NCBI GenBank assembly: GCA_017560225.1
Contig: JAFYOJ010000191.1
Span: 3,455-67,454, forward strand
Reading direction: 5' to 3'
Origin: Clostridia bacterium
GTDB lineage: Bacteria; Bacillota; Clostridia; UBA1212; UBA1255
Length of the DNA: 64,000 nucleotides
Shown here one piece after another: positions 1-64,000 of this stretch. How positions within the stretch are numbered: the stretch's first letter is position 1; each line of letters opens with the position of its first letter. Under the pieces are notes generated by a model, which was given only the letters and a program-made list of their open reading frames with translations, did not search any database and was not told the origin of the DNA. A program made the translations under genes and the position numbers.

Positions 1-1278
1 TGCAACAGCAGAATCCGTAATCAATTCGGAAGCCTTGCGAAGTTGAATATCACGAATCACCGCTTCTGTGCTGGCTGCATACAATGCTTTCACTTCTTCA
101 ACGGGCTTCTTCATATATTCAGCAGCTTCTTGGAATTCCTTATCGATTTCCTCTTGCGTTGCCTCGATCTTCTCTGCTGCAACAATCGCCTCTAATACCA
201 AGTCACGGCGTACGTTAATCTCAGCTTGAGGTCTTACTCTTTCCTTAAATTCTTCTACAGTAGTACCCATGTACTGGCAGTACTTCGCCATATCCATACC
301 GTACATGCTGAGCTGTTGCTCCATACGACGTACTTCCTGCTCCTGAGAAGCTTGAATCATACACTCGGGAATCTCTACCTCTGCATTGGTAATTGCAGTC
401 TTCAATGCTTCCTCATCCATTGCGCGCTTAGCTTCTTCTTCCTTCTTTGCAAGCATCTTTGCCTTCAAATCAGCCTTGTATTCAGCCAAGGTTTCAAATT
501 CACTTACGTCAGATGCAAAAGCATCGTCAATAGCGGGAAGTTCTTCTGCCTTGATTTCGTGTACAGTTACTTTAAACTCAGCAGCTTTACCTGCAAGTTC
601 ACTTGCATGATACTCTTCAGGGAAAGTTACCTTTACAACGGTCTCGCCACCGACATTGATGCCAACCAGTTGCTCTTCAAAACTGGGGATAAACTGACCG
701 GAACCCAGCTTCAAGGAGAAATTCTCACCCTTGCCGCCATCAAAAGGAACACCGTCTACAGAACCTTCAAAATCGATTACAACTGTGTCATCCATAGCTG
801 CAGCACGATCTTCAACAGTAATCACACGTGCATTCTTCTTAGCTTCGTCCTCTACAGCCTTGTCCACGTCAGCATCGGAAACTTCAGCAGCAACCTTTGC
901 TACTTCCAAAGCTTTGTATGCGCCAAGCTTAACTTCAGGCTTGGTGTAAACTTCAACAGTGAAGACAGCCTTCTCAGTGTTAAACTCTTTCACGTCGATT
1001 TTCTGAGGATCAGAAACAACGTCCAACTTTAACTCTTCAATTGCAGCATAATAATCGTGGCCGATTACGTAATCCATTGCATCATTGTACAGAACTTCTT
1101 TGCCGTAAATCTGCTCAACTACCTTGCGAGGAGCCTTTCCGGGTCTGAAACCGTTCACGCGGAAATTCTTTGCGTTCTTCTTGAATGCATACGCCATACC
1201 CTCTTCAATCAACTCAGGGGCAGACTCAATCTCAAGACGAACTAAATTCTTATCAACATTCTCCAACTTTACTTTCAT
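1..1278 (-). CDS. tig: Trigger factor (peptidyl-prolyl isomerase chaperone), 5' part only. The gene runs off the left edge of the window.
   Basis: The ORF is absent from the track because it is open to the window edge. Reverse translation from ATG at 1278 gives MKVKLENVDKNLVRLEIESAPELIEEGMAYAFKKNAKNFRVNGFRPGKAPRKVVEQIYG, a clear trigger-factor N-domain (GFRxGKxP motif). The RBS GGAGGAAG lies 8 nt upstream (1283-1290). Confidence 0.85.
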   Translation of the reverse strand, partial: MKVKLENVDKNLVRLEIESAPELIEEGMAYAFKKNAKNFRVNGFRPGKAPRKVVEQIYGKEVLYNDAMDYVIGHDYYAAIEELKLDVVSDPQKIDVKEFNTEKAVFTVEVYTKPEVKLGAYKALEVAKVAAEVSDADVDKAVEDEAKKNARVITVEDRAAAMDDTVVIDFEGSVDGVPFDGGKGENFSLKLGSGQFIPSFEEQLVGINVGGETVVKVTFPEEYHASELAGKAAEFKVTVHEIKAEELPAIDDAFASDVSEFETLAEYKADLKAKMLAKKEEEAKRAMDEEALKTAITNAEVEIPECMIQASQEQEVRRMEQQLSMYGMDMAKYCQYMGTTVEEFKERVRPQAEINVRRDLVLEAIVAAEKIEATQEEIDKEFQEAAEYMKKPVEEVKALYAASTEAVIRDIQLRKASELITDSAVA

Positions 1279-1331
1279 AATTACTGCTTCCTCCTAACGG
1301 CACCTATTCTAAAAGGCCGTGCTATTTATAC

Positions 1332-1357
1332 AAAAAGCCTGCCACATGGGCAAGCCT
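1332..1357 (-). terminator. Candidate rho-independent terminator downstream of rpmE.
   Basis: On the minus strand the sequence is GGCUUGCC-CAUGU-GGCAGGCU followed by UUUUUGUAUAAAU. It forms an 8-bp stem that includes two G-U pairs. Confidence 0.45.
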
Positions 1358-1426
1358 TGAATGACGATGAGATGCGGGAACAGGCTTATAAGACAAGGGT
1401 CCCACATCCGAAAAACTGTTCCGGGC

Positions 1427-1624
1427 TCACAGACCGTATCTCTTATTGAACTTGTCAACACGTCCGCCGGTATCTACCAACTTCTGCTTTCCTGTGTAGA
1501 ACGGGTGGCACTTCGAACAAATTTCGACAGAAATTTCCTTCTTTGTCGAATAAGTTGTAAAAGTCTCGCCGCAAGCACACTTTGCAGTTGTCTCCTCAAA
1601 ATTCGGATGAATTCCTTCTTTCAT
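1427..1624 (-). CDS. rpmE: 50S ribosomal protein L31, Zn-ribbon type.
   Basis: The 65-aa product reads [22 protein letters not shown]...[13 protein letters not shown], with CxC...CxxC zinc-ribbon motifs. Confidence 0.95.
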
Positions 1625-1734
1625 TCCATGTCACCTTCTTTCACACAAATAAAGCACTGTCACTTTACTTTCATTCCATATCAAGCGCCGCCTGAACATG
1701 CTCATGAATAGCAACTGACAGAACAGCAGAGTGC

Positions 1735-1764
1735 ATTATACCATAGTTTCTTGGTAGATTGCAA
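1735..1764 (-). promoter_or_regulatory. Sigma-A-type promoter for rpmE.
   Basis: The minus strand reads TTGCAA, an 18-nt spacer, then TATAAT preceded by TGg (extended -10). This implies a 5'UTR of roughly 100 nt. Confidence 0.5.
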
Positions 1765-1767
1765 CCC

Positions 1768-3090
1768 TTATTTTCCCCCTTTTTGGAAAATTTTCTTAAC
1801 CGCCAACCCCGTACGCTGAAGCCATCCGGCATTCGGCACTTTCGGTTCCGGCAATTCACCATATTCCGGGGGAAGTTCCCCTGATGCTACACGTTTACGA
1901 AGTTTCCGTTCCACGTAAGTATCATAGAACACCACTTTGACTACCGCTGCCAACACGTCACCGATAATCATGCCCACAAAACCGAACAAAACGCCACCGA
2001 CGCATAAGCCAATCAAGACAAGCAAAGGACTGATACCCATCTGACCGCCCAAAATGTTCGGTGTAATAAACCAGTTGTCAATCATTTGAATAATCAAAAC
2101 GCAGATCAACACGCGCACGCCCATCCAGGGATCCTGCACAAGGCTAATCAAAACCACCGGAATGCCACCAATCCAAGGTCCAATATAGGGAATCAAATTG
2201 GTAAGGCCCAAAATCACCGCAAACAAAATCGCATAATCAACACGTGCAATCAACAATACAATATAAGAAAGAATCAAAATTACAATCGCCTGCAATAATT
2301 TCCCTGCGAAGTACCGTTTGAAAACATTGTCTACTTTTCTTCCTATATCGGTAATTTGATCTGCCGCGTCCCGTTTGAACAAGCCATGAACAATGCGATT
2401 GCCTGCCACTAACACCTTGTCTTTCTCCACAAGCATGTATACGGAAACCAACAACGTCATAAACACATTGAACACACCGGTACCGGTAGCCTTCGCAACA
2501 CGGATCCCCATCGTTGTGAGAAAATCCACATTGAGCCAACCCATAAGCGTGTCTTTAAGAGATGCAATACCATTCACAATTTCGCTTTGCATAGCAGGCG
2601 TCAAATTAAACCGTCCGCCTTCCACAATATCTTTATACAAGGCATTAATCGTGTCAAACATTTTAGGCATCATCTTGGCAAGATCCGTAATAGACTCCAC
2701 CAATTTAGGCACAATGGCGAACAGCAAAACCGCCACAAATGCGATCAAAGTAATATACGCAAGAACGATGCCAATACCGCGCTTCGTCTTGCCCGCTTTC
2801 ATCTTCTTCAAAATGCGCAGATCCAACCAGCAAATATAGGTATTCAAAACATATGCCAGAATAAATCCGGACGTCAAATAACCCAGTAGCGATACCATGT
2901 ATCGGAACGCATCGCCTAAAGAGGCTCGGAATCCTACGAAATCAAAAATAATCTTCGTAGACAAAATCAACAGAATCCCCAAGAGTAGGAACGTCTTAAA
3001 GTTCCACTCAGAGGGCTTTCTGTTGAAAAAAGGTTCTTTCTTCTTTGATTGCTGCGTGTTCTTCGGATCAGGATGTTGCTCCTGGTTCAT
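1768..3090 (-). CDS. AI-2E family transporter (PerM/UPF0118 membrane protein).
   Basis: The protein has multiple transmembrane segments and a C-terminal IGPWIGGIPVVLISL-type motif typical of AI-2E/UPF0118. The start was moved to the ATG at 3090 (MNQEQHPD) because GAGGTG sits 6 nt upstream. Confidence 0.75.
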   Translation of the reverse strand: MNQEQHPDPKNTQQSKKKEPFFNRKPSEWNFKTFLLLGILLILSTKIIFDFVGFRASLGDAFRYMVSLLGYLTSGFILAYVLNTYICWLDLRILKKMKAGKTKRGIGIVLAYITLIAFVAVLLFAIVPKLVESITDLAKMMPKMFDTINALYKDIVEGGRFNLTPAMQSEIVNGIASLKDTLMGWLNVDFLTTMGIRVAKATGTGVFNVFMTLLVSVYMLVEKDKVLVAGNRIVHGLFKRDAADQITDIGRKVDNVFKRYFAGKLLQAIVILILSYIVLLIARVDYAILFAVILGLTNLIPYIGPWIGGIPVVLISLVQDPWMGVRVLICVLIIQMIDNWFITPNILGGQMGISPLLVLIGLCVGGVLFGFVGMIIGDVLAAVVKVVFYDTYVERKLRKRVASGELPPEYGELPEPKVPNAGWLQRTGLAVKKIFQKGGK

Positions 3091-3111
3091 AATAAACACC
3101 TCACTCAATTC

Positions 3112-3837
3112 TTATTCTTCCCAGTTATGGTAAACCTCCATAACGTCATCGTTGTCATCCAAACCGTCCAAAAGACGCTCGATCTGCTCTAACTGCTTCT
3201 CGTCCTCGATGCGAACATAGTTCTGGGGTACCATACGTACGCTGGCTTCCAGGAATTCATACCCTTTCGCTTCCAACGCATCCCGAACAGCACCGAAATC
3301 AGCAGGTTCCGTGGTAATTTCGAAAGCATCTTCATCTGCACTGAAATCCTGTGCGCCAGCATCCAATGCGTCCATCATCACAGTATCCTCATCCTTGTCC
3401 CCGTCATTCTCAATAACGATAACGCCTTTCTGGTCAAACATAAAAGATACGCAACCGGAAGTGCCCATATTTCCGCCGAACTTATCAAATACGTGGCGAA
3501 CGTCCGCTGCGGTTCTGTTGCGGTTATCCGTAACACACTGAGCAATAATGGCAACGCCGGAAGGACCGTAACCCTCGTACGTAATTTCTTCCATCACATC
3601 GTTGGCACCTTCGCCGCTGGCCTTCTTAATACTTCTCTGAATATTATCATTGGGCATATTGGCAGCCTTTGCCTTAGCGATCACGTCCTTCAACTTGCTG
3701 TTGGCATCGGGATTGGGACCGCCTGCTTTAACGGCAATCTGCAACTCCTTACCTAATTTCGTGAAAACTTTCGCTCTGGCAGCGTCCGTCTTACCCTTTT
3801 TATTCTTAATATTGGCCCATTTAGAATGTCCTGACAT
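3112..3837 (-). CDS. yebC: YebC/PmpR family DNA-binding transcriptional regulator.
   Basis: The N-terminus [32 protein letters not shown] is a signature YebC start. The start was placed at the internal ATG at 3837, which has GGAGGAAG 4 nt upstream. Confidence 0.9.
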
Positions 3838-3968
3838 AAAACTTCCTCCATCAAAATACTTTGTCGATTGATTATATACTATTTCCCGGGAAATAACAAG
3901 TGAAAAACACGGGTACAAATCGGCTTTTTCCCACCATTTGTACCCGCGCACATTTTACAACCCTATTC

Positions 3969-4316
3969 TTACAGCACGTCCTTGGTCACAATAACCGCTG
4001 CACCGTACAAATCTTTACACACCACGTCGCCCACGCAACAAGGCGCCTCCACGGATAAACCGCGAATGGCCTCCATCGCCGCGAAAATAGACTCCTTCGG
4101 AATGGGGCAGGAAGTCTTCACGCTGGCCATGGTATCCTCTCGATTGGACACGCGCACAATGGACGTCACCGTTCTGGTTGGATGGGTGCACTCTTCAATG
4201 GCATATTGCTCCCCTTTCGCGCAGGTACAACCGGTCACTTTCAGCGCACCGATTTCTCCTTCCACCGTCACACTACAGCCTCTGGGGCAAACAATACAAA
4301 TTAAATCTCTTTTCAT
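3969..4316 (-). CDS. DUF1667 domain protein, the third component of the glycerol-3-phosphate dehydrogenase cluster.
   Basis: The 115-aa product is Cys-rich (CIVCPRGC, CTCAKGE). Its ATG overlaps the stop of the upstream oxidoreductase as ATGA. Confidence 0.75.
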   Translation of the reverse strand: MKRDLICIVCPRGCSVTVEGEIGALKVTGCTCAKGEQYAIEECTHPTRTVTSIVRVSNREDTMASVKTSCPIPKESIFAAMEAIRGLSVEAPCCVGDVVCKDLYGAAVIVTKDVL

Positions 4317-5563
4317 ACAATTTCCTCCAACGATACTGTAATCTCGCCCTGAACGTCGGCAAGTTTCTCTTTCTTAACAACAATCTTCTCCATCTCGCCG
4401 GGCGCTGCCTTCAAGCGAACAGCCGTTGCCAGCACTTCGTCGCCGGCTTTCACAGTGAAACGAACTTTGCCGTAAGGCTTTACAACGCGCAAGAACAAAG
4501 GAACGTCTTTCTCTTCCCCCAAATTAATTCTTTGGGGCAGTACGTAGCGAACCCCTGCACCGGGTTTCACGGAAACGGATACACCTTTCTTTCCGCCGCC
4601 CAAAACAAATTCTGCCGCGCCCAAGCCTGCAATTTCCGCCTCGTCGGATACGTAGTCTACCAAGTCATGTACCTGCAAAACGTTGCCGCAAGCAAAGATA
4701 CCGGGCACTTCCGTCTGGCGATTCTCGTCTACCAGCGCGCCGTTGGTAATAGGATCCATGGGGATACCGGCCGCCCGGGTCAGTTCATTCTCGGGGATCA
4801 AGCCAACGGACAAGAGGAGTGTGTCGCAAGGGATGTACCGTTTGGTTTCGGGTAAAATGCGGCGGTTCTCATCCACCTGTGCAATGGTGACGCCTTCTAC
4901 ACGGTCGGTACCGTGAATTTCCGCAACCGTATGACTCAAATAAAGAGGAATGCCGTAATCTTCCAAGCACTGTACAATATTTCTGGTCAAACCGCCGGAA
5001 TAAGGCATAATCTCACAAACGGCCTCTACCTTGGCACCTTCTAAAGACATACGGCGAGCCATAATCAAACCGATATCGCCGGAACCCAAAATAACCGCTT
5101 TCTTGCCCACGGTATAACCCATGCAGTTAATCAACTTCTGCGCCGTACCTGCGCTGTATACGCCGGCAGGACGGGTTCCTGCAACGGACAATGCACCGCG
5201 GCTTCTTTCCCGGCAACCCATAGCCAATACAACGGCACCGGCTTGAATCTTCATCAAACCTTCCCGGCTCTGCGCCGTTACAACCAAGTCAGGAGAAATA
5301 GCCGTCACCATGGTGGTGTGGTACACTTTAATACCCCGCTCTTCCACCTGTTTCTTATATACGTCCGCATACTCGGGACCGGTCAATTCGCGGCCCAATT
5401 TATGTAAACCAAATCCATTGTGAATACACTGGCGCAAGATGCCGCCCAGCTCTTCTTCACGGTCAATAATGACTGTATCGGTAACGCCTCTGTCATACGC
5501 AGCAATAGCTGCTGCCATACCGGCAGGACCGCCGCCTACAATTACAACACTATGTTTCATCAT
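4313..5563 (-). CDS. NAD(P)/FAD-dependent oxidoreductase (pyridine nucleotide-disulfide oxidoreductase family), the middle gene of the glycerol-3-phosphate dehydrogenase cluster.
   Basis: The N-terminus has a VVIVGGGPAGMAAAIAA Rossmann dinucleotide-binding motif. The RBS is AGGAGG. Confidence 0.8.
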   Translation of the reverse strand: MMKHSVVIVGGGPAGMAAAIAAYDRGVTDTVIIDREEELGGILRQCIHNGFGLHKLGRELTGPEYADVYKKQVEERGIKVYHTTMVTAISPDLVVTAQSREGLMKIQAGAVVLAMGCRERSRGALSVAGTRPAGVYSAGTAQKLINCMGYTVGKKAVILGSGDIGLIMARRMSLEGAKVEAVCEIMPYSGGLTRNIVQCLEDYGIPLYLSHTVAEIHGTDRVEGVTIAQVDENRRILPETKRYIPCDTLLLSVGLIPENELTRAAGIPMDPITNGALVDENRQTEVPGIFACGNVLQVHDLVDYVSDEAEIAGLGAAEFVLGGGKKGVSVSVKPGAGVRYVLPQRINLGEEKDVPLFLRVVKPYGKVRFTVKAGDEVLATAVRLKAAPGEMEKIVVKKEKLADVQGEITVSLEEIV

Positions 5564-5578
5564 GATGCTGTCCTCCTG

Positions 5579-7012
5579 TTAAATCCGTCCTGTGGCAAGA
5601 TTGGAATCTTTGCCCTTCTTGGTAACCTGCTCCATAGGAACGCCATTTTCCTCTGCAATCAGCTTCATAACGTAAGGCATACAGAATCCGCCTTGACAAC
5701 GTCCCATGCCGGAACGGGTTCTGCGTTTCACACCGTCTACGTCATGAGCCGGCGGGTTTCTCCGGATGGCATCTCGAATTTCTCCTTCGCTCACCATCTC
5801 GCAGCGGCAAATAATACGGCCGTATGCGGGATGCTCCGCAATATAAGCACTCTTCTCTTCGTCGCTCATCTTCTTGATAAAGTGAGGATCGGGGCGGGTG
5901 CCGTCGAAGGCGGGGTTGGCAAGGAGTTCAAGGCCGATGCTGCCCAAAATCTCCACCGCATACTCTGCAATGGCTACGCAAGACGTAAGGCCGGGAGAGT
6001 CAATGGCTGCTACGTTCACAAAATTCTCTGCGTTCTTGGCAGGCTCAATAATAAAGTCGCCGGTAGCAACGGAAGCACGTACGCCGGAGAAAGAGGTAAT
6101 CACCTGACGATAGTCCACACCGGGCACACTCTTTTTGGAAAGATTGCGCACAATGGCAAGGCCGTCATCCGTAGTTTCAGTGCTGCCGGAGGTCCGTACA
6201 CGAAGTGCCGTGGGACCGGTGAGCAAGTTATTGTCCACGGTAGGACTGACCAGAATGCCTTTTCCCTCTTTGGAGGGTACCTGGAAAATGGTGCGAGATA
6301 CACGCACGCCTTCAGATTTATCCAAAAGCAAGTATTCGCCGGCTCTGGGGATGATGGTGAAAGAGTCATCGCCCACCATGGCAGAAATCTTATCAGAATA
6401 AGCGCCGGCACAGTTTACAACAAATCGACCTTGCACAGACTGACCGTCTTTCGCTGTCACGGTGTAAATACCATTCGCGCGCTGAATTGCGGCAATTTCA
6501 AAATTGGTTTTGAGGGTTGCGCCATTATCCATAGCATTGCCAACCGCTGCAATGGTCAGCTCATAAGGACAAATAATACCTGCTGAAGGAATATTTAATA
6601 CCAGTGTAATAGCTTCAGAAAGTTCCGGTTCTAAAGCGCGAGCCTCGTCGCCCGTAAGGATGGACATCCCTTGGATTCCATTCTCCAAGCCTCTTTCATA
6701 AAGTTCGTGAATAGCAGGCTCTTCTTCTTCGCCGAAGGCACAAACCAAGGATCCGTTTTGCTTATGGGGTACATGGAGCATCTTAGCAGTTTCATACAAC
6801 TTGCTAATACCTGCCGTATTCATCTTCGCTTTGAGCGTTTCCGGTTCCGGGTCGAAGCCACCGTGGATAATACCGCTGTTGGCTTTGGATGCACCGCAAG
6901 CTACGTCGCTTTCTTTCTCCAGGATGCACACGTTCAATTTGTATTTGGTTAGTTCTCGGGCTACCATACCGCCGATTACACCGGCACCGGCAACAATTAC
7001 ATCGTAAATCAT
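5579..7012 (-). CDS. FAD-dependent glycerol-3-phosphate dehydrogenase/oxidase family protein with a C-terminal BFD-like [2Fe-2S]-binding domain.
   Basis: The N-terminus MIYDVIVAGAGVIGGMVARE is an FAD-binding GxGxxG motif. The C-terminus CRCEMVSEGEIRDAIRR...GMGRCQGGFC is a BFD-like domain. The RBS is AAGGAG. Confidence 0.8.
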   Translation of the reverse strand: MIYDVIVAGAGVIGGMVARELTKYKLNVCILEKESDVACGASKANSGIIHGGFDPEPETLKAKMNTAGISKLYETAKMLHVPHKQNGSLVCAFGEEEEPAIHELYERGLENGIQGMSILTGDEARALEPELSEAITLVLNIPSAGIICPYELTIAAVGNAMDNGATLKTNFEIAAIQRANGIYTVTAKDGQSVQGRFVVNCAGAYSDKISAMVGDDSFTIIPRAGEYLLLDKSEGVRVSRTIFQVPSKEGKGILVSPTVDNNLLTGPTALRVRTSGSTETTDDGLAIVRNLSKKSVPGVDYRQVITSFSGVRASVATGDFIIEPAKNAENFVNVAAIDSPGLTSCVAIAEYAVEILGSIGLELLANPAFDGTRPDPHFIKKMSDEEKSAYIAEHPAYGRIICRCEMVSEGEIRDAIRRNPPAHDVDGVKRRTRSGMGRCQGGFCMPYVMKLIAEENGVPMEQVTKKGKDSNLATGRI

Positions 7013-7024
7013 CTCTACATCTCC

Positions 7025-7705
7025 TTATTCTTCTGCAATGTATACCACGTGTTCAACCACGGAAATTTTCGAAAATTCCAATTCTGTTTTCTTTCCAAAC
7101 GTAAGCGCCAAACCCAAATGGCCTTCGTATCCGCTCTTGGGCGGAAGCACCTGTACGTTAAAAGGCAACTCCAATGTTGCACGCAGGTTAGCGATAATTT
7201 CATTGGTCTTATACATATCGTCAATCTCTACGTAAAGAACTTCTGCATTCTTACGACCACGTTCCATACGAGCAAACAAATTGATGGATAACATCAAAAG
7301 TACCGTTACAACAGCAGCGCCGATGCAGAATCCATAGCCAATGGCAATGCCAATGGTGGCCGTAGCCCAGATGCCCGCTGCAGTGGTCAAGCCTACAATG
7401 GTATTGTTGCTCTTTAAAATAATCATCCCCGCACCCAAGAAACCAATGCCGGAAATAACTTGCGCGGGAATACGAAGCACATCCCCGCCGTAGTTTAACA
7501 CTTCCGATACGTACAAAGACGTCATGGCAGTCATAGCCGCACCCAAGCAAACCAGTATATGGGTACGCATACCGGCTGCGCGACCGTGTTTTGCGCGTTC
7601 TGCACCAATCAAGCAACCCACGACAATGGCAAGAATTGCACGAATTGCAACTTGTATAATACCAAACGTGGACAAGTAGTCCGCAATCATTCTATATGTT
7701 TCCAT
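7025..7705 (-). CDS. mgtC: MgtC/SapB family membrane protein.
   Basis: The segment AERAKHGRAAGMRTHILVCLGAAM matches the MgtC family. The start was placed at ATG 7705 (METYRM) with AGGAG upstream. The gene lies 20 nt downstream of glpP and 12 nt upstream of the dehydrogenase. Confidence 0.75.
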   Translation of the reverse strand: METYRMIADYLSTFGIIQVAIRAILAIVVGCLIGAERAKHGRAAGMRTHILVCLGAAMTAMTSLYVSEVLNYGGDVLRIPAQVISGIGFLGAGMIILKSNNTIVGLTTAAGIWATATIGIAIGYGFCIGAAVVTVLLMLSINLFARMERGRKNAEVLYVEIDDMYKTNEIIANLRATLELPFNVQVLPPKSGYEGHLGLALTFGKKTELEFSKISVVEHVVYIAEE

Positions 7706-7725
7706 ACCGTCAATCTCCTGTGTTC

Positions 7726-8286
7726 TTATATGTACCAAAGATCTTTCGATCCCGTAGAAACAGCCGTTGCCCCACAGGCCAATACTTCCGTCACTTCCGT
7801 TTTCGTTTCAATCAAGCCGCCGGCAATTACCGATACGCCATTCTGGGCAAAGCTCTTAATAATCTTTCCGATCACACCGGGCATCAGCTCAATCATATCC
7901 GGCGCCACCGTTTCCAGCATTTCGTGAATGCTTTTAATGCCTTGAGAATCCAATGCGAAAAATCTTTGTACCGTATAAAGACCAAAATCCCGTGCTTGGC
8001 GAATCAGTTGGCCCCTGGTACTAATAATACCATCCGCACCCGCTTTTGCCAAGAACTCAATACCGGCTCTGTCTTTGCCGATGCCGGAAGCCAGATCAAT
8101 ATGGACAAAAATCTTCTTTCCTGCTTGGTGCGCCGCCTGGATGCGTTGCGCCACAGTCAGAATGCTGGCTTTCAGATCAAATAACACTTCGCAGGGAGAT
8201 TCCAAAGCCGCTTTGAAATTCTCTTCGTACACAGAAGCAATAACCGGACTACGTTCAAAAATATCCTTCAATTCTGTCCCTTCCAC
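7726..8286 (-). CDS. glpP: Glycerol-3-phosphate-responsive antiterminator GlpP family.
   Basis: The 186-aa protein matches the size and alpha/beta character of GlpP (IISTRGQL...AGGLIETKTEV). It sits immediately upstream of the glycerol-3-phosphate dehydrogenase genes. The start is GTG with the RBS TAGGAGG 8 nt upstream. Confidence 0.65.
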   Translation of the reverse strand: MEGTELKDIFERSPVIASVYEENFKAALESPCEVLFDLKASILTVAQRIQAAHQAGKKIFVHIDLASGIGKDRAGIEFLAKAGADGIISTRGQLIRQARDFGLYTVQRFFALDSQGIKSIHEMLETVAPDMIELMPGVIGKIIKSFAQNGVSVIAGGLIETKTEVTEVLACGATAVSTGSKDLWYI

Positions 8287-8300
8287 AGGTGCCGCCTCCT

Positions 8301-8356
8301 AAAAATAAAATAAAAAAAGACGCAAACTACCCCCTTATCCCGTGGGTATTTGCATC
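8301..8356 (-). promoter_or_regulatory. Terminator-like leader hairpin (candidate attenuator) in the glpP 5'UTR.
   Basis: The minus-strand RNA reads GAUGCAAAUACCC-acgggauaa-GGGGGUAGUUUGCGUC followed by UUUUUUUAUUUUAUUUUU. It lies immediately before the glpP RBS and downstream of the predicted promoter. Confidence 0.45.
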
Positions 8357-8377
8357 TCCAATCATCTCTGCTCTTTT

Positions 8378-8406
8378 ATTATAAAAACAGGATAGGCTTT
8401 TGTCAA
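8378..8406 (-). promoter_or_regulatory. Consensus sigma-A promoter for the glpP operon.
   Basis: The minus strand reads TTGACA, a 17-nt spacer, then TATAAT. Confidence 0.55.
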
Positions 8407-8461
8407 GAGTGCCGGGCCAAATGGCATCAATTCCCACGCCATTTAACCCGGCACTTTATGC

Positions 8462-10108
8462 TTACAGATTATCCAAATCAAATACAACGCGCACTTTCTT
8501 ATAGCAATCGGTATAACCGCCCCAATTTGCTTTGTAGCGCCAGCCTACACCGTAGGGAGACTCCGAACTGCCGTCTGCGTTGAAACCGTTCATAGGATCG
8601 CAAGTAATCCAGCATGCCGGCAGCCAAGACTGCACCTGCGCCCAGTACGCCGTGGTTAATCCCGGATAATTACCGGAGTTAATATAACACAACATTTCCA
8701 ACCCCAAATTCTTCACAGGAGATAAATCTTTCACCCGCGTATAACTCAAATTCAATTGTTTCAAAGAAGAACACTGAGCAAGAGGGGCAATATTAGAAAG
8801 AGATCCACACCAAGCAAGCTCCAAAAATTCCAATTTCTTACAATTTGCCAAAGGCGAAAGATCCGTAATGGGGCTTCCCGAAAGAATAGCCAGTTCCAAA
8901 TCCGGCATATAGGCCAAGAAGCTCAAATCCGTCATAGACGTGTTATGTCCTAAGTCCACATATTTAACCTTTGTCAAATACTTAAACAAATAGCTGTTGC
9001 TATCATCCACGTGATATACAGCACGAAGTACGGTGGTATCGGTAAGCCAGCTACGGCTCTTGGTGGTACCGGGATTATTGGGATAATAATGGAAAATTCT
9101 CCAAACTATTTCGGTCCGATTCTTATAATCATCCCGAATCTTCGCCACAACTTCATTGCTGAATTGACAATTATCCAATTTAAAATGAGTACAGCGAGTT
9201 AAAATATCCAGCGCTTCCCGAACGTTCGCCTCTCCGCTGTCACCAATGCTCACATTCACGTAAGAAACGGTCTTACTCAAAGTAGACAACGTCTTTCCGT
9301 AGAGGGTAAAAGAATACTCAAAGTAAACACCGGGGGCCGCAACTTGTAACTTCTTCACATCCGCCTTGCTCAAACTGCTGCTCAGCTTTACAACACAAGG
9401 AGTGGTCAACGTCTTTGCCTCTTGGCAAGAAGCCTCCACCGCCCCTGCACCCCGTCCGGTCCAGTCATAGACAGGCCAACTGCTGTCCACCGACACTTTC
9501 GTATCCGTAATCACCGGATCTGCCGGCGTTGCCGGCACCGTAGAACTATTGTACGTAGTGACCGTAAAGACAATTTGCCCGTAAGTCGTCTTCAAACTGT
9601 TGATTTGGGTTTCTGTCAACTTCGTCTGATTCAAAGCAACAGAAGTAACCTTCGGCAAATACTTTAAATTCGCCATCAGTGTATCATAGGCGAAATCCGA
9701 GTCCGTCAAAGAAAGATACGACACGGTGTTCTCCACCGCTTTAGTCCCCAAAGAAACCGTATAAATCACTTCGATCCCGGGATTTACTTGGGCGAAAGAT
9801 AAAATCTCCTCATAACAAGTACTTCCCGTAAGGTCCGCTTTCTTCAAATTCTTGTATAAAGACAATTGAGAAATGGTTTCTTTCGTCACCACCATAGTCA
9901 CTGTTTCATCGTCATACGTCGCCGAAGGACCGCTCGTAGCAGGTGCCCCTGTTTCAGCAGGTGTACCAGAACTTTCCGGTGCCTGTGTGGAAGAAGACGG
10001 ATCTCCCGCCCGATTCATCTGGCAAGCCACGAAAGAGATGACCAATAAAACCACAATCGCCAGCGCAATCAATCGAATCTTTTTCTTTAAATTATTCTTC
10101 TTTCTCAT
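8462..10108 (-). CDS. Leucine-rich-repeat (internalin-like) lipoprotein.
   Basis: The N-terminus MRKKNNLKKKIRLIALAIVVLLVISFVAC has a lipobox, followed by a Ser/Thr/Pro-rich linker. The C-terminal half carries LRRs (LSFLAYMPDLELAILSGSPITDLSPLANCKKLEFLELAWCGSLSNIAPL). The start ATG at 10108 overlaps the stop of the upstream HAD gene. Confidence 0.7.
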   Translation of the reverse strand: MRKKNNLKKKIRLIALAIVVLLVISFVACQMNRAGDPSSSTQAPESSGTPAETGAPATSGPSATYDDETVTMVVTKETISQLSLYKNLKKADLTGSTCYEEILSFAQVNPGIEVIYTVSLGTKAVENTVSYLSLTDSDFAYDTLMANLKYLPKVTSVALNQTKLTETQINSLKTTYGQIVFTVTTYNSSTVPATPADPVITDTKVSVDSSWPVYDWTGRGAGAVEASCQEAKTLTTPCVVKLSSSLSKADVKKLQVAAPGVYFEYSFTLYGKTLSTLSKTVSYVNVSIGDSGEANVREALDILTRCTHFKLDNCQFSNEVVAKIRDDYKNRTEIVWRIFHYYPNNPGTTKSRSWLTDTTVLRAVYHVDDSNSYLFKYLTKVKYVDLGHNTSMTDLSFLAYMPDLELAILSGSPITDLSPLANCKKLEFLELAWCGSLSNIAPLAQCSSLKQLNLSYTRVKDLSPVKNLGLEMLCYINSGNYPGLTTAYWAQVQSWLPACWITCDPMNGFNADGSSESPYGVGWRYKANWGGYTDCYKKVRVVFDLDNL

Positions 10109-10773
10109 CACAGTTCCTCCACCGTCAATGTCTTCTCACTAATTTCCATCCCGCATCGCACCGCAAAATCTGCGCCCGCCGCATTTAATTTCTCCTTATT
10201 GCCATAGCCGTACAAAACAGCACAAGTGCAGCCAAATGCCGCTGCTTTCCCCGCTTCAATATCTGTATAGGAATCGCCCACCATCATACAATGTTCCGGA
10301 TCCACGCCCATAGCGTTGGCGCAAAGGAGCAATCCTTCCGGATCCGGTTTCATGCGAGTTACTGATTCAGGGCCAATGACGCGGGTAAAATAGGCGGCAA
10401 TGCCCAACTTATCCACAATCATTTTGGTCAAAGGTTCCGGTTTGTTGGATACTACGGACATTTTTACGCCTCGGGCTTTGAAACTCGCCAGCATTTCTTG
10501 AATGCCCGGATACAAAACAGTTTCATCGCAAGGGTGCGCCCCATAATAATTTTTATACCAAGCAAGAATTTCCGCTTGTTTCTGTTCGTCCTCCACAGGC
10601 ACGGTGTGGTCAATCAAGTGTTTTGCACCCCATCCTACAAAAGACATAATCTCTGCCGTCGTCATTTCAGGGAGCCCATATTGACGTTGCGTTGCCCGAA
10701 CAGACGCTGCAATATCCAGGGCCGTATCTGCAAGCACACCGTCAAAATCAAAAACTACTGCCTGTACATTCAT
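10108..10773 (-). CDS. HAD-IA family hydrolase (phosphoglycolate phosphatase-like).
   Basis: Motif I VVFDFDGVLADT is present, with a later GDSYTDIEAGKAA. The start is ATG 10773 with GAGGAAG upstream. Confidence 0.8.
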   Translation of the reverse strand: MNVQAVVFDFDGVLADTALDIAASVRATQRQYGLPEMTTAEIMSFVGWGAKHLIDHTVPVEDEQKQAEILAWYKNYYGAHPCDETVLYPGIQEMLASFKARGVKMSVVSNKPEPLTKMIVDKLGIAAYFTRVIGPESVTRMKPDPEGLLLCANAMGVDPEHCMMVGDSYTDIEAGKAAAFGCTCAVLYGYGNKEKLNAAGADFAVRCGMEISEKTLTVEEL

Positions 10774-10790
10774 TGAAATTCTTCCTCTTT

Positions 10791-11741
10791 TCAAAACATT
10801 TTCTTCTTGTACAAAATAATGGCTACAACAGCACACACAAGCGCGGCACCGCCACAGATAGCATAGAACGCCCAACTAAACGCAGCCAAAGGCATCGGCA
10901 CGTTCATACCAAAGAAGCCCGAAATAATATTGGGAATGGACATAACAATGGTAATGGACGCCAAGAGCTTCATCACAATATTCAAATTATTGGAAATAAT
11001 GGACGCAAAGGCATCCATCATGCCATTCAGAATGTTGCTGTAAATATTCGCCATTTCAATTGCCTGCTTGTTCTCAATAATAACGTCTTCCAGCAAATCC
11101 TCATCTTCCGGATACTTCTTAATAGAAATATTGGGGAAATTATATTTCATCAACTTGGTCAGCACAATCTCGTTAGACTTCAAAGAGGTAGAGAAGAAGA
11201 CCAAGGACTTCTCCAAAGAGAGCAAGAGCATCAACTCTTTGTTCTTCATGGATTTATGCAAATCATTCTCTATGTTGTTGGTGATCTTGTCAATCTGCCG
11301 CAAGTACTGCAAATAGTATGTGGCATTGCGATACAACAATTGAAGAATAAAACGGTTCTTCTTAAATGTACAGAACGTCTTCACCCGGTTCTCCAAGAAG
11401 TCACGAATAAGTTGTGTCTTCTTCAAGCTTACCGTAATCAGACACGTAGGACATACAATGATACCCAAAGGCATCGTCGCGTAAGCAAAACGGTCCGATC
11501 CGGGTACCACTTCCACCAACGGTACGTCGGCAACAATCAAGGTATTGCCATCTTCAGATTCAATACGGGGACGCTCTTCTTCGTCCAGGGCGGCGGTTAA
11601 AAAGTCTTGTTCCACACCCATTTTACCCGCAATTTCCTGAATTTCCTCTTTGGACGGATCCAACATATTGATCCAGCAACCCTCTACCGGGGCCTCCATC
11701 TTCTGCAATTTGCCGTTCTCGGAAAATAAAATCTCTATCAT
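10791..11741 (-). CDS. corA: CorA family magnesium/cobalt transporter.
   Basis: The GMN motif (FFGMNVPMP) lies before the last two transmembrane helices. The start overlaps the rsfS stop as ATGA. Confidence 0.9.
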   Translation of the reverse strand: MIEILFSENGKLQKMEAPVEGCWINMLDPSKEEIQEIAGKMGVEQDFLTAALDEEERPRIESEDGNTLIVADVPLVEVVPGSDRFAYATMPLGIIVCPTCLITVSLKKTQLIRDFLENRVKTFCTFKKNRFILQLLYRNATYYLQYLRQIDKITNNIENDLHKSMKNKELMLLLSLEKSLVFFSTSLKSNEIVLTKLMKYNFPNISIKKYPEDEDLLEDVIIENKQAIEMANIYSNILNGMMDAFASIISNNLNIVMKLLASITIVMSIPNIISGFFGMNVPMPLAAFSWAFYAICGGAALVCAVVAIILYKKKMF

Positions 11742-12109
11742 GGCTCCATCCCTCCCGGCCCTGTCTTTGTAACAGGCTTATTTCTCCACAAACGCTCAAT
11801 GTTGTAGAATTCCCGTTCCTCCTCTAAGAACACGTGAGCAACTACGTCGGTGAAATCCATCAAAATCCACGCAGCCGTATCGTAGCCCTCCAAATGAATA
11901 CAAGGCTGGCCGGCTTCTTTCATCTTCTCCATTACTTCATCGGCAATACCTCTTAAATGGGTAGACGAAGTACCACTGCAAACAATAAATGCATCTGTAA
12001 TCGGTGTCTGGCCTTGCAGGTCAATCACTTCAATTTGTTTCGCCTTGCGGTCGTCCATTGCTCTTACCACAATTTCGGTAAAAATCTTTCCTTTATTTTG
12101 CTCGCTCAT
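11738..12109 (-). CDS. rsfS: Ribosome silencing factor RsfS (Iojap).
   Basis: The product reads MSEQNKGKIFTEIVVRAMDDRKAKQIEVIDLQG...DFTDVVAHVFLEEEREFYNIERLW. The RBS is AAGGAG. Confidence 0.85.
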   Translation of the reverse strand: MSEQNKGKIFTEIVVRAMDDRKAKQIEVIDLQGQTPITDAFIVCSGTSSTHLRGIADEVMEKMKEAGQPCIHLEGYDTAAWILMDFTDVVAHVFLEEEREFYNIERLWRNKPVTKTGPGGMEP

Positions 12110-12131
12110 CACGTTATGCTCCTTTACTATT

Positions 12132-13289
12132 TTATTCGCCCAGTCGGTCTTGTGCCCAATCACGGGTTTCCAGCGTATCCCGACAAATTTCCTTGCCTTG
12201 CTCTTCTAAATGAGCAATGGTCATCTGGCATTCTGCCAGCACGGCCGCCATCAAGCCGTCTTGCTCAAATGCAGCGCGCACCTTGTCAAAATGGGGACCT
12301 TCTCTTCCGGCTTCTGTATAATCTGCCACAAATAGAATTTGCGCCAGAATTCCCATTCCCACTTTGCCCGTTGTATGGCAAGCAATGGCTTCTAATATTT
12401 CAGGGTCCTCGATCCCATAGCGGGATTTGGCCAAAATTTCCGACGCTTTTGCGTGGAGCAAAGCCCCATTCTCTCCGGAAAGCCCCAGCCACGCATATTG
12501 CGCCGGGGTAAATTCCCGGGCCGCATCGTGAAGCAGTCCTGCCAAAGCGCATTTTCCCTCCGGCACGCCCACTCGGCGACCGATACGCACAGCCTCTTCC
12601 ATAACGCCCATGCTATGTGCATAGCGATGAGGGCTCAGCCTCTTTTGAAGTTCCTGCCGAATCCCTGCTAAATCCATAGGCTTGTCCGGTTGATATAGGC
12701 CATAAACGCCAATCAGCGCTGCTACAGATTTCGGCACCCATCCGGATAGGTCTTGTCCCGCCTCGCAGGCTGCTCGAAGTTCTGTAGAAGAAATGTCCAC
12801 GCTGGGCACTTCCACAAATTGAATCTTAGCTCCCAGTCGGGTCAGTTCTTCGTATTCTGTCAGAAAATCTTCCCGACTATATCCGGGCCTGTACATTGCA
12901 ATAAAACTACATAATCGAAAGACTTGGTGATAATCTTTCCAGTGCTTTAAATCTGCCAGCACATCCGCGCCAATAATCCAAGCATATTCTTGATTCGGAT
13001 TTTGGGCGTGGAGCGCACGTAATGTGTCGATGGTATACGTATATCCATTTCTTTGAATTTCCATATCGGATACAGAGAATTTCGGATTGCCGGTTTCCCC
13101 AATGGCCGCTTGTACCATTTGCAAGCGCAAAGCGCCCGGCGTCACATTGCGGTGAACTTTATGAGGGGGATCGCCGGTGGGCATAAAGGTAAGCTGATCC
13201 AACCCTGCGGCATTCAATACCGCAGAGGCCACATCAATATGTCCTTTATGGATGGGATCAAACGTTCCACCAAAAAATCCAATTCTCAT
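12132..13289 (-). CDS. nadD: Fused nicotinate-nucleotide adenylyltransferase NadD (N-terminal) and HD-domain YqeK phosphohydrolase (C-terminal).
   Basis: The N-terminus MRIGFFGGTFDPIHKGH is the NadD (H/T)xGH motif. The C-terminal half has an HD motif (RYAHSMGV...LLHDAAREF) typical of YqeK. NadD and YqeK are normally two adjacent genes. Confidence 0.8.
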   Translation of the reverse strand: MRIGFFGGTFDPIHKGHIDVASAVLNAAGLDQLTFMPTGDPPHKVHRNVTPGALRLQMVQAAIGETGNPKFSVSDMEIQRNGYTYTIDTLRALHAQNPNQEYAWIIGADVLADLKHWKDYHQVFRLCSFIAMYRPGYSREDFLTEYEELTRLGAKIQFVEVPSVDISSTELRAACEAGQDLSGWVPKSVAALIGVYGLYQPDKPMDLAGIRQELQKRLSPHRYAHSMGVMEEAVRIGRRVGVPEGKCALAGLLHDAAREFTPAQYAWLGLSGENGALLHAKASEILAKSRYGIEDPEILEAIACHTTGKVGMGILAQILFVADYTEAGREGPHFDKVRAAFEQDGLMAAVLAECQMTIAHLEEQGKEICRDTLETRDWAQDRLGE

Positions 13290-13314
13290 CGCACTGCTTC
13301 TTTCCCGTTACTTT

Positions 13315-13352
13315 CAAAAAACGCCCAACCGTTTTGTCTTCGGTGGGCGTTT
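13315..13352 (-). terminator. Rho-independent terminator downstream of hypothetical gene 13388..13738.
   Basis: The minus-strand RNA reads AAACGCCCACC-gaagacaaaac-GGUUGGGCGUUU followed by UUUUUG. Confidence 0.5.
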
Positions 13353-13387
13353 CAGGATTGCTTTCAATCATTACACTACGCGTATGC

Positions 13388-13738
13388 TTAGTGCTTGGGT
13401 ACCTTCTTATCCATGGCTTTCCCAAAACTATACCAAGAGTTGCGCAATTTATGACGAAGTTCCACGTCAAACACCCATTCAATGGCGTCATTCAATTTCT
13501 TTCTCATTTCAAGATATTCACTGCGGTTAAACCCGTCTTGTGCCAGAAGGGCATCCATATCCGCAATCCATGCACACACGCGATCAATGCCTGCCGCGTC
13601 CGGATCCACCTTCTTCTTCAAATGGAAAACCACTGACTTCACGGACTTCTTCTGAAGTTCCGCATCCGGTGTAAGCCCAATGACTTCCTGTTTATCGCCT
13701 ACATGATCCGTAATACTACTGCCACTATCTGTACTCAT
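13388..13738 (-). CDS. Hypothetical protein of 116 aa, acidic N-terminus, with no recognisable domain.
   Basis: The ORF has an AAGGGAGA RBS 7 nt before ATG 13738 (MSTDSGSSITDH...). Coding-like composition is the only other support. Confidence 0.5.
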   Translation of the reverse strand: MSTDSGSSITDHVGDKQEVIGLTPDAELQKKSVKSVVFHLKKKVDPDAAGIDRVCAWIADMDALLAQDGFNRSEYLEMRKKLNDAIEWVFDVELRHKLRNSWYSFGKAMDKKVPKH

Positions 13739-13872
13739 GCACTCATCTCCCTTCAATCTCTGACCTATACTATCATACGAAAAAAATCAAAACCTATTAC
13801 AATTTCTGTAATAAGCTTGATTTCATTCTCGTTATTAGCTTGATTGTATCACTGCCGGCGATAAAATGCAAG

Positions 13873-15237
13873 TCAGTTCTTCAAACTCTGCATCGGTGCC
13901 GGAATGCGTCCACCCCGTGCAATAAAAGTACTGCTATCTTCCGCATATTGCCGGACCGGCATAACGGGACCGCTGCCTAAGAGTCCGCCGAATTCTACCA
14001 CGTCGCCTACTTGCTTGCCGGGTGCAGGAATAATTCGCACGGCCGTAGTCTTATGGTTGACCATACCAATAGCCGCTTCGTCTGCAATAATGGCGGAAAT
14101 AGTAGAGGCACTGGTATCCCCCGGTACCACAATCATATCTAAGCCTACGGAGCATACGCAGGTCATAGCTTCTAATTTCTCAATACACAAAGAACCATTT
14201 TGCACCGCTTCGATCATACCCTCGTCCTCACTGACGGGGATAAAAGCACCGGAAAGTCCGCCCACGTGAGAAGATGCCATCAATCCGCCTTTCTTCACGG
14301 CGTCATTCAGCAAGGCAAGGGCTGCCGTGGTACCAGGCGCACCGCAATGACCCACGCCCATTTCTTCAATAATCCGGGCAACGCTGTCCCCTACTGCAGG
14401 CGTGGGGGCTAAGGATAAGTCTACAATGCCGAAAGGCACGCCCAAGCGTTCACTGGCAAGTTGTGCTACCAATTGTCCCATACGGGTAATCTTAAAGGCT
14501 GTTTTCTTAATGGTTTCTGCAAGAATCGTGAAATCCTGACCGCGAACAGCTTCAATGGCGCATTTTACTACGCCGGGACCGCTGACGCCTACGTTAATCA
14601 CGCACTCCGGCTCGCCCACTCCGTGGAACGCACCCGCCATAAAGGGATTATCCTCCGGTGCATTGGCAAATACCACCAAACGGGCACAGGATGCACCGCC
14701 TGTTTCTGCGGAAAGTTCTGCGGCTTTCTTAATTAAAATACCCATATCCCGCACCGCATCCATATTGATGCCGGCTTTAGAAGTACCTACGTTTACGCTG
14801 GTACAAACCTTCTGGGTTTCAAGAAGCGCATAGGGTAAAGACTCTACTAAAGTCTTCTCACTAACCGTATAGCCCTTATGGACCAAAGCGGAATAGCCGC
14901 CGATGAAGTTTACGCCGGTTTCTGCTGCCGCACGGTCTAACGTACGGGCCAAAGCCACACAGCCGTCAATATCGTGGGGCGCAATCATGCCGATCGGCGT
15001 TACGGAAATTCGTTTATTCACAATGGGAATGCCCAATTCTGTTTCAATCTCACAACATACGGAAACCAAATTTCTTGCCGTATGGGTAATCTTGTCATAC
15101 ACCGCTTGGCACGTAGCCTGAATATCTCCCCGCACACAAGAAAGCAAATTGATGCCCATAGTGACGGTACGAATATCCAAATGTTCTTGTTGAATCATTT
15201 TGACGGTTTGAGCAATTTCATCCGTAGAAATAAACAT
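13873..15237 (-). CDS. UPF0210 / PFL-family protein (DUF711).
   Basis: The 454-aa product starts [34 protein letters not shown]. It has the conserved genomic partner, an ACT-domain UPF0237 gene, immediately upstream. Confidence 0.8.
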
Positions 15238-15252
15238 AATCGTTCACTCCTC

Positions 15253-15525
15253 TCAGATTTTGTGCATAGCGTTGAAAATATCCACGTGCTGCAAGCGAAT
15301 CCGCAGCCCCATTTCATCGCCCAATGCTGCCAAATTCTCTGCAAGGGCCGCAAATCCGCCCTTCACGGAGGTAACGTCCACCAACATGGTCATAGTGAAG
15401 ATCTCGTCCATGGTGGTTTGGCTAATATCTAAAATATTGCCGTTTGCTTCTGCCAACATGTTGGATACGGCAGCGATAATGCCCACGCGATCTTTTCCAA
15501 TTACAGTCAATACTGCTTTAATCAT
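15253..15525 (-). CDS. ACT-domain protein (UPF0237).
   Basis: The 90-aa product starts MIKAVLTVIGKDRVGIIAAVSNMLAE, a typical ACT fold. The RBS is AAAGGAGAT. Confidence 0.8.
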   Translation of the reverse strand: MIKAVLTVIGKDRVGIIAAVSNMLAEANGNILDISQTTMDEIFTMTMLVDVTSVKGGFAALAENLAALGDEMGLRIRLQHVDIFNAMHKI

Positions 15526-15549
15526 GGTAAAATATCTCCTTTTTTGAAA

Positions 15550-16434
15550 TCACTGGTCCAGTGTTTTGAAGCTGCACCCTTGGCCGGCGGCTTGGGGAAT
15601 AAAGCTGGTCAATGCGGTATACACACTATCGCTGGTATCCAGTGCGAAGATCTTACCATCTGCCATATTTTCTCCCATATCTTTCAAAAGAACAGCCGAA
15701 GTTCCACCGAATGTGCCTGACCACAATGCAACTTTATACCCCATTGCTTCTGCAATGGCGATATCTCGCTGGGAAATCTTGTCAGGACTGGGGCGGAAAT
15801 ACGTCATTCGTTGTGTATGATCGGTAAGTTCTTGGTAAATTTCTTCCATTGCCCACAATTCATCGCAGAATTTCTCCGGCGTAATCGTTGCGGTAGCAAA
15901 GTTTCCACGAACACCCAAAACGTGTCCTTCTTCGATAATTCGTTTTAAAATCGTTTTTCCTGTTTGAGGATTATTCTGTAGATAAGTAGTGGACACAAAG
16001 AACGTCGCTTTAGCACCGTGACTCTTCAATACATCTAAAATTTCCGCTTCTTTATGTGGCCACTCCAAAGTAAACGTAAGGTATAAATCAAGACCTTGAT
16101 TATCAGCTTTTGTGTAGAAACAAGTGGTGTCCTTAATTACATCCATCGTTTCCATCGTGGTAGACGACCACGCTGTATGATATTGAGAAGACAAATTATA
16201 GAATTGCGTATAATCCACATCGGGACGTGCCACAATGCCTTGCGTGGGAGCCGGAGCCTCCGTAGGCGTTGCCGTCGCTGCGGGTGCCGTCGCCGTAGGT
16301 GTTGCCGTCGCCGGTCCCTTAGAAGGAACATTCAAAATTTCTTCGCTTTCCGGTCCTGTAAAAGCCTGGGATACGATCAACACAGTGACCGCAATAAACA
16401 AAATGAAAAGTGCAATTAAATGACTCTTTCTCAT
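15550..16434 (-). CDS. Secreted NodB-homology (polysaccharide deacetylase-like) family protein, divergent.
   Basis: A signal peptide or transmembrane segment (LIALFILFIAVTVLIVSQA) is followed by an Ala/Thr/Pro linker. The sequence ATFFVSTTYLQ...EGHVLGVRG...YFRPSP resembles NodB motifs, but the canonical TFDDG is absent. The start is ATG 16434 with GAAGGAGAG upstream. Confidence 0.5.
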   Translation of the reverse strand: MRKSHLIALFILFIAVTVLIVSQAFTGPESEEILNVPSKGPATATPTATAPAATATPTEAPAPTQGIVARPDVDYTQFYNLSSQYHTAWSSTTMETMDVIKDTTCFYTKADNQGLDLYLTFTLEWPHKEAEILDVLKSHGAKATFFVSTTYLQNNPQTGKTILKRIIEEGHVLGVRGNFATATITPEKFCDELWAMEEIYQELTDHTQRMTYFRPSPDKISQRDIAIAEAMGYKVALWSGTFGGTSAVLLKDMGENMADGKIFALDTSDSVYTALTSFIPQAAGQGCSFKTLDQ

Positions 16435-16699
16435 TACATATCTCTCTCCTTCGATAGTATAACCGTTTGAATTATAGCAAAGTTTGGGGTATAAAGCAAT
16501 CCGGTATCGGAACGAACAAAACGGGGCCGCCTTCAAAGAGACCGCCCCGCCATTTTAGAAGTTCATATTGCCCGCAAAAGACTTACAGTTCGTCTTCCCA
16601 CTCAGTTCCCTGTGTGGACTCCGTAAGGATATCTTGGGTTTGGAAGAAGAACACTTCAAGTTCTGCTGTTTCAAACATCTCTTTCATATTCAACCCTCC

Positions 16700-19600
16700 T
16701 TAATCTTGATCGTAGGCACTGGCCATACAACCGTAATCATAAACCGCTTGCACAATTGCGTAGGAATTTGCCTGTGCGTCATTTGCCGCTACAAACACAT
16801 TCACGTACGTGTTAATGCTGTAGGTTACGGTCTGTACACAGACACCGTCTACATACAAACCTACAACAACCGGTTTATCAAATTCGTTTGCGTATACCAA
16901 GTTGTAATCCCAGTAATAGATGTTGCCGGTAGACAATTCAAAGTTCGTATACGTCTGGCTGTCGCCCTCTACCTTAATGGTAATCTTGCTTGCATCGTCC
17001 GTTACGAACTTAAAGCGAAGACGTACGGTATCAAACAAAGCAAGGCTTGCAGACTTCCAGTAATTGTTGGCGTCGCCGCGCTCACTAACGTCACGTACGG
17101 ACTCAGCTTCCGTCATATCTTGCTTTACAGAATTCTTCTCTGCGTCGGTCAACTGACTGTTTGCAAAGAGCGCAGCATCCGTAATGCCTTCAAAATACTT
17201 CTGGGATTCTGTACCGTAGTTCAGAAGGGCAATCAACAAGTTTCGAAGATCCTGTTTGTTTGCATCGGCTGCCGCTTCTTCTGCAGTAGGCATAATATTC
17301 ATGCAGTATTGTTGCAGGCTGTATGTTGCCACTTTATCTTTCCGCATACCGTCGATATACAACTGAGCAGTAATATTCTCACACATATCCTGTGGCAGAA
17401 TATCAGGCAAAGCGAACGTATATTGGTCGCCGGACAGAACACCATCTACCCAAATGTCCTTACTCTTAAAAGTAAACTTCATCTGAACGGACTCTGCGTC
17501 GTCTACATCCACATCTGCACTGTAATGAAGGGTAATCGCCTCATTCAATTCCGGTGCAGCCGTTTTAATTTCACCGTCAACACCTTCATAGATTGAGAAA
17601 TTCTTGATGTCATAACCAGCGGTACTACCTTCAGCCATAAAGCCAAAGTAAGCAATATCCTCTGCCGCAGGCAAGCGGTCAATCTTCTCCACAAATAATT
17701 GTTCGCCATCCAAGAATACCTGAATCGAGTTTCCGGTTACCTCTGCCGTTAAGTTAAACCACTGTTTGGTAGAGAAATCGATACCATCTTTAACCACTGT
17801 GAAATTATCGATGTATTCAATGGACCCGGAAATCGGATATCCATGGCCCGGAGCATTCCCTTGTGCGTGTCCACGGAAACTTATCGTACCTGCGGTTTTA
17901 TCGAAATTAAAACGAATTTGATGGAAGTGATATCCACTGGATACTTTCTCGCCAACCAAGAAGCCGGCGCCACCGATTTTTTCGCTGGTATACTCATTAG
18001 GAGAGAAATCCACGCTTACAGTATAACTCTTGTATGGAATTGTACGATTCATATAAATCCACGCATTACCACTATTTACAACAGGTACACGCATCACGCA
18101 GTCACCATTTTCGTCTACGGTATAACAGTTTGTTTGATCGTACGCGTTGGTTTCCTGCACATTGGTAAACCAAGCCTTGGCTGTTGTATAACTATAGAAT
18201 ACGTTCTCCGGCACTAAATTAAATTCCAAACCCACACCTTCATATACGCCGAAGTTCTTAATAGATTGCGTAGCACCGGACGGGAAGAAACCAATATAGT
18301 TCAGTTCCTCGGACGTGGGGAAATGACCTAAAGACGTATCTTTAATACTACCGGACACATACGGATCTTGGAAATCCGGTGTTTGATATCCGTCAAAATA
18401 AATCGTCGTTTTCGTAGGTGTAACTTCAAAGATGACCTCGTGCCACGAATCAGCAGAAAAATCACCTTTATACCAAGATGTTCCATACTTTGGTGTCGCA
18501 GGATATGGATCAAGATTACAATGTTCCCATACATAGAAGTCTATGGTTTTAGCCGTATAATTCGGATCAAAACGAATATTCATCCATTTGCAATCGTTAG
18601 GCGAACTACCGTAACCCAACAAGATGCCCATATACCCACTATCATCAGATTTGATATTCATCTTTACAGTGAAACTACCATCCGGCAAGCTCCGTGATGT
18701 ATACATATCCAGGTGACTTTTAGGAACATGGTACACATATTCTCCTTCTTCTTCAGAGAAAGTACCCGCCATAGAACCTTTAAACCATTGAGAAGCCTTT
18801 TCTTTGCTGGCAAAAACATCCGCCGGTACCAGATTAAGTCCTTCCGCCTGAACCGGATAAGCAATGGTCACGGTAGCAACACAAGGATCCGAACTTCTTC
18901 GAGTTTGCATACGGAAATATACGCCATCCGCTGCCGTCTCACCATTATCACCCGCAATAGCTGTTAATTTCGTAGTAACCGTCTGCGTAGAACTGTACGC
19001 AATGCCCGTACCCGCTACATACTGACCAATACCACGAATATAGGCTTGATCCGATTTGCTTGTAAACGCAAACCGGTAACCGGTTGCTGCAAATGCGCCA
19101 CTTGTACTATAGACTGTAGCACTATTCTGCGGTGCATTTGCAAGTCGACCAATACCATCTCCACCATCACCGCGCAAAGCCCAGTTAAGTGCTTGATTAT
19201 TTACTGTATTTACAGGAATTGCAAGAGTAGGATCAGCCTTACCTACCAACATAACACTGGCATAGCCGGCATCTTTATTATAAGATGCTGTACCGTCACC
19301 AAATATTACGTTAACAAAGCCCTTACCATCTTTGCCATCTTTACCAATCAATTCTGTCAATTTCTCACTATATTGGAAGTAACCGGTGGTGCCGGGCATT
19401 TCTACTGTAGCCGTATCTACAATCAAGTACTCCGAGGAAGCCTCTACAATGGACCCACCACTACTTAATGACCAACGAGACATCGGTGCTCGTTCCGCAT
19501 CATAGTCAGCGGGCATAGGGTAGGCCACCGTAACGGTGATTGTTTTTTCTCCACCCAATCCAATACGAAGATACACACCATCTGCTGCAGTTTCATCATT

Positions 19601-20266
19601 GTCACCGGGAAGGTCAGTCAGCGGTCTTGTACGCAGATATTGGTTGTTGTAACTACTATAATTAGCAGCACTACTATACACACCATTACCGATACCGCGA
19701 ATCAGCGCTTGATTATTTTCATCTCGGGTAAACGTCACACGATAACCTTCTGCTGCAATATTTGCATGAAGACCATATGAAATAGCAAAACTTTGTGCCG
19801 GATTTGCAATACGTCCCTCTGTATAAACATTATCAACTTTGGATCCACCATCACCACGGAATCTCCAAACAACTGCCTGGGTGCCGGTATGATTAAACTC
19901 AATAGCCTGTGTGGGGTCCGATTTAGCCACCAACATAAGGGCTCCGTATCCGGAGTCTGCGTTGTATTTAGCCGAACCATCGCCAAAGATTACGTTAACA
20001 TAGCCCTTGCCATCTTTACCATCTTTGCCAATCAATTCAGTTAATTGTTCGTTGTGCTGAATATAGCCATTGGCAGGGATTGTTGCGCGCACAGTATCCA
20101 CAACCCAAATCTCACTGGATTCACTGACTATCGTAGAGCCACCACCCATATACCACTTACTACTGGCTTTTGCACCTACACTGGTGGGCAACGTAATCGT
20201 CACCATGGAGCACAGCATCAACACAGTCAATAAAATCGCCGTGCTGCGTTTCATAAATTTCTTCAT
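16700..20266 (-). CDS. Large secreted protein (1188 aa) with two tandem repeats of about 240 aa followed by concanavalin/LamG-like jelly-roll regions. Function unknown.
   Basis: The signal peptide MKKFMKRSTAILLTVLMLCSMVTITLPTSVGA has GGGAGG 8 nt upstream. The repeats contain TELIGKDGKDGKG(Y/F)VNVIFGDG. No sortase or cell-wall anchor is seen. Confidence 0.75.
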   Translation of the reverse strand: MKKFMKRSTAILLTVLMLCSMVTITLPTSVGAKASSKWYMGGGSTIVSESSEIWVVDTVRATIPANGYIQHNEQLTELIGKDGKDGKGYVNVIFGDGSAKYNADSGYGALMLVAKSDPTQAIEFNHTGTQAVVWRFRGDGGSKVDNVYTEGRIANPAQSFAISYGLHANIAAEGYRVTFTRDENNQALIRGIGNGVYSSAANYSSYNNQYLRTRPLTDLPGDNDETAADGVYLRIGLGGEKTITVTVAYPMPADYDAERAPMSRWSLSSGGSIVEASSEYLIVDTATVEMPGTTGYFQYSEKLTELIGKDGKDGKGFVNVIFGDGTASYNKDAGYASVMLVGKADPTLAIPVNTVNNQALNWALRGDGGDGIGRLANAPQNSATVYSTSGAFAATGYRFAFTSKSDQAYIRGIGQYVAGTGIAYSSTQTVTTKLTAIAGDNGETAADGVYFRMQTRRSSDPCVATVTIAYPVQAEGLNLVPADVFASKEKASQWFKGSMAGTFSEEEGEYVYHVPKSHLDMYTSRSLPDGSFTVKMNIKSDDSGYMGILLGYGSSPNDCKWMNIRFDPNYTAKTIDFYVWEHCNLDPYPATPKYGTSWYKGDFSADSWHEVIFEVTPTKTTIYFDGYQTPDFQDPYVSGSIKDTSLGHFPTSEELNYIGFFPSGATQSIKNFGVYEGVGLEFNLVPENVFYSYTTAKAWFTNVQETNAYDQTNCYTVDENGDCVMRVPVVNSGNAWIYMNRTIPYKSYTVSVDFSPNEYTSEKIGGAGFLVGEKVSSGYHFHQIRFNFDKTAGTISFRGHAQGNAPGHGYPISGSIEYIDNFTVVKDGIDFSTKQWFNLTAEVTGNSIQVFLDGEQLFVEKIDRLPAAEDIAYFGFMAEGSTAGYDIKNFSIYEGVDGEIKTAAPELNEAITLHYSADVDVDDAESVQMKFTFKSKDIWVDGVLSGDQYTFALPDILPQDMCENITAQLYIDGMRKDKVATYSLQQYCMNIMPTAEEAAADANKQDLRNLLIALLNYGTESQKYFEGITDAALFANSQLTDAEKNSVKQDMTEAESVRDVSERGDANNYWKSASLALFDTVRLRFKFVTDDASKITIKVEGDSQTYTNFELSTGNIYYWDYNLVYANEFDKPVVVGLYVDGVCVQTVTYSINTYVNVFVAANDAQANSYAIVQAVYDYGCMASAYDQD
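18690..20135 (-). repeat. Intragenic tandem duplication, two units of about 720 bp.
   Basis: Near-identical DNA stretches occur at about 19375-19400 and about 20020-20045 (ccatctttaccatctttgccaatcaattc...). The protein repeats share about 60% identity. Confidence 0.6.
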
Positions 20267-20321
20267 CTGCAAAACCTCCCTATTTCGTGTGCAAATAAAA
20301 AATGAACAATTAAACAATAAT

Positions 20322-20350
20322 TTGTTAATTAATTATACGCTTGCAGGGAG
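20322..20350 (-). promoter_or_regulatory. Sigma-A-type promoter for the large secreted protein.
   Basis: The minus strand reads TTTACA, a 17-nt spacer, then TATAAT. A 14-nt inverted repeat (AGGGAGGTTTTGTA / TGCAAAACCTCCCT) overlaps the -35 region and the RBS-start region. Confidence 0.5.
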
Positions 20351-20389
20351 GTTTTGTAAAGTATTTTACCCGATTAAATTATGACATAA

Positions 20390-22513
20390 TTATCTCGTAT
20401 ACCGATCTCCAAAATACGCTTCCAAAATACGTCCTGCGGCCGGCAATGCATTGGAGCCGTACACGCCGTGCTCCAGCACAATCGCCACAGCAATTTCCGG
20501 GTCATCCGCCGGGGCATAGCAAACGAGCAAACCGTGAGAACTTTCACCGAAAGCTTCCAAACCGGTTTCCGGCGTACCCGTCTTCGCCGCCACAAAACCA
20601 TAGGGAAGTTTAGAAAAAGCGGTCTGCGCCGTGCCACTTTCTGCAACCATGGCTTTCATACCATCTTTCACCGCATTCATCACGTAAGCAGAGATACCCA
20701 AATCAGTGCCACTTTCTGCTTTCGCCGTATTATCAAACACAATATTGCCGGAGCCATTCACAATGGACTTAATCAAATAAGGCGTCTTTAAAGTGCCTCC
20801 GTTGGCAATGGCAGCCGTGTAATTACAAAGTTGTATAGGGGTAAAAAGGGTGTACAACTGGCCAATGGCCGTCTGTGCCGTGTCCGAATCACTCCATACG
20901 TGAGTCGTATCTTCTTCTCGCAAATTCATCGTTTCCGGATTACTGCGAGAACCTGCATATTCACTAATTTCAACACCGGTTTTCTCTCCTAAACCAAACT
21001 TCTTAATCCATTCGTCCAGGGTATCAATACCGGTACGGATACCTGCCTCATAGAAATACACGTTACAAGAACGGGCAATCGCCGTCTTCAATGCAATATT
21101 TCCGTGATAGCCCAAGCAAGAATGGGTTTGCGTACCAATTTGAATGGTATGGGTACAGTTAATGGTTTGGGTCGAGGAGATCTTCCCTTCCATCATCGCC
21201 GCAATCGACACCAAGGGTTTAATGGTCGATCCAACCGGATAAAGACCTTGGGTGGCGCGATTCAAGCTGGGAGAGCTGGGATCTGCAAAAAGATCTACAA
21301 TCGCCTGCTGCGCTTCCTTATCGGTAGACGGTGCAATAAAAATAGAATTGTCATAATACGGATAATTGGCCATCGCAATGACTTCTGCCGTATTCACATT
21401 CATCACCACAACCGATCCCGCTTCTGCATCACCAAAATTATTATAACCGTTCTTCCCCGCCGCAATCTGTGCCAAGGTTTCTTCTAAGATGGTGACACAT
21501 TCTTTCTGTAAATTGTAGTCAATCGTCAAATAAACATCATTGCCCCGCACCGGCGGCGTATACGACTCCGTCCGTACGATGCCATTTTCGTCCCGATAAA
21601 CCACGCGGGTACCATTGGTGCCTCGAAGATCCGCTTCTGCCGCCTTCTCGATACCCAATTTACCAATCAAGTCATCGTTGCTATACCCTTGATCCTTCAT
21701 TTCCGCATACTCGGTATCACTGATGGCACGCACATACCCAATCACATGGCTGGCTGCCGCGTCATCTACGTACACACGATAGTAAGCTTCCTCTGTGGTA
21801 ATTCCCGGAAACTCAAAATACCGTGCAGATAAATATTCCATAGTTTCTTTACATACGTCAGTAGCAATCACCGTAGGACGCAAATAACTAAGGCCATAGA
21901 AGTGAGTTTGGTATCGAATAATCATAATCTTATAGGCTTCCGCATCCGTATACTGCTCATCTAACTCAAAAACTTTATTGCGCAAATATTCGTAAGCGTC
22001 CCGCGCCGTTTTAATATTCTCTTTATCCGACTTGCTAAAGCCGCTGACAATGGTATTCAGCCAACTATTGAGCGCTTTCTCTCGGTTCTCTCCATCGAAA
22101 GCCGTGCCCCACTCCAAATCAGGGGTAATATATCGCTTTAAATTATTGGTATAAACATCATTATTCTGCTCAAACAATTCAACCAACGAAAGATACATCG
22201 CGTCTCGCAAAGGCTGGTCCATCTTATAGTTGACCATATTCACCTGGTACGCAACACGGGTGGTGGCCAACAAAACGCCATTTCGGTCGTAGATATCCCC
22301 ACGTCTTGCCTTCACGGTAAGTTCTGCCGTTGAAAGAGCGGTCTGACTCGCTTGAGAATTGAGTGCCTCTCCCTGTCGAATTTGCAAATCATACAAACGA
22401 CCAATCATCACGGCAGAAACAACCACAACCATCAGTCCTGCGTAAAAATGAGGACTGGTAATCATGTGTTTCAGTTCTTTCTTTACAATCGCCCAATATT
22501 TAGCAATCACCAA
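20390..22513 (-). CDS. mrdA: Penicillin-binding protein 2 (elongation-specific transpeptidase).
   Basis: The active-site motifs STIKP (SxxK), SCN (SxN) and KTGT are present, with an N-terminal transmembrane anchor. The gene lies downstream of mreBCD. The start is TTG/GTG after GGGAGGAGGA. Confidence 0.85.
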   Translation of the reverse strand: MVIAKYWAIVKKELKHMITSPHFYAGLMVVVVSAVMIGRLYDLQIRQGEALNSQASQTALSTAELTVKARRGDIYDRNGVLLATTRVAYQVNMVNYKMDQPLRDAMYLSLVELFEQNNDVYTNNLKRYITPDLEWGTAFDGENREKALNSWLNTIVSGFSKSDKENIKTARDAYEYLRNKVFELDEQYTDAEAYKIMIIRYQTHFYGLSYLRPTVIATDVCKETMEYLSARYFEFPGITTEEAYYRVYVDDAAASHVIGYVRAISDTEYAEMKDQGYSNDDLIGKLGIEKAAEADLRGTNGTRVVYRDENGIVRTESYTPPVRGNDVYLTIDYNLQKECVTILEETLAQIAAGKNGYNNFGDAEAGSVVVMNVNTAEVIAMANYPYYDNSIFIAPSTDKEAQQAIVDLFADPSSPSLNRATQGLYPVGSTIKPLVSIAAMMEGKISSTQTINCTHTIQIGTQTHSCLGYHGNIALKTAIARSCNVYFYEAGIRTGIDTLDEWIKKFGLGEKTGVEISEYAGSRSNPETMNLREEDTTHVWSDSDTAQTAIGQLYTLFTPIQLCNYTAAIANGGTLKTPYLIKSIVNGSGNIVFDNTAKAESGTDLGISAYVMNAVKDGMKAMVAESGTAQTAFSKLPYGFVAAKTGTPETGLEAFGESSHGLLVCYAPADDPEIAVAIVLEHGVYGSNALPAAGRILEAYFGDRYTR

Positions 22514-22524
22514 AATCCTCCTCC

Positions 22525-23073
22525 CTACACGTCATAGCGAATCATTGGTTTAGGTTCTAATTTCTTCAAAATCCACAAAACAGGGATTATCATGAAAGCG
22601 AGCACAATCAGATGGTATAAAGTTTGCGGCAAAATCCGAGTCACCAGATGGTTGCCATAGCCGTAAGCATACAAGGTGCCCGTCTTACTGGCGTACAGCG
22701 CAAGGACACGCGCAAAGAAACTTTCCACCATACAATACAAGAACAACAACGGCGGCAATACCACACAGGGCCACCACTTCTTCTCCCGAAGCAGCACAGG
22801 GCCCGCCATCGCTGCGCCCACTGCAAAAAACATATATAAAAGACCGTAGAAACCCAAATACCGGCCATATACAATATCAAAGAAAATCCCGGACAGGATG
22901 CCAAACACCATCGCTTCTTCTTTCTCCATACGAGAAGCAATTAAAAGCACAAACACAGGAAGCAGTTGCGGCATCGTCCCCAACATACGAACACTTTGGG
23001 GAAGCAAAGCTTGAAGCACTGCCAAAATCAGTACCGAAATACAATAATAAACAACATGTTTCCGGTCGTGCAT
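22525..23073 (-). CDS. mreD: Rod shape-determining protein MreD.
   Basis: The 182-aa polytopic membrane protein sits between mreC and mrdA. The RBS is GGAGG. Confidence 0.8.
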   Translation of the reverse strand: MHDRKHVVYYCISVLILAVLQALLPQSVRMLGTMPQLLPVFVLLIASRMEKEEAMVFGILSGIFFDIVYGRYLGFYGLLYMFFAVGAAMAGPVLLREKKWWPCVVLPPLLFLYCMVESFFARVLALYASKTGTLYAYGYGNHLVTRILPQTLYHLIVLAFMIIPVLWILKKLEPKPMIRYDV

Positions 23074-23091
23074 CCTGCCTCCGCCTTTCTC

Positions 23092-23934
23092 TTATTCTTG
23101 TGGCACCGATTCCCCCTGCGGCAACAATACATTCACTGAAATCAACGTACTGAAATGAACACTGGGCTCCACCTCTGCAAAACGGGTACCGTCCACATCG
23201 ACACCCACACGTACCACGGTACCAATGGTCAATCCACGGGGATATACGTCGCCGCTTTCCGCCGTTACCAAGGTATCCCCTTCTTGAATTTCCGCATCCG
23301 GTGCAATTCGATCCACCCGCAGCAATCCTTCATAATTCTCATTGGAAGTGCCGCGCACGCGTACCAATTCATCGTTGTGGGAAATGCGCGCCATCAATAC
23401 GTTCTGTTCATCAATAATACAACGAACTTTTGACGAAACAAGGCCGGCATTGTAAACAATGCCCACCAATCCCCGGGAAGTAATCACCACGTAACCATTC
23501 TGAACGCCCCGGGCCGTACCTACGTCAATGGTAAATTCATTAAACCAACCGGTTACGTCCTGGGTAATCACGTTGGCACGGAGAATCTTATAGTCCCGAA
23601 TGGTTTCTTCCATCTCCAGTAGCGCGCGAAGCTCTTCATTCTCTCGCTCCAACCGAGCATTCTCATCTTCCAAAGAAGAAAGATGTTCATTCTCCTCTCG
23701 AAGAGAGTCTATTTCCGCCTGAATCTTTTTGTAGTCCTGTAAAATGGTGATCCGCTGACCAATGGCATTGCCCACAGAGGAAAACGCTTTCTGCACATAA
23801 TAAACCGGCGTACCGATAACTTTGTAAAAGCCGTGCAGTTGACTATCTGCATTGGCAGATATGGCAACAAACACAGCCATCAGTACAGACAATATAATCA
23901 ATACAAACAGAAATATCTTGGATTTCTTACTCAT
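23092..23934 (-). CDS. mreC: Rod shape-determining protein MreC.
   Basis: An N-terminal transmembrane segment is followed by a coiled-coil (LREENEHLSSLEDENARLERENEELRALL) and the MreC beta-domain. Confidence 0.9.
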   Translation of the reverse strand: MSKKSKIFLFVLIILSVLMAVFVAISANADSQLHGFYKVIGTPVYYVQKAFSSVGNAIGQRITILQDYKKIQAEIDSLREENEHLSSLEDENARLERENEELRALLEMEETIRDYKILRANVITQDVTGWFNEFTIDVGTARGVQNGYVVITSRGLVGIVYNAGLVSSKVRCIIDEQNVLMARISHNDELVRVRGTSNENYEGLLRVDRIAPDAEIQEGDTLVTAESGDVYPRGLTIGTVVRVGVDVDGTRFAEVEPSVHFSTLISVNVLLPQGESVPQE

Positions 23935-23973
23935 CCCAGGCCCTTTCTGTTCCGGTTTCTTTCCCGCTTACAA

Positions 23974-24993
23974 TCAGAACTTACGCATAGTTCTGTTCTG
24001 GGCAAGCATACGGCGAAGTTCCGGATCCTCCAAACACTTACCGGTTCCTCTTGCCACACAATCCAAAGGATCGTCTGCAATGTGTACGGGAATACCGGTT
24101 TCAATCTTAATAATCTTATCTAAACCGCTGAGCAATGCGCCACCGCCTGTCAGCATAATACCCTTCTCCATAACGTCGGCCGCCAGCTCCGGGGGCGTCG
24201 CTTCCAAGGTTTCCTTTACCGCATCAATAATGGCCGCAACAGGTTCTTTCAAAGCTTCCACAATTTCAGAAGATGTCAATTGAATGTTCTTGGGAAGTCC
24301 GGAGAAAATATCCCGGCCCTTTACAGACATTCTTTCTTCCTGCGCCTTGGGATATGCCGCACCAATGGTAATCTTAATTTCCTCTGCTGTGCGCTCGCCA
24401 ATAATCAAGCTGTGTTCTTTCTTGGCGTAGGTAATAATGGCTTCATCCAATACATCGCCGGCTACCCGCAAAGACTTGGAATTAACAATACCACCCATAG
24501 ACAATACAGCCACTTCACTGGTACCGCCGCCAATATCTACGATCATGCAGCCGGTCGCTTCTTCAATGGGAAGACCCGCACCGATTGCCGCTAAAATAGG
24601 CTCCTCAAACAATACCGGACGCTTTCTGGCACCGGCTTTCTCTGCTGCTTCTTCTACGGCCATATACTCAACCTCGGTTACACCGGACGGCACACAAATG
24701 AGCAAATTCGGCTTACCAAACCCTGCAGAAGCCATGGCTTTACGAATAATATGGCGAAGCATCTGCTCCGTTATATCAAAGTCTGCAATAACACCGTCTT
24801 TCAAAGGACGAATGGCCACAATACTACCCGGGGTACGACCAATCATCAATTTAGCCGCATTACCTACCGCCAAAACCTCATTGGTGTTCTTGTTTACCGC
24901 TACAACAGATGGCTCACGGATAATAATTCCCTTCCCATTCATGTGTACCAGTGTATTCGCAGTACCTAAATCAATTCCGATATCTCTTGCCAT
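23974..24993 (-). CDS. mreB: Rod shape-determining protein MreB (actin homologue).
   Basis: The product reads MARDIGIDLGTANTLVHMNGKGIIIREPSVVAV..., with actin-fold phosphate-binding motifs. Confidence 0.95.
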   Translation of the reverse strand: MARDIGIDLGTANTLVHMNGKGIIIREPSVVAVNKNTNEVLAVGNAAKLMIGRTPGSIVAIRPLKDGVIADFDITEQMLRHIIRKAMASAGFGKPNLLICVPSGVTEVEYMAVEEAAEKAGARKRPVLFEEPILAAIGAGLPIEEATGCMIVDIGGGTSEVAVLSMGGIVNSKSLRVAGDVLDEAIITYAKKEHSLIIGERTAEEIKITIGAAYPKAQEERMSVKGRDIFSGLPKNIQLTSSEIVEALKEPVAAIIDAVKETLEATPPELAADVMEKGIMLTGGGALLSGLDKIIKIETGIPVHIADDPLDCVARGTGKCLEDPELRRMLAQNRTMRKF

Positions 24994-25009
24994 ATACGCT
25001 CAACCTTCC

Positions 25010-25708
25010 CTATTCTGACCGCAGCTCCTCCAAATCTCCTTCTAAGAAAAAGCTGTAATACCGGTCTCTTCCGTAAATAATATGATCTGCCAGTACAATA
25101 CCCAAAATATTGCCCGCCGCAGATAACCTTCTTGTAGTATCCCGATCCGCTTGGCTGGGGGTACAATCGCCGCTTGGGTGATTATGCATGACCACAACAC
25201 CCGATGCCCGATTGACTACCGCCGGCGAAAAAACCTCTCTGGGATGTACAATCGCCTTGTCCACCGTGCCTACCGAAACGGTCACATCTTTCAAAATCTG
25301 CCACTTTCGGTCCAGCAAAACCACTTTAAAATGTTCTTGCGGTAAGTGCATCACAGGCGCATACAGGGATGCCAACTGTTCAATACTACTAATTTTGGTC
25401 TTCTTGCCCTGTTCCCCTTTAGAAATTCGTCTGCCCAGTTCAAAAGCAGCCAGCAAGGTGATTGCTTTCACTGCACCCACGCCGGAAATTTCCGTCAACG
25501 CCTTGACACTAAGCTCGCCCAATCCGTATAACCCCTCACTTCTGGTGAGTACATCTTGAGCCACCTCCACAGCATTCCGATTCCGATTGCCGCTTTTGAG
25601 CAAAATCGCAATCAGCTCTGTATCCGACAACGTTTCCGGACCATAAGCTTCCAATCGTTCATACGGACGAAGCCCCTCCGGGAGTGTCTTCATTGTTCTG
25701 CTTTCCAT
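25010..25708 (-). CDS. radC: RadC-like JAMM family protein.
   Basis: The HNHPSG metal-binding JAMM motif is present, with an N-terminal HhH-like region. The RBS is AAGGAG. Confidence 0.85.
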   Translation of the reverse strand: MESRTMKTLPEGLRPYERLEAYGPETLSDTELIAILLKSGNRNRNAVEVAQDVLTRSEGLYGLGELSVKALTEISGVGAVKAITLLAAFELGRRISKGEQGKKTKISSIEQLASLYAPVMHLPQEHFKVVLLDRKWQILKDVTVSVGTVDKAIVHPREVFSPAVVNRASGVVVMHNHPSGDCTPSQADRDTTRRLSAAGNILGIVLADHIIYGRDRYYSFFLEGDLEELRSE

Positions 25709-25826
25709 TCTTCACTCCTTCCCTCGTTTCGGTTGCCGCCTGAAGGTTGTGTGCATCATGAAATACAGATAATAATAGTATACCTTTTTTACCCTAAAAA
25801 CACAATATGCTTTTTAGGTAAGGACC

Positions 25827-26549
25827 TTAGCGCTCCAACATCGTACGTACCAACTCGTACGCAAACATCCAATGAAGTTCCTTGGTAGGATGGTTTACTT
25901 CGTTAGATAACAATTTATTGGTGTTCACACCGCGATTGCGCATCAATTCCCACAAAGCGTGGCAATCGCAAACAGGAATATTCTTCTCTCCCGCAATTCT
26001 GCGTGCACTGTCTAAGAACATACGAAGAAGGCCGTCACGTTCCCCTTGGCTAACGGTGCGAATGACTTGTTCAATCACCGCATTATCGTTGTGATAATCT
26101 TCGTAGTCAGAGCGAGTGTTGGGGGTCATAAAGATTACTTCCGCGCCCGTTTCTTGGATGCGGGTAAAAATTTCTGTTAATGCAGTCTCATAAGCAGAAA
26201 GTCGTTCTGCTCCCTCCGCGGAGTCATTAAGGCCGAAGCAAACAACCACCAAATCAGGCTTGTAGCTGAGCACGTCTCTCTCCAAACGCTCTAAACCAAG
26301 TTCTGCATTTTGACCGGAAATGCCGGCATTGATGATGCTGACAGGTGCCGCTGGATAAAGCAATCCCAGAATCTTCTTTACATTGGCTACATAACCATCT
26401 TCCGAACGGAATGCAGTCAGAAGCTGACCTTGCTCTACGTAAATTTCAAAGCAACCTTGGGTTACGCTATCTCCTAAGAATGCTATGACCGGTTGACGGT
26501 TTCCCCGTAAGTCATTTTGCTTTGCAACGATCTTATCAATAATTCTCAT
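25827..26549 (-). CDS. SGNH/GDSL hydrolase family protein.
   Basis: The GDSVTQG block I motif lies near the N-terminus. The start is ATG 26549 with AAAGGAGAT upstream. Confidence 0.8.
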   Translation of the reverse strand: MRIIDKIVAKQNDLRGNRQPVIAFLGDSVTQGCFEIYVEQGQLLTAFRSEDGYVANVKKILGLLYPAAPVSIINAGISGQNAELGLERLERDVLSYKPDLVVVCFGLNDSAEGAERLSAYETALTEIFTRIQETGAEVIFMTPNTRSDYEDYHNDNAVIEQVIRTVSQGERDGLLRMFLDSARRIAGEKNIPVCDCHALWELMRNRGVNTNKLLSNEVNHPTKELHWMFAYELVRTMLER

Positions 26550-26571
26550 AAAATCTATCTCCTTTATTGGC

Positions 26572-26612
26572 AAAAAGAGCTTCAGAACAGGCTGTTCCGA
26601 AGCTCTTGTTTC
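26572..26612 (-). terminator. Rho-independent terminator downstream of the ABC ATPase gene.
   Basis: A stem of about 14 bp (AGAGCTTCAGAACAG / CTGTTCCGAAGCTCT) is followed on the minus strand by TTTTTG. Confidence 0.5.
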
Positions 26613-26646
26613 ATTTCAGTCCAACCGAAATCGCTATCAACTTAAA

Positions 26647-27759
26647 TTAGTTAATAATGGTGTTCTCGGTTTCCTTGTCGAATACGTGAACCTTGTTGGG
26701 GTTGATTGCAAAGCGCATCGTATCTCCGGAGTACAAGTTAGCGCGAGGCTTAACACGTGCAATGAAGATAGAAGAACCAAGCATCATGTAAAGCAAGGAC
26801 TCTGCACCCAAAAGCTCAACAACGTCGATCTTGGACTCGATTTGAGAATCCGGATACATTTCAAGGTACATAGCCTCGTCATGTACGTGCTCAGAACGAA
26901 CACCCATAACAACTTCCTTGCCAATGTAGCCCATCTCTTCAAGAACTTTACCCTTTGCTTCAGGCATCTTGATGGTCCAACGCTCAATACGAAGCTGAAC
27001 AGCGTCATCTTCCTTCTCAACACGGCAGTTTACAAAGTTCATTTGAGGGCTGCCCATGAAACCTGCAACGAACATATTTACGGGTTTCTCGTACAAACGT
27101 TGCGGGCTGTCTACCTGCTGAATGTAGCCGTCTTTCATAACTACGATTCTGGAACCCATGGTCATAGCCTCGGTCTGGTCGTGGGTTACGTAAATAACGG
27201 TTGTCTGGAGTTTCTGGTGAAGCTTAATAATCTCTGTACGCATCTGTGCACGGAGCTTAGCGTCCAAGTTAGACAAAGGTTCGTCCATCAAGAATACTTT
27301 AGGCTCACGAACGATCGCACGACCAAGCGCTACTCTCTGACGCTGACCACCGGACAAAGCCTTAATGGAACGGTCAAGCAAATGCTCAATTTCCAAAATA
27401 CGAGCCGCTTCTGCTACTCTCTTCTTAATCTCACCCTTAGGGGTCTTTCTCAGCTTCAAACCGAATGCCATGTTCTCAAACACGGTCATGTGAGGATACA
27501 AAGCGTAGTTCTGGAATACCATGGCGATATCACGATCCTTGGGAGCGATATCGTTTACCAGCTTGCCGTCGATGAGCAATTCACCGGAAGTGATTTCCTC
27601 AAGACCTGCAACCATACGGAGTGTGGTGGACTTTCCGCAACCGGAAGGACCTACCAATACAACGAACTCCTTATCTTCAATATCCAAATTGAAGTCGTTT
27701 ACGGCTGTAACGCCGCCGGGGTATTTCTTGTAAATGTTCTTCAGTTTAACACTTGCCAT
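26647..27759 (-). CDS. msmX: Sugar ABC transporter ATP-binding protein of the MsmX/MalK/UgpC type (multitask ATPase).
   Basis: The Walker A motif GPSGCGKST, the LSGGQRQR signature and a C-terminal TOBE/MalK regulatory domain are present. No cognate permease genes are adjacent, so it is an orphan ATPase. Confidence 0.9.
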   Translation of the reverse strand: MASVKLKNIYKKYPGGVTAVNDFNLDIEDKEFVVLVGPSGCGKSTTLRMVAGLEEITSGELLIDGKLVNDIAPKDRDIAMVFQNYALYPHMTVFENMAFGLKLRKTPKGEIKKRVAEAARILEIEHLLDRSIKALSGGQRQRVALGRAIVREPKVFLMDEPLSNLDAKLRAQMRTEIIKLHQKLQTTVIYVTHDQTEAMTMGSRIVVMKDGYIQQVDSPQRLYEKPVNMFVAGFMGSPQMNFVNCRVEKEDDAVQLRIERWTIKMPEAKGKVLEEMGYIGKEVVMGVRSEHVHDEAMYLEMYPDSQIESKIDVVELLGAESLLYMMLGSSIFIARVKPRANLYSGDTMRFAINPNKVHVFDKETENTIIN

Positions 27760-27954
27760 GTAGTATATATACCTCCTGCAATTTAATATGTATCGGCAGA
27801 TTGATTACTCTGCACATTCACTATGGCTATTATGATACCACAAAAGTCGTCCAAATAAAAGTAAAAAAACAATGACATCAAACCGCTCTTTTTTATGCAC
27901 CTTGCCCAAAACTTCGAAAAATGTCACATTTTCATAACAAATCTTTTTACAATA

Positions 27955-27963
27955 TGTTATATT
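27955..27963 (+). promoter_or_regulatory. Possible extended -10 element (TGtTATATT) for the plus-strand gene at 28009.
   Basis: It lies in an AT-rich 250-nt intergenic region. No good -35 element is found. Confidence 0.3.
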
Positions 27964-28008
27964 ATAGAAGTGTTTTATGGATACTAACACAGAAAGGAAC
28001 ATGTCCTT

Positions 28009-29265
28009 ATGAGCAAAGAAACGCTTCCAAAGGAAGATCAGAACAAGCAACCTAAGAAGATCAAGATCAAATCATACAAACTGACCGTAATGGATTATAT
28101 TACCATTGGTTTTACCGCAGTGATCGTTTTGATTATGATTTTCATTTTACTGCGCACCATCCGTCCCGACTGGTTCCAATTTATGAATCAAAGCAGTGGC
28201 CAGCCGTCGACTTCGGTAAGCAGTACACCGGCGCCGTCCACCCCGAAACTGACAGACGTGGGCAACACCTACGGAAACTTTTCCAACAATCCCTGCATCG
28301 CAGAAATTGACGATCGGTTGTATTTCGTTTCTGCGGGAGAAGATGCGACTCCTTATATTTATGTAAAGGTTGGAGAGGAAACCAAGAAATTAGTACAAAG
28401 CAATGCTTTTTGCTTGAATGCCATTTCGGATCCTTTCACCTACGCAAGTGACGCGAAGGCGTATGCGTACACCGTGTTCTTCTTGGATGCAGATGGGAAC
28501 ATCTGTTATTTCACCGATGGTCCTGTATATAGCGAAACACCTTTTACCGAAACACTCCCCGAGAAGAAAGTTTATAAAGAAGGGGACTATAAGACCATTG
28601 CAGTACGAGGCGAACTGTTGTTCTTTATTGACGGCGATGGCCACGTAGGCAAGATGTCCTTGATTGAAGAATCTTATACCGTGCTGAGCCAAGAGAGCTA
28701 CAAAGCACTTTGCGTATACGGCTCCAGTATTTTTGCCCAGCATGAGGACGGCTCCATCTATCTGTTATCTACGGTAGCGCGTCCCGCAAGTACTGCGACA
28801 CCCACTGCAGATCCGTCTGCAACACCTACCGCCACACCTTCCGCTACCGCAACTGCCACAGCAACGCCTGTGCCCGGTGTGGATGAGTACGAAACGGAAA
28901 TTCTTTCTGAAAGTGTAACCCACTTCTGCGTAGACGGTTCTTACCTTTATACTGTTTCTGACAGCGGTATCGTTCGTCGTTCCGGCGACGGCTCCATGAA
29001 AGATACGTTGAGTAAGCGGAAAGCACAATATATCAACGTATTGGACGGCAACATTTTTGTGGTTTCCGAAGGAACACTTTATGTGGGTACCGACAAGGAT
29101 TACTTAATGGGTACCGAAGTAGCCATCGGCAGCGTAACATCTTCCATCGGCATCAGCCTTGCCGAAGATGCGGTTTACGTATATGCCGGCGGATTGAAAG
29201 TTTCCACCTACGACAGTGAAACCGATGCGTACAGTGAATTGACGAAAGTGGCTTTGCCCGCATAA
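28009..29265 (+). CDS. Membrane-anchored protein with an extracytoplasmic beta-propeller-like repeat domain (DUF5050/PQQ-like).
   Basis: An N-terminal transmembrane segment (ITIGFTAVIVLIMIFILL) is followed by a Ser/Thr/Pro linker. Repeated blade-like segments occur (LYFVSAGED, ICYFTDGPVY, LLFFIDGDGHVG, YLYTVSDSGIVRR, NIFVVSEGTLYVG), plus a second Thr/Ala/Pro linker. Confidence 0.6.
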   Translation: MSKETLPKEDQNKQPKKIKIKSYKLTVMDYITIGFTAVIVLIMIFILLRTIRPDWFQFMNQSSGQPSTSVSSTPAPSTPKLTDVGNTYGNFSNNPCIAEIDDRLYFVSAGEDATPYIYVKVGEETKKLVQSNAFCLNAISDPFTYASDAKAYAYTVFFLDADGNICYFTDGPVYSETPFTETLPEKKVYKEGDYKTIAVRGELLFFIDGDGHVGKMSLIEESYTVLSQESYKALCVYGSSIFAQHEDGSIYLLSTVARPASTATPTADPSATPTATPSATATATATPVPGVDEYETEILSESVTHFCVDGSYLYTVSDSGIVRRSGDGSMKDTLSKRKAQYINVLDGNIFVVSEGTLYVGTDKDYLMGTEVAIGSVTSSIGISLAEDAVYVYAGGLKVSTYDSETDAYSELTKVALPA

Positions 29266-29293
29266 GCAGCATAAAGTTATAAACAAAGAATAC

Positions 29294-29329
29294 GGTGCCT
29301 CCCGAGAAACGGGAGACACCGTATTTTGT
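29294..29329. terminator. Bidirectional rho-independent terminator between convergent genes.
   Basis: The hairpin GGTGCCTCCCG-agaaa-CGGGAGACACC is flanked by an A-run upstream and a T-run downstream. Confidence 0.6.
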
Positions 29330-29343
29330 TTACCGCAAAACAA

Positions 29344-30273
29344 TTATAAACAATCAACAAACAGTGGCAGCATCAGAATCAGTACGAAAAGAGCAATTCC
29401 ACCAAACTGCACAAAGAAACCTGTCTTCGTAAAGCCTTTGCGACGGAATGCGATGGACAGTGCAAGGCACAAGATTGTTACGGAAGGAATGTTGTACGTA
29501 ATTTGATTCACCAGTTCCACGTCGCTTTCCACAAGGCCGAATAAGAAACAAACAATCGTGATAAACGGCACAGCCAGAAAGCCCACAAGGAAGTTCAGCA
29601 CAATGCCCACTCTATCCAATCCCCTGTACGAACAAGCCTTATCCTTGCGCACGAAAATCAAGCAAAGGACAAGGAACGCAAGAGAAATCATGACAAAGAT
29701 AAACAGATTGTCTGCTTCGTACCGAACACCCGAGAAGGAGAAACTGTTCTCAATGGGTTCTCCATAGGTAAAGTCCACAACTTTAAAACCAATGGACGCC
29801 AGAATTTCATCTTGGTTTTCTTCATTTAACGAAATGTCGTTCTTATAATCGTAATACTGGATATAGGGCGCTGCGTATGCAATATCCTCGTCGGCATAGA
29901 GATCCTCAAACAAAGGATCTCCCATAAAGTAACCGGACATCATATTAGGCTGAACAGAAAGCGACGTTTGCAGTTCCTCATTTTGGTCAATGATGTGCGG
30001 ATATTCCAAACCAGCCGGGTTATCGTACCGAACTTCCTCGTCCCAATATCGCTCATGCACACCATGAATGGTGGTAGAGCCGTCATACGTACATACGAAA
30101 ACACCTGAAAGGGTTTTGGTTTCGCCTTTGTATTCATACGTAATGGCGAAAGGGAATTCACCGGTTTCAATTGCCGGCTTTGTGGTGTAGCAACAAAATA
30201 CCGTTGCAACCGCATACGCAATCAGCGTAGCCACAAGGAAAATAATTGTAAGAGATATTTTTTTTGCTTTCAC
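29344..30273 (-). CDS. Hypothetical membrane protein with an N-terminal transmembrane segment, an extracytoplasmic domain of about 170 aa and about four C-terminal transmembrane segments.
   Basis: The start is GTG 30273 with AAGGAG 6 nt upstream. It is the last gene of the ABC/DUF1854/HAD/SdpI operon. Confidence 0.55.
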   Translation of the reverse strand: MKAKKISLTIIFLVATLIAYAVATVFCCYTTKPAIETGEFPFAITYEYKGETKTLSGVFVCTYDGSTTIHGVHERYWDEEVRYDNPAGLEYPHIIDQNEELQTSLSVQPNMMSGYFMGDPLFEDLYADEDIAYAAPYIQYYDYKNDISLNEENQDEILASIGFKVVDFTYGEPIENSFSFSGVRYEADNLFIFVMISLAFLVLCLIFVRKDKACSYRGLDRVGIVLNFLVGFLAVPFITIVCFLFGLVESDVELVNQITYNIPSVTILCLALSIAFRRKGFTKTGFFVQFGGIALFVLILMLPLFVDCL

Positions 30274-30298
30274 AATAGACTCCTTTTTATAAAAAATT

Positions 30299-30673
30299 TT
30301 ATCGTTTAGTACCATCTTCGCGAAATGTCTTTCGCAGTGCCCGTTCCGTCAACAAAACGGGGATAAACACAACAATAATTTGAACGAGCAGCAGGATCAT
30401 ACTGAGTACTTCCAACGTTTCTTCGGGGCTTTGGTAAAATGGAATGTGGGCAATCAGCGTAGGAACCGCAAGCGCCAGCCCCGTCTTCCAGCAAAATTTG
30501 CCGCAATAGGCTTGAGCAAATTTCCACGTGTCCATATTCTGCATAGAGCGAGCAGAACGATACCCCACAATGCCGTTGATTTGTTTAGGCGGATGCTTCC
30601 ACATCACGATGCCTGCAATCAACAACGTGACGGGAATCGCTAAATCGCAGAGAAATATAAACCAAAATCCCAT
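30299..30673 (-). CDS. SdpI/YhfL family membrane protein (immunity or signal-transduction type).
   Basis: The sequence MWKHPPKQINGIVGYRSARSMQNMDTWKFAQ fits the SdpI/YhfL signature (P..N..GYR..S..S...W) and has 3-4 transmembrane segments. Confidence 0.6.
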   Translation of the reverse strand: MGFWFIFLCDLAIPVTLLIAGIVMWKHPPKQINGIVGYRSARSMQNMDTWKFAQAYCGKFCWKTGLALAVPTLIAHIPFYQSPEETLEVLSMILLLVQIIVVFIPVLLTERALRKTFREDGTKR

Positions 30674-30682
30674 ATAAACTCC

Positions 30683-31519
30683 TTATCGAATCAACTCGTA
30701 TACGTCTTTAATGCTGTCGAACACGTAATCCGGTTTCTCAGATTCCGGCAAAGCGGCGATATCTGCCAGGGTCGCCTCTCCGGAGAGTACGCAAATGGAA
30801 TGGACCCCTGCATTCTTGGCGCACATAATGTCGGTGTGCAAACGGTCACCCATCACCGCAACTTCGCTGTGGTCAAGGCCCATCTTCTCCAAAACCATTT
30901 CCACCATACTGGGATTAGGCTTGCCTGCAACGAAAGATGGCTTCCGACCGGTAGCGCCTTCAATCATCAACATAAACGAACCGGCATCCGGAATAAAGCG
31001 TCCCTCTTTCATGGGACAAACCATATCCGGATGGGTTGCCCAATAAGGTACGCCGTCTGCTAAATAATCGCAGAAAACACAAAGACGGCTATATTCCAAC
31101 GTCGTATCAAAACCTAAGATTGCAAAATCTGGTCTACGGGCGGGATCCTGGGTATATTCTTCCACAATCTCAAAACCGGCTTCACGAAAAGCCGTGATCA
31201 GAGCCGGGGTCCCCAGTACCACTAAACGAGCGCCGGGCTTTACTTTGTTCAAATGGAAAATAGTGGCATTGACCGAAGTACAGAAATCGTCTTCTCCGGC
31301 AGCAATGCCTAATTTCGCTAATTTCTCCACATACGCCTGTGTATTTTTTGAAGAATTATTGGTGATATACACCGCCTTCTTCCCCTGCGCCTGCAAGGTC
31401 TCTAAGAAATCCAGCGTACCGTCGAACAAGGATGTGTCCAGATAAATGGTGCCATCCATATCCAGCAGGAAATATTTTACGCCTTTCAATGGCGTAGGAT
31501 CTTTCTGATTATGTTGCAT
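30683..31519 (-). CDS. HAD-IIA family hydrolase (NagD-like sugar-phosphatase).
   Basis: The motifs DMDGTIY, GKPNP and VMGDRLHTDI are present. The RBS is GGGAGGAGG. The start overlaps the end of the upstream ABC gene by 11 nt. Confidence 0.8.
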   Translation of the reverse strand: MQHNQKDPTPLKGVKYFLLDMDGTIYLDTSLFDGTLDFLETLQAQGKKAVYITNNSSKNTQAYVEKLAKLGIAAGEDDFCTSVNATIFHLNKVKPGARLVVLGTPALITAFREAGFEIVEEYTQDPARRPDFAILGFDTTLEYSRLCVFCDYLADGVPYWATHPDMVCPMKEGRFIPDAGSFMLMIEGATGRKPSFVAGKPNPSMVEMVLEKMGLDHSEVAVMGDRLHTDIMCAKNAGVHSICVLSGEATLADIAALPESEKPDYVFDSIKDVYELIR

Positions 31520-33692
31520 TTGATTTACCTCCTCCCATACGGGACATACTTCTTTGCGCCATCACTAAATCGTGATAAATACCTTTCTTCGCCAGCAGTT
31601 CTTCATGAGTGCCCGTTTCCGCAAGACCGCCTTTGTCCAACACAAAGATTCGTGTGGCATTCCGCAGGGTGGAAAGTCTGTGGGCAATGGCAATAGTCGT
31701 TCTGTCTTGAATTAACAACTGAAGCGCCTCTTGAATCTGTTTCTCCGTTTCCGTATCCAAAGACGCCGTAGCTTCATCCAAAATCAAAATTTTCGGATCT
31801 CGCAATAGTGCTCTTGCAATGGCAATTCGTTGCCGTTCACCGCCGGATAACGTCTGGCCTTTCTCCCCCACTCTGGTTTGATAACCCTGAGGCAGTTTAC
31901 AAATAAACTCATGGGCGCCTGCAATCTTGGCACTGCGAATAATTTCATCTCGCGTAGCCGTTGGTTTTGCATACAGCAAATTATCATACACTGTTCCTGC
32001 AAACAAGAAAGTTTCCTGCAGTACAGCACCCACTTGGGAACGGATGGATTCTTGGGAAATAGAGCGAATGTCCTTGCCGTCAATGTAAATGGCGCCTTCC
32101 GTCACGTCATATAAACGCATCACCAAGTTAATCAACGTAGATTTACCTACGCCGGAATGACCCACCAAACCAATCATCTCGCCGGGATGAATTTCAAAAG
32201 AAATATCCTTCAGCACTTCCATGGTCTTATCATAACCGAAAGAAACGTGATCAAACGTAATAGTTCCTTGAATATCCAGATCCACAGCCGCTTCCGTGTC
32301 TGCCACCTCCGGTGTTTCATCCAGCACGTCGAACAAACGAACCAATGCCGTTACAGCCCGTGCCAGTACCGTAGGAATTTGTGTAAGCCACCGAATAGGA
32401 CCATAAATAAAGGACACGTACGCCGTAAACATGGTAGCTTCACCCACGGTCATCTCGCCACCTAATATTCTCTTACCGGTATAGTACAACAAGAAATACG
32501 TACCCAGCGTCAAGGAGAAACGAATAAACGGCGATACTTTCGCCCAGAAAACCTCGTTCCGCACAGCAATCTGCCGTTCTTCGCCCGCCGCTTTTGCGTA
32601 TCGATCCGACTCCCTTGCTTCCGTGCCGTAAGACTTTACCACACGAATGCCGGAGAAAATATCAAACAATACGTTTCCCGCTCGGCTACCTGCCCGCCAT
32701 TGTTGCCCGTAGAGTTTCCGCACTTTATGATGGAAGCCACGCATAGCCGCCATAGCAATGGGCATAGGTAATACCACAATTAAAAACAGTCGCCAGTCAT
32801 AAACCAGCATCACACTGCCGATGGCAATCAGAGAAAGCAACTGACCAAATACATTGGGAATTTCATAGACAATGAAATTCTGCACATCCTGGGTATCCTG
32901 GCCTACGCGCTGAATCAATTCTCCGGCCGTTCTGCGGGAAATTTGAGAAAGAGACATCCCGTGAACTTTCGCAAAAACATCATCCCGAAGGCGTACGGAA
33001 ATCCGCACGGCCGCTTCCATAATGGTAATATTACGAAGCACGCAGACGCCCTCATTCAGCAAATTGACACCCAACATCGCCAGCAACACAGAGACAAATC
33101 CAACCGCCACCTTGCCGGGTGTGGATAGAATAAGCGATTGCATTTCTGCATTACGGATATAATCATCCACCAAAATCTTACTGACATAAGGCCCCAGCAA
33201 ACCAATGGCCGCTGTAATAAAGAAAAAGAATACGGATCCGAATAAATATTTCTTATAAGGCAAAGCCAACTGCACAAAACGAACAAATATTTTCTTTTTG
33301 TCCACGCATTTCATACAAACGCCGTCGGGCCGAGGTAATTTCGCCCCGCACTTGGGACATTTCATATTGTTCGCCGCCTGTAAATCCTCGGGAAAATCCC
33401 CATTCTTCTTATACAGATTCAACTGGCGTACCGCTTCTGCAAACAAATTGCGACATTCCATGGTGCCACGGCACAAAATCCGGGCTTTCCCCTCCAAATC
33501 GGTGTACTCTAAAGAAACACTGCCATTTTCCCCCCGCAACAAGAATGCCTGCACCTGAGAGAAAGGGAGCGTACGTACACACGCATCTTCTTCGTAGCAC
33601 ATCAAAACGTCCCGGGTCACATCCACCCGGCCATTGCAAAAGGCGCCGCTCAGGGTCAGGTTATATTGAATTTCATTCCCTGCCTTCTTCAA
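31509..33692 (-). CDS. ABC exporter half-transporter (TMD-NBD) with an N-terminal cytoplasmic PH-like domain plus CxxC...CxxC zinc-ribbon extension of about 150 aa.
   Basis: The Walker A motif GHSGVGKST, LSGGERQR and six transmembrane segments are present. The N-terminal extension contains CPKCGAKLPRPDGVCMKC. The start is TTG after AAGGAGG. Confidence 0.85.
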   Translation of the reverse strand: MKKAGNEIQYNLTLSGAFCNGRVDVTRDVLMCYEEDACVRTLPFSQVQAFLLRGENGSVSLEYTDLEGKARILCRGTMECRNLFAEAVRQLNLYKKNGDFPEDLQAANNMKCPKCGAKLPRPDGVCMKCVDKKKIFVRFVQLALPYKKYLFGSVFFFFITAAIGLLGPYVSKILVDDYIRNAEMQSLILSTPGKVAVGFVSVLLAMLGVNLLNEGVCVLRNITIMEAAVRISVRLRDDVFAKVHGMSLSQISRRTAGELIQRVGQDTQDVQNFIVYEIPNVFGQLLSLIAIGSVMLVYDWRLFLIVVLPMPIAMAAMRGFHHKVRKLYGQQWRAGSRAGNVLFDIFSGIRVVKSYGTEARESDRYAKAAGEERQIAVRNEVFWAKVSPFIRFSLTLGTYFLLYYTGKRILGGEMTVGEATMFTAYVSFIYGPIRWLTQIPTVLARAVTALVRLFDVLDETPEVADTEAAVDLDIQGTITFDHVSFGYDKTMEVLKDISFEIHPGEMIGLVGHSGVGKSTLINLVMRLYDVTEGAIYIDGKDIRSISQESIRSQVGAVLQETFLFAGTVYDNLLYAKPTATRDEIIRSAKIAGAHEFICKLPQGYQTRVGEKGQTLSGGERQRIAIARALLRDPKILILDEATASLDTETEKQIQEALQLLIQDRTTIAIAHRLSTLRNATRIFVLDKGGLAETGTHEELLAKKGIYHDLVMAQRSMSRMGGGKSNAT

Positions 33693-33704
33693 GACGCAGC
33701 CTCC

Positions 33705-34223
33705 TTACAAATACAATTCCAAGTGGCGATAACTTCTATGGGGAAGTGCATCCACACTCTTAATTTCATACACATTGCCGTCCACATCATAAATCAACAA
33801 ATGATCGGACGTGATTTTGGTAATGGCACGGTAGGTATCCTGCACAGAGAACGTTTTCTTGCCGCTTGCCAGCGTCACTTCCCAGTGAGTGAAGCCGTAC
33901 CGCTCTTTAATCTTCTCAATGGACAAAATCTCCCGGGTAAAATATTTTCTTGCCAACTCCAATCGGCACGCCTCCCGGCTTTCTTCCGAAAGATCCTGCA
34001 AATCCCGAATCATGCCCAATTCTTTCAAATCACAATCGGTAACGGAAATATGGGTTTCCGGTTCATCAAAGGGAAAGCACCGACTGAGCAGTACCCGATC
34101 ATAATGGGTGCCGTCCAAATCCATAGACAAGAAACCCTCTTCCTCTTTGAAAGAAGCATTTGCTTGATTCAGCCAAATTAAATCCACAATACCGGACAAT
34201 CCGTCTTTCTTCTGCTCGTTCAT
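33705..34223 (-). CDS. DUF1854-like protein (tentative), encoded between the two ABC half-transporter genes.
   Basis: The 172-aa soluble protein is sandwiched between two ABC genes with 4-12 nt gaps, the typical DUF1854 context. The RBS is GGAGGAG. The family assignment comes from context and size, not from a search. Confidence 0.45.
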   Translation of the reverse strand: MNEQKKDGLSGIVDLIWLNQANASFKEEEGFLSMDLDGTHYDRVLLSRCFPFDEPETHISVTDCDLKELGMIRDLQDLSEESREACRLELARKYFTREILSIEKIKERYGFTHWEVTLASGKKTFSVQDTYRAITKITSDHLLIYDVDGNVYEIKSVDALPHRSYRHLELYL

Positions 34224-34227
34224 CTGC

Positions 34228-36441
34228 TTACTCCTCCACACCGATATTCTTCAATGCACTTAACTGCAGTTGATATAACCGGTAATAAATTCCTTTTTGC
34301 TTCAAAAGCTCTACGTGGGTGCCTGTTTCCGGCATTTTACCCTTCTCAATGACAATCAAACTATCTGCATTCCGCAAGGTGGAAAGCCGGTGGGCAATCA
34401 TAATCGTGGTACGATTCTCCGAAAGCCGCTCCAGCGCCTCCTGAATGGTTCGCTCTGTAGCCGTATCCATGGCCGCCGTTGCCTCATCCAAAATCAAAAT
34501 CTTGGGATTCTTCAAAATAGCGCGGGCAATGGAAACGCGTTGCCGCTCACCGCCGGACAAATCCTGATATCCAAAGCCAATCTTGGTCTGGTACCCATTG
34601 GGCAGTCGCATAATAAAATCATGGGCACCGGCAATACGCGCCGCATGAATCACGTCTTCTTTGGACGCTTCCGGATTGGCATAGGCAATATTCTCCAGCA
34701 CCGTACCGGCAAACAAATACGTCTCTTGGGATACAATGGAAACACAGCGTCTTAAATCCTCAAAGGCCATATCCTTAACATTCATGCCGTCAATATAAAT
34801 GCCGCCGGAATCTACGTCGTACAGACGAATCAAGAGGTTGGCCAAAGTGCTTTTCCCCGCACCGGAATGTCCCACAATACCCAAACTGTGTCCCGCCTCA
34901 ATCTTGAAAGAAATTCCCTCCAACGTCTTTCGACCTTTCTCATAGGAGAAATCCACGTTCCGAAATTCTACTTCGCCTCGAATTTCAGGCATCGCCACAG
35001 GATGCTCCGACTCCAGCACATCGGGAGAGGCATCTGCAATTTCAAACAACCGTTGCATACCGTTCACACAGCGGGTAAAAGCATCGGACATATTCACAAA
35101 ACTGAACATGGGTCCGTTTAAAATGCCTACGTAAGAAATAAATACCATCAGCGTACCGTATGTAATCTGCCCTTTCATGGCCATCCAACCGCCTACACTC
35201 CACACAATGAGGGTAGAGAGATAAATCAGCAAATTTAATCCGGGGAAGCGGGTATTGTGATAATAGGTGATTTTCTTGGTCATCTCCGACGCTTGCTCGG
35301 AATAGTGATTGAAGCGGTGGGTTTCCTCCTTCTCTCTGGCAAAGGCCTTAACCACGCGAACGCCGTTCAAAGAATCGGACAGCACACTGTTCATAGACCG
35401 ATTGCGTGCGTAGCTTCTGGCGTGCAGCCACCGTTGGTGTTTGATTACGCGCGCTACGGCATACAGGTAAAATGGCAGCGGAAGGAGAGACACGATTGCC
35501 AGCGGTATGTCAATGGCCATCATCAAAATGAATACCGCCACCACTTGAATAATGCTGGAGAAGAACGTGGGGAAACCGTTGACAAAGAACCAATAAATCC
35601 CGTTGGAGTCACTGTTGATCTGTGTCATTAAACCGCCGGTCTGCCGGCCTGTAAAGAAGCGCATGGACAGACGGCGAATACTGTCGAAAATGGTACACTT
35701 TAAATCATAAATAATCTTGGCCGATACTTTGGCCGTAATAATATCACTGAACATAGTAAGCAAGATGGTAACGATTTGTGTCGTCAGCATCAAGGTCACT
35801 ACAAACAAAAGGTCACCGTAGAAGGTACCTCGAATATCCAACACCTGATCATAGAAGAAAGACGTGGATAAATAAGGAGATACAATGCCCAGTACACTGG
35901 TAATGGCCATAGCCGCTAAAGCAAGCGCAATCTGGCCCTTGAATTTCTTGGCCAATGTTAAGAATCGACCCACGATACTGGCTTTATCCATACAATCCGG
36001 ACATACTTTTCGGTTGGGGTCCGGATATCGGCGATGACATTTCGGGCAGAATTGTTCCTGCCGAAAGTCTTTCTCGTCTACCGTAATTTCCCCTTTATCC
36101 ATCTGCATATGGAGATACTTCACAAACAGTCTGCATTCTTGTTTGCGACTGTTGGTCATCGTGGCCAACACCCGTTTCTTTCCTTGGTATTCTGCCACCA
36201 AAGCACAGGTACCGATTTTCTCCTCGATGGTCGGCTTTTGCAAGTCCGTCAATGCATAGGTTTTGGTTTGTTTGCCATCCGAAATGAACAAGTTTTCTTT
36301 CGTAGCAACCAGCACAGTTTCCTGCTCGTCATAGCGCGCATTCAAATCCGCCAGAGCAAACAGTACAATATCCTCCGGGTTCAATGCTAAAGTATTTATA
36401 ATTTTCTCTGCACCTTCCGTGCGCTGGGATAACGTTAGCAT
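34228..36441 (-). CDS. ABC exporter half-transporter paralogue with the same N-terminal PH-like plus zinc-ribbon extension. It is the likely heterodimer partner.
   Basis: The Walker A motif GHSGAGKST and LSGGERQR are present. The N-terminal extension contains CPKCHRRYPDPNRKVCPDC. The start was chosen at ATG 36441 (MLTLSQ). The alternative ATG at 36501 cannot be excluded. Confidence 0.8.
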   Translation of the reverse strand: MLTLSQRTEGAEKIINTLALNPEDIVLFALADLNARYDEQETVLVATKENLFISDGKQTKTYALTDLQKPTIEEKIGTCALVAEYQGKKRVLATMTNSRKQECRLFVKYLHMQMDKGEITVDEKDFRQEQFCPKCHRRYPDPNRKVCPDCMDKASIVGRFLTLAKKFKGQIALALAAMAITSVLGIVSPYLSTSFFYDQVLDIRGTFYGDLLFVVTLMLTTQIVTILLTMFSDIITAKVSAKIIYDLKCTIFDSIRRLSMRFFTGRQTGGLMTQINSDSNGIYWFFVNGFPTFFSSIIQVVAVFILMMAIDIPLAIVSLLPLPFYLYAVARVIKHQRWLHARSYARNRSMNSVLSDSLNGVRVVKAFAREKEETHRFNHYSEQASEMTKKITYYHNTRFPGLNLLIYLSTLIVWSVGGWMAMKGQITYGTLMVFISYVGILNGPMFSFVNMSDAFTRCVNGMQRLFEIADASPDVLESEHPVAMPEIRGEVEFRNVDFSYEKGRKTLEGISFKIEAGHSLGIVGHSGAGKSTLANLLIRLYDVDSGGIYIDGMNVKDMAFEDLRRCVSIVSQETYLFAGTVLENIAYANPEASKEDVIHAARIAGAHDFIMRLPNGYQTKIGFGYQDLSGGERQRVSIARAILKNPKILILDEATAAMDTATERTIQEALERLSENRTTIMIAHRLSTLRNADSLIVIEKGKMPETGTHVELLKQKGIYYRLYQLQLSALKNIGVEE

Positions 36442-36460
36442 CCTTCCATTCTTTCCTTCT

Positions 36461-36937
36461 TTATTCTTCAGCAATCCGGCTGTACGTAATGGACAGCACA
36501 ATGCCTTCTTCGTCTACCAAAAACGTAAGTGCGGTGTCTTGCTTAACATAAGTCATCTGACCTTGTTCTTCCGTAAAGTCCGCGCCATACGTTTCTATAA
36601 CTTTCTCACGCCCGTCGCCAATAGAAACACCTTCCTCTGTTCCAACCGCATTGCTGCGAAGAACAATGGTGGTAATTTCTTCTCCATCACCCTTTTGCGC
36701 AGTTATAACAAAAAAGTGGGCATACAGATATTGGACAAGGTGTGCGTCCTCGGCAATTCGATTTTCATAGGCGCCAAAAACGTCTTGTGCATCCCCAAAA
36801 GCAGTGCCAATCCGCACACCTTGGAATGCATAATAAGGACTTTCTTCCGGGGTGCCGGTCCGTTCCTGGCATCCACTAAAAAAACACATAGTGCATAGCA
36901 ACAGAATCGTGCAAATCACCATCTTCCCTTTGCCCAT
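36461..36937 (-). CDS. Hypothetical lipoprotein.
   Basis: The N-terminus MGKGKMVICTILLLCTMCFFSGC has a lipobox. The RBS is AAAGGAGGG. The upstream in-frame extension in the track (to 37072) is not supported. Confidence 0.6.
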   Translation of the reverse strand: MGKGKMVICTILLLCTMCFFSGCQERTGTPEESPYYAFQGVRIGTAFGDAQDVFGAYENRIAEDAHLVQYLYAHFFVITAQKGDGEEITTIVLRSNAVGTEEGVSIGDGREKVIETYGADFTEEQGQMTYVKQDTALTFLVDEEGIVLSITYSRIAEE

Positions 36938-36973
36938 AAAAACCCTCCTTTGCCCATAAAAACACACATTGTT

Positions 36974-37002
36974 ATGATAATTTATTTCCCTCATACTGTC
37001 AA
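36974..37002 (-). promoter_or_regulatory. Sigma-A-type promoter for the lipoprotein/ABC operon.
   Basis: The minus strand reads TTGACA, a 17-nt spacer, then TATCAT. Confidence 0.45.
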
Positions 37003-37030
37003 GAAATATTGATAGAAGCTGTCCTATTAC

Positions 37031-37060
37031 ACCATAAAAAAATGGATGCCCGGCATCCAT
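37031..37060 (-). terminator. Rho-independent terminator of the feoAB operon.
   Basis: A 9-bp stem AATGGATGC-ccg-GCATCCATT is followed on the minus strand by TTTTTTATGG. Confidence 0.6.
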
Positions 37061-37071
37061 TTTCCAAACCA

Positions 37072-37218
37072 CTATCGTTTACATTTACAAGAAGCACAAT
37101 CCTTTGCGTGAGGACAACCGATGCATTTTACCCCACGCCGTTTAGAACGAATGACGTAGAACAACGCACCCCCTACAATCAACAGCACAATGCCGATCAC
37201 CGCTATCGTTTCCCACAT
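37072..37218 (-). CDS. FeoB-associated Cys-rich membrane protein (48 aa).
   Basis: The ORF is below the ORF-track size cutoff. The product MWETIAVIGIVLLIVGGALFYVIRSKRRGVKCIGCPHAKDCASCKCKR has one transmembrane segment and a Cys-rich tail. The RBS GGAGGG lies 8 nt upstream, inside the feoB 3' end. The gene starts 3 nt after the feoB stop. Confidence 0.7.
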   Translation of the reverse strand: MWETIAVIGIVLLIVGGALFYVIRSKRRGVKCIGCPHAKDCASCKCKR

Positions 37219-37221
37219 AAG

Positions 37222-39156
37222 TTATCCCTCCTTCGCAAACTTACGAGAAGCACGGATGCACAAAGCCGCCACAATTCCCCAAATGACCAATACGCCGATC
37301 AAGCCGGGCACAAAACCTACACCCACGTGACCGTGGCCCACCAACGTACCAATCTGATACGCCAGGAAACCCACTGTGTAGCCCACGCCCAATTGAAGAC
37401 CGATGCCGCCCAAAAGCCAGCGGGTACTCTTCATCTCGGCTCTCATAGCGCCGATAGCCGCAAAGCACGGCGGTGTAAATAAATTCAGCATTAAAAATGC
37501 AAGGGCTGCCGCTCTGCCGATGCCAAGCGTACCCGCATCCAGATTCGCCACCGCAAAGCAAACTGCCAAGGTGCCCACCACATTCTCTTTTGCAATAAAG
37601 CCTGTAATGGTCGCCGCCGCCATTTGCCAGGACAACACACCTAATACCGGCACCAGCACGTAGGCAAAAGGTGCCGCCACAGAAGCCAGAATCGAGGCAT
37701 CCGCCGTCTCTGCTACGCCGAAACTCCACGTGAACGACTGCATCACCTGCACCACCGTATTGCACAGTAAGATAATGGTCGCCGCCTTTACAATAAAGGA
37801 CCATCCGCGGCTGCACATGGACTGAGTCGCCCGCCACAAACTGGGCATTTTATACTCCGGAAGTTCAATAATAAAGAAAGATTTCTTGGCATCATAGCCC
37901 GTAATCTTATTGATAATCAATGCGCAGAAATAAATAATGACGATAGCTGCGAAATACATCAAAGGACCTACCCAAGAAGCCTTTTTGAAGAATGCGCCCG
38001 CAATCAGCGCAATCACCGGCAATTTCGCACCGCAAGGCATAAAGGGCGCCAGCATCGCCGTGGCACGTCGCTCCCGCTCATTCCGAATGGTACGGCACGC
38101 CATAACACCGGGCACCGCGCAGCCGGTACCGATAACAAAGGCAATGACCGACTTACCGGAAAGTCCGATTTTCTTAAAAATAGGATCCAGCACCACAGAC
38201 ACGCGAGCCATATAGCCGCAATCCTCCAGCAGTGCAATCAAGAAGTACATCACCATCACTAAAGGCAAGAAGCCCAGCACTGCAATCGCACCACCCAGCA
38301 CGCCATCAATCAATAAGGCATATACAATTTCCGGTACGTTTTGGAAGAAGGAACCTACCCACTCTTGGAACGCTTCCAGCACGGCCGTCAAACCGTCTGC
38401 AATCCACACGCCGGGCCCCGCCTGGGAAATCCAGAACACCAAGAACATCACAAGGGCGAAAATGGGAATACCAGCCCAATGATTGGTCAGCACCCGGTCA
38501 ATCTTATCTTGGAAATTACGCTGGCGGGTAAAAACTTTTCTGCTTTCCACACGCTTCACAATTTCATTGACAAATGCAAAGCGTCGCTTGTCAGCCGCCA
38601 CCACTTGTGCCTTGTTGGACAAATCGACAGCCCCTTGATCAAAAGGTGCCTTCTGGGTCGTTCCCCGAAGCGCCATCGCTTGCGCCACAACGGCCTTCAA
38701 ACCCTCGTTGGAAGTGGAAACTGTTTCCAGCACAGGACACCCCAAAGCTACCGATAACTGCGCAAGATCAATATGGGTGTCTTTCTTCTCGTTAATATCC
38801 GCTTTATTTAAAGCCACCACCATGGGAATCCCCAACTCCAACAACTGAGTGGTAAAGAACAAACTTCTGGACAAATTGGTGGCGTCCACAATGTTAATCA
38901 TCACGTCGGGACGTTCATTTTGAATATAGGTACTGGTAACACTTTCTTCGGAGGTGAAAGGAGACATAGAGTATGCACCGGGAAGATCCACGGCTACAAT
39001 CCGTTCATCCAGACCGGTATAACTTTTCTTAATGGCACTTTCCTTCTTCTCTACCGTAACACCGGCCCAGTTGCCCACCTTCTCATTCCGACCGGTGAGG
39101 GCATTATACATGGTCGTCTTACCGCTATTGGGATTGCCCGCCAAAGCAATTCTCAT
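37222..39156 (-). CDS. feoB: Ferrous iron transporter FeoB.
   Basis: The N-terminal G-domain reads MRIALAGNPNSGKTTMYNALTG, followed by a polytopic membrane domain. The RBS is AAAGGAG. Confidence 0.95.
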   Translation of the reverse strand: MRIALAGNPNSGKTTMYNALTGRNEKVGNWAGVTVEKKESAIKKSYTGLDERIVAVDLPGAYSMSPFTSEESVTSTYIQNERPDVMINIVDATNLSRSLFFTTQLLELGIPMVVALNKADINEKKDTHIDLAQLSVALGCPVLETVSTSNEGLKAVVAQAMALRGTTQKAPFDQGAVDLSNKAQVVAADKRRFAFVNEIVKRVESRKVFTRQRNFQDKIDRVLTNHWAGIPIFALVMFLVFWISQAGPGVWIADGLTAVLEAFQEWVGSFFQNVPEIVYALLIDGVLGGAIAVLGFLPLVMVMYFLIALLEDCGYMARVSVVLDPIFKKIGLSGKSVIAFVIGTGCAVPGVMACRTIRNERERRATAMLAPFMPCGAKLPVIALIAGAFFKKASWVGPLMYFAAIVIIYFCALIINKITGYDAKKSFFIIELPEYKMPSLWRATQSMCSRGWSFIVKAATIILLCNTVVQVMQSFTWSFGVAETADASILASVAAPFAYVLVPVLGVLSWQMAAATITGFIAKENVVGTLAVCFAVANLDAGTLGIGRAAALAFLMLNLFTPPCFAAIGAMRAEMKSTRWLLGGIGLQLGVGYTVGFLAYQIGTLVGHGHVGVGFVPGLIGVLVIWGIVAALCIRASRKFAKEG

Positions 39157-39181
39157 GAAACCTTGCTCCTTTAAAAATCTC

Positions 39182-39397
39182 TTATTCCACTATCATCAAG
39201 GCAGCCAATTGATTATCAATACTGTATCGGCCATCTTTAATGGAAACCACGCAGCTACCTCTTAAATGGGCAATGACCGTAATGGGCTCTCCTACGTAGC
39301 ATCCTAAAGAAAAAAGGAATGCATCCAATTCATCATCCCGGGTATGCATTTCCCGGATGATATATTCTCTGCCTTCCTCTGCCTGTAATAATGTCAT
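39182..39397 (-). CDS. feoA: FeoA family protein.
   Basis: The 71-aa SH3-like protein (GREYIIREMHT...) lies immediately upstream of feoB. Confidence 0.85.
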   Translation of the reverse strand: MTLLQAEEGREYIIREMHTRDDELDAFLFSLGCYVGEPITVIAHLRGSCVVSIKDGRYSIDNQLAALMIVE

Positions 39398-39453
39398 TTC
39401 CTGTCACCTTGTTATGTATAAACTTTCAGTTAGCAGCGGCTAACTGCTTTTCA

Positions 39454-39482
39454 ATAATACAAAACAATGTGTCATTTGTCAA
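39454..39482 (-). promoter_or_regulatory. Sigma-A-type promoter for feoAB.
   Basis: The minus strand reads TTGACA, a 17-nt spacer, then TATTAT. The transcript would begin with a stable 5' hairpin CAGUUAGC-cgcu-GCUAACUG (39426..39447). Confidence 0.5.
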
Positions 39483-39509
39483 CATAAAAATATGGATATT
39501 CACAAAAAA

Positions 39510-40277
39510 TTATAACTTTTGCTGCTTCATCCAGTACCACATCACGAAACGATGGGGCAGTATTTTAGCCAAGATCGCCTGGAAGCGGGCCACAAATCCA
39601 AATTTGCTCACTTGGCGGCCCTTCTTCATATCTCGCCACGCACGTTTAATAATCTGTTCCGGCATATACATCGCGGTATATTTCTTTACAACAGCATCCT
39701 GATCGGCCGCCACCGCCCGGTTAAAGAATTCCGTTTTGGTCCAGAAAGGACACACCGCCGTCACCGTAATCCCTTTCGGTTTCAACTCACAGTACAAGCC
39801 CCGGCTGTAACTCAGCACAAAAGCTTTTGACGCCGCATATACGTTGATATACGGCACCGGTTGGAACGCCGCTACAGAAGCAATATTGATAATATTGGAA
39901 TCGGCAGGCATATAAGGAATGGTCATCTGGCACATGGCCATCAGCGCTTTACAATTTAAGTCCACCATACCGAAATTTTCTTCCAAAGGCAACTCCACCG
40001 TGGCCCGGAACTTACCAAAGCCACTAGCATTGATGAGCAACAACACTTGGGGCTGTTCTTCTTTCAAAAGTGCTTCGTATTTTGCCAAATCGCCGGGATT
40101 CGTCAGGTCAAGGGAGAGGGGCCGTGCAGGTAAAATGGTTTTCAATTCCTCCAAACGGTCTTTCCGTCTTGCAATTACCCAAACTTCATCCAACTCTTTT
40201 CCGGAACTGGATAAAGTTTCCGCAAAAAGACGACCCATACCGCTGGAAGCTCCTGTAACGACTGCAATTTTCTTCAT
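39510..40277 (-). CDS. SDR family NAD(P)-dependent oxidoreductase.
   Basis: The motifs TGASSGMG (TGxxxGxG) and YAASK (YxxxK) are present. The RBS is GAAAGG...GGAG. Confidence 0.85.
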   Translation of the reverse strand: MKKIAVVTGASSGMGRLFAETLSSSGKELDEVWVIARRKDRLEELKTILPARPLSLDLTNPGDLAKYEALLKEEQPQVLLLINASGFGKFRATVELPLEENFGMVDLNCKALMAMCQMTIPYMPADSNIINIASVAAFQPVPYINVYAASKAFVLSYSRGLYCELKPKGITVTAVCPFWTKTEFFNRAVAADQDAVVKKYTAMYMPEQIIKRAWRDMKKGRQVSKFGFVARFQAILAKILPHRFVMWYWMKQQKL

Positions 40278-40306
40278 AAATGCGTCTCCGCCTTTCTATA
40301 CTTGCA

Positions 40307-42817
40307 TCAGAAGGACCAGGTGGAGAACCAGCGAAGTCCGTCAATATAGGCTTCTTTCACAGGAATTCCCACCATCACCGGATAGAACAGAACATACAAA
40401 ACCAAAACCAGAAGCAAGTATCCTCCGATCACCCAACGGTTAATCACTTTGTCTTCATACAGACATTTAATCACGTATACAATCATCAAAATCAGGAACG
40501 GTACAGCGGTAAAATAGTGATAAATAAACGTACACCGGGTTACCAAAATCCAGGGGAACAACTGACAAGCGTATCCAAGGAATACAACCAGCATCATTTT
40601 CTCTTTTCGTTTCCAAGCAAAGTACAAAGCCGGAATGATACAAGCAAGACCGGTCCACCAAATGGCCGGATTACCCATGGAAACAACAGATGCCCGGATG
40701 CCGGCAGGAAGCCCGGCAGAAGCGCTGGAATAATAGTAAATAGGACGGCCATCTATAATCCAGGAATACCAAGAAGACTGGTAGGAATGGGTTGCATTCA
40801 AATTCGCATGATAGTTATACATATACTCCTGATTATCCAGCACAATTTCAATCAAGGACTTATCCGGATTGGAGGCCATATACGGAATATAGGACAAAAC
40901 GTAAATAGTCAGCGGAATAATCACAAAGAAGACCACGCACATCAAGCAAGTGGGAATGAAATTCCCCACGAACCAGGACTTCTTACCGGCAGGAATTTTA
41001 TACCGACCGGAGGACACATCCATACTTTCTGCAATCTTCGCCATAAAGAACAGTACCGCAAGACCGACGCCCGCATAAATACTGGTCCATTTTGCCGCCG
41101 CACCCAAACCGAAGCACAGACCGGAAAGGCCCAAAGAAACCATCCCTTTCCAGAAAGGACGGTCGTAAGACCGCTGGGAGAAATAATCGTACATAAAGTA
41201 GTACATCAGCAAAATAAAGAATACGGAATACGTATCAATAGTCGCCAATCTGGTTTGTGTCGTCCGCATAAAGTCGGTCATCAGCAGGAAAGCCGCAATA
41301 AACGCATAACCCCGCTTCTTAAATAACTTAAATGCAAGCAGATACATAATGGGCACCAAGCATACGCCCAAAAGCGTACCCATAAAACGCCAACCAAACG
41401 GATTCATGCCGAACAGGGAAATACCAATGGAAATAATGGTCTTTCCAAGAGGCGGATGGGTCACTTCATAGATGGGCAGGCCATTCATATGCTCATAGGC
41501 CGTTCTGGGGAAGTAAATTTCATCAAAATACGTACCGTTCTCGAACGTCCGGTAAGCCTGTGCCAGATCCTGTTCGTCAAAGAGCTTGTCCGGCGTATGG
41601 GGATTGGTTTCATCCGTACTGTACGTTTCCACCACAGTTACGGGCACAAGGGTATAGTTGCCTTCTGCATCTTTCTCCCAGAAAGCCATTTCATTCAGGC
41701 CCAAACCTCTTACTTTCACCGTTACACGAACACGTTTCGTGGTAAAGGTCACGTTCTTCAAATGCCATTCAAAGAAAGCGATATCATCTCGATCAAAGGA
41801 AAATGCTTCTTGATATTCGCCCGAGGCGTTTTCATAAGCAACTTCATAGGCCGCATTGCTGGTATTGGGCACGTTGGGATTCAACGTCACACGGGAAATC
41901 TTGGTTTCCTCCGGGAACTCTACAATAACGTATTCACCGGAAGCAACCGGTTTCCAATGGGAGCTAACACCTTCCGCATTTCCCAACTTATAGAAAGAGG
42001 TACACGCACATACCAATGTGAGCACCGCCAGCACGATATAATCTTTCTTATCCAGGCGCGCCCGGGGCTCCGAAAGAGATTTGCCCAACGCAACCTTCTC
42101 ATCATCGTGGCGCATAATGGTGGCCATTACGTACATCACAAGACCCACCACCAAAACAATAAACAAGGCTTGGAAATACCAGGGCGTATCACTGCCGGCT
42201 TCTTTCTTCTGCGTCTGATAGGATTCAACGGAGAAAGGCTCTACGCCACCGGGCACCTTAGATACTTTCTCAATTTGAACGTCGTCAATATAAACAATAC
42301 CGGCAGACTCATTGCTGTAACCGCCAAGGCCAAAACTCAGTTCCAAAGAAGTTTGTTTGGCTCCGGTGGTAAAATAAGCCGTCTGTTGTTGCCATTTGCC
42401 GTCAGTGGTATAAAGGGCTTCAGAGTGACCAAAGGTTTCAATGGCAGAAATATTAAAACCATTTCCGCCCACCAGGGTTCCCTCAATCTTAACCATGGCA
42501 GTTACCTTGTAGGTACTGTTCTTCTTGACAGCCAGTTTCTGATAAATACGAGCATCATTGGCAGAATTGCTGGCAATTTTCACCGCCTGGCCGGAGTAAC
42601 CGTCTGCCACCAAAGAAATCGTGGTGCAAGCGGTGTCCCCTACATCCTTTTGGTAATTGCGCTGACTCCACTGGGTAATCTTAGTGCCACTTCCTTGCTC
42701 AAAATCCCCATTTGCCAATGCTTGATTGCCGCTACAGCCCACCAACGTGACCAGCGTCATCAAGATTATGAGTATAAAGAGTCCTGCTTTCTTATTCAAA
42801 CAAAGAAATTTCTTCAT
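40307..42817 (-). CDS. Membrane GT-C glycosyltransferase of the PMT/GT39-like (phospholipid-carrier-dependent) family with an N-terminal extracytoplasmic carbohydrate-binding-like domain.
   Basis: A lipoprotein-type signal peptide (MKKFLCLNKKAGLFILIILMTLVTLVGC) is followed by a CBM4/9-like jelly-roll of about 180 aa and a multi-transmembrane core (YFDEIYFPRTAYEHMNGLPIYEVTHPPLGK, a PMT-like loop). The start is ATG 42817 after GGAGGAAG. It overlaps the upstream gene by 26 nt. Confidence 0.7.
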   Translation of the reverse strand: MKKFLCLNKKAGLFILIILMTLVTLVGCSGNQALANGDFEQGSGTKITQWSQRNYQKDVGDTACTTISLVADGYSGQAVKIASNSANDARIYQKLAVKKNSTYKVTAMVKIEGTLVGGNGFNISAIETFGHSEALYTTDGKWQQQTAYFTTGAKQTSLELSFGLGGYSNESAGIVYIDDVQIEKVSKVPGGVEPFSVESYQTQKKEAGSDTPWYFQALFIVLVVGLVMYVMATIMRHDDEKVALGKSLSEPRARLDKKDYIVLAVLTLVCACTSFYKLGNAEGVSSHWKPVASGEYVIVEFPEETKISRVTLNPNVPNTSNAAYEVAYENASGEYQEAFSFDRDDIAFFEWHLKNVTFTTKRVRVTVKVRGLGLNEMAFWEKDAEGNYTLVPVTVVETYSTDETNPHTPDKLFDEQDLAQAYRTFENGTYFDEIYFPRTAYEHMNGLPIYEVTHPPLGKTIISIGISLFGMNPFGWRFMGTLLGVCLVPIMYLLAFKLFKKRGYAFIAAFLLMTDFMRTTQTRLATIDTYSVFFILLMYYFMYDYFSQRSYDRPFWKGMVSLGLSGLCFGLGAAAKWTSIYAGVGLAVLFFMAKIAESMDVSSGRYKIPAGKKSWFVGNFIPTCLMCVVFFVIIPLTIYVLSYIPYMASNPDKSLIEIVLDNQEYMYNYHANLNATHSYQSSWYSWIIDGRPIYYYSSASAGLPAGIRASVVSMGNPAIWWTGLACIIPALYFAWKRKEKMMLVVFLGYACQLFPWILVTRCTFIYHYFTAVPFLILMIVYVIKCLYEDKVINRWVIGGYLLLVLVLYVLFYPVMVGIPVKEAYIDGLRWFSTWSF

Positions 42818-44906
42818 AGACTTCTTCCTCCAACATCCAAATTTCATATCGTTTATTTCGAATGGTCTCGTTACCCGTAACGTATGCAATCGCTACCGCA
42901 ACAAGCAAGATACACAAAATCAAATTTCCGGCTGCCAATAAATCTCGATGAATGGCATCTCCTGCCCAATAATACCAACCGTACACAGATTGCGGTGCAC
43001 CGACATTTTTCAAAACGCCGCCGGTTTCTAATCCCATCATTACGGAAAATACGGACAAGAAGCTAATGCCGGATATACCGCCGTAAAGCCACAAAAGAAT
43101 TTTATTATTCGTTCCGATCACCGCAAGCAACAAGAACGGAATGGCCGGGAAGAAATAACGTTCATGCATACGGGGTGCAAACATGGTAACCGCCAGAACC
43201 AGTACTGCGGCTAACAAGAAGGGAGTTTCCTCCTCCATTTTACCAAACAAATAAAGCGCACCCACCAACAAACAAACCACAACAATAAACAGAAGGCCCC
43301 ACTGGAAGAAGGTCATTCCCCAAAGCCATTTTCCGCTATCGTTGGTCCAGTTCTCGCCCAACAAGTACCAGAAGTTGTATGCATTTACAGTAGCTCCTTT
43401 ATACCCATTGGCAGTACCTACATACAGTTCTATAATCCACTTAAAGAAGCCCGCACCTCGATGAATGCCAAAAGGAAGGGCAACCAAAGAAAGCGTGGCC
43501 GCAAACGAACTGAGAATGCCAAACAAGCTGCCGATTTTCTTCCATACAGCCATTTCACGATTCCAAATCAATCGGCGCAGCCATGCAAAACCCAAAATAG
43601 GGATCAAGAAGATTCCCTGGGGTTTCAAAATAACCGCAAAAGCAACGCACACGGAAGCCGGTACCAAACGATCTTTCATAATGAAATACAACATCAAGCA
43701 CAAAGGCAGCGCTTGCAAGCTGTCCACCTGGCCCCACGCAGCGGAATCCAAAAGCACCATGGGATTAAACACCCATGCACTCACCAAGAACAACACCCAT
43801 TTTCTGGGCATCCGTTGGTCACAAACTTTGTAAATCAAGAATGCAATCACGCAATCCGCCAACATAGAAGGCAGTTTCAAAAGAAGCGTATGACCCAAAG
43901 TGCCTGTAATGCCCAAGGCTTTTGCTAAAATAGTGTTGAACCACAAGAAGTAAATATAAAGGGGTGGATAATCCAAACTGTATTTCTCTGCATTTTTGTA
44001 GAAATTCACAATGCCGTCTTCCGCACACCGCTCACCCCAGTATCGGAACAAGTTTACGTCAATACTACACTGAGGCGCCGTCACAGACAAAATCAAACGA
44101 AGTACCAATCCGGCACTGATGATGGTAAGCACCCATTTTAACAACTGGCGATTGCGCTGTTTACGCTCTGCCGGAACGATGATCTGCACGGCTGCCCGTC
44201 TGCTATACCGATACATCACAATAAAGATTGCACCCATCACCACAGTAAGGAGCGCACCGATTTTCATAGCATCCCAATACAGACTTTCCTCTGCGTAATT
44301 AGAAGTGCCGGCACCGCTCATGCTGTTCTTAAAGGAAACTACGGTCACACCGGAGGGTTTGGCGGAAAGCTGCTGCACTTCTACGTTATCAAACCACGCA
44401 GTTCCGGTAGAAATGCCACTATAGAATCCCAAACGCAAACACACTTTCATTTCTTTCTGACCGTCTGCAGTAACGCCGTATAATTCCACCCGAGTCCAAT
44501 CTTGATCCCCGGTAAATCCACCGCTATACTCAAATGTGTTCAGCACGGAAATATTGCCCCCCACCGCACTGCTACTTTCTACAACGCCTTGCGTCTTGAT
44601 CCACGCTGTAATTTTATAATAAGTATTGGGACGTACGTCTACGTCAATGATATAACGGGCATCATTATCCTGCGTATTCTCAATTTTGACACAGCCACTG
44701 CCGTCTATACCGCCGTCTTTATCCCAGGCAAAGTTAGAAAGCTGGGAGGTATAGGCTTGGGGATAAAAAGCGCCCGCCCCTTGATTGAAGTCCCAAGACC
44801 CCAGTAATTGATCTTCTGCCTTGTCCGATTTACAGCTTGTTGCAAATACCAACAGGACCAGTAGACAGCATAAAATAATTTTACGTAAATACGTTCCTTT
44901 TCTCAT
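42792..44906 (-). CDS. Second membrane GT-C glycosyltransferase-like protein with a paralogous N-terminal carbohydrate-binding-like domain.
   Basis: The lipobox signal is LLVFATSC. The N-domain aligns with that of the downstream gene (GCVKIENTQDNDARYIIDVDVRPNTYYKITAWIKTQG versus QAVKIASNSANDARIYQKLAVKKNSTYKVTAMVKIEG). The multi-transmembrane region has a DYPPLYIYFLWF loop reminiscent of GT-C families. The start ATG overlaps the upstream stop as ATGA. Confidence 0.65.
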   Translation of the reverse strand: MRKGTYLRKIILCCLLVLLVFATSCKSDKAEDQLLGSWDFNQGAGAFYPQAYTSQLSNFAWDKDGGIDGSGCVKIENTQDNDARYIIDVDVRPNTYYKITAWIKTQGVVESSSAVGGNISVLNTFEYSGGFTGDQDWTRVELYGVTADGQKEMKVCLRLGFYSGISTGTAWFDNVEVQQLSAKPSGVTVVSFKNSMSGAGTSNYAEESLYWDAMKIGALLTVVMGAIFIVMYRYSRRAAVQIIVPAERKQRNRQLLKWVLTIISAGLVLRLILSVTAPQCSIDVNLFRYWGERCAEDGIVNFYKNAEKYSLDYPPLYIYFLWFNTILAKALGITGTLGHTLLLKLPSMLADCVIAFLIYKVCDQRMPRKWVLFLVSAWVFNPMVLLDSAAWGQVDSLQALPLCLMLYFIMKDRLVPASVCVAFAVILKPQGIFLIPILGFAWLRRLIWNREMAVWKKIGSLFGILSSFAATLSLVALPFGIHRGAGFFKWIIELYVGTANGYKGATVNAYNFWYLLGENWTNDSGKWLWGMTFFQWGLLFIVVVCLLVGALYLFGKMEEETPFLLAAVLVLAVTMFAPRMHERYFFPAIPFLLLAVIGTNNKILLWLYGGISGISFLSVFSVMMGLETGGVLKNVGAPQSVYGWYYWAGDAIHRDLLAAGNLILCILLVAVAIAYVTGNETIRNKRYEIWMLEEEVYEEISLFE

Positions 44907-45625
44907 GCCTTTAACAGCCTTTCTACAACAGCTCCGCTGTCGATTTCAATTCCTTTCCGGTAAATCAGTTCCCGGATATAACACCCTTTGCCGATGACGG
45001 CAGAATCGCAGAAGAGTTCTTCCACATGGGTATATGTCAAATTAGCCTCTGATACATCCATAAAGGTAACTGTAAGGAGTGGCGACGTACAGGTCATTTC
45101 TAACTGTCCGGGAGGCGTTACGTAGCGCACCGTCACACGGTCACTGTTTAGTTCATGAATCCGAGAGGGAAAACATGATAATATTTCCAACTCCTGACAA
45201 TTAACCTGTTCATTTGCCAACAATTGTCCTTGAATCGTTACCCGATCTCCTTTGAGTTTCTGGGTTGCTTCCAGGGTACCGGACCCTTTCACCAACAAAC
45301 GGCCTGCGGAAAATGCGCCCTGAATATTTCCCTTATGCTCAAACACCGCCACATCCGACCAACAGCGACCAAGCACGGTTAAGTCACCCGGCACCTGAAT
45401 GGTTTCTGCCAATAAGTTTTGCTTAAAACAAGCCTCTCCCGAAATCCACAGCCGATCACAGGTGGCAAATTCTCTGAATTGGGCCGTACCGGTTATATCA
45501 ATCCGGTCCGCTTCCACCGTTTCCATAAAGTAGCAATCTCCCGTCACCTGCAAGTTCTGCAAGTGTAAGGGTTGGGTTGCAGTGTGGCGATCTTCAATTA
45601 CAAGGCCATTGAAATTATGATTCAC
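44903..45625 (-). CDS. Beta-helix repeat protein, possibly of the bactofilin-like polymer-forming cytoskeletal family (tentative).
   Basis: The 240-aa protein has repetitive short beta-strand periodicity (VTGD..., ITGTAQF, ISGEACF, VPGDLTVLG, VKGSGTLEA). The start is GTG after AGAGGAGG, inside the last codons of pepF (11-nt overlap). Confidence 0.4.
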   Translation of the reverse strand: MNHNFNGLVIEDRHTATQPLHLQNLQVTGDCYFMETVEADRIDITGTAQFREFATCDRLWISGEACFKQNLLAETIQVPGDLTVLGRCWSDVAVFEHKGNIQGAFSAGRLLVKGSGTLEATQKLKGDRVTIQGQLLANEQVNCQELEILSCFPSRIHELNSDRVTVRYVTPPGQLEMTCTSPLLTVTFMDVSEANLTYTHVEELFCDSAVIGKGCYIRELIYRKGIEIDSGAVVERLLKA

Positions 45626-47432
45626 AGAAAGCCTCCTCTAACCGGTTTACGTATGCCCGGAAAATATCCAATGCCGCTTCCACCGGTTTGGGCGTGGATA
45701 AATCCACCCCGGCGATTTTCAAGAGTTCAATGGGATAATCACTGCCGCCGGAAGATAAGAACTGCAAATAGCGGTCTACTGCGCCGTCGGCACCCGCCTG
45801 AATTTCATTGGCAATTAACGCCGCAGAAGAAAAGCCCGTTGCGTACTGGTATACGTAAAATGCCGAATAGAAATGAGGAATTCTTGCCCATTCCAAGGCG
45901 ATTTCTTGATCTACTTTCACGGACGCTCCATAATATTTACGATTTAATTTAAGATACTGCTTACAAAGGTGCTCTGCCGTCAACGGCACCCCTTTCTCAC
46001 AGTCCTGATGGGCAATTTGTTCAAATTCCGCAAACATAGTCTGTCGGTATACTGTTGTACGGAATTCTTCTAAATAATGATTGATTAAATAAGTTTCCAT
46101 AGCCGGGTCATCGCAATTTTGAAGCAGGTACGCCATCAGCAAATTCTCATTGACTGTAGAGGCCACTTCTGCCACAAAAATCTTATAGGACGCATATTGG
46201 TACGGCTGGGTGCGATTGCTATAGTAAGAATGCATCGCATGCCCCAACTCATGGGCCAAGGTAAACAAATCTTCCAATCTTCCCTGCCAGTTGAGCAATA
46301 CGTAGGGATGCACCCCGTAACTGCCCCAAGAATAGGCACCTGTGGTCTTGCCCCGATTCTCATAGACGTCAATCCAACCTTCCTGGAAAGCCTTGGACAA
46401 ATCTTCAATATACTGGGCACCCAGGGGAGCCAATGCTTTCAGTACAATTTCCTTCCCCTCTTGGAAGGTATACGTCTTATGAGGCACCTGTACCATGGGC
46501 ACGTACAGATCGTACATGTGAAGGGTAGGCAAGTTCAGCGCCCGCTTACGAATTTCTAAATATTGGTTCAGGGCAGGTAGGCCATCGTGGACCGTATCAA
46601 TTAAATTGGTGTACACGGCGGCAGGAATATTGCCCCCGGACAATTTCGCTTCTAAACAAGAAGCATATTTCCGAGTACGGGCATAGAACCAATCCGTCTG
46701 CACATTGCCCGAATAGCAAGCCGCCAAGGTATTGCGGTAAGATCCGTAGGTGGCGTAAAGGGCCTTAAAGGCACGACGGCGCACATTTCGGTCGTAACTA
46801 TGGAGGAAGCGGGTAAAACGGCCAATGGTCAGTTCCGTTTTATTCCCCTCTTCGTCCTTAATCGACGGAAAACGCACGTCTGCATTCTCAAACATAGTAA
46901 ATACGTTATCCCCGGTTTGCAGGGCATCTGCCGCGCCGGAGAGCAAAGCTTCTTCTTGATCGGAAAGCACGTGGGCTTTCTGACGGAGTAAGTCTTCTAA
47001 CAAAAAGCGATAATTTTCCAGGCTGGGCGTCGTTTGGAAGAACGCTGCCATTTTCTCCGCCCCTGCCAAAACTTCCGGCTCAAAAAAAGACCAGGCCGTC
47101 ATCAGTTTGGTGCCCAGCATTTCGCTTCGCGCCGCCAAGTTCTGGTAAAATGCTTTTCCGTTGTCTTCGTCCCTTCGCATCCGGGCATACACGTACACCC
47201 GCTCAAAGGCAAGACTGAGGGCATGCTGAAATTCCAGGGCTTCAAGCAGTTTCTCGCCCTTTCCCTGCATTAATTTTCCTTTGAACTTTGGTACTTTCTT
47301 GAGATCTTTCTCCACTTGGGAGAACGCACGCTCCCACAGAGCATCCGTTTCAAACAGATCCTCTAATTTCCATTTATATAAATCTTCGATTTCATTTCGT
47401 TCCGGCAAACGGTTCTGGTTCTTAGTCGCCAC
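45615..47432 (-). CDS. pepF: Oligoendopeptidase F (M3B family).
   Basis: The HELGHAMHS zinc-binding HExxH motif is present. The 605-aa length is typical. The start is GTG after AAGGAGG. Confidence 0.9.
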   Translation of the reverse strand: MATKNQNRLPERNEIEDLYKWKLEDLFETDALWERAFSQVEKDLKKVPKFKGKLMQGKGEKLLEALEFQHALSLAFERVYVYARMRRDEDNGKAFYQNLAARSEMLGTKLMTAWSFFEPEVLAGAEKMAAFFQTTPSLENYRFLLEDLLRQKAHVLSDQEEALLSGAADALQTGDNVFTMFENADVRFPSIKDEEGNKTELTIGRFTRFLHSYDRNVRRRAFKALYATYGSYRNTLAACYSGNVQTDWFYARTRKYASCLEAKLSGGNIPAAVYTNLIDTVHDGLPALNQYLEIRKRALNLPTLHMYDLYVPMVQVPHKTYTFQEGKEIVLKALAPLGAQYIEDLSKAFQEGWIDVYENRGKTTGAYSWGSYGVHPYVLLNWQGRLEDLFTLAHELGHAMHSYYSNRTQPYQYASYKIFVAEVASTVNENLLMAYLLQNCDDPAMETYLINHYLEEFRTTVYRQTMFAEFEQIAHQDCEKGVPLTAEHLCKQYLKLNRKYYGASVKVDQEIALEWARIPHFYSAFYVYQYATGFSSAALIANEIQAGADGAVDRYLQFLSSGGSDYPIELLKIAGVDLSTPKPVEAALDIFRAYVNRLEEAFCES

Positions 47433-47542
47433 TTGCGATCGCCTCCTTTTGCTATTGTAAACAAAAATGGCAGGAAATACAAGTCCGCAAATTGCAAAAC
47501 CTCCTTATTTCGTGTTATACTGAACCAAAGGAGGCTTTTCCT

Positions 47543-48274
47543 ATGCCATACGTGATTATTACCGGCGCGTCCCGTGGAATCGGCGCCGCCACCGCAAAAG
47601 TTTTTGCCCAAAATGGTTATGATATTGTATTAAACTATTGCCATTCCCAACAAAAAGCAGAGGAATTGGCGGCTTTCTTACGGAAAGAATACCACGTACA
47701 AGTCCTGCCTATGCAGGCGGACGTGTCCAATCCCAAAGAAGCCGAAACGTTCATTCGCTCCGCCATGGTGGTATGGGGTACCCCTTCGGTACTGGTCAAC
47801 AACGCCGGGATTGCTCAACAAAAACTGTTTACCGATATTACTTGGGAAGAGTCCCAAAAAAAGATGGATACCAATGCCGGCAGCGTATTTTCCTGTTGCA
47901 AAGCAGTGCTTCCCGCTATGATTCACGTCAAGAAGGGCGCCATTGTAAACGTGTCTTCTATGTGGGGCGTCGCCGGCGCCTCTTGCGAAGTCCATTACAG
48001 TGCGTCCAAAGCCGCCGTGATCGGTCTTACCAAGGCCCTCGCCAAAGAAGTGGGCCCCTCCGGCATTACCGTAAACTGTGTAGCCCCCGGCGTCATTGAT
48101 ACAGATATGAACGGGATCCTCTCCCAAGAAACATTAAACGGCCTTGCAGACGAAACGCCGCTCAGCCGTTTAGGTACACCGGAAGATATTGCCCGGGCAA
48201 TTTATTTCTTGGCATCCGCCGATGCCGCTTTCATTACCGGTCAGGTATTAACCGTGGACGGAGGCATTCTTTAA
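47543..48274 (+). CDS. SDR family oxidoreductase (FabG-like 3-oxoacyl-ACP reductase type).
   Basis: The motifs TGASRGIGAA and YSASKAA and the NNAG block are present. The RBS is AAAGGAGG. Confidence 0.85.
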   Translation: MPYVIITGASRGIGAATAKVFAQNGYDIVLNYCHSQQKAEELAAFLRKEYHVQVLPMQADVSNPKEAETFIRSAMVVWGTPSVLVNNAGIAQQKLFTDITWEESQKKMDTNAGSVFSCCKAVLPAMIHVKKGAIVNVSSMWGVAGASCEVHYSASKAAVIGLTKALAKEVGPSGITVNCVAPGVIDTDMNGILSQETLNGLADETPLSRLGTPEDIARAIYFLASADAAFITGQVLTVDGGIL

Positions 48275-48754
48275 TTCCTCCATCTTGGCAGCTACAATGC
48301 CTGCCGCTTCATACACCAACTCACTGCAAGGACGCTTCTTATAGAATTGAGGCGTCCTTTCTGATGCGTTAGAAGGAACTGTATCCTTCGCCGCTCCCGG
48401 ATTCTCCGACAGCGCCAGCAATTCTCTGCAGATGATACTGCCGTTCATCTGACGGAAATCTGCACAAACCGCTTGTACGTGGGCATAATTCTCCATTTTA
48501 CCTGCCTGATTAGAAGGATCGGAAGAACCGCTGAATAGCCCCAGTGTGAGTGCCATACCGGAAACTGCGCCGCACACTTCCCGCAGGCGTCCGAAACCGC
48601 CACCGAAGGATGCAGACAGGCGAAGTGCCGTATCCAAATCCATGCCGAAATCTTCTGCAAAGGCACCAAACACCGCCTGGCAGCAGTTAAGACCGCTTTC
48701 AAACAGCTCTTTCGCCTTTACCTTTTTTGCTTCAATATATGCCGTATCCATCAT
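48248..48754 (-). CDS. C_GCAxxG_C_C family protein.
   Basis: The sequence LNCCQAVFGAF...REVCGAVSGM carries the family-defining Cys motifs. Its 3' end overlaps the convergent SDR gene by 27 nt. Confidence 0.75.
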   Translation of the reverse strand: MMDTAYIEAKKVKAKELFESGLNCCQAVFGAFAEDFGMDLDTALRLSASFGGGFGRLREVCGAVSGMALTLGLFSGSSDPSNQAGKMENYAHVQAVCADFRQMNGSIICRELLALSENPGAAKDTVPSNASERTPQFYKKRPCSELVYEAAGIVAAKMEELKNASVHG

Positions 48755-49572
48755 AACTTCTCAATCTTGTCCATCATATTGGTGAGCCAGTCCCCTTCAA
48801 AGAGTTCAATGAGACCCTTGTCGCAGGCGCCTGCCAATTTGGAGTCCATAGGCAGTCTTGAAATTTCGGAAATGCCGTACTGGGCAGCCACTTCTTCTAA
48901 ATGGCTCTCTCCGAATACTGCAATCTTCTTGCCGCAGTCGGGACAAGTTACGTAGCTCATATTCTCCACAATGCCCAAAATGGGGATATTCATCATTTGC
49001 GCCATTTTCACGGCTTTGCCCACGATCATAGACACCAATTCTTGGGGGCTGGTGACGATGACGATACCGTCTACCGGCAAGGACTGGAAGACAGTCAAGG
49101 GGACGTCACCGGTTCCGGGCGGCATATCCACAAACATATAGTCTACGTCGGACCAAATGACGTCGGTCCAGAACTGCTTTACGGTACCTGCAATGACGGG
49201 GCCTCTCCATACAACGGGATCGGTTTCGTCTTCTAATAAAAGGTTAATGGACATGACGTCAATGCCGGTCTTGGTCTTCACCGGGAAGATTCCTGCATCG
49301 CTGCCGGTGGCTTTCTCCGTAAGGCCGAAGGCTTTAGGGATAGACGGTCCCGTAATATCTGCATCTAAAATGGCGGTCTTATAGCCTGCTCTTTGTGCCG
49401 ATACGGCTAAAAGCGAAGTGACCATAGATTTACCTACGCCGCCTTTACCGGATACAACACCGATTACTTTCTTAATTTTACTGAGTTCGTTGGGTTTCTC
49501 TCGGAAATCCTGGGGAGCTTTCCGCTCGCCGCAGCTCTGTCCGCAAGAGGAACAATCGTGATTACATCCCAC
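48751..49572 (-). CDS. Mrp/NBP35 (ApbC-like) Fe-S cluster carrier ATPase with an N-terminal Cys cluster.
   Basis: The deviant Walker A motif SGKGGVGKS is present. The N-terminus has CNHDCSSCGQSC. The start was chosen at GTG 49572 after AAAGGAGA. Confidence 0.8.
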   Translation of the reverse strand: MGCNHDCSSCGQSCGERKAPQDFREKPNELSKIKKVIGVVSGKGGVGKSMVTSLLAVSAQRAGYKTAILDADITGPSIPKAFGLTEKATGSDAGIFPVKTKTGIDVMSINLLLEDETDPVVWRGPVIAGTVKQFWTDVIWSDVDYMFVDMPPGTGDVPLTVFQSLPVDGIVIVTSPQELVSMIVGKAVKMAQMMNIPILGIVENMSYVTCPDCGKKIAVFGESHLEEVAAQYGISEISRLPMDSKLAGACDKGLIELFEGDWLTNMMDKIEKL

Positions 49573-49832
49573 GCTGATACATCTCCTTTTGGTATAATAG
49601 CGCCTGTGCGCTGTGGTTATCTTACTACATTTTACCCCAAAAATAAACACCTTTTGAAATTAAGGTTTTTTTGTGTTATTTATGACCAATTTTTGACAAA
49701 TTTGTATTATATAATGAAATTTAATTGGGGACGGCGACTCTTCCGAATGCTGTTTGTTCTTTTTCCCGACGTATTAGACGACGCAACGATGTTGGTGCCT
49801 TCGGAAGAACCGCAATATTATTAAGTTCAGGA

Positions 49833-49862
49833 TGCATAGAAGGTATGCATCTTGTTTTTTTG
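49833..49862 (+). terminator. Terminator-like hairpin upstream of hpf.
   Basis: The sequence GATGCATA-gaagg-TATGCATC followed by TTGTTTTTTT overlaps the -35 region of the predicted hpf promoter. Confidence 0.4.
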
Positions 49863-49885
49863 CGCAAATTGTGGTATACTATAGC
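49849..49885 (+). promoter_or_regulatory. Candidate hpf promoter.
   Basis: The plus strand reads TTGTTT, a 17-nt spacer, then TATACT with TG at the extended -10 position (TGgTATACT). It lies about 30 nt upstream of the hpf start. Confidence 0.4.
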
Positions 49886-49918
49886 CATCAGAAAAACTAC
49901 ACATGAGGAGGAATGGTT

Positions 49919-50458
49919 ATGCTAGTAAAGTTTAACGTAAAGGATTCCCAGATCCCCGAGAAGACGATGGAACAGATGGAGAAGAAGCTCCAGGCACGGT
50001 TTCACCGTTATTTTGCCGATGAGCCCGAGAACAAGACAACAGTGTTGGTAAAGATTGCCGATTTGAAACACGGTTTCAAGGCAGAGTTGACACTTTCTTA
50101 TCAGGGCTATCTGCTCAGGGCAGAAACCTCCGACGACAAGGCAGCAACGGCTGCTTTAGACAAAGCCATCGACATTTTGGAGCGTCAGTTGGTGAAGTGC
50201 AAGAACAAATTGGCACAGGTACGTCATCAGCCCATTCCGGAGGCAGCAGGCACACCCGCAATCGAGGAAGAGCCCGCCGAGTATCCGGTTGTTCGGGTAA
50301 AAAGGTTAGAAGTCAAACCCATGAATGTCCAAGAAGCTATCTTGAATATGAATATGTTAGGCCACGACTTCTATATGTTTGAGAATGGCGACTCCGGCAA
50401 GATTGCCACCGTTTACAAACGGGCTGACGGCGCTTACGGCTTGATTGAAATTGAATAA
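49919..50458 (+). CDS. hpf: Ribosome hibernation promoting factor, long form (HPF/RaiA).
   Basis: The product starts MLVKFNVKDSQIPEKTMEQMEKKLQARFHRYF (RaiA domain). The C-terminal dimerisation domain reads YPVVRVKRLEVKPMNVQEAILNMNMLGHDFYMFENGDSGK. The RBS is GAGGAGGA. Confidence 0.9.
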   Translation: MLVKFNVKDSQIPEKTMEQMEKKLQARFHRYFADEPENKTTVLVKIADLKHGFKAELTLSYQGYLLRAETSDDKAATAALDKAIDILERQLVKCKNKLAQVRHQPIPEAAGTPAIEEEPAEYPVVRVKRLEVKPMNVQEAILNMNMLGHDFYMFENGDSGKIATVYKRADGAYGLIEIE

Positions 50459-50471
50459 AGAATAAGATGAA

Positions 50472-50498
50472 GAGCCGCCTCGCAAGGGGCGGCTTTTT
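50472..50498 (+). terminator. Rho-independent terminator of hpf.
   Basis: The sequence AGCCGCC-tcgcaagg-GGCGGCT is followed by TTTTTG. Confidence 0.7.
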
Positions 50499-50504
50499 GA
50501 TTAG

Positions 50505-50710
50505 GTCGAAAAAGTACTAAACTCAGTGTTTCACGACCTGCTCCAGGTCGTAAAAAGCACCCAAAGCCATATATACGACCCGTATAATCCGGTAAATATA
50601 GCATTTCAGCGAAATTTAACCAATAGTGCGGGTCGTACATGGACAAAACAGCGTCAATTACGACCTGTCAGAGGTCGTGAAACAGTGAAATAATCAAAAT
50701 TATGACCTCT
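50505..50710. repeat. Nested palindromic element of about 200 nt built from ACGACCTG / CAGGTCGT hairpin units. It may be REP- or MITE-like, or a structured ncRNA.
   Basis: About eight copies of the GGTCG/CGACC core occur. Hairpins are seen at 50529-50553 (ACGACCTG-ctc-CAGGTCGT) and 50658-50682 (ACGACCT-gtcag-AGGTCGT). A long-range stem pairs TACGACCCG at 50573 with CGGGTCGTA at 50628. Outer inverted flanks are GTTTCACGACC and GGTCGTGAAAC. Confidence 0.4.
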
Positions 50711-50719
50711 CCCACTGAA

Positions 50720-50763
50720 AAAATACAAAAAGGGGCGGTTTCTAAAGAAACAACCCCTTTTTT
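50720..50763. terminator. Bidirectional terminator. It serves the minus-strand beta-helix gene.
   Basis: The hairpin GGGGCGGTTTC-taaa-GAAACAACCCC is flanked by A-runs on the 5' side and T-runs on the 3' side. Confidence 0.5.
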
Positions 50764-50790
50764 GATTAGTTTCCAATGGATCCAGCGTCT

Positions 50791-52704
50791 TTACTGCGCT
50801 TGAATTTTGAAGACGCCCGCCTGCGCATCCCAATAGGTTTCGTAACCTTCATTTTGACAAATCAGCTTTGTTTCGTCCCCTTCGGTATACGTATAACCGG
50901 TCACCGGCTTTAAGTTAAAGGCACTAAAGTTCTCACCTTCCGTTACATAGAATTTAAACGCACCGAAAGAAGCTCCAAGATTTGCAGTATTGTGGCCGGT
51001 ACCTAAATCAAAGTACACAATACCACGAATACCCTCTCCACCAATAGTGGGCGTAAGTCCACCTTGAATGAAGATGTTGTCATCAAGCTGACCGCCGGAA
51101 ATATTTACATTAGGATTCCAGCCATAGACACCGGTCCATCTTTCTTCGGTTGCGCTCACATTTCCGTAAATCTTACCACCGCTCATATTAAACTTCGTAT
51201 AGTTGGAAATACGGAAAGCGCCACAAGATTCAGTTGCTACATTTTCAAAAATCTCCACATTTCCACCAACATTGACGGTAGAACCATCGCCCGTATAGAG
51301 TACACCACCTACCGATGCACTATTTCCATAAATCTTACCGCCGTTGAAATTATAGACGGAAGCACCATATCCCCAAATCACACCGCCGGCAGTAGTTGCT
51401 TTGTTATAACTGATTTCACCACCATTTACAGTGAAATTACAGCTACTTACCATACGAATAGCACCTGCGCTGGCCGTAGAAGAATTATAACGAATTGATC
51501 CCGCATTGAGCGTAATATGTCCACCGCCATAAATAGCTCCGCTACCGGAATTATTATTGATAATGTGGCCACCCTCTAACGTGAGCGTAGCACCGATTCG
51601 TGTACCCATATTTACCGCATGGGCACCGTCGTTATTTTGAAGCACTGCCCCTTCGCCAAGAATCAAATGGCTGTTGGCATTCAAAACAACAAGTGCGCCG
51701 GTTGCAGTAAGGCCGGTATTCTCCATGCCACGATTTAAAACAGCATCAATCTCACCACTCCAAATAGCACCACCATCGACCACGATGTTCTCCAAGGTTA
51801 AGGTCGCGCCGGCTTCAACGCTAAAGACTTCCGCAAGATGGGCGGTTGTCGTAGTTCTGGCTGAAAAAGTAGTGGCAGGCGTTTGTCGCATAAGCGCGAA
51901 ACCCGCACCGTCAATATTGACATCGTAATCAACTACAATCTTTTCTTCCACAGGGAAGTTCGCCGTGAAAAGAATATTCTCTTCTTGGTTTTGAAGTGCC
52001 GCCTTTAACTCACGGGCATTGGCAACAGGCGCAAAATTAAGCGGTGCATTGACGTCATATTGATCATCAAATCCATCACTTTCTCCGGTAGCTTGGGACG
52101 CCACAATTTTAATATCAAAAATACCACCCAAAGAAAGACCTTGGTATTCATTTCCCGCAGATTCACGCATCTTCAGCGCAATACCCAGATACGCTTTCTC
52201 GCCGGCCTTCAGCGTACCCTTGGTGGTTTCTTCAATGCTATTGATAAATTCTGCTAACGTTCCAACCTGCGTATACCCGTTCAGTGTACGATCCGCAGGA
52301 TATGTAACCGTAGCATCATCTTCAAGAACACCATAGTTCAGCACATACACATCAATTGCATCGGCAAGGATAGACAACGCATCTTCAGACACAAACTTTG
52401 CCATCCACTTTAAATTCAAATCGCCCTCGTTCTCAATGCGAAGAATCTTCACATCTGTATATCCGGGTTCCCATTTATCGTTGTTAAAGAGCGCATTCTT
52501 ATCTTGCTTCAAAGAAGACCATGAACCGTCTTTGTTCAAAAGCTCCAGATCCACAACAAAATTACCCGATTCAATCTTATTGCCGGAAGACGTCACCGTA
52601 TCCGTAAACCAAGCAAATGTATTTCCCACAAGGAGAAGAATACACATGAGAATCGCGAATAAACTTAAATACAGTGCTTGCTTGTTTGTTGCTCGTTTCG
52701 TCAT
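50791..52704 (-). CDS. Secreted protein with a SipW-cognate (TasA/camelysin-class) signal peptide and N-domain fused to a long right-handed parallel beta-helix.
   Basis: The N-terminus MTKRATNKQALYLSLFAILMCILLLVGNTFAWFTDTVTSSGNKIESGNFVVDLEL matches the SipW-cognate signal (A[WY]FTD...N.F..G..[VL]DL). Residues about 40-220 resemble the TasA/camelysin beta-sandwich. Residues about 260-560 carry G/N/S/T-rich about 22-residue beta-helix coils (GGAIWSG, GGHIINNNSGSGAIYGGGHITL, GGEISYNKATTAGGVIWGYG...). The RBS is TAGGAGG. Confidence 0.7.
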   Translation of the reverse strand: MTKRATNKQALYLSLFAILMCILLLVGNTFAWFTDTVTSSGNKIESGNFVVDLELLNKDGSWSSLKQDKNALFNNDKWEPGYTDVKILRIENEGDLNLKWMAKFVSEDALSILADAIDVYVLNYGVLEDDATVTYPADRTLNGYTQVGTLAEFINSIEETTKGTLKAGEKAYLGIALKMRESAGNEYQGLSLGGIFDIKIVASQATGESDGFDDQYDVNAPLNFAPVANARELKAALQNQEENILFTANFPVEEKIVVDYDVNIDGAGFALMRQTPATTFSARTTTTAHLAEVFSVEAGATLTLENIVVDGGAIWSGEIDAVLNRGMENTGLTATGALVVLNANSHLILGEGAVLQNNDGAHAVNMGTRIGATLTLEGGHIINNNSGSGAIYGGGHITLNAGSIRYNSSTASAGAIRMVSSCNFTVNGGEISYNKATTAGGVIWGYGASVYNFNGGKIYGNSASVGGVLYTGDGSTVNVGGNVEIFENVATESCGAFRISNYTKFNMSGGKIYGNVSATEERWTGVYGWNPNVNISGGQLDDNIFIQGGLTPTIGGEGIRGIVYFDLGTGHNTANLGASFGAFKFYVTEGENFSAFNLKPVTGYTYTEGDETKLICQNEGYETYWDAQAGVFKIQAQ

Positions 52705-52730
52705 TTTATAACCTCCTATAAATAAACCCT

Positions 52731-53528
52731 TTATAATTTCTTACGAATATAAACAATTTCCTTTTGCGTTTTGTGTTGTGGTTTCTTAGAAACTTTGACA
52801 CGATGGCACTTCTTATTATATAAAACAATTTTTGTTTTAGAACGGTTGGGCATCAAGACTTGATTCTGCCGATTTAACGCCAATTGTTTCTCTTCAAGCT
52901 GCGCCTTTAAGATACGCAATTCCTCCACCAATTGGTCATTGGAAGCCCGCTCCGCCTCCATTTCTTTCAAGGCTTCTTTCTTGGATTTGCGAAGAACCAC
53001 AAAGAAATTGATAATTTCATAGAGTACAACCAGCATTATGGGGGTGAAAATACAAAGGAAAAATCCTTGGGTCGTTTTTAAGAAATTAAAAACCGCACCA
53101 AGGCCTGCAATATGAAACTCATATTTTCCAAGAATATCTTGATATAACACAATTCCCGCATCGTCTGCATTCGTGGATGTACCATAGGTGATAAAACCTT
53201 TATTTCCGTTTGCATCCGTAGCTAAACTTCTAATTTTATGGGTCAGTGTTTCATCGAGGCTATTCTCATCCTTTGAAATAAAGGTAATAATATCTCCCGG
53301 TTTTAACGTATCTAAATCAACCGCCTTCACAAAGATCAGGTCACCTGATTTAAAATCTGTTTTCTCCATAGAGTCAGAATTAACAATAAAAATTTTATAT
53401 CCAAAAAGAGTACGATCGTTACGATTTAAGGTTGTCAAAGAAAATACGGTAAAAACAGTCATGGTAACCGCACCAAGTACAACAAGCCAGACCAATATCG
53501 TTTTAACAATATCAAAGGCTTTTCTCAC
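52731..53528 (-). CDS. sipW: Signal peptidase I, ER/archaeal type (SipW-like, S26B) with a C-terminal coiled-coil plus basic extension.
   Basis: The sequence IVNSDSMEKTDFKSGDLIFVKAV contains the SxSMxP S26B motif. A conserved His is present (LTHKIRSL) and there is a C-terminal transmembrane segment. An extra tail of about 100 aa follows (KKEALKEMEAERASNDQLVEELRILKAQLEEKQLALNRQ..KKCHRVKVSKKPQHKTQKEIVYIRKKL). The start was chosen at GTG 53528 after GAGGA. TTG 53573 is the alternative. Confidence 0.75.
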   Translation of the reverse strand: MRKAFDIVKTILVWLVVLGAVTMTVFTVFSLTTLNRNDRTLFGYKIFIVNSDSMEKTDFKSGDLIFVKAVDLDTLKPGDIITFISKDENSLDETLTHKIRSLATDANGNKGFITYGTSTNADDAGIVLYQDILGKYEFHIAGLGAVFNFLKTTQGFFLCIFTPIMLVVLYEIINFFVVLRKSKKEALKEMEAERASNDQLVEELRILKAQLEEKQLALNRQNQVLMPNRSKTKIVLYNKKCHRVKVSKKPQHKTQKEIVYIRKKL

Positions 53529-53637
53529 AACAACTCGTCCTCGTTTCCTTAAAAATTTCTGTCCAAACAACAAAAAACCAATCTCGAATTATTATATCAT
53601 AACTCTCGATTGGTTTCAATAAACTATCAAAATTCCC

Positions 53638-55398
53638 TTACTTATGTTCCAGCTTATACCGCTTAATCTTGTGGGTGGTGGTCTTCTCAAACTCTTCCAT
53701 TCGAAGCTCCATCCGCTTGATACGCTTGTAGGTCACCAGATCCTTATTGATCTTCTTAACCTCATCCCACAGCATCTTCTCCATCACTTCCGTAGAAGGA
53801 TCTTCGATGCCCGCCTCTTTGAAGCCATCTAAATTCGGCACGATGGTCACGCAAATATCCGTGTCGGCTTCCATACCGCCGTCATCGCCCCAAACAACGC
53901 TTTCCTTAACAAAAGGCACTTTGTTGATCAGCGCTTCCAACTCCTCGGGGAAGATGTTCTTTCCCGTCTTGGTTACGATCAAATTCTTAATACGACCTGT
54001 GATGTGGAAGCAACCGTTTTTATCCATATAAGCCTGGTCGCCGGTCTTAAACCAACCGTCTTCCGTGAATACTGCCTTGGTCGCCTCTTCATTCTCATAG
54101 TAGCCAAGCATAATATTGTCGCCCTTCGCCAGAATCTCGCCGCGGCCCTCTTCATCCATATCGCCCAACTTAATCTCAATACCGGGCATTGCAGGACCAA
54201 CGGAAGCGTAATCATTCTTAATTTCCTGATTTACGCAAAGAATGGGAGAACACTCCGTAAGGCCGTACCCTTGGCGAATCTTAATACCCATCTTGGCAAG
54301 GTCTTTAGAAACCTTAGGGCTCATAGCAGCCGCGCCGGCAATCAGCAAACGGAGCTTACCGCCCAATGTCTGGTGAATCTGGGGGAACAATTTCTTGCCC
54401 GCATCAATGCCGAAGAAATTCAGCACACCGGAAAGGCCCAACAAGAATTTAAAACCAATATATTTCACCTTGCTGGACTTGGCACTCTTAATAATCTTGG
54501 CATGCACATTCTCAATAATCAAAGGCACCAACATAATAATGGTAGGCTGATATTCCTGAATGTTCTTACCGATATAACGAAGACCTTCACAGAAGGACAC
54601 ACAAGCGCCCATACGAACGGAAATCAAGAATGTACAGGAGCATTCGAAGGTGTGGTGGTTGGGTAAAATGGAAAGCATAGAATCTTCCGGGCCATGATCT
54701 AAGCACTGCACCACGCTGTTGATGTTGCTGCAAATATTCTTTTGAGAAAGCATAACGCCCTTCGCAACACCGGTAGTACCGGAGGTAAAGATCAACACCG
54801 CCAACTGCTCAGGATCAATCACAACGTTATCAAAACGCGTGTCGCCGCCCGCTAACAATTCCTTACCGCGAGCCAGCAAAGCACTCAAAGCCGTATGCTT
54901 CCGCACTTCCAATTCTTCACCCAAATCGTCCATACAAACACGATTGGTAATCTCCGGAATATCATCCAGAACTTGACTCAATCCCTTTCCGTAAATCTTA
55001 TCAGAATAAAGAATACCGGTAGAATGAGAAGCTGTCAGTACCATCTTCACTTCGTCTGCCTTAAGCTCTTTATCGACAGGCACAACAACGTGGCCGGCAC
55101 AAGTTACAGCCAAATAGGAAAGACACCATTCATAACGGCTGTCACCCATCACAGCAATGTGGGTGCGCTCCGGATACAAATCCATCAAGGCTGTGCCCAG
55201 CATACGAATTTCTTCCCAAAACTCATTGAAAGAAACGTGACGAAGGGTGTCGCCCTCTTTCCCCTTAATCTTCACTAAATAAGCATCCTTGGGACCTACG
55301 TGCTTCACGGTGGTCTGCACCAAATCTCTGAAATCTACCAACGGGGGCGCCTTTAAGTCAAACGCTTCCCAAACTTGTTCTTGTACTTTCTTTGCCAA
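53638..55398 (-). CDS. fadD: Long-chain fatty acid-CoA ligase (AMP-binding enzyme family).
   Basis: The AMP-binding motif IFTSGTTGVAKGVM and the GYGLTE and GDQAYMDKNG blocks are present. The start is TTG after GAGAGGA. Confidence 0.85.
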   Translation of the reverse strand: MAKKVQEQVWEAFDLKAPPLVDFRDLVQTTVKHVGPKDAYLVKIKGKEGDTLRHVSFNEFWEEIRMLGTALMDLYPERTHIAVMGDSRYEWCLSYLAVTCAGHVVVPVDKELKADEVKMVLTASHSTGILYSDKIYGKGLSQVLDDIPEITNRVCMDDLGEELEVRKHTALSALLARGKELLAGGDTRFDNVVIDPEQLAVLIFTSGTTGVAKGVMLSQKNICSNINSVVQCLDHGPEDSMLSILPNHHTFECSCTFLISVRMGACVSFCEGLRYIGKNIQEYQPTIIMLVPLIIENVHAKIIKSAKSSKVKYIGFKFLLGLSGVLNFFGIDAGKKLFPQIHQTLGGKLRLLIAGAAAMSPKVSKDLAKMGIKIRQGYGLTECSPILCVNQEIKNDYASVGPAMPGIEIKLGDMDEEGRGEILAKGDNIMLGYYENEEATKAVFTEDGWFKTGDQAYMDKNGCFHITGRIKNLIVTKTGKNIFPEELEALINKVPFVKESVVWGDDGGMEADTDICVTIVPNLDGFKEAGIEDPSTEVMEKMLWDEVKKINKDLVTYKRIKRMELRMEEFEKTTTHKIKRYKLEHK

Positions 55399-55517
55399 AT
55401 CAAGTCATCCTCTCTTGGTTTTTAGATTACAATTCTTTGCTATCATATATCAAAAACAAAGAAAAGTAAAGTTTGTCTCTGTGAACTTGTTGAATTATCA
55501 ACATCTCTACGGGCGCC

Positions 55518-55546
55518 ATTATACAATTAATGAGATTCCATGTCAA
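55518..55546 (-). promoter_or_regulatory. Consensus sigma-A promoter for fadD with a long leader (about 110 nt).
   Basis: The minus strand reads TTGACA, a 17-nt spacer, then TATAAT. The leader contains the inverted repeat TGTTGA-ATTA-TCAACA (55489-55504), a candidate operator. Confidence 0.55.
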
Positions 55547-55565
55547 CAACAAAATTTCTTTTTAC

Positions 55566-55610
55566 AAAAATGGGCGCAAAAGCTTTTTCATTCTCGCCTT
55601 GCGCCCAAAA
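55566..55610 (-). terminator. Rho-independent terminator of folD.
   Basis: The stem TGGGCGCAA / TTGCGCCCA (19-nt loop) is followed on the minus strand by TTTTTGTAAAAAG. The TGGGCGC motif recurs in both orientations across 55570-55740. Confidence 0.5.
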
Positions 55611-55760
55611 AATACACAAAAATTCATTAGCCCTGGAATTTTTCTGCTTTTTACTGCGAAATTTGGGCGTATGCGTCGAAAAACTCGCTCTGGCGCCCAA
55701 CCCGTGGGCGCAACCGCAACAAAAAACGACAGCACGCCCAAACAGACCAAATCAGCCTGC

Positions 55761-56609
55761 TTAAATTCCCCACATCTTCTCCGCTGCCTTCACAGACTGC
55801 TCCATCAGCGTGCAAATGGTCATGGGACCTACACCACCGGGCACCGGCGTGTAGGCAGAACACTTAGGAATACAATTCTCCAAATCAATATCCCCCACGT
55901 TGCCTACATTGTATCCGGCATCCACCAAAACCGCGCCTTCCTTTACCCAGTCAGCCTGCACGAAGCGAGGTTTACCAACGGCAGCCACAATGACATCTGC
56001 ACGGCGAACAACCTCCGGCAAATTCTCCGTCTTAGAATGGGCAATGGTCACCGTAGCATCTTCATTCAGCAGGAGCATCGCTACCGGCTTACCCAAAATC
56101 GGACTGCGGCCAATGACAACAACCTCTTTGCCCGCAAGCTCTACGCCGTAATATTTCAGAATACGAATAATACCACCCGGGGTTGCACTGCGATAGCCCT
56201 CTTGCTTCATAGTCACCGCACCGAAACTGGCCACGTTCACGCCGTCCACGTCCTTCACAGGCGCAATGGCATTAAAGCAACGAGACTCATCAATATGACG
56301 GGGAACGGGATGCTGCAACAAAATACCGCATACGTCCGGATCCTGATTCAGCGCTTCAATCTGGGCAAGCAGCTCTTCTGTGGTCGTCTCCGCAGGCATC
56401 TCCACACGGCGAGGCTCCAAACCCACCCGACGACACGCCTTTCCCTTCATGGTCACGTACGTAACAGAAGCCGGATTGTCTCCCACTAAGATAGTTGCCA
56501 GCACAGGCGTGCGACCTGTCTTCTCCACCAATTTCTGCACGCGAGCGGAAAGTTCCGCCTCAATTTCCGTTGCCAATGCTTTTCCATTCAAAATAAGAGG
56601 CTCAGCCAT
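55761..56609 (-). CDS. folD: Bifunctional methylenetetrahydrofolate dehydrogenase/cyclohydrolase.
   Basis: The product reads MAEPLILNGKALATEIEAELSARVQ...PASVTYVTMKGKAC...VIGRSPILGKP...PVPGGVGPMT, a typical FolD. Confidence 0.95.
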   Translation of the reverse strand: MAEPLILNGKALATEIEAELSARVQKLVEKTGRTPVLATILVGDNPASVTYVTMKGKACRRVGLEPRRVEMPAETTTEELLAQIEALNQDPDVCGILLQHPVPRHIDESRCFNAIAPVKDVDGVNVASFGAVTMKQEGYRSATPGGIIRILKYYGVELAGKEVVVIGRSPILGKPVAMLLLNEDATVTIAHSKTENLPEVVRRADVIVAAVGKPRFVQADWVKEGAVLVDAGYNVGNVGDIDLENCIPKCSAYTPVPGGVGPMTICTLMEQSVKAAEKMWGI

Positions 56610-56666
56610 TTATCTCAAATCCTTTCATTTATCGTAAAATACGTTTATATTTTATCACATTTTACC

Positions 56667-56987
56667 CTATAAGAACAACCCTAATATTAGTTCCGCAACA
56701 TACACACTTCCGCAGGCACACAGGGCAACTGTAATTAACTTTTTCCCCCATAGCGCCAGCACCGCCGCCACCACCAGCCCTACCAAAGCGGACCAAACGT
56801 AAGACGTGGCGAACAACATATCCGGCAGCACCATAGCCGCCAAAACCGTATAGGGAATATAATACAGGAACGACCGCACAAACCGGTTCTCAATCTTCCC
56901 CCGCACCAACACGAAGGGCAGCATACGAATCAAATACGTCACAAGGGCCATCACGGCAATACGGGAGAGTAAATACGTAGTCGTCAT
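56667..56987 (-). CDS. azlD: Branched-chain amino acid exporter small subunit AzlD.
   Basis: The protein is about 106 aa with 3-4 transmembrane segments. The start at MTTTYLL overlaps the azlC stop. Confidence 0.7.
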   Translation of the reverse strand: MTTTYLLSRIAVMALVTYLIRMLPFVLVRGKIENRFVRSFLYYIPYTVLAAMVLPDMLFATSYVWSALVGLVVAAVLALWGKKLITVALCACGSVYVAELILGLFL

Positions 56988-56988
56988 T

Positions 56989-57672
56989 TTACGCCTCCTT
57001 CTTGGGGAACAGCCACGCGCCCACACAGGCCGCCGCCACCGCACACAAAATTAAAGCAAAGCCGGAGGATAACTCCCGTAATACCGGAGCCAAACGCACC
57101 ACGCAATGAAGGCCTGCACTGATACTCGCCACCCACAAAACAGCCCGTTCTTTCTTGGCTTGAGGGAGCACCAGGGCGATAAACATAGCGTAGAGGGCAG
57201 GATTCAGGGCAATGCACACGGACGGAGGTAAAATGCCTCCTGCCAGCGCCCCTAAAGTTGTTCCCAGACCCCAACCCAGTACCGAAATCAAGCCGACACC
57301 CATCATATATCGATTGGATACAGGTTTCTCTTGCGCCCGACACAGCGCAAAAATTTCGTCAGTCATAAAGAAGGCGCAGATCAAACGATTGCCCGTGGTC
57401 ATCGAACGATCCACGTGTTGGGACAGCGATAAGGACATCAAGGCATAGCGAATGTTAATAATCAACTGCGTCAGCGCCAGCTCCCCTACCCCGGCAAAAA
57501 TCGCAATAAGAGAAACCCCGGCAAGCTGTCCTGCCGAGGTTACATTGGTTAATGAAGTTAGAATGACACTCCACACAGGAAGGGCCTTTCCTACGGCCGC
57601 AATGCCGAAGGAGAAAGATACGGATAAGTACCCCAAGAAAATAGGGATTCCATCCCGAATACCGCGTTTCAT
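56989..57672 (-). CDS. azlC: AzlC family branched-chain amino acid exporter.
   Basis: The 227-aa polytopic protein starts MKRGIRDGIPIFLGYLSVSFSFGIAAV, typical of AzlC. Confidence 0.8.
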   Translation of the reverse strand: MKRGIRDGIPIFLGYLSVSFSFGIAAVGKALPVWSVILTSLTNVTSAGQLAGVSLIAIFAGVGELALTQLIINIRYALMSLSLSQHVDRSMTTGNRLICAFFMTDEIFALCRAQEKPVSNRYMMGVGLISVLGWGLGTTLGALAGGILPPSVCIALNPALYAMFIALVLPQAKKERAVLWVASISAGLHCVVRLAPVLRELSSGFALILCAVAAACVGAWLFPKKEA

Positions 57673-57675
57673 AAA

Positions 57676-58212
57676 TTACTTACAAAATACCTCAATATAA
57701 CTGTTAATGGCTTCCTGAATAATGCGGATGGCTTCTGCACGGTTCTGTACCTCTCCGTCCACCGCCGTTTGTTTGTGTTCCAAATTCTTGTAAACCGTAA
57801 AGAAGTGAGACATTTCTTCAAACAAGTGACTGGGCAGCTCGCTGATATCCTGATACATATTGTAGTTGGGATCGCTGAAAGGAATGGCAATAATCTTCTC
57901 ATCGCGACGACCGCTGTCGATCATGGTGATGACGCCAATGGGATAACAACGCACCAACGTCATAGGTTCAATTTCTTCAGAGCAAATAATGAGCACGTCC
58001 AAGGGGTCCAAGTCATCACCGTAAGTACGGGGAATAAAACCGTAGTTTGCAGGATAGTGGGTAGACGTATGTAAGATTCTGTCCAAACTCAACATACCCG
58101 TTGCCTTGTCCAGCTCATATTTCTTCTTACTTCCCTTAGGAATCTCAACAACCGCTACAAAATCTTCCGGATTGATCCGTTTGGGACTGATATCATGCCA
58201 AATGTTACTCAT
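57676..58212 (-). CDS. ppa: Inorganic pyrophosphatase (family I).
   Basis: The product reads MSNIWHDISPKRINPEDFVAVVEIPKGSKKKYELDK...DGDPLDVLI, a classic Ppa. The RBS is TAAGGAG. Confidence 0.95.
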   Translation of the reverse strand: MSNIWHDISPKRINPEDFVAVVEIPKGSKKKYELDKATGMLSLDRILHTSTHYPANYGFIPRTYGDDLDPLDVLIICSEEIEPMTLVRCYPIGVITMIDSGRRDEKIIAIPFSDPNYNMYQDISELPSHLFEEMSHFFTVYKNLEHKQTAVDGEVQNRAEAIRIIQEAINSYIEVFCK

Positions 58213-58242
58213 AGCAAACTCCTTATATAAATTTCAAAGAAA

Positions 58243-59151
58243 TTATAGCACACACGTTTCCGTTTCGCAACCAAGGTCAATGGCAGCCGTAGACCGTCCC
58301 AGCACTTCGCCCATGTGAATAAGTGTTTCATATCCCTCTTTAGTGTTCTCCAACAAATCTCTGCGCATAACCACGCGGCCCGGCTCCAGCAACAGCACCA
58401 CCGTGGATCCACCGAATTCAAAACGACCTTTCTCCATGCCCCGCACCACGCTGCAAGCCTCTTGAGCATAATTCACAATTCGGCCCACCATCAAAGCCCC
58501 CACTTCCATCTGGACCACGGTGCCGAAAAGCTCCGACTCAATTACGCAAAATTCCCGGCAATTCTCCTTATAAATAGGCACGTAATCATTGGCCACAGGA
58601 TTCACCGTGTGGAAAATACCTTTAATATACCGTTGCTCACTCTTATTCCCGCTCACCGCATAGGCATACCGATGATAGTTGTCCACCGTCAGACGAAGCA
58701 CCACGCAGTAGCCCCCTGCAAACTTCTCCGCCAGGACGCTGTCCCGAAGGAGCGATGAGACGGTATAGGGCGTATGTTTAATGGTAAAATGGGTATTTGT
58801 TTCAATGGGATAGACCGACACTTTGCTGTCGCAAGGACTGATCAAGCTATTGGGATCCGGATAAATCGTCCGTTGATCCGGCTTGATCTGGCGCATGAAG
58901 AATGCATTGTAGGAACGATACTTGCAAGGCACATAAGCACTCATATCAATGTGATTCTTCCGTACAAAACTTTTAATCATAGGTTTGGACAACGGGCTGT
59001 TCATAAAAACTCTGCAAGCCCCGGTTACGGGTCTTGTTGCCAATACGCGAATCACGGCTCGTCCGCTTTTCTTGGCGTACATACGCGCAAGAAAGCGATC
59101 TTGCTTCGTGCTCACTTCTATGCATTTTCCCGTTCTGTCCCGATATTTCAT
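58243..59151 (-). CDS. psd: Phosphatidylserine decarboxylase proenzyme.
   Basis: The C-terminal FGGSTVVLL contains the GST self-cleavage motif. The start overlaps the pssA stop. Confidence 0.85.
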   Translation of the reverse strand: MKYRDRTGKCIEVSTKQDRFLARMYAKKSGRAVIRVLATRPVTGACRVFMNSPLSKPMIKSFVRKNHIDMSAYVPCKYRSYNAFFMRQIKPDQRTIYPDPNSLISPCDSKVSVYPIETNTHFTIKHTPYTVSSLLRDSVLAEKFAGGYCVVLRLTVDNYHRYAYAVSGNKSEQRYIKGIFHTVNPVANDYVPIYKENCREFCVIESELFGTVVQMEVGALMVGRIVNYAQEACSVVRGMEKGRFEFGGSTVVLLLEPGRVVMRRDLLENTKEGYETLIHMGEVLGRSTAAIDLGCETETCVL

Positions 59152-59792
59152 ACCAACACGCCTACTACAATCAAGGCGCCGATGACGCCCAATACAACGG
59201 CTTCTTTCAAGCCGGGTTTCTTAACTTTAATGTCCCAAACCATCATAAATGCAACCACGTACAGCATCACCACGTAAGCAACACTGGCTTTCGCAGGCGA
59301 TTGATTCATCATATTGGTCACAGCATAAATCAAGGGGAAGATCAAGGCAGAGGACGTAACAGGAAGCCCTTGGAAATACTTCCGATTCTCATCCGTTTCT
59401 TTCTGGCGTTGCATCTCTTTTACATTATAAAAGCCCAATCGAATCACCGCTGCCAACACGAACAACGCACCGCCCACTTTCACAATCCAGTGCCCGCCTT
59501 TTGCCCACAAGGGCCCGGACACTACGCAGTTGGCAAGAATAGCAGGAAATAAACCAAAACAGATCAAATCGCAAAGAGAATCGATTTGAATGCCGAATAC
59601 TTTTGCTTCTTCACTGCGATTGGGATGGCTCCGGGCAATCTTACCGTCGAACATATCGCACACGCCGGAAAAAATCAAACACAAAAATGCAATTTTGAAC
59701 TGCCCGCTCATGGCACAGGTAATTCCATACAAAGAAGAACACAAGCCGATATACGTCAAAATGACAGAATAGTTGTAAAAACCAATTAACAT
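59148..59792 (-). CDS. pssA: CDP-diacylglycerol-serine O-phosphatidyltransferase (CDP-alcohol phosphatidyltransferase family).
   Basis: The sequence DMFDGKIAR...GIQIDSLCDLICFG matches D(x)2DG(x)2AR...G(x)3D(x)3D. Confidence 0.85.
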   Translation of the reverse strand: MLIGFYNYSVILTYIGLCSSLYGITCAMSGQFKIAFLCLIFSGVCDMFDGKIARSHPNRSEEAKVFGIQIDSLCDLICFGLFPAILANCVVSGPLWAKGGHWIVKVGGALFVLAAVIRLGFYNVKEMQRQKETDENRKYFQGLPVTSSALIFPLIYAVTNMMNQSPAKASVAYVVMLYVVAFMMVWDIKVKKPGLKEAVVLGVIGALIVVGVLV

Positions 59793-60874
59793 ATTTCTTC
59801 CTCTCTCTTTCTTCGTTTCGCCAGTCGTCGCTGACTAAGAATATACGAGGTGACTGTAATCACAGCCCCCAGAATTACAAGTAGATAATAGTTAATTCCG
59901 CGACTTAAAAGCATTCCGGGCACCACCAAGGAAGCGCCAAACACTTGGGTATACATCACCATAAATCCCCCTTCATTGGCGCCAATGCCACCGGGGAACG
60001 GCAAAATGTCCAATGCCAGAGATAATACCACCTGCAGTGCTATAATCTGGAAGAAGTTGGTGCCGGAAAGACCAAAAGCTTCATAGACCATAAATGTGAT
60101 CGCAAAGAAACAAAGTCTTTGGAATACCGTAATGCCGAAAACTTCCCAAAGTAATTCTTTTCTGCCTAAAAGCAGGCCCGCGCTGCGACTGTAATGGTTA
60201 ATGCCCTGTTCAAACCGTTCTGCCATAGCTTCACGATTGCGAACAAGACGGAGTTTACACAGAATATTTAAAAGTAAATAGGCCATCTTGCGGGCAGGCT
60301 TGGGGCGGAAAATCACCACCACCAAGAAGGAACAGAATGCCAGATTCAACACAAGTCCCAGGATAAGAACATACAACATAAAGCCCAGGTGATCGAATAC
60401 AAAACTTGCATTAAAGGCAACCAATATAACGGATAATGCCACCAACGCTAATTTATAAGCAAGCGTGACCACCAAAAGCACCAACGAGGACACGCCAAAA
60501 TCCAACCCGTCCCGCTTCATCCACACCAATTGCGCCGGTTGACCGCCGGATGCGGAGGGTGTAATGGCACTAACGAAGAAACCCACGTAAGAGTACACAA
60601 TACAGCGGCGAAATTTCGCCGGCACTCTCAGTTTTCGGAACAAGTGGTAGAGAATAACAGACTCGCAACAGACAAACACCATCAGCAACAATGCGCCACC
60701 CAAAAGCCACCAAGGGTTCGCTTGCCGTATGTAGTAACGGATTTGAGGCAATTCTTGTTTGCTCAGCACCAAGTATGCAGTAAACGCCAACAAGACTGCG
60801 ATGAACAGCACGTTCAGCAGCACTTTTAATGCTTTGCGTCCTTTTGATGCAGTTGTCTTCGGGGTTGCTTCCAA
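59786..60874 (-). CDS. Lysylphosphatidylglycerol-synthase transmembrane-region (MprF flippase-domain-like, UPF0104) protein without a synthase domain.
   Basis: The protein has about eight transmembrane segments and the conserved GGIGANEGGF block near the C-terminus. The start is TTG after AGAAAGGAA. It is translationally coupled to pssA. Confidence 0.65.
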   Translation of the reverse strand: MEATPKTTASKGRKALKVLLNVLFIAVLLAFTAYLVLSKQELPQIRYYIRQANPWWLLGGALLLMVFVCCESVILYHLFRKLRVPAKFRRCIVYSYVGFFVSAITPSASGGQPAQLVWMKRDGLDFGVSSLVLLVVTLAYKLALVALSVILVAFNASFVFDHLGFMLYVLILGLVLNLAFCSFLVVVIFRPKPARKMAYLLLNILCKLRLVRNREAMAERFEQGINHYSRSAGLLLGRKELLWEVFGITVFQRLCFFAITFMVYEAFGLSGTNFFQIIALQVVLSLALDILPFPGGIGANEGGFMVMYTQVFGASLVVPGMLLSRGINYYLLVILGAVITVTSYILSQRRLAKRRKREEEIC

Positions 60875-60909
60875 AACGTTGTTCCTTTCTACTATTTTCT
60901 AACTAAGTT

Positions 60910-60938
60910 AGTATACTCCAACCCCCGTGTATTGTCAA
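60910..60938 (-). promoter_or_regulatory. Sigma-A-type promoter for the MprF-like/pssA/psd/ppa/azlCD operon.
   Basis: The minus strand reads TTGACA, a 17-nt spacer, then TATACT. Confidence 0.5.
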
Positions 60939-60955
60939 AGAAAAAACACGAAAAA

Positions 60956-60985
60956 GCCCCTTCTATTTACAAGAAGAGGCCGTCC
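60956..60985 (-). terminator. Weak terminator-like hairpin downstream of the DUF3343 gene.
   Basis: The minus strand reads GCCTCTTCT-tgtaaat-AGAAGGGGC followed by TTTTTCGTGTTTTTT. The stem has one mismatch. Confidence 0.35.
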
Positions 60986-60996
60986 TATCCATCATT

Positions 60997-61221
60997 TTAT
61001 TCCGAATAAACTTTCAGCTCTGCATAAATCCCTTTGCGTCGGAGGATTTTTTCCGCCGTTTCCCCATAAGACGCAGGAAACTGAACACTGTAGCCACAAC
61101 CCATTTTACCGGATTTAAGCGCCTCCGGGGTATTCACAACCCCCGCCGGAACGCCCGCCGCCCGCAAAAGTTGCTGCACCGTAAGCGCTTTGCTTTGGGG
61201 ACCTAAATTAACGTAAATCAC
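60997..61221 (-). CDS. DUF3343-like small protein (putative Se/S carrier-like).
   Basis: The 74-aa product reads MIYVNLGPQSKALTVQQLLRAAGVPAGVVNTPEALKSGKMGCGYSVQFPAS. The size and the Cys-Gly motif fit DUF3343. The start overlaps the ispD 3' end by 14 nt. Confidence 0.5.
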   Translation of the reverse strand: MIYVNLGPQSKALTVQQLLRAAGVPAGVVNTPEALKSGKMGCGYSVQFPASYGETAEKILRRKGIYAELKVYSE

Positions 61222-61966
61222 CAGTCTGAGAAGCCTCCTCTTCCTTCTGCAGTATACTTAACAATATACGCAAATCCTCCGGTTTGGTGACTTTCAAATT
61301 CCCCGGATTGCCGGGACAAATGCCCACACGCTGTCCTTCGGGCAAACATTCTTCCATATACAAAACAAGGCCTGTATCGTCGGTAATTTCCGGCACGTCC
61401 GCCGCCTGCTTGGAGAGGGCATTCTCGTAAAATAGGTGGGCTTTATGAATCACTTCATACCGGAAGCTTTGCGGCGTCTGCACGTTCCACAAAAATTTTC
61501 TGGGTGGAATGGAAGTCAGCGTTTCTCCGTCATTGCTCACCACAATGGTATCCACCGTCTTCTCTGCCGTCACGCAAGCACCTTGCGCTCTGGCCATTGC
61601 AATATTGGCGCGGATGGTCTCCGCCGTAATATTGGGCCGCACCCCATCATGAATCAGCACCACGTCATCTCCTCCGCAAACCTCCGCCAATGCATCAATG
61701 CCTTTATAAGAGGATTCTCTGCGGGTGGCGCCGCCAGGCAGCACTTTCTGTAATTTGGAAATAGCATAATCCCGCACAATTTCCCATACGGTATCCCGAC
61801 TTTCTTCCGGACATACCACGTAAATGGCATCGATCTCCGGATGATGCTGGAAAGCTTCCAATGTATAGGCAAGAATGGGCTTCCCATCCACGTTCAAAAA
61901 TTGTTTCGGGGTACTGGTCCCCATACGGCGTCCCATGCCGGCCGCCAACACAAGTGCTATGTTCAT
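61208..61966 (-). CDS. ispD: 2-C-methyl-D-erythritol 4-phosphate cytidylyltransferase.
   Basis: The product reads MNIALVLAAGMGRRMGTSTPKQFLNVDGKPILAYTLEAF...VLIHDGVRP. The start was placed at ATG 61966 with AAAGGAAAG upstream. The longer track ORF is an in-frame upstream extension. Confidence 0.9.
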   Translation of the reverse strand: MNIALVLAAGMGRRMGTSTPKQFLNVDGKPILAYTLEAFQHHPEIDAIYVVCPEESRDTVWEIVRDYAISKLQKVLPGGATRRESSYKGIDALAEVCGGDDVVLIHDGVRPNITAETIRANIAMARAQGACVTAEKTVDTIVVSNDGETLTSIPPRKFLWNVQTPQSFRYEVIHKAHLFYENALSKQAADVPEITDDTGLVLYMEECLPEGQRVGICPGNPGNLKVTKPEDLRILLSILQKEEEASQTGDLR

Positions 61967-62005
61967 ATCGTTCTTTCCTTTCAGGAAAAGTTGCATTGCG
62001 CAATC

Positions 62006-62034
62006 ATTATACACAAAATATGTTTTGGTTACAA
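62006..62034 (-). promoter_or_regulatory. Sigma-A-type promoter for ispD.
   Basis: The minus strand reads TTGTAA, a 17-nt spacer, then TATAAT. A perfect 10-bp palindrome ATTGCGCAAT (61994-62003) sits at or near the transcription start. Confidence 0.45.
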
Positions 62035-62050
62035 GAAGGGGCATTTCACA

Positions 62051-62079
62051 TTGACTTTCAAGGCCGTTTGCGGTATTAT
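62051..62079 (+). promoter_or_regulatory. Sigma-A-type promoter for ileS.
   Basis: The plus strand reads TTGACT, a 17-nt spacer, then TATTAT. The leader is only about 25 nt, so there is no T-box. Confidence 0.5.
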
Positions 62080-62110
62080 GAACTGAACTATGTTTTAATG
62101 GAGGTACTGT

Positions 62111-64000
62111 ATGTACGAGAAAGTATCTACGGACTTGAATTTTGTTGAGCGCGAGAAGAAAGTACAGAAATATTGGGAAGATAATAACATTTTCCAAAAG
62201 AGCATTGAAGAGCGTGCCCAAGGTGAGACTTATACCTTCTATGATGGCCCGCCCACGGTCAACGGAAAGCCCCATATCGGTCACGTGCTAACCCGTGTTA
62301 TTAAAGATATGATTCCCCGTTACCGCACTATGAAAGGCTACAAGGTGTTGCGCAAAGCCGGTTGGGATACCCACGGACTTCCCGTTGAATTGGAAGTTGA
62401 GAAGATGCTGGGACTGGACGGCAAAGAGCAGATTGAAGAGTACGGTATGGACCCCTTCATTCAGAAATGTAAGGAAAGCGTTTGGAAATATAAGGGAATG
62501 TGGGAAGACTTTTCCGGCACCGTTGGTTTCTGGGCGGATATGGATGATCCTTACGTAACCTATGATAATAATTTCATTGAGTCCGAATGGTGGGCTTTGA
62601 AACAGATTTGGGACAAGGGTCTTTTGTACAAAGGCTTTAAGATTGTTCCCTACTGCCCCCGTTGCGGAACCCCGCTTTCCTCTCACGAAGTAGCCCAGGG
62701 TTACAAGTCTGTAAAGGAGCGCTCCGCCATCGTTCGCTTCAAAGTAAAGGGCGAAGATGCTTACTTCCTTGCATGGACCACCACCCCCTGGACGCTGCCT
62801 TCCAACGAGGCACTTTGCGTAAATCCTGCAGACGAATACTGCAAGGTAAAGGCTGCCGACGGCTACACCTACTATATGGCAAAAGCTTTGTTGGATACCG
62901 TTCTTGGCAAGTTGGCTACCGAGGGACAGGCTGCTTATGAGATTTTAGATACCTTCCCCGGCACCGCTTTGGAGCACAGAGAGTATGAGCCTTTGTTTGC
63001 TTGCGCCGGAGAGTGTGCAGACAAGCAGAAGAAGAAAGGTTTCTTCGTAACCTGCGACAGTTACGTTACCATGTCTGACGGTACCGGTATCGTACACATT
63101 GCACCGGCTTTCGGTGAAGACGATGCCCGTGTAGGCCGCACCTATGACCTGCCTTTCGTACAGTTTGTAGACGGACAGGGTAATATGACGGAGGAAACCC
63201 CTTATGCAGGTGTGTTTGTAAAGAAAGCGGATCCGTTGGTATTGGTTGACTTAGATAAAGAAGGCAAACTCTTCGATGCACCCAAGTTCGAGCACGACTA
63301 TCCCCACTGTTGGCGATGTGATACGCCCTTGATTTACTACGCAAGAGAGTCTTGGTTCATCAAGATGACCGCTGTACGGGACGATCTGATTAAGAACAAC
63401 AACACCATTAACTGGATTCCCGAGAGTATCGGTAAGGGTCGTTTCGGCGACTGGTTGAACAACGTACAGGATTGGGGTATCAGCCGAAACCGTTATTGGG
63501 GTACACCTTTAAATATTTGGGAATGTCCTTGCGGACACCGCCACGCTATCGGTTCCATTGCAGAACTTCGTGAGATGTCGGATAACTGCCCTGAGGATAT
63601 TGAACTACACCGCCCTTATATTGATGCAGTGACGCTTCGTTGTCCCGAGTGTGGCGCACAGATGACCCGTGTGAAGGAAGTTATTGACTGCTGGTTTGAC
63701 TCCGGCGCAATGCCTTTTGCACAATGGCACTATCCTTTTGAGAATAAAGAAATTTTCGAAGACAACTTCCCGGCAGACTTTATCAGTGAAGCCGTAGACC
63801 AGACAAGAGGTTGGTTCTATTCTTTGTTGGCAATTTCCACGTTGCTCTTTGACAAAGCACCCTACAAGAACGTTATCGTATTAGGTCTTGTACAGGATGA
63901 GAACGGTCAGAAGATGTCCAAATCCAAAGGTAATGCCGTAGATCCTTTCGATGCCCTCAACACCTTCGGTGCAGACGCAATCCGTTGGTATTTCTATTCC
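62111..64000 (+). CDS. ileS: Isoleucine-tRNA ligase, N-terminal about 630 aa. The gene continues beyond the window.
   Basis: The product reads [28 protein letters not shown]...[13 protein letters not shown] (HIGH motif) with CP1 editing-domain blocks. The RBS is GGAGG. The track omits the ORF because it is open to the window edge. Confidence 0.95.

What the first reader, a model, noticed from the sequence alone, without database searches (positions are those of the whole stretch)
29344..37002. Seven-gene operon: lipoprotein, two ABC half-transporters with PH-like/zinc-ribbon N-domains flanking a DUF1854-like gene, HAD-IIA phosphatase, SdpI/YhfL protein and a further membrane protein
From a TTGACA-17-TATCAT promoter at about 37000 the genes run with gaps of 20 nt or less, or with overlaps:
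- lipoprotein
- ABC half-transporter
- 172-aa soluble protein in the canonical DUF1854 position between two ABC genes
- second ABC half-transporter
- HAD-IIA (NagD-like) phosphatase (11-nt overlap)
- SdpI/YhfL-family membrane protein
- membrane protein with a large extracytoplasmic loop

The run ends at a bidirectional terminator at 29294-29329.

Both ABC proteins carry an unusual N-terminal cytoplasmic extension of about 150 aa. A beta-rich PH-like segment is followed by a C-P-K-C...C-x-x-C zinc-ribbon (CPKCGAKLPRPDGVCMKC and CPKCHRRYPDPNRKVCPDC), ahead of the six-transmembrane exporter core.

SdpI-family proteins are immunity or sensor components for secreted toxic peptides. Their linkage to a heterodimeric exporter suggests an export/immunity or envelope-stress module. 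The substrate is not obvious, as no precursor peptide gene was found.
Basis: partly seen in the sequence, partly recalled or inferred. Interest (0 to 1): 0.62.

Follow-up and report, generated by a model that had tools for sequence, protein, structure and literature searches.

The report
DUF1854-type heterodimeric ABC exporter operon
The seven genes are there as described, but only three of them (two ABC exporter halves with PH-like and zinc-ribbon heads around a DUF1854 protein) form a conserved module, widespread in gut Clostridia and of unknown cargo; the SdpI gene behind the "immunity" idea is a species-specific add-on.

Summary
Seven tightly packed minus-strand genes run from a strong promoter (37002-36974) to a strong terminator (29325-29289). 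Profile searches confirm DUF1854, SdpI-family and HAD-IIA. A confident structure model shows that the ABC N-extension is a PH-like domain followed by a four-cysteine ribbon.

The interpretation needs revising:
- **Conserved unit.** It is only ABC1-DUF1854-ABC2. This triad is complete, in that order, in 67 of 80 Clostridia genome loci; 12 others are cut by contig ends.
- **N-extension.** It is the family hallmark, not an oddity. It also occurs in the betaproteobacterial ABC+DUF1854 pair beside cyanophycin synthetase genes (NCBIfam NF052233/NF052234).
- **Fusion proteins.** Four database proteins fuse DUF1854 to the C-terminus of the ABC protein, so it is probably a cytoplasmic transporter subunit.
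- **Lipoprotein and HAD.** They accompany the triad only in the closest relatives.
- **SdpI and the last membrane gene.** They lie in a 1.4-kb segment absent from syntenic relatives, so the export/immunity reading has no comparative support.

No cphA was found in the window or in any Clostridia locus. The cargo remains unknown.

Verdict: an ordinary member of a sequence-annotated but functionally uncharacterised transporter family, in its heterodimeric Clostridial form. Moderate interest.

The parts
36974..37002 (-). Sigma-70-type promoter TTGACA-17-TATCAT
   Evidence: Best promoter-like match in 29000-37300, 11 of 12 positions. The block TTTCTTGACAGTA..GAAATAAATTATCATAA is invariant in L008, L001 and L007 while the flanks diverge. 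Nucleotide homology to L008 begins at 37009.
36461..36937 (-). 158-aa probable lipoprotein with no known domain; an accessory gene at clade level
   Evidence: Signal peptide with an FSGC lipobox read by eye, and one hydrophobic segment at the N-terminus, about residues 6-24. No Pfam or NCBIfam family. Homologues (40-56% identity) occur only in the five closest loci.
34228..36441 (-). ABC1: 737-aa ABCB-type half-transporter with an N-terminal PH-like domain (residues 1-116), a four-cysteine ribbon (C132, C135, C147, C150), then the transmembrane and nucleotide-binding domains
33705..34223 (-). 172-aa soluble DUF1854 protein, inferred to be a cytoplasmic subunit of the transporter
31509..33692 (-). 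ABC2: 727-aa paralogous half-transporter with the same PH-like and zinc-ribbon N-domain (CPKCGAKLPRPDGVCMKC)
   Evidence: PF00664 and PF00005. NF052233 scores 538 bits, below its cutoff. Its N-domain is homologous to that of ABC1 (29% identity, E 6e-11). ABC2-type orthologues always lie downstream of DUF1854. Canonical ATPase motifs.
30683..31519 (-). 278-aa HAD-IIA phosphatase overlapping the end of ABC2 by 11 nt; an accessory gene at clade level
   Evidence: PF13344 and PF13242. TIGR01460 HAD-SF-IIA scores 142 bits, above its cutoff of 100. Present next to the triad only in L001-L003 and L008 (88-90% identity), absent from the other loci.
30299..30673 (-). 124-aa SdpI/YfhL-family membrane protein, part of a species-specific 1.4-kb insertion
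   Evidence: PF13630, 60.9 bits, above its cutoff of 28.2. Found with the operon only on same-species metagenome contigs L087-L090. Absent from L008, L001 and the 80 genome loci.
29344..30273 (-). 309-aa (or 323-aa from ATG at 30315) membrane protein: N-terminal transmembrane segment, extracytoplasmic domain of about 160 aa, about four C-terminal transmembrane segments; part of the same insertion
   Evidence: No Pfam or NCBIfam hit. Hydropathy profile. GTG start behind AAAGGAG; called as 309 aa on L087-L089. Homologues L092 and L093 lie in unrelated contexts.
29289..29325 (.). Strong hairpin terminator shared with the convergent DUF5050-like gene
   Evidence: 16-bp stem followed by a T-run. 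Folds at -35.4 kcal/mol (z -9.1) on the minus strand and -30.3 kcal/mol (z -7.7) on the plus strand.

Best explanation
The functional core is a three-gene module. ABC1 and ABC2 are paralogous ABCB-type half-transporters that assemble into a heterodimeric ATP-driven exporter with two catalytically competent ATP sites (inferred). Each half carries, on the cytoplasmic side just before the first transmembrane helix, a PH-like domain followed by a four-cysteine zinc ribbon. The gene between them encodes a soluble DUF1854 protein that works as a cytoplasmic subunit docked at the nucleotide-binding or N-terminal domains. This is inferred from strict gene adjacency and from natural ABC-DUF1854 fusion proteins.

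The module is the Clostridial, heterodimeric version of the single ABC+DUF1854 pair found in Betaproteobacteria. There it sits beside cphA/cphA' and is cofit with them in transposon screens, which led to the proposal that it exports an amino-acid polymer.

Most likely mechanism (inferred, not shown): the PH-like domains, whose fold is that of peptide-binding PTB and FERM-F3 domains, together with DUF1854 capture or gate a cytoplasmically made, probably peptide-like or polymeric cargo and pass it to the exporter cavity.

In this lineage the triad is transcribed from a conserved promoter together with a small lipoprotein and a HAD-IIA phosphatase, both clade-specific companions. In this species alone, a 1.4-kb insertion adds an SdpI/YfhL-family protein and a 309-aa membrane protein to the 3' end. 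These last two are passengers, not parts of the conserved machine.
For: Shown here:
- Family assignments.
- The triad is complete and in the order ABC1-type, DUF1854, ABC2-type in 67 of 80 genome loci. Twelve are cut by contig ends and one (L082) has no detected upstream ABC gene.
- No other flanking gene family occurs in more than 9 of the 86 loci analysed.
- The cysteine motifs are conserved in both paralogues.
- The N-domain is PH-like.
- The N-domain profile finds 803 representative clusters, always at the N-terminus; the full-length proteins among them are mostly about 730-820 aa, and many hits are fragments.
- Four proteins have the architecture N-domain, transmembrane domain, nucleotide-binding domain, DUF1854.
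- In Ralstonia, cphA and cphA' lie divergent from an ABC gene (NF052233, 1455 bits) and DUF1854 (NF052234, 233 bits). That ABC protein has the same N-domain architecture (hhalign probability 92%, CPTC..CPQC).
- ATPase motifs are canonical in all 74 ABC1 orthologues checked and in at least 70 of the 74 ABC2 orthologues.
- The insertion boundaries and the conserved promoter are mapped.

From the literature: DUF1854 is cofit with cphA/cphA' and the ABC gene, and an export role was proposed (bioRxiv 10.1101/072470).
Against: - No cphA-like gene is in the 64-kb window or within 10 kb of the triad in any Clostridia locus, nor next to the Gemmatirosa copy. The cyanophycin-like cargo is therefore only an analogy.
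- Both ABC proteins and DUF1854 score below the NCBIfam equivalog cutoffs.
- The DUF1854 fold has no informative structural relative.
- DUF1854 shows no detectable homology to the N-domain.
- No complex model, Zn measurement, transcript data or substrate data exist.
- A C-terminal fusion position is equally what a regulatory domain would show.
Confidence: 0.55

Rival explanations
1. The transporter is a general drug or lipid efflux pump. DUF1854 and the PH-like/zinc-ribbon domains are regulatory modules that sense a cytoplasmic ligand or membrane state and throttle ATPase activity, as the C-terminal regulatory domains of MalK, MetN and ModC do in importers. They would not be cargo adaptors.
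For: - The closest solved relatives of the core are multidrug or lipid exporters: ABCB1, TM287/288, Sav1866, TmrAB and MsbA.
- DUF1854 is fused after the nucleotide-binding domain in some homologues. That is where ABC regulatory domains sit (established knowledge).
- Genomic context is variable, with no conserved biosynthetic partner in Clostridia.
Against: - Cofitness with cphA/cphA' in Betaproteobacteria argues for a dedicated substrate there.
- The strongly conserved RYPD..RK surface within the ABC1 ribbon suggests a specific protein contact rather than a simple structural zinc site.
Confidence: 0.25
2. This is an envelope-biogenesis operon. The exporter moves a phosphorylated or lipid-linked envelope precursor. 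The HAD-IIA phosphatase processes it in the cytoplasm, and the lipoprotein and downstream membrane proteins act on it outside the cell.
For: - HAD overlaps ABC2 by 11 nt, which suggests translational coupling.
- HAD is more conserved (88-90% identity) than the ABC genes in the closest relatives.
- The lipoprotein, triad and HAD share one conserved promoter.
Against: - HAD and the lipoprotein are absent from the triad's neighbourhood in all loci beyond the five closest.
- HAD-IIA enzymes are generic sugar-phosphate or nucleotide phosphatases (family-level knowledge).
- SdpI and the 309-aa protein are a species-level insertion.
Confidence: 0.1
3. The heterodimeric exporter secretes a toxic or signalling peptide, and the SdpI-family protein provides immunity or sensing, giving an export/immunity or envelope-stress module.
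For: - The SdpI-family hit is genuine (PF13630).
- The gene is tightly packed behind HAD, with a 9-nt gap and its own ribosome-binding site but no strong promoter-like match just upstream, so it is probably co-transcribed in this species.
Against: - SdpI and the last membrane gene are absent from syntenic relatives and from all 80 Clostridia loci.
- There is no precursor ORF, no SdpR or SdpC-like gene and no C39 peptidase domain.
- The protein is a short YfhL-like family member of 124 aa. By recalled knowledge, not checked here, B. subtilis SdpI is about 207 aa.
- Homologues of the 309-aa protein occur without SdpI or the ABC genes.
Confidence: 0.07

Closest known systems
Cyanophycin-metabolism-associated ABC transporter plus DUF1854 protein (NCBIfam NF052233 and NF052234; Betaproteobacteria; Price et al., bioRxiv 10.1101/072470)
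   Same: - Same domain architecture: PH-like region, CxxC..CxxC ribbon, transmembrane domain, nucleotide-binding domain.
- The DUF1854 gene lies immediately downstream of the ABC gene.
- These are the best NCBIfam hits over the full length.
   Different: - Here two diverged paralogous ABC genes flank DUF1854 (heterodimer), instead of one ABC gene (homodimer).
- Scores fall below the equivalog cutoffs: 556 and 538 against 880, and 74 against 150.
- No cphA lies nearby.
Heterodimeric bacterial ABCB-type exporters with solved structures (TM287/288, TmrAB) and Sav1866
   Same: Same type IV exporter core from about residue 158 to the C-terminus (E 1e-93 to 1e-108).
   Different: - Those proteins lack any N-terminal PH-like or zinc-ribbon domain and have no DUF1854 partner.
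- TM287/288 and TmrAB have one degenerate ATP site (established knowledge), whereas both sites are canonical here.
HlyB-type and PCAT-type exporters with an N-terminal cytoplasmic C39 or C39-like domain (comparison from established knowledge)
   Same: An extra cytoplasmic domain is fused N-terminally to an ABCB-type half-transporter. In those systems it binds the cargo before export, which makes them a working analogy for the PH-like domain.
   Different: No C39 or C39-like domain is present here. The fold is PH-like. No membrane-fusion or outer-membrane partners are present.
Bacillus subtilis SdpI / YfhL (Pfam PF13630)
   Same: The 124-aa protein matches the family profile above the gathering score.
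   Different: - There is no sdpR and no sdpABC-like gene.
- The protein is a short, YfhL-like form.
- The gene is a species-specific insertion, so an immunity role is not implied.
HAD-IIA phosphatases (TIGR01460; NagD/YutF-like)
   Same: Passes the HAD-IIA subfamily cutoff. Hydrolase_6 and Hydrolase_like domains are present.
   Different: Falls below the equivalog cutoffs for NagD (PRK10444, 124 against 368) and TIGR01457 (147 against 248). The substrate is unknown.

Membership tests
DUF1854 (Pfam PF08909) | Profile match above the gathering score | tested here: met
   112.6 bits against 26.8, E 1.5e-32, covering 128 of 130 profile positions.
Cyanophycin-metabolism-associated DUF1854 protein (NF052234, equivalog) | Score at or above the curated cutoff of 150 bits | tested here: not met
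   73.7 bits. The Ralstonia control scores 232.6.
Cyanophycin-metabolism-associated ABC transporter (NF052233, equivalog) | Score at or above the curated cutoff of 880 bits | tested here: not met
   ABC1 scores 555.9 and ABC2 537.5 bits, although aligned over nearly the full model. The Ralstonia control scores 1455.
Cyanophycin-metabolism-associated ABC transporter (NF052233, equivalog) | Genomic association with cyanophycin synthetase genes (cphA/cphA') | tested here: not met
   tblastn with both Ralstonia CphA proteins finds nothing in the window or in 90 Clostridia loci. The rest of the genome could not be examined.
DUF1854-associated ABC exporter (architecture class) | N-terminal PH-like domain plus a CxxC..CxxC ribbon before the transmembrane domain, with DUF1854 encoded adjacent or fused | tested here: met
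ABCB-type (type IV fold) ABC exporter | ABC_membrane plus ABC_tran domains with Walker A, signature, Walker B with Glu, and H-loop | tested here: met
   PF00664 and PF00005 in both proteins. Motifs GxxGxGKS, LSGGE, ILILDE and AHR in both.
Zinc ribbon | Two CxxC knuckles that bind Zn | tested here: inconclusive
   The four cysteines are invariant across orthologues. The Pfam Zn_Ribbon_1 and DZR hits are sub-threshold (E 0.027 and 0.089). Metal binding cannot be tested with these tools.
SdpI/YfhL family (PF13630) | Profile match above the gathering score | tested here: met
   60.9 bits against 28.2.
SdpI immunity/signalling system (B. subtilis sdpRI-sdpABC) | Adjacent SdpR (ArsR-type) regulator and an SdpC-like toxin locus | tested here: not met
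   None of the seven genes or their immediate neighbours has such domains. The gene is absent in relatives.
HAD-IIA subfamily (TIGR01460) | Score at or above 100.15 bits | tested here: met
   142.3 bits.
Peptide-cleavage/export ABC transporters (PCAT, TIGR01193) | N-terminal C39 peptidase domain; score at or above 523.85 bits | tested here: not met
   308 and 303 bits, aligned to the core only from about residue 131-174. No C39 Pfam hit.
Bacterial lipoprotein | Signal peptide with a lipobox cysteine | tested here: inconclusive
   The MVICTILLLCTMCFFSGC motif fits the PROSITE-type pattern by eye, with a hydrophobic segment at about residues 6-24. No dedicated predictor was run. The relatives carry a less canonical ..GWGC.
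Single operon | One transcript from the promoter at 37002 to the terminator at 29289 | not testable with these tools
   Consistent with the spacing, one strong promoter and flanking hairpins. RNA-seq is needed.

The most novel reading that the evidence does not exclude
The PH-like/zinc-ribbon N-domains together with DUF1854 form a previously undescribed cytoplasmic cargo-capture apparatus for ABC exporters. With it, gut Clostridia and several Gram-negative phyla would export a cytoplasmically synthesised polymer, cyanophycin-like or another peptide-like product, to the cell surface. This would be a new route of polymer secretion.
Probability: 0.2. Interest if true: 0.65.

Novelty: new variant of a known kind. 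Interest (0 to 1): 0.38.

Why it matters
DUF1854-linked ABC exporters occur in at least 540 of the scanned species genomes (a lower bound) and in several phyla, yet they have no biochemical or structural characterisation. The only functional clue is transposon cofitness with cyanophycin-synthetase-like genes in two Betaproteobacteria.

This analysis defines the family's hallmark: a PH-like domain plus a zinc ribbon fused before the transmembrane domain, and DUF1854 encoded adjacent or fused after the nucleotide-binding domain. It also shows that gut Clostridia carry a heterodimeric form that is not linked to cphA. Together these give a concrete target for structural and genetic work on how cytoplasmic accessory domains feed or control an ABC exporter.

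It also warns against reading function from the SdpI neighbour, which is incidental.

Tried and rejected
1. **Sequence search of solved structures.** Searching the PDB with DUF1854 and with the N-domain gave nothing significant.
2. **Word-indexed homologue searches.** The N-domain gave only 2 and then 10 hits, all contig-end fragments. These served as the alignment for the structure model. The exhaustive profile search was needed for breadth.
3. **First genome scan.** A 10-sequence alignment worked.
4. **DUF1854 as a relative of the ABC N-domain.** Rejected: BLASTP E 0.62 and hhalign probability 0.2%.
6. **cphA near the triad in Clostridia.** None found.
7. **A conserved partner gene in the flanks.** None found in more than 9 of the 86 loci analysed.
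8. **A conserved SdpI plus 309-aa protein pair elsewhere.** Only two distant homologues of the 309-aa protein turned up, neither with SdpI nor the ABC genes.
9. **AFDB Foldseek search.** The library was not available.
10. **Source names for homologues.** None, or only 'hypothetical protein'.
11. **Literature.** Only one paper in the held library mentions DUF1854 or PF08909. Nothing was found on PH-like or zinc-ribbon ABC exporters.
Full report
**Observation**

The minus strand between 37002 and 29289 carries seven closely spaced ORFs.

| Gene | Coordinates | Note |
|---|---|---|
| 158-aa probable lipoprotein | 36937-36461 | |
| ABC1 | 36441-34228 | 737 aa |
| DUF1854 protein | 34223-33705 | 172 aa |
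| ABC2 | 33692-31509 | 727 aa; TTG start behind AAGGAGG |
| HAD-family protein | 31519-30683 | overlaps ABC2 by 11 nt |
| 124-aa membrane protein | 30673-30299 | |
| last membrane protein | 30273-29344 | 309 aa |

- The last gene most likely starts at the GTG at 30273, which follows an AAAGGAG ribosome-binding site. Same-species contigs are called the same way. The alternative is the ATG at 30315, which gives 323 aa.
- TTGACA-17-TATCAT at 37002-36974 is the best promoter-like site in the region, matching 11 of 12 positions.
- Only one strong terminator-like hairpin follows the last gene, at 29325-29289. It folds at -35.4 kcal/mol (z -9.1) on the minus strand and -30.3 kcal/mol (z -7.7) on the plus strand.
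- Upstream lies a feoA-feoB cluster with a FeoB-associated small ORF. It ends in a hairpin with a U-run at about 37065-37037. That hairpin is weak on energy alone (-14.6 kcal/mol, z -1.8).

**Family assignments**

| Protein | Result |
|---|---|
| 172-aa protein | DUF1854 (PF08909), E 1.5e-32 |
| 124-aa protein | SdpI/YfhL family (PF13630), 60.9 bits against 28.2 |
| 278-aa protein | Hydrolase_6 and Hydrolase_like; passes HAD-IIA subfamily TIGR01460, 142 against 100 bits |
| ABC1 and ABC2 | ABC_membrane plus ABC_tran |
| Lipoprotein and last membrane protein | no family match |

**What the N-extensions are**

- The two N-terminal regions are homologous to each other (29% identity, E 6e-11).
- An AlphaFold2 model of ABC1 residues 1-172 is confident (pLDDT 87.5). 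It was built on an alignment of the window sequences and database fragments.
- The model shows a short helix, seven strands and a long capping helix.
- The following CPKC...CPDC motif is invariant in 22 diverse ABC1 orthologues, together with R138, Y139, D141 and R144.
- An equivalent CxxC...CxxC motif is present in almost all ABC2 orthologues.
- No solved structure covers this region.
- The core from about residue 158 is a standard ABCB-type exporter, closest to ABCB1, TM287/288, Sav1866 and TmrAB.
- Walker A, LSGGE, Walker B with Glu, and the H-loop are canonical in both halves. The same holds for all 74 ABC1 orthologues checked and for at least 70 of the 74 ABC2 orthologues. Both ATP sites should therefore be active.

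**What is conserved**

The best 80 are almost all gut or rumen Clostridia genomes assembled from metagenomes.

- In 67 of these 80 loci the order is ABC1-type, DUF1854, ABC2-type on one strand.
- Twelve loci are cut by contig ends, and one has no detected upstream ABC gene.
- Clustering the flanking ORFs found no other gene family in more than 9 of the 86 loci analysed.
- The lipoprotein (40-56% identity) and the HAD gene (88-90% identity) accompany the triad only in the five closest loci: L001-L003, L007 and L008.
- The SdpI-family gene and the last membrane gene are absent from every one of these loci. They occur only on same-species metagenome contigs with 99.6% nucleotide identity.
- Nucleotide alignment with L008 and L001 shows where homology runs. 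With L008 it starts at the promoter (window 37009), and with both it stops at or just before the HAD stop codon (30679 for L008). It resumes at the stop of the convergent DUF5050-like gene (29267 for L008).
- The 1.41 kb holding the SdpI gene, the 309-aa gene and the terminator therefore replaces about 107 nt in L008.
- The promoter block is invariant in four relatives while its flanks diverge.
- Homologues of the 309-aa protein sit in unrelated contexts, without SdpI or the ABC genes.

**Relation to known systems**

- Both ABC proteins hit NCBIfam NF052233, 'cyanophycin metabolism-associated ABC transporter', best and over nearly the whole model, N-domain included. The scores (556 and 538 bits) fall below the cutoff of 880.
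- DUF1854 hits NF052234 below its cutoff, at 74 against 150 bits.
- A true member was examined on a Ralstonia megaplasmid. There, cphA and cphA' lie divergent from one ABC gene (1455 bits) followed by DUF1854 (233 bits).
- That ABC protein has the same N-terminal architecture, including CPTC..CPQC (hhalign probability 92%).
- The only paper in the held library that mentions DUF1854 reports cofitness of DUF1854, the ABC gene and cphA/cphA' in Acidovorax and Cupriavidus. [quoted passage not shown]
- In contrast, no cphA-like sequence exists in the 64-kb window or within 10 kb of the triad in any Clostridia locus. None lies beside the single ABC+DUF1854 pair of Gemmatirosa either.
- An exhaustive profile search with the N-domain finds 803 representative clusters, 300 of them at E no higher than 1e-10. 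The domain is always N-terminal, and the full-length proteins among the hits are mostly about 730-820 aa.
- Four longer hits (935-1013 aa) have the architecture N-domain, transmembrane domain, nucleotide-binding domain, DUF1854. These fusions argue that DUF1854 is a physically associated cytoplasmic subunit.

**DUF1854 itself**

- The AlphaFold2 model has pLDDT 86 and pTM 0.60. It shows two beta-rich halves, each followed by a helix.
- DUF1854 shows no detectable homology to the ABC N-domain.
- Its most conserved motifs are FPF, ExGxI and DVDGN.

**Interpretation**

- The best-supported reading is a self-contained heterodimeric exporter module with cytoplasmic accessory parts.
- It is the Clostridial variant of the DUF1854-associated ABC family.
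- Its cargo is unknown. The proposal that the PH-like domains and DUF1854 capture or gate a peptide-like or polymeric cytoplasmic cargo is an inference. It rests on the fold class, the fusions and the betaproteobacterial genetics.
- A regulatory role for these domains on an otherwise general pump is the main rival.
- The lipoprotein and HAD phosphatase are probably co-transcribed companions at clade level.
- The SdpI-family and 309-aa proteins are a species-level insertion. The export/immunity reading is therefore not supported, although those two genes are probably co-transcribed in this species.

**Novelty and score**

- The family is already represented in Pfam and NCBIfam and was flagged in one functional-genomics study, so this is not a new kind of system.
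- In the literature I could search, the heterodimeric cphA-unlinked Clostridial form is not described. Nor is the explicit PH-like plus zinc-ribbon definition of the N-domain.
- I rate the finding a new variant of a known kind, of moderate interest (0.38).

Noticed in passing
window 37071-39397 (minus strand): A feoA (39397-39182), feoB (39156-37222) and 48-aa Cys-rich ORF (37217-37071) cluster lies directly upstream and ends in a hairpin with a U-run. The small ORF hits PF12669 (FeoB-associated), E 3.7e-5, just below the gathering score. The close relatives have pgi at this position instead, so the operon's upstream neighbour is not conserved.
   Followed up: partly
window 29268-30678 versus L008 13539-13645: A 1.41-kb segment (SdpI-family gene, 309-aa membrane gene and terminator) replaces about 107 nt in the closest syntenic relative. 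Its GC content (0.44-0.47) is unremarkable, and no repeats or mobile-element genes were looked for at the junctions.
   Followed up: partly
window 36926-36960 (minus strand): The 14-nt string TTTATGGGCAAAGG occurs twice, 21 nt apart, spanning the ribosome-binding site and start codon of the lipoprotein gene. The first copy opens a 12-codon out-of-frame mini-ORF. Its significance is unknown.
   Followed up: no
P0095, P0112, P0114, P0123 (database proteins): These are natural fusion proteins with the architecture PH-like/zinc-ribbon N-domain, transmembrane domain, nucleotide-binding domain, DUF1854 (935-1013 aa).
   Followed up: yes
window 33705-34223 (DUF1854 residues 146-153, 50-52, 68-72): The motifs DVDGN[RV][YF]E, FPF and ExGxI are nearly invariant across DUF1854 proteins down to 28% identity. 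The DVDGN loop loosely resembles acidic metal-binding loops. Its function is unknown.
   Followed up: no
L094 (Gemmatirosa kalamazoonensis plasmid 1, NZ_CP007129.1, 878736-899161): A single ABC gene followed by DUF1854, with no cphA-like gene within 10 kb. The cphA linkage is therefore not universal outside Firmicutes either.
   Followed up: partly
window 28009-29265 (plus strand): A convergent 418-aa protein with an N-terminal transmembrane segment, a DUF5050-like beta-propeller region and a Thr/Pro/Ala-rich linker. It is syntenic in the relatives and shares the bidirectional terminator.
   Followed up: no
window 40307-45625 (minus strand): An 860-aa PMT-family (protein O-mannosyltransferase-like) membrane glycosyltransferase (40307-42889) lies downstream of a 704-aa protein (42792-44906) with only a weak Alg6/Alg8-like hit. 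A 240-aa ORF (44903-45625) has a sub-threshold bactofilin hit. This may be a surface-glycosylation cluster.
   Followed up: no
L005, L024, L025, L062 (ABC1 orthologues of 919-945 aa): Some ABC1 orthologues carry about 190 extra N-terminal residues or long insertions within the PH-like domain; P0027 likewise has an insert of about 50 aa rich in Lys and Glu. The PH-like domain seems to tolerate large loop insertions.
   Followed up: no

Follow-up and report, generated by a model that had tools for sequence, protein, structure and literature searches.

In the spacer between the convergent hpf and beta-helix genes of an uncultured, Oscillospiraceae-like member of the Clostridia that is known from metagenomes only, we found a dyad-symmetric palindromic element of about 205 nt overall (50495-50709, centre 50605.5), which we tentatively explain, at a probability of roughly 45%, as an orphan MITE/REPIN-like relic, i.e., as non-autonomous mobile or recombinogenic DNA that is solitary and specific to the lineage. 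All positions are those of the window, the whole stretch of 64,000 nt that was analysed. The element has a regular anatomy, is unique in the window, is absent from the orthologous sites of relatives, and lies in a spacer that behaves as an insertion hot spot in the clade.

Eight GGTCGTRAA-like motifs in alternating orientation make up the element. The centres of their GGTC/GACC cores lie at 50505.5, 50536.5, 50547.5, 50578.5, 50632.5, 50663.5, 50674.5, and 50705.5, with spacings of 31-11-31-54-31-11-31 nt, and all pairs are mirrored exactly about 50605.5. Seven GGTCG/CGACC cores are exact and one is degenerate (TGACC, 50703), the alternation is strict, and 7 of the 8 motif copies read GGTCGTA. 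Two 31-nt inverted arms (left, 50523-50553; right, 50658-50688) are 84% complementary and span 166 nt from arm to arm, and their cores are formed by two 19-nt hairpins, ACGACCTG-ctc-CAGGTCGT on the left (50533-50551; local energy -11.6 / -15.6 kcal/mol) and ACGACCTG-tcag-AGGTCGT on the right (50660-50678). Inverted outer flanks, GTTTCACGACC and GGTCGTGAAAC, are found at 50528-50538 and 50673-50683. Further inwards, a 9-bp inverted repeat, whose left arm TACGACCCG (50574-50582, plus strand) pairs with its right arm CGGGTCGTA (50628-50636, minus strand), encloses an AT-rich apex (50583-50627) with TATAAT on the plus strand at 50583-50588. The outermost left motif copy, AGGTCGAAAAA (50503-50513, plus strand), recurs directly at 50545-50555, with a spacing of 42 nt, and is mirrored by the degenerate outermost right copy ATGACCTC (50702-50709, plus strand). 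On duplex DNA the left hairpin can alternatively be read as an 11-7-11 dyad site, GTTTCACGACC-TGCTCCA-GGTCGTAAAAA, which written whole (29 bp) is GTTTCACGACCTGCTCCAGGTCGTAAAAA, and the right hairpin as its mirror, AATTACGACC-TGTCAGA-GGTCGTGAAAC. No credible ORF is present inside the element. An earlier, sequence-only reading had described the two near-identical hairpins, the long-range stem around a TATAAT-containing loop, the inverted flanks and about eight alternating cores, and all of these are present; its span of 50505-50710 holds for these features, while the true extent reaches slightly beyond it, to about 50495-50709.

The arrangement departs strongly from chance. GGTCG/CGACC occurs 54 times in the window, and 7 of these occurrences fall within 221 nt, where 0.16 would be expected (Poisson P ~5e-10); five of the six ACGACCYG sites and 7 of the 20 matches to GGTCGTRAA with at most one mismatch are likewise inside the element. 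Gapless dyad complementarity about 50605.5 amounts to 63/111, against 27.5 +/- 4.7 for other centres in the window and 49 for the runner-up, and the dyad is exact, with no net indels. Compared with shuffled sequences, the fold is very stable as RNA of the plus strand (-78.9 kcal/mol, z -9.8), as RNA of the minus strand (-82.9 kcal/mol, z -7.4), and as DNA (z -7.9). In the whole window, the inverted repeats that are 20 nt or longer and lie within 250 nt number four, two from the element and two from the nearby terminators, which bears out the earlier statement that no other element of this type exists in the 64 kb. 

Conservation between the two halves is modular: motif blocks are complementary at 41 of 51 positions and spacers at 8 of 30, and one 17-nt spacer pair matches at 2 of 17 positions with lengths still identical. 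With its fixed spacing, the element therefore resembles a set of protein-binding sites and not an evenly decaying inverted duplication, an appearance that would suit either the termini of a transposable element or an array that is bound today. The whole intergenic region is 100% identical and in the same orientation in two independent ENA assemblies of the same species, contigs XIEF21-1_SAMN15830084_METAG-scaffold_848 (ERZ28655949) and k141_1391166 (ERZ27256904), named L139 and L140 below. Since both carry the region without one difference, the element is not an assembly artefact; at 99.8-99.9% overall identity to the window they are too similar to test conservation.

The gene hpf (49919-50458, plus strand) encodes a protein of the HPF/YfiA family, and the beta-helix gene (50791-52704, minus strand) a protein of 637 aa with a SipW-dependent signal peptide (TIGR04088) and a weak camelysin/TasA-like match. 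Their stop codons are 332 nt apart, and the element lies between two terminators, in agreement with the earlier description of convergent genes that each have a terminator of their own. The intrinsic terminator of hpf, GAGCCGCC-tcgcaag-GGCGGCT followed by a T-run (50470-50498, plus strand), is the last sequence common to relatives; its hairpin is also found in the related loci L127 and L147, and the local alignment to L127 stops at 50498. The terminator of the beta-helix gene (50722-50767, minus strand) has 22-nt arms and T-runs on both sides, and looks bidirectional. AAGGGGCGGyTT and TTTTTGATTAG are common to this terminator and the flank of the hpf terminator, and the 11-nt TTTTTGATTAG repeat (50494 / 50759) brackets the element together with the next terminator, without adjacent inverted ends. 

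Beyond the beta-helix gene follow a SipW-type signal peptidase gene (52731-53573, minus strand), a 42-nt palindrome/terminator (53575-53616), and an AMP-binding gene (53638-55398), which is convergent to hpf in relatives. Local alignment places the breakpoints of a lineage-specific segment, which is absent from L127, L128, and L129, at 50498 and 53637; the segment (50499-53636, 3,138 nt) consists of the palindromic element, a terminator, the beta-helix gene, the SipW-type peptidase gene, and the 42-nt palindrome/terminator. The element forms its very edge, and all long inverted repeats of the window cluster within it. The sequence TTTTGATTAG is found at 50495 (plus strand), 50690 (minus strand, 1 mismatch), and 50760 (plus strand), and recurs as TTTTGATAG (minus strand) at 53617; these copies stand at segment junctions. 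The scanned ORFs of the window are ordinary chromosomal genes, e.g., mreBCD, a PBP gene, ABC transporter genes, and feoB.

The same spacer was compared among relatives. Between the hpf terminator and the AMP-binding gene only 27 nt are present in L127 and L128 (HPF 93% identical) and about 45 nt in L129 (HPF 84%), and this absence of the element from the orthologous site of close relatives is as expected of inserted DNA. The difference between filled and empty sites comprises the whole 3,138 nt and not the element alone, so that independent mobility of the element is not demonstrated by it. In L147 (HPF 92%; assembly of SRR24653631), the spacer is occupied by some 280 nt of inserted DNA with inverted ends of 20-22 nt, an internal inverted TTCACTA/TAGTGAA, and its own terminator; colinear homology with the element was found in neither orientation, and the two share only the short words CGAAAAAGTA, GACCCGCA.TA, and GTGGGAG. 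In L130 (HPF 80%; GCA_965350485.1), a DDE_Tnp_1_6 transposase is represented in the spacer by a C-terminal fragment (E 1e-11), which is accompanied by three nested palindromes of 72 nt in tandem with the motif GGGATAA; the whole is bounded by 58-nt direct repeats, each of which includes the hpf terminator hairpin; no sequence of this insertion can be aligned with the window element, nor is there a pairwise alignment among the three structured insertions. In L148 (HPF 84%) the gene neighbouring hpf is entirely different. The spacer 3' of hpf is thus an insertion hot spot in the clade.

At this one spacer, a different nested-palindrome insertion is found in each of three related genomes, which may reflect terminator-targeted insertion or something more organised. 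Homologous sipW/beta-helix cassettes at other locations in other genomes (L141-L146) have no palindrome downstream, and the palindrome is therefore not integral to the sipW/beta-helix operon.

Further copies were searched for in several collections. A second copy was found neither in the 64-kb window nor in 146 fetched loci (1.35 Mb), and BLASTN in distant mode with 50499-50770 gave no match in the PLSDB plasmids or the INPHARED phages. The six-frame translation of the element had no match among 5.8 billion predicted proteins. The exact 20-base arm pattern GTTTCACGACCTNNNNCAGGTCGT gave chance matches only, all in high-GC coding sequence, in 185,579 species genomes and the JGI metagenomes; scans of viral, genome, and metagenome collections with the 18-/20-base set gave, for the 18-base pattern too, matches in high-GC coding sequence only, and a loose 15-base hairpin pattern gave chance matches among the matches listed for viral contigs. 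A full-text literature search with arm and hairpin sequences returned primers only. As judged from these searches, which covered 64 kb of the source genome and a 185,579-genome collection from which the source species is absent, a widespread family with conserved ends is excluded, and a species-specific family of up to some tens of copies would be compatible with the results. 

Hallmarks of mobile DNA are present in part. The 31-nt inverted arms, the length of about 205 nt, and the non-coding nature agree with the size (50-500 bp) and ends of a MITE, and the 19-nt hairpins within inverted arms, together with a whole fold of about -80 kcal/mol, agree with the inverted doublet of a REP/REPIN. 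Target-site duplications are absent at every plausible boundary (the flanks read CTCAG / GTGAA where the boundary is set at TG...CA, and AAAC / AATA where it is set at the ends of the arms), direct repeats are absent at the outer motif boundaries, and a Pfam scan of the window ORFs from 0 to 56 kb detected no transposase, Y1_Tnp/RAYT, integrase, invertase, or ParB. The REP/MITE-like character proposed by the sequence-only reading thus stands as to architecture, extragenic position, and absence from the relatives' site, whereas further copies in the searched collections, a target-site duplication, and a transposase in the window were not found. Of the three outcomes which that reading had named as speaking against it, the results lean to two, namely that no copy is found elsewhere and that the element is not conserved in relatives.

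The relic is favoured by the miniature-inverted-repeat architecture, the modular conservation, the empty sites, the other insertions at the spacer, the palindrome-free cassettes elsewhere, and the lack of RNA-gene signals; the lack of a further copy, of a target-site duplication, and of a transposase in the window is counted against it, and our estimate of somewhat below one half takes both sides into account. The element is probably a solitary member of the MITE/REPIN kind and not of any named family. Under this explanation, the relic would have been inserted at the hot spot directly 3' of the hpf terminator, and the 31-nt arms and the inner and outer GGTCGTRAA copies would once have been bound by a transposase or recombinase whose gene is not in the neighbourhood, with the fixed mirror spacing presumably reflecting the geometry of a protein-DNA complex. 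Its present-day role is probably passive: only transcripts that run through the terminator of hpf or that of the sipW/beta-helix operon would reach the element, and the read-through RNA of either strand, which is predicted to fold into a hairpin of about -80 kcal/mol, would serve as a second barrier or a processing site between the convergent units. Such a relic would be of little import alone; for this uncultured Oscillospiraceae-like lineage, it would show the hpf terminator to be a hot spot of insertion and help to date the acquisition of the cassette for a sipW/TasA-like secreted protein.

The same anatomy has been considered as a live protein-binding array on double-stranded DNA, consisting of two 11-7-11 dyad sites 127 bp apart and four single sites, an explanation that we hold to be rather improbable. 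The binder could be a dimeric helix-turn-helix protein, a recombinase, or a ParB-like protein in a looped or wrapped complex, and the array could act as an operator or insulator, as a centromere-like site, or as a recombination site by which the neighbouring cassette was acquired. The eight copies have exactly mirrored spacings that are all near whole helical turns, but only two of the spacings are independent, and helical phasing is thus weak evidence. The motif blocks are conserved and the 17-nt spacers are not, and the dyad sites are shaped like typical dimer or core-type sites; their 7-nt spacers, however, differ in either orientation (TGCTCCA versus TGTCAGA / TCTGACA), which argues against exchange between them by a tyrosine recombinase. 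Although a position at the very edge of the lineage-specific segment suits an array, the element is enclosed by two terminators and stands upstream of no gene, a candidate binding protein is encoded neither in the cassette nor within 50 kb, and nothing comparable has been kept in relatives.

A lead in the same direction comes from the outer 8-mers, TGTTTCAC (50527-50534) and GTGAAACA (50677-50684), which are 142 bp apart and are the only two occurrences of TGTTTCAC in the window. The chromosomal parS site of ParB/Spo0J is, as we take it, a contiguous 16-bp palindrome with the consensus TGTTNCACGTGAAACA / TGTTTCACGTGAAACA, and the two 8-mers would be its exact halves; if this consensus is assumed, deletion of 50535-50676 would restore a perfect parS. 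This likeness can be taken as a hint only, many famous palindromes being recognisable after the fact, and the window contains no contiguous parS-like site with two or fewer mismatches. In a more specific form, the element would be a functional, helically phased eight-site array for an unknown DNA-binding protein, e.g., a site that acts like a centromere or in recombination and has ParB-type half-sites, or a perfect parS TGTTTCAC|GTGAAACA split at its centre by a 142-bp palindromic insertion, and it may belong to a rapidly diversifying set of nested palindromes 3' of hpf whose motif differs from genome to genome (GGTCGTA here, GGGATAA in L130, and TAGTGAA in L147); we judge this to be unlikely. 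If the element is nevertheless a working binding site, or one of a locus-specific palindrome family with interchangeable motifs, an undescribed recombination or DNA-organising system of gut and environmental Clostridia would be implied.

Other families of sites and elements were tried and rejected. The core sites do not fit RYYYAAC / GTTRRRY, which we take to be the integron attC consensus, and seven of the eight copies read GGTCGTA and not TGTCGAA, presumably the Spo0A box. Dif/Xer sites, protelomerase targets, the CtsR box, and sites of the Rex/Crp type, with consensuses likewise assumed by us, were rejected on sequence grounds, as were CRISPR and retron. A hydrophobic small ORF as in type I toxin-antitoxin systems is absent, and a single-strand origin of RCR type was rejected, there being no plasmid match.

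It is also doubtful that the element is a functionless scar of illegitimate recombination, produced by local tandem duplication with a 42-nt period and subsequent inverted duplication, without mobility of its own. Each half does have a 42-nt direct periodicity (AGGTCGAAAAA at 50503 and AGGTCGTAAAA at 50545), the exact dyad without net indels and the confinement of the window's long inverted repeats to the 3.1-kb segment would be natural for a scar, and the recurrence of TTTTGATTAG/TTTTGATAG at segment junctions can be added to these. A plain inverted duplication, however, should decay evenly, whereas here complementarity is about 80% in the motif blocks and 2/17 in one 17-nt spacer; Tandem Repeats Finder sees no repeat in the element, the 42-nt periodicity included, and two rounds of duplication would hardly yield eight copies of one motif unless selection or a modular origin were involved.

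A structured small RNA, the other proposal of the sequence-only reading, has gained no positive support; such a gene would be transcribed from a promoter of its own inside the element and end at one of the flanking, apparently bidirectional terminators, and we consider it quite improbable. The folding of both strands is very stable and the flanking terminators have T-runs on both sides, but the stability is similar on the two strands, with slightly more pairs on the minus strand, 11 of them G-U, which fits a DNA-level palindrome and gives no strand-specific RNA signal. Promoter-like sites number 4 versus 2.6 expected, none of them strong: the best, TTGGTT-17-TGcTATATT on the minus strand with its -10 box at 50600-50595, is a weak extended -10 site at the apex, and the TATAAT of the plus strand is without a -35 box; neither is a convincing sigma-70 match. 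The local hairpins lack U-tails. The Rfam search over the element, taken up to E <= 10, gave no credible family, the best matches being miRNA models with E values of 0.9-2 and far under the gathering score, and over the whole window no family reached its gathering score and neither tRNA nor tmRNA was detected. Covariation gives no support because the element is absent from all relatives.

An inverton, in which the 104 bp between the 31-nt arms would be flipped by a site-specific recombinase encoded far away, is very unlikely: the arms are of the right size around a short segment with -10-like hexamers on both strands, each, as a dyad with a 7-nt spacer, resembles the core site of a recombinase, and the neighbouring operon encodes a secreted surface-type protein, but the single orientation in three independent assemblies (window, L139, and L140) and arm spacers that are unlike in either orientation speak against a switch of this type, the scanned ORFs of the window include no recombinase, and the segment is downstream of both neighbours and fenced by terminators, so that flipping controls no gene.

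The element, which we would read as a MITE/REPIN-like relic, can be compared with several known systems. REPINs and BIMEs are REP doublets mobilised by RAYT transposases in Pseudomonas and enterobacteria, where REPINs reach tens to hundreds of copies per genome beside a single RAYT gene (PMC3116915, PMC3337134). The element shares with them the alternating motif copies, as in BIME arrays, the extragenic place between convergent genes, and the lack of a target-site duplication. Unlike REPINs, it is present as one copy in 64 kb and as none in the searched collections, no RAYT is encoded in the window, no GTAG-type tetranucleotide stands 5' of the hairpins (the sequences there being GTGTTTC and TCAATT), the spacer of 104 nt exceeds theirs, and there are additional motif copies further in and further out.

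The RecV-dependent switches of Clostridioides difficile (cwpV, flgB, and cmr) lie upstream of the gene they control, and the gene for their recombinase can be far away. With them the element has in common a segment of about 100-200 bp with imperfect inverted repeats of 20-30 bp, but it is downstream of both neighbours between terminators, has one orientation in three assemblies, and has mismatched arm spacers.

Bacterial MITEs, such as the Correia elements of Neisseria, ERIC/IRU, RUP, and bcr1, measure 100-300 nt, end in inverted repeats of 20-30 nt, have an AT-rich interior and an intergenic location, form a strong hairpin when transcribed, and are polymorphic in presence or absence between relatives. 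The element differs from them in that no target-site duplication, other copy, or parent insertion sequence with the same ends is found, and in that the empty site of relatives differs by a whole 3.1-kb segment; it is like them in size, inverted ends, AT-rich centre, intergenic place, transcript hairpin, and presence or absence among relatives. 

Palindromes are also targets of insertion sequences, such as IS1182-type DDE_Tnp_1_6 elements, and IS1397 and ISKpn1, which insert into REP palindromes. The window element, unlike these, encodes no transposase and cannot be aligned with the insertion in L130. That insertion has its DDE_Tnp_1_6 fragment between 58-nt direct repeats of the hpf terminator hairpin, and hairpin-targeted insertion therefore does occur at this locus in the clade.

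The word TTTTGATTAG (or TTTTGATAG) is found four times in the window in alternating orientation: at 50494-50504, where the lineage-specific segment has its left junction, at 50690-50699 in the right flank of the palindromic element, at 50759-50769 directly past the terminator next to this element, and at 53617-53625, 11 nt from the right junction of the segment. Together with the pair of AAGGGGCGGyTT words at 50484 and 50730, these four copies suggest a duplication history at the segment. At 52001-54000, across the sipW-like gene, the GC content falls to 0.40, as compared with 0.47 for the whole window, and this is consistent with a foreign origin of the cassette.

The SipW-type signal peptidase gene (52731-53573, minus strand) encodes a protein with a long additional C-terminal region, composed of a predicted coiled coil and then a highly basic tail (KKCHRVKVSKKPQHKTQKEIVYIRKKL), over which signal-peptidase models do not extend. 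Between this gene and the AMP-binding gene, a 42-nt palindrome (AAACCAATCTCGAATTATTAT / ATCATAACTCTCGATTGGTTT) is located at 53575-53616, and it is probably a new terminator for the AMP-binding gene. Its TATAAT-like loop is oriented toward the sipW operon. In relatives without the cassette, the hpf terminator serves bidirectionally.

Other insertions are present downstream of hpf in two relatives. In L130 (GCA_965350485.1, contig CBDSGM010000092.1, 6565-7394), whose HPF has 80% identity to that of the window, 58-nt direct repeats (83% identical), both containing the 42-nt hpf-terminator hairpin, bracket a segment of about 770 nt. This segment holds a C-terminal fragment of a PF13751 (DDE_Tnp_1_6) transposase (E 1e-11). 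It also holds a 72-nt unit in three tandem copies, every one a nested palindrome, GGGATAAC...GGGATAAATTATCCC...GTATCCC. In L147 (Logan SRR24653631, 1306-1600), with an HPF 92% identical to that of the window, the hpf/AMP-binding spacer is occupied by an insertion of about 280 nt that has inverted ends of 20-22 nt (GTGGGAGGGGCG / CGCCCC..CCCAC), several TTCACTA/TAGTGAA inverted pairs and a terminator of its own. This insertion and the palindromic element of the window are not alignable, and all they have in common is a few short words.

Homologous cassettes are found elsewhere, among them those of L146 and L145. The sipW-like and beta-helix genes, the latter 70% identical to its window counterpart, are the sole genes on the 3,007-nt L146 contig (Logan SRR27608103, 1-3007), and since its first 27 nt are identical to its last 27 nt, the contig indicates a circular path or tandem array. 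In L145 (1-3046), a terminator hairpin, GGCGCACTyCGTAAGGAAGTGCGCCTC, is repeated imperfectly and in direct orientation on the two sides of the cassette (71% identity). The sipW/beta-helix cassette may be duplicated or mobile.

Follow-up and report, generated by a model that had tools for sequence, protein, structure and literature searches.

A SipW-like signal peptidase and a TasA-class beta-helix protein encoded by a putative two-gene fibre module in an uncultured gut Clostridia bacterium

Background

Genes for ER-type Ser/His signal peptidases are found beside the genes of their substrates in tapA-sipW-tasA of Bacillus subtilis and in sipW-tasA / calY of B. cereus. The catalytic triad of B. 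subtilis SipW is Ser47/His87/Asp106, and the protein carries a 20-residue cytoplasmic tail with a regulatory function (PMC8767453). In TasA, residues 28-38 form the donor strand (a pellicle assay of a 28-38 deletion mutant has been reported) and the C-terminal residues 239-261 make an inter-subunit contact (PMC9674648). In Clostridium perfringens, sipW and bsaA form a bicistron with a terminator after bsaA, and SipW is required for both export and polymerisation of BsaA (PMC7395162). The archaeal and bacterial TasA-superfamily filaments of AbpA/AbpB, the AbpX loci and Tafi are complemented by donor strands and also have their genes beside an SPase I gene of the TIGR02228 type, as does the putative fibre subunit described here. 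Extra subunits in these systems have structurally variable distal domains that are proposed to be adhesins, and FimH-like adhesin domains have been suggested for AbpB (Wang et al.). TasA-type donor-strand fibres have so far been studied as single-domain matrix proteins in Bacillus, C. perfringens and a few archaea.

Results and Discussion

Operon organization

The 64,000-nt stretch of DNA analysed here (the window) belongs to the uncultured Clostridia of the herbivore (ruminant) gut, and its host is known only from MAGs. The initial annotation described a peptidase gene followed 26 nt later by a gene for a 637-aa protein. The coordinates bear this out: the 637-aa ORF (50791..52704, minus strand) and the upstream ORF (52731..53573, minus strand) run in the same direction and are 26 nt apart, and the sequence AGGAGG sits 7 nt 5' of the ATG of the 637-aa ORF. 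Upstream of the peptidase gene is a predicted sigma-70-type promoter (53591..53619, minus strand) composed of TTGAAA, a 17 nt spacer and TATAAT, with TG before the -10 hexamer; as a consensus match only, it agrees at 11 of 12 positions and is the best site in the region. An intrinsic-terminator-like hairpin (50722..50767, minus strand) with 22-nt arms that are 82% complementary, a 2-nt loop and A- and T-runs on either side is located 24 nt past the stop codon of the 637-aa ORF. A simple terminator scanner did not list this hairpin, and the promoter and terminator are both pattern matches only.

The locus is a self-contained two-gene operon in which a SipW-type peptidase is followed by its putative substrate. 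This arrangement resembles C. perfringens sipW-bsaA(BCRSD), where sipW is also first, the substrate second and the bicistron closed by a terminator, and BsaA, a SipW-dependent secreted polymer, is likewise a protein of the Clostridia (PMC7395162). The two systems differ in that BsaA is a 23-kDa single-domain protein and in that the present locus has no adjacent two-component regulator or BsaB/C-like genes. In contrast to the Bacillus system, the host is an anaerobic gut Clostridium and the neighbourhood lacks a TapA or CapP accessory gene: within the 64-kb window, no TapA- or CapP-like initiator or anchor, no cell-wall anchoring motif, no second gene for the N-terminal domain of the 637-aa protein (the N-domain) and no short "major subunit" paralogue were found.

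Signal peptidase

The upstream gene encodes an ER/archaeal-type (S26B, SipW-like) signal peptidase I. Its likely start is the GTG at 53528 (265 aa; 52731..53528, minus strand; GAGGA 9 nt upstream) rather than the TTG at 53573 (280-aa ORF), because the promoter leaves too little room for the latter. A database protein named signal peptidase I (Clostridia bacterium; P0121) is also 265 aa in length and is 100% identical. The peptidase scores 72.2 bits against TIGR02228 (cut-off 51.85), as expected from the SipW-type assignment made previously, and 22.8 bits against the bacterial model TIGR02227 (cut-off 47). A LepB-type (bacterial P-type) identity was ruled out on the basis of these two scores. 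With the Bacillus SipW equivalog NF046067 it scores 74.5 bits, far under the cut-off of 190; as judged from these profiles, the protein is SipW-like by homology rather than an orthologue of the Bacillus enzyme.

Both the SDSM motif of S26B enzymes and the conserved histidine noted in the initial annotation are present. S53 (SDSM), H97 (THKI), D105 and D123 do not vary among 30 homologues (265-aa numbering), such that Ser/His catalytic residues stand in place of a Ser-Lys dyad, with D105 and D123 as candidates for the Asp. A first hydrophobic transmembrane helix (residues 9-33; 53430..53504, minus strand; helix 2-33 in the model, with the N-terminus inside the cell) is followed by the extracytoplasmic catalytic domain containing S53 and H97 (residues 34-152; 53073..53429, minus strand) and a second transmembrane helix (TM2; residues 153-180; 52989..53072, minus strand), after which comes RKSKK. 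In the predicted structure, helices 2-33 and 153-223 (the latter continuous through TM2) flank an outward-facing beta domain at residues 44-140. The enzyme thus has two transmembrane helices, compared to the 10-TM form reported for AbpX-linked SPases.

Signal peptide and donor strand of the 637-aa protein

The N-terminus of the 637-aa protein had been annotated as a SipW-cognate signal, and it passes the curated model for this motif (TIGR04088: 26.0 bits, cut-off 19, residues 22-49). The signal peptide comprises residues 1-31 (52612..52704, minus strand; helix 8-34 in the model), with T29-F-A31 as its c-region, and T29 and A31 are invariant among homologues. The protein shares with Bacillus TasA a GT.A/.F.D...N.F.SG.L.L signal and N-terminus: in an hhalign comparison, T29-F-A31/W32-F-T-D35 ... 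SGNFVVDL lines up with the processed N-terminus of TasA (T-W-A/A-F-N-D ... SGTLDL). In the TasA sequence used for this comparison, F29, I32 and F39 agree with the numbering quoted in PMC9674648. Cleavage most likely occurs between A31 and W32, as predicted from this alignment; it had been suggested previously that the site lies after the FTD region, but the alignment with TasA puts it before WFTD.

Residues 32-47 (WFTDTVTSSGNKIESG; 52564..52611, minus strand) are predicted, from the TasA alignment and from conservation, to be the mature N-terminus and donor strand. It can be aligned, residue for residue, with residues 28-38 of TasA, the donor strand of that protein (PMC9674648). It is the most conserved part of the family, with W32, F33, T34, D35, N42, I44 and G47 invariant among homologues, and residues 30-45 are of low confidence in the monomer model (pLDDT <50). 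According to the AbpX preprint, donor strands carry an aromatic amino acid at +2 and an acidic one at +4. Given A31/W32 cleavage, F33 and D35 satisfy this rule, a feature in common with AbpX-type filaments.

TasA/camelysin-like N-domain

Residues 48-225 (52030..52563, minus strand) form a beta-sandwich of the TasA/camelysin superfamily with a conserved acidic boundary motif (ATQ..E.DSFD..YD), consistent with the TasA/camelysin-like domain originally proposed. As in TasA, this is a jelly-roll/beta-sandwich of the Peptidase_M73 superfamily. The hhalign comparison with TasA gave a probability of 88.7% (E 2.6e-6), and the best PDB sequence match is AbpX (9sj2, E 0.013). Foldseek matched two structures with a probability of 1.00, 8aur (TasA fibre) and 7ueg (AbpA pilus), and the Sulfolobus thread (7pnb) with a probability of 0.72; all three are donor-strand polymers. 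The multidomain nature of the query makes the E-values of the Foldseek matches weak (0.005-0.07). Pilin domains, those of FimG and PapG, were also among the Foldseek matches. Against the BsaA family model (TIGR04090) the 637-aa protein scores 18.3 bits, under the cut-off of 60.

The hit of the N-domain to PF12389 (Peptidase_M73) covers positions 13-195 of the 196 in the model, and its score of 20.0 bits, just below the gathering threshold of 22.5, was counted against a fibre-forming role. The PF12389 hit is precomputed in most orthologues. Five of six paralogues score above the cut-off (24.9-32.1 bits) and the sixth scores 21.4.

Beta-helix and C-terminal cap

Unlike TasA, the protein continues into a 412-aa beta-helix plus cap that begins where TasA ends. 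The parallel beta-helix that had been reported behind the N-domain was located at residues 226-572 (50989..52029, minus strand). It is right-handed, has regular GG.I..N / GGAI-type coils, and gave a fold match to solved beta-helices of the pectin-lyase type. It is followed by an aromatic-rich C-terminal cap with GDExKLICxN and YWDA motifs (residues 573-637; 50791..50988, minus strand, including the stop codon), which was modelled as a small beta unit (pLDDT 87-96) and is highly conserved, with 17 invariant residues from T573 to F632 among homologues.

No CAZy-type or lyase Pfam/NCBIfam family was detected in the 637-aa protein, and no family-specific model for pectin-lyase-fold enzymes (PL, GH28, GH110, GH87, AlgE) matched, at E up to 1 in both cases. 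The only related profile match is to PF20585, the "pectate lyase-like adhesive domain" (12.5 bits, cut-off 24.3). The coils are unusually regular, and what is conserved in them is mostly structural Gly and Asn. The helix also contains invariant Arg, Asp and Glu residues, of which R417 and R498 look like ladder positions rather than a single catalytic site because they sit in a repeated GA[IF]R coil motif. In our view, the beta-helix most likely binds a polysaccharide or glycan and is a putative adhesin, while a glycan-cleaving or -modifying activity is less likely.

The translation, which ends in ...YWDAQAGVFKIQAQ, contains no LPXTG motif and no C-terminal transmembrane segment, and LPXTG was found in the last 60 residues of none of 132 complete related N-domain proteins. 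Other beta-solenoid proteins are held at the surface differently: Lactobacillus reuteri SRRP and Streptococcus pneumoniae PfbA by LPXTG/sortase, and Vag8, UpaB and pertactin by an autotransporter barrel, both of which the 637-aa protein lacks. In contrast to these adhesins, its retention would rest on the TasA-like domain. Sequence identity between the query and the Gram-positive beta-solenoid adhesins (SRRP binding region, PfbA) or autotransporter passengers is only 11-17%.

Family size and gene linkage

It had been suggested that a TasA-like domain fused to a beta-helix was an undescribed architecture. On the contrary, it is the dominant form of a very large gut-Clostridia family whose members are already labelled "SipW-dependent-type signal peptide-containing protein" in databases. 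No paper characterising this N-domain/beta-helix family was found in the literature. The fusion is common in sequence databases, and homologues number more than 1,400. The N-domain family as a whole has approximately 4,600 cluster representatives, nearly all with a variable C-terminal cargo, and the cargo-bearing form is the rule across several thousand sequence clusters. Its proteins span 161 to 2,323 aa, with BspA-type LRRs among the cargos, and the same beta-helix is found behind divergent SipW-type N-domains. The hosts are uncultured herbivore-gut Clostridia (Acutalibacteraceae, Oscillospiraceae and relatives).

Where a peptidase gene is linked to genes of this family, it is on the same strand in 40/40 loci and upstream in 39/40. 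In 39 of 79 related loci the peptidase is absent from the fetched flanks, so many family members must be processed in trans. Several N-domain genes are usual at related loci, with 2-6 per cluster, and some of these genes are short (160-250 aa).

Proposed mechanism and alternatives

The explanation that we favour, and hold to be moderately probable, is that the two genes form a module in which a dedicated SipW-type peptidase licenses a TasA-like donor-strand fibre that displays the beta-helix. The peptidase would be a membrane-bound, outward-facing enzyme with two transmembrane helices and a Ser53/His97 mechanism. Following Sec export of the 637-aa precursor, it would cut between A31 and W32, and the new N-terminus (WFTDTVTSSGNKI), which corresponds to the donor strand of TasA and AbpX, would insert into a neighbouring TasA-like beta-sandwich by donor-strand exchange. 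In this way the N-domains, for which we infer polymerisation from their homology, may build a non-covalent fibre, either as a homopolymer or as a mixed polymer with paralogues encoded elsewhere, with each subunit projecting a 350-residue right-handed beta-helix and its conserved aromatic-rich cap. The operon anatomy, HMM scores, hhalign alignment, fold, donor-strand conservation, gene linkage, modularity and the helix in the peptidase tail (see below) were all counted in favour of this explanation. The continuity of the N-domain end with the 412-aa cargo could hinder packing at a contact of the TasA 239-261 type, and the absence from the window of a short major-subunit paralogue, of a TapA- or CapP-like initiator or anchor and of a cell-wall anchoring motif also counts against this explanation. 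The core of the initial annotation was borne out by curated HMMs, profile-profile and fold comparison, and conserved synteny: a dedicated SipW-type peptidase is paired with its cognate TasA-class substrate with a beta-helix, and the pair is probably a fibre or biofilm-matrix module.

The 637-aa protein could instead be a terminal or occasional adhesin on a shaft made of a short TasA-like subunit encoded elsewhere, similar to FimH/PapG or to the "tip proteins" that AbpX and Tafi loci are predicted to encode. Like FimH and PapG, it would combine a donor-strand-exchanging polymerisation domain (Ig-like or beta-sandwich) with a separate receptor-binding domain, although it belongs to an unrelated family and has its domains in the opposite order, and the FimH/PapG systems are Gram-negative, depend on a chaperone in the periplasm and an usher in the outer membrane, and donate or accept strands differently. 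The short N-domain genes and gene multiplicity of related loci are consistent with such a role, as are the FimG and PapG matches, the proposal of Wang et al. for AbpB and the prediction in the AbpX preprint that minor subunits and variable tip proteins co-assemble by donor-strand complementation. We nevertheless consider it doubtful. There is no second N-domain gene in the window, where the peptidase is paired with the 637-aa gene alone, and cargo-bearing proteins far outnumber stand-alone ones: among the best 150 N-domain relatives, 146 are longer than 300 aa and only 4 are 300 aa or shorter, the reverse of the ratio expected for major and minor subunits. Furthermore, nothing limits the protein to the end of a fibre, since a complete acceptor domain accompanies its donor strand. 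Unlike in AbpA/AbpB, AbpX and Tafi, a full TasA-like domain carries the cargo here, and fusions of this kind predominate in a large paralogous expansion, compared to one accessory gene per locus in AbpX-type loci.

It is unlikely that the protein is a monomeric secreted enzyme, with the N-domain as a self-complemented export, quality-control or spacer module and the helix as a polysaccharide lyase, hydrolase or epimerase, either soluble or loosely attached to the cell, that acts on glycans of plants or of the host in the herbivore gut. Self-complementation keeps monomeric TasA stable (PMC9674648), and the invariant Arg, Asp and Glu residues, the lack of an anchoring motif and the ruminant-gut source would all suit such an enzyme. 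The profile searches detected no matching enzyme family, though, the regular coils with their Gly/Asn conservation and repeated GA[IF]R motif (R417, R498) point away from an active site, and other cargos in the family, such as the BspA-type LRRs, are adhesin-like. In addition, the donor-strand residues are the part most conserved across very different cargos, which is hard to explain if they serve only as a cleavage site. It is highly improbable that the genes are neighbours by chance and that processing of the 637-aa protein falls to a housekeeping signal peptidase. The related loci without a peptidase in the fetched flanks would fit this explanation, but the strand and order of the linked loci argue strongly against it, as do the TIGR04088 motif on the substrate, the 26-nt gap and the promoter and terminator that the two genes appear to share.

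If the favoured fibre forms, it would explain how these abundant organisms, without LPXTG on these proteins, present adhesins or glycan-active domains to plant fibre, mucus or partner cells, and the peptidase and subunit would provide a simple two-gene system for displaying cargo on self-assembling fibres. In herbivore-gut Clostridia, a polymerisation module with a dedicated peptidase is joined to large, swappable C-terminal domains. It is possible, though tentative, that the whole family is a sortase-independent modular display system in which hundreds of paralogues enter mixed "charm-bracelet" fibres by donor-strand exchange. The nearly invariant donor strand and the acceptor domain would be shared and the cargos (beta-helices, BspA-type LRRs; up to 2,300 aa) would vary; a single SipW-type peptidase might license assembly, and its conserved cytoplasmic helix might couple processing to a partner or signal in the cytoplasm. 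If true, the TasA scaffold would give rise to multivalent surfaces, adhesive or enzymatic, by a new principle of construction that is functionally comparable to cellulosomes or pili.

Cytoplasmic tail of the peptidase

The peptidase extends approximately 85 aa past TM2, compared to approximately 20 aa in B. subtilis SipW, and approximately 70 aa beyond the Bacillus SipW model. This tail should be cytoplasmic, as it comes after the second membrane helix and starts with RKSKK (positive-inside rule). Tethering of the tail to the cell wall, which had been raised as a possibility, is therefore excluded. An atypical extension of approximately 100 aa had also been described; its Lys/Arg-rich end was confirmed, whereas the length is shorter and the helix is found clade-wide. 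Residues 181-223 (43 aa; 52860..52988, minus strand) form a conserved helical extension of TM2 (pLDDT 84-90). Among 30 homologues, its residues E203, L207 and Q210 never vary, and conservation reaches at least 90% at L204, K208, A209 and L211. The best heptad register of this helix, which had been described as a coiled coil, is hydrophobic at only 7 of 12 a/d positions.

The helix probably mediates oligomerisation or docking onto a cytoplasmic partner, and the tail may in addition act in regulation, as the short cytoplasmic tail does in B. subtilis SipW. The conserved helix offers a concrete handle on the poorly understood non-proteolytic second function reported for that protein. The remaining residues (224-265; 42 aa; 52734..52859, minus strand) are disordered (pLDDT <50) and Lys/Arg-rich, with 14 K+R and 1 D+E. 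This end is basic only in the nearest relatives (P0122-P0131), and other homologues have acidic or neutral tails.

Organization of the operon

As initially annotated, the locus contains two ORFs in the same direction on the minus strand: a 637-aa ORF at 50791-52704 and an upstream ORF whose longest form, starting with TTG, encodes 280 aa (52731-53573). The 26-nt gap between them contains AGGAGG 7 nt 5' of the ATG. A near-consensus sigma-70-type site (minus strand, 53619-53591; TTGAAA, 17 nt, TATAAT; 11/12 matches, with a TG extension) is positioned such that the TTG start of the peptidase would not have enough space. A GTG at 53528, preceded by GAGGA, gives a 265-aa peptidase that is identical to P0121, a database protein named "signal peptidase I [Clostridia bacterium]". 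A hairpin with 22-nt arms and A- and T-runs on either side is found at 50722-50767, 24 nt past the stop codon of the 637-aa gene. Based on the promoter-like site, the ribosome binding site in the gap and the 3' hairpin, the pair looks like a self-contained bicistronic unit.

According to precomputed Pfam annotation of the same locus in other assemblies, the pair is flanked on one side by genes for an AMP-binding enzyme and a FolD-type (THF_DHG_CYH) protein and on the other by a convergent gene of the ribosomal S30AE family (hibernation-factor type), all of which look like ordinary cellular genes. The locus was found again in ruminant-gut metagenome assemblies. Within the 64-kb window, tblastn identified no further copy of the peptidase, N-domain or C-domain, a regular expression for SipW-type motifs gave a single chance match only, and there is neither a TapA- or CapP-type initiator/anchor nor a short subunit. 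An Rfam search of the whole window at gathering thresholds matched no family.

An AT-rich inverted repeat read from the sequence at 53575-53613 (AACCAATCGA ... TCGAGATTGGTT, then TTTTTGTTGTTT) overlaps the promoter predicted for the peptidase gene and may terminate transcription of the AMP-binding enzyme gene that lies upstream. Elsewhere, at 42792-45625, the ORF list contains a 704-aa multi-pass membrane protein with a lipoprotein-like N-terminal signal (…LVFATSCKSD), which shares 4 nt with a 240-aa ORF located upstream in the same orientation.

Domain architecture of the 637-aa protein

The initial annotation had proposed that the 637-aa protein begins with a SipW-cognate signal and a TasA/camelysin-like domain, and both proposals held. 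TIGR04088, the model for this signal, matches residues 22-49 with 26 bits (cut-off 19). Pfam Peptidase_M73 (PF12389) aligns over nearly its whole length with residues 18-208, scoring 20.0 bits, just under the cut-off of 22.5; most orthologues have a precomputed PF12389 match, and five of six paralogues scanned are above the cut-off (24.9-32.1 bits), the remaining one scoring 21.4. An N-domain profile aligns with B. subtilis TasA at 88.7% probability (E-value: 2.6e-6). In PDB sequence searches, the best match of the N-domain profile (40 paralogues) was a marginal one to AbpX (9sj2; E-value: 0.013), and the full-length profile found nothing at E-values up to 1.

A confident AlphaFold2 (AF2) model built with 44 orthologues (pLDDT 86, pTM 0.76) contains both the beta-sandwich and the beta-helix that were sought. 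A signal-peptide helix (residues 8-34) and a low-confidence segment (residues 30-45) precede the sandwich (residues 51-204), which is connected by a softer linker (residues 205-225) to a long beta-helix (about residues 226-572, pLDDT 90-98) and a small beta cap (residues 573-637). In the structural comparison, the values are 26.3 for AlgE4, 25.3 for Vag8, about 24.7 for K1 lyase, GH110 and GH87 and about 22 for PfbA and SRRP. The coil motifs prompted us to consider membership among chlamydial Pmp-type GGAI/FxxN repeat proteins, but this is not put forward, as Pfam and NCBIfam report no such family.

An acidic motif is located at the boundary between N-domain and linker (window 52030-52110, residues 199-225): A202-T-Q204 ... 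E208-x-D210-x-F212-D-x-x-Y216-D217. It is invariant among orthologues and near-invariant among paralogues. AbpX and cannulae use Ca-dependent donor-strand complementation; by analogy, the motif could bind Ca2+ or form a contact between subunits. In a locus from the same species (L081:3825-5885; ENA ERZ28653921), the gene call for the fibre protein is 686 aa long. The cause is a 3' frameshift rather than a true architectural variant: the protein is 100% identical to that of the window through residue 623 and then differs, losing the conserved YWDAxxGxF end. The frameshift stems either from an error in assembly or from an indel in the strain.

Predicted cleavage site and donor strand

SipW removes a 27-residue signal peptide from TasA (PMC4551309). 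In our alignment, T29-F-A31|W32-F-T-D35 of the 637-aa protein lies over T25-W-A27|A28-F-N-D31 of TasA, and the precursor is therefore predicted to be cut at A31|W32. This places cleavage before the WFTD motif and not, as first annotated, after the FTD region.

The donor strand in TasA fibres consists of residues 28-38 and completes the sandwich of the subunit that follows, with hydrophobic contacts from F29, I32 and F39, and a 28-38 deletion mutant has been put through pellicle assays (PMC9674648). The counterpart of this strand, residues 32-47, is the most conserved part of the 637-aa protein: W32, F33, T34, D35, N42, I44 and G47 are invariant in the 44 orthologues and at least 90% conserved in paralogues that are otherwise only 36% identical. 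In the monomer AF2 model, the same segment is of low confidence.

Characteristics of the peptidase

The peptidase passes TIGR02228, the model for ER/archaeal-type signal peptidase I (72.2 bits, cut-off 51.85), and fails the bacterial P-type model (22.8 vs 47), which rules out a LepB-type identity. As its score with the Bacillus SipW equivalog model is far short of the cut-off (74.5 vs 190), it can be classified on sequence as SipW-like, but not as a Bacillus SipW orthologue. The serine motif and conserved histidine recognized initially are both invariant in an alignment of 30 homologues (S53 of SDSM and H97 of THKI), as are D105 and D123. These residues fit the triad reported for B. subtilis SipW (Ser47/His87/Asp106; PMC8767453).

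In the AF2 model (mean pLDDT 76), TM1 (residues 2-33) is followed by a beta-rich ectodomain (residues 44-140), a single unbroken helix made up of TM2 and a 43-residue extension (residues 153-223, pLDDT 84-90) and a disordered C-terminal end (residues 224-265, pLDDT below 50). Coming after TM2 and starting with RKSKK, the extension should be cytoplasmic, and this topology rules out the earlier suggestion that the tail tethers the enzyme to the cell wall. A misannotated frame is also ruled out: the tail is in-frame and conserved among homologues, and database annotators agree on the call.

The tail had been described as an atypical coiled coil with a Lys/Arg-rich end. The basic end stands (14 K+R vs 1 D+E in the last stretch), but only for this protein and its closest relatives, as the end is acidic or neutral in other homologues. 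The helix is not atypical: it is conserved across the peptidase clade (members of 227-311 aa), with E203, L207 and Q210 invariant in the motif ..MLEEL.ALKAQLE. Even in the best heptad register, hydrophobicity is no more than moderate (7/12 a/d positions), so the coiled coil is best treated as a hypothesis. A precedent for a functional tail is the cytoplasmic tail of B. subtilis SipW, whose C-terminal 20 residues are described as switching on matrix genes with no need of proteolysis (Terra et al. 2012, as summarized in PMC8767453).

Distribution and modularity

The full-length architecture has 1,413 database matches, more than 100 of which span the full length at 42-71% identity; all come from metagenome-assembled genomes (MAGs) of Clostridia, Oscillospiraceae or Ruminococcaceae, and some carry the name "SipW-dependent-type signal peptide-containing protein". 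When species-representative genomes were scanned, 586 relatives were confirmed. We kept 79 loci for comparison, nearly all of them from MAGs of ruminant and other animal guts, Cuneatibacter caecimuris DSM 29486 being the sole cultured-strain record. In 40 of the 79, the fetched flank includes a SipW-type peptidase, which shares its strand with the closest N-domain gene in 40/40 and lies upstream of it in 39/40. Of the 79 loci, 43 have 2-6 N-domain genes and 22 have two peptidase paralogues. Clusters are usually larger than the two-gene operon of the window, which is a minimal version.

An exhaustive search with the N-domain alone recovered 6,018 cluster representatives at E-values up to 1e-3 and 4,597 at E-values up to 1e-10. 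Among the best 150 relatives, the domain is always N-terminal and only four proteins are 300 aa or shorter; in this subfamily, a TasA-like domain is thus, as a rule, joined to cargo. The 132 complete N-domain genes encode proteins of 161 to 2,197 aa, none with LPXTG in the last 60 residues. BspA-type leucine-rich repeats are among the cargos sampled, as are other regions resembling beta-solenoids. The beta-helix C-domain of the 637-aa protein is also carried by proteins whose divergent N-domains keep SipW-type signals, and it can follow an additional inserted module.

Two recurrent subfamilies of short stand-alone N-domain proteins, both missing from the window, occupy fixed positions in larger clusters: one of about 190-213 aa with GTGASLAWF.DTS and one of about 189-196 aa with GAT[FY]ALFTS (examples, by locus and start: L004:9355, L019:12098, L020:11767, L029:10680, L038:9851, L041:10224 and L078:5680; L056:6001, L058:4583 and L073:6001). 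They are possible shaft, initiator or terminator subunits. The second peptidase paralogue, in the same cluster at those 22 loci (e.g. L003:8024-8623, L008:2303-2908 and L019:2380-2946) and in no part of the window, is divergent (about 26-46% identical to the peptidase studied here, mostly ~30%) and hints at subunit-specific processing.

Proposed mechanism and relationship to known systems

The best-supported model is one in which the 637-aa precursor would be exported by Sec and cut by the adjoining peptidase at A31|W32, after which the freed N-terminal strand would drive donor-strand exchange among TasA-like domains, giving a fibre that displays the beta-helix. Export and cleavage are predicted from curated models, the alignment to an experimentally defined site and synteny, and have a direct precedent in the C. 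perfringens sipW-bsaA bicistron, where BsaA export and polymerisation need SipW (PMC7395162); donor-strand exchange is inferred from homology and the conservation pattern. Adjacency of the two genes by chance is effectively excluded by their constant strand and near-constant order in the linked loci. One point against the fibre model is that the C-terminus of TasA takes part in subunit contacts (PMC9674648), while the same end of the 637-aa protein's N-domain runs into a bulky domain. A further weak point is the lack of a TapA- or CapP-type gene and of a short subunit in the window. Alternatively, the 637-aa protein could form the tip, or be a minor subunit, of a fibre with a shaft encoded at another locus.

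Another possibility is a monomeric secreted enzyme, with the N-domain serving only for SipW-specific export. No enzyme family model in Pfam or NCBIfam matches the 637-aa protein, the coils of the beta-helix are regular with mainly structural conservation, and the sister cargos are adhesin-like; a binding function for the cargo, i.e. an adhesin rather than an enzyme, is therefore favoured. R417 and R498 look like ladder positions, as they lie in a repeated GA[IF]R coil motif.

The cargo-bearing fibre system would work like tapA-sipW-tasA and sipW-bsaA. Judged by sequence, the pair belongs to the TasA superfamily and the S26B peptidases, but to neither the Bacillus SipW equivalog nor the BsaA family. 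The basic biochemistry of the pair is predictable, and adhesive accessory subunits on TasA-type fibres are a known idea, given that recent studies of archaeal filaments (AbpA, AbpX and Tafi) already report SPase-linked loci encoding minor subunits as well as predicted tip proteins of variable structure. The fusion of a TasA-like domain to a beta-helix, initially regarded as undescribed, is plentiful in databases, but in the part of the literature covered we found no report of a direct fusion to large beta-helix or LRR cargos, of the massive expansion of such fusions in gut Clostridia or of a conserved cytoplasmic helix on the associated peptidases. Family size, modularity and habitat make this a worthwhile and easily tested system.

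Palindrome beside the fibre gene

Between the convergent S30AE-family and fibre genes lies a long imperfect palindrome of ~166 nt (50523-50688). Each of its 31-nt inverted arms includes a separate CACGACCTS-N3-CAGGTCGT hairpin, and a further palindrome is nested inside, at 50571-50640. The predicted RNA fold is -75.4 kcal/mol (z = -8.65), and the element has no Rfam family match. Possible identities are a MITE/REP-like element or a structured RNA. Present as a single copy in the window, the palindrome is also found in the same-species loci L080-L082.
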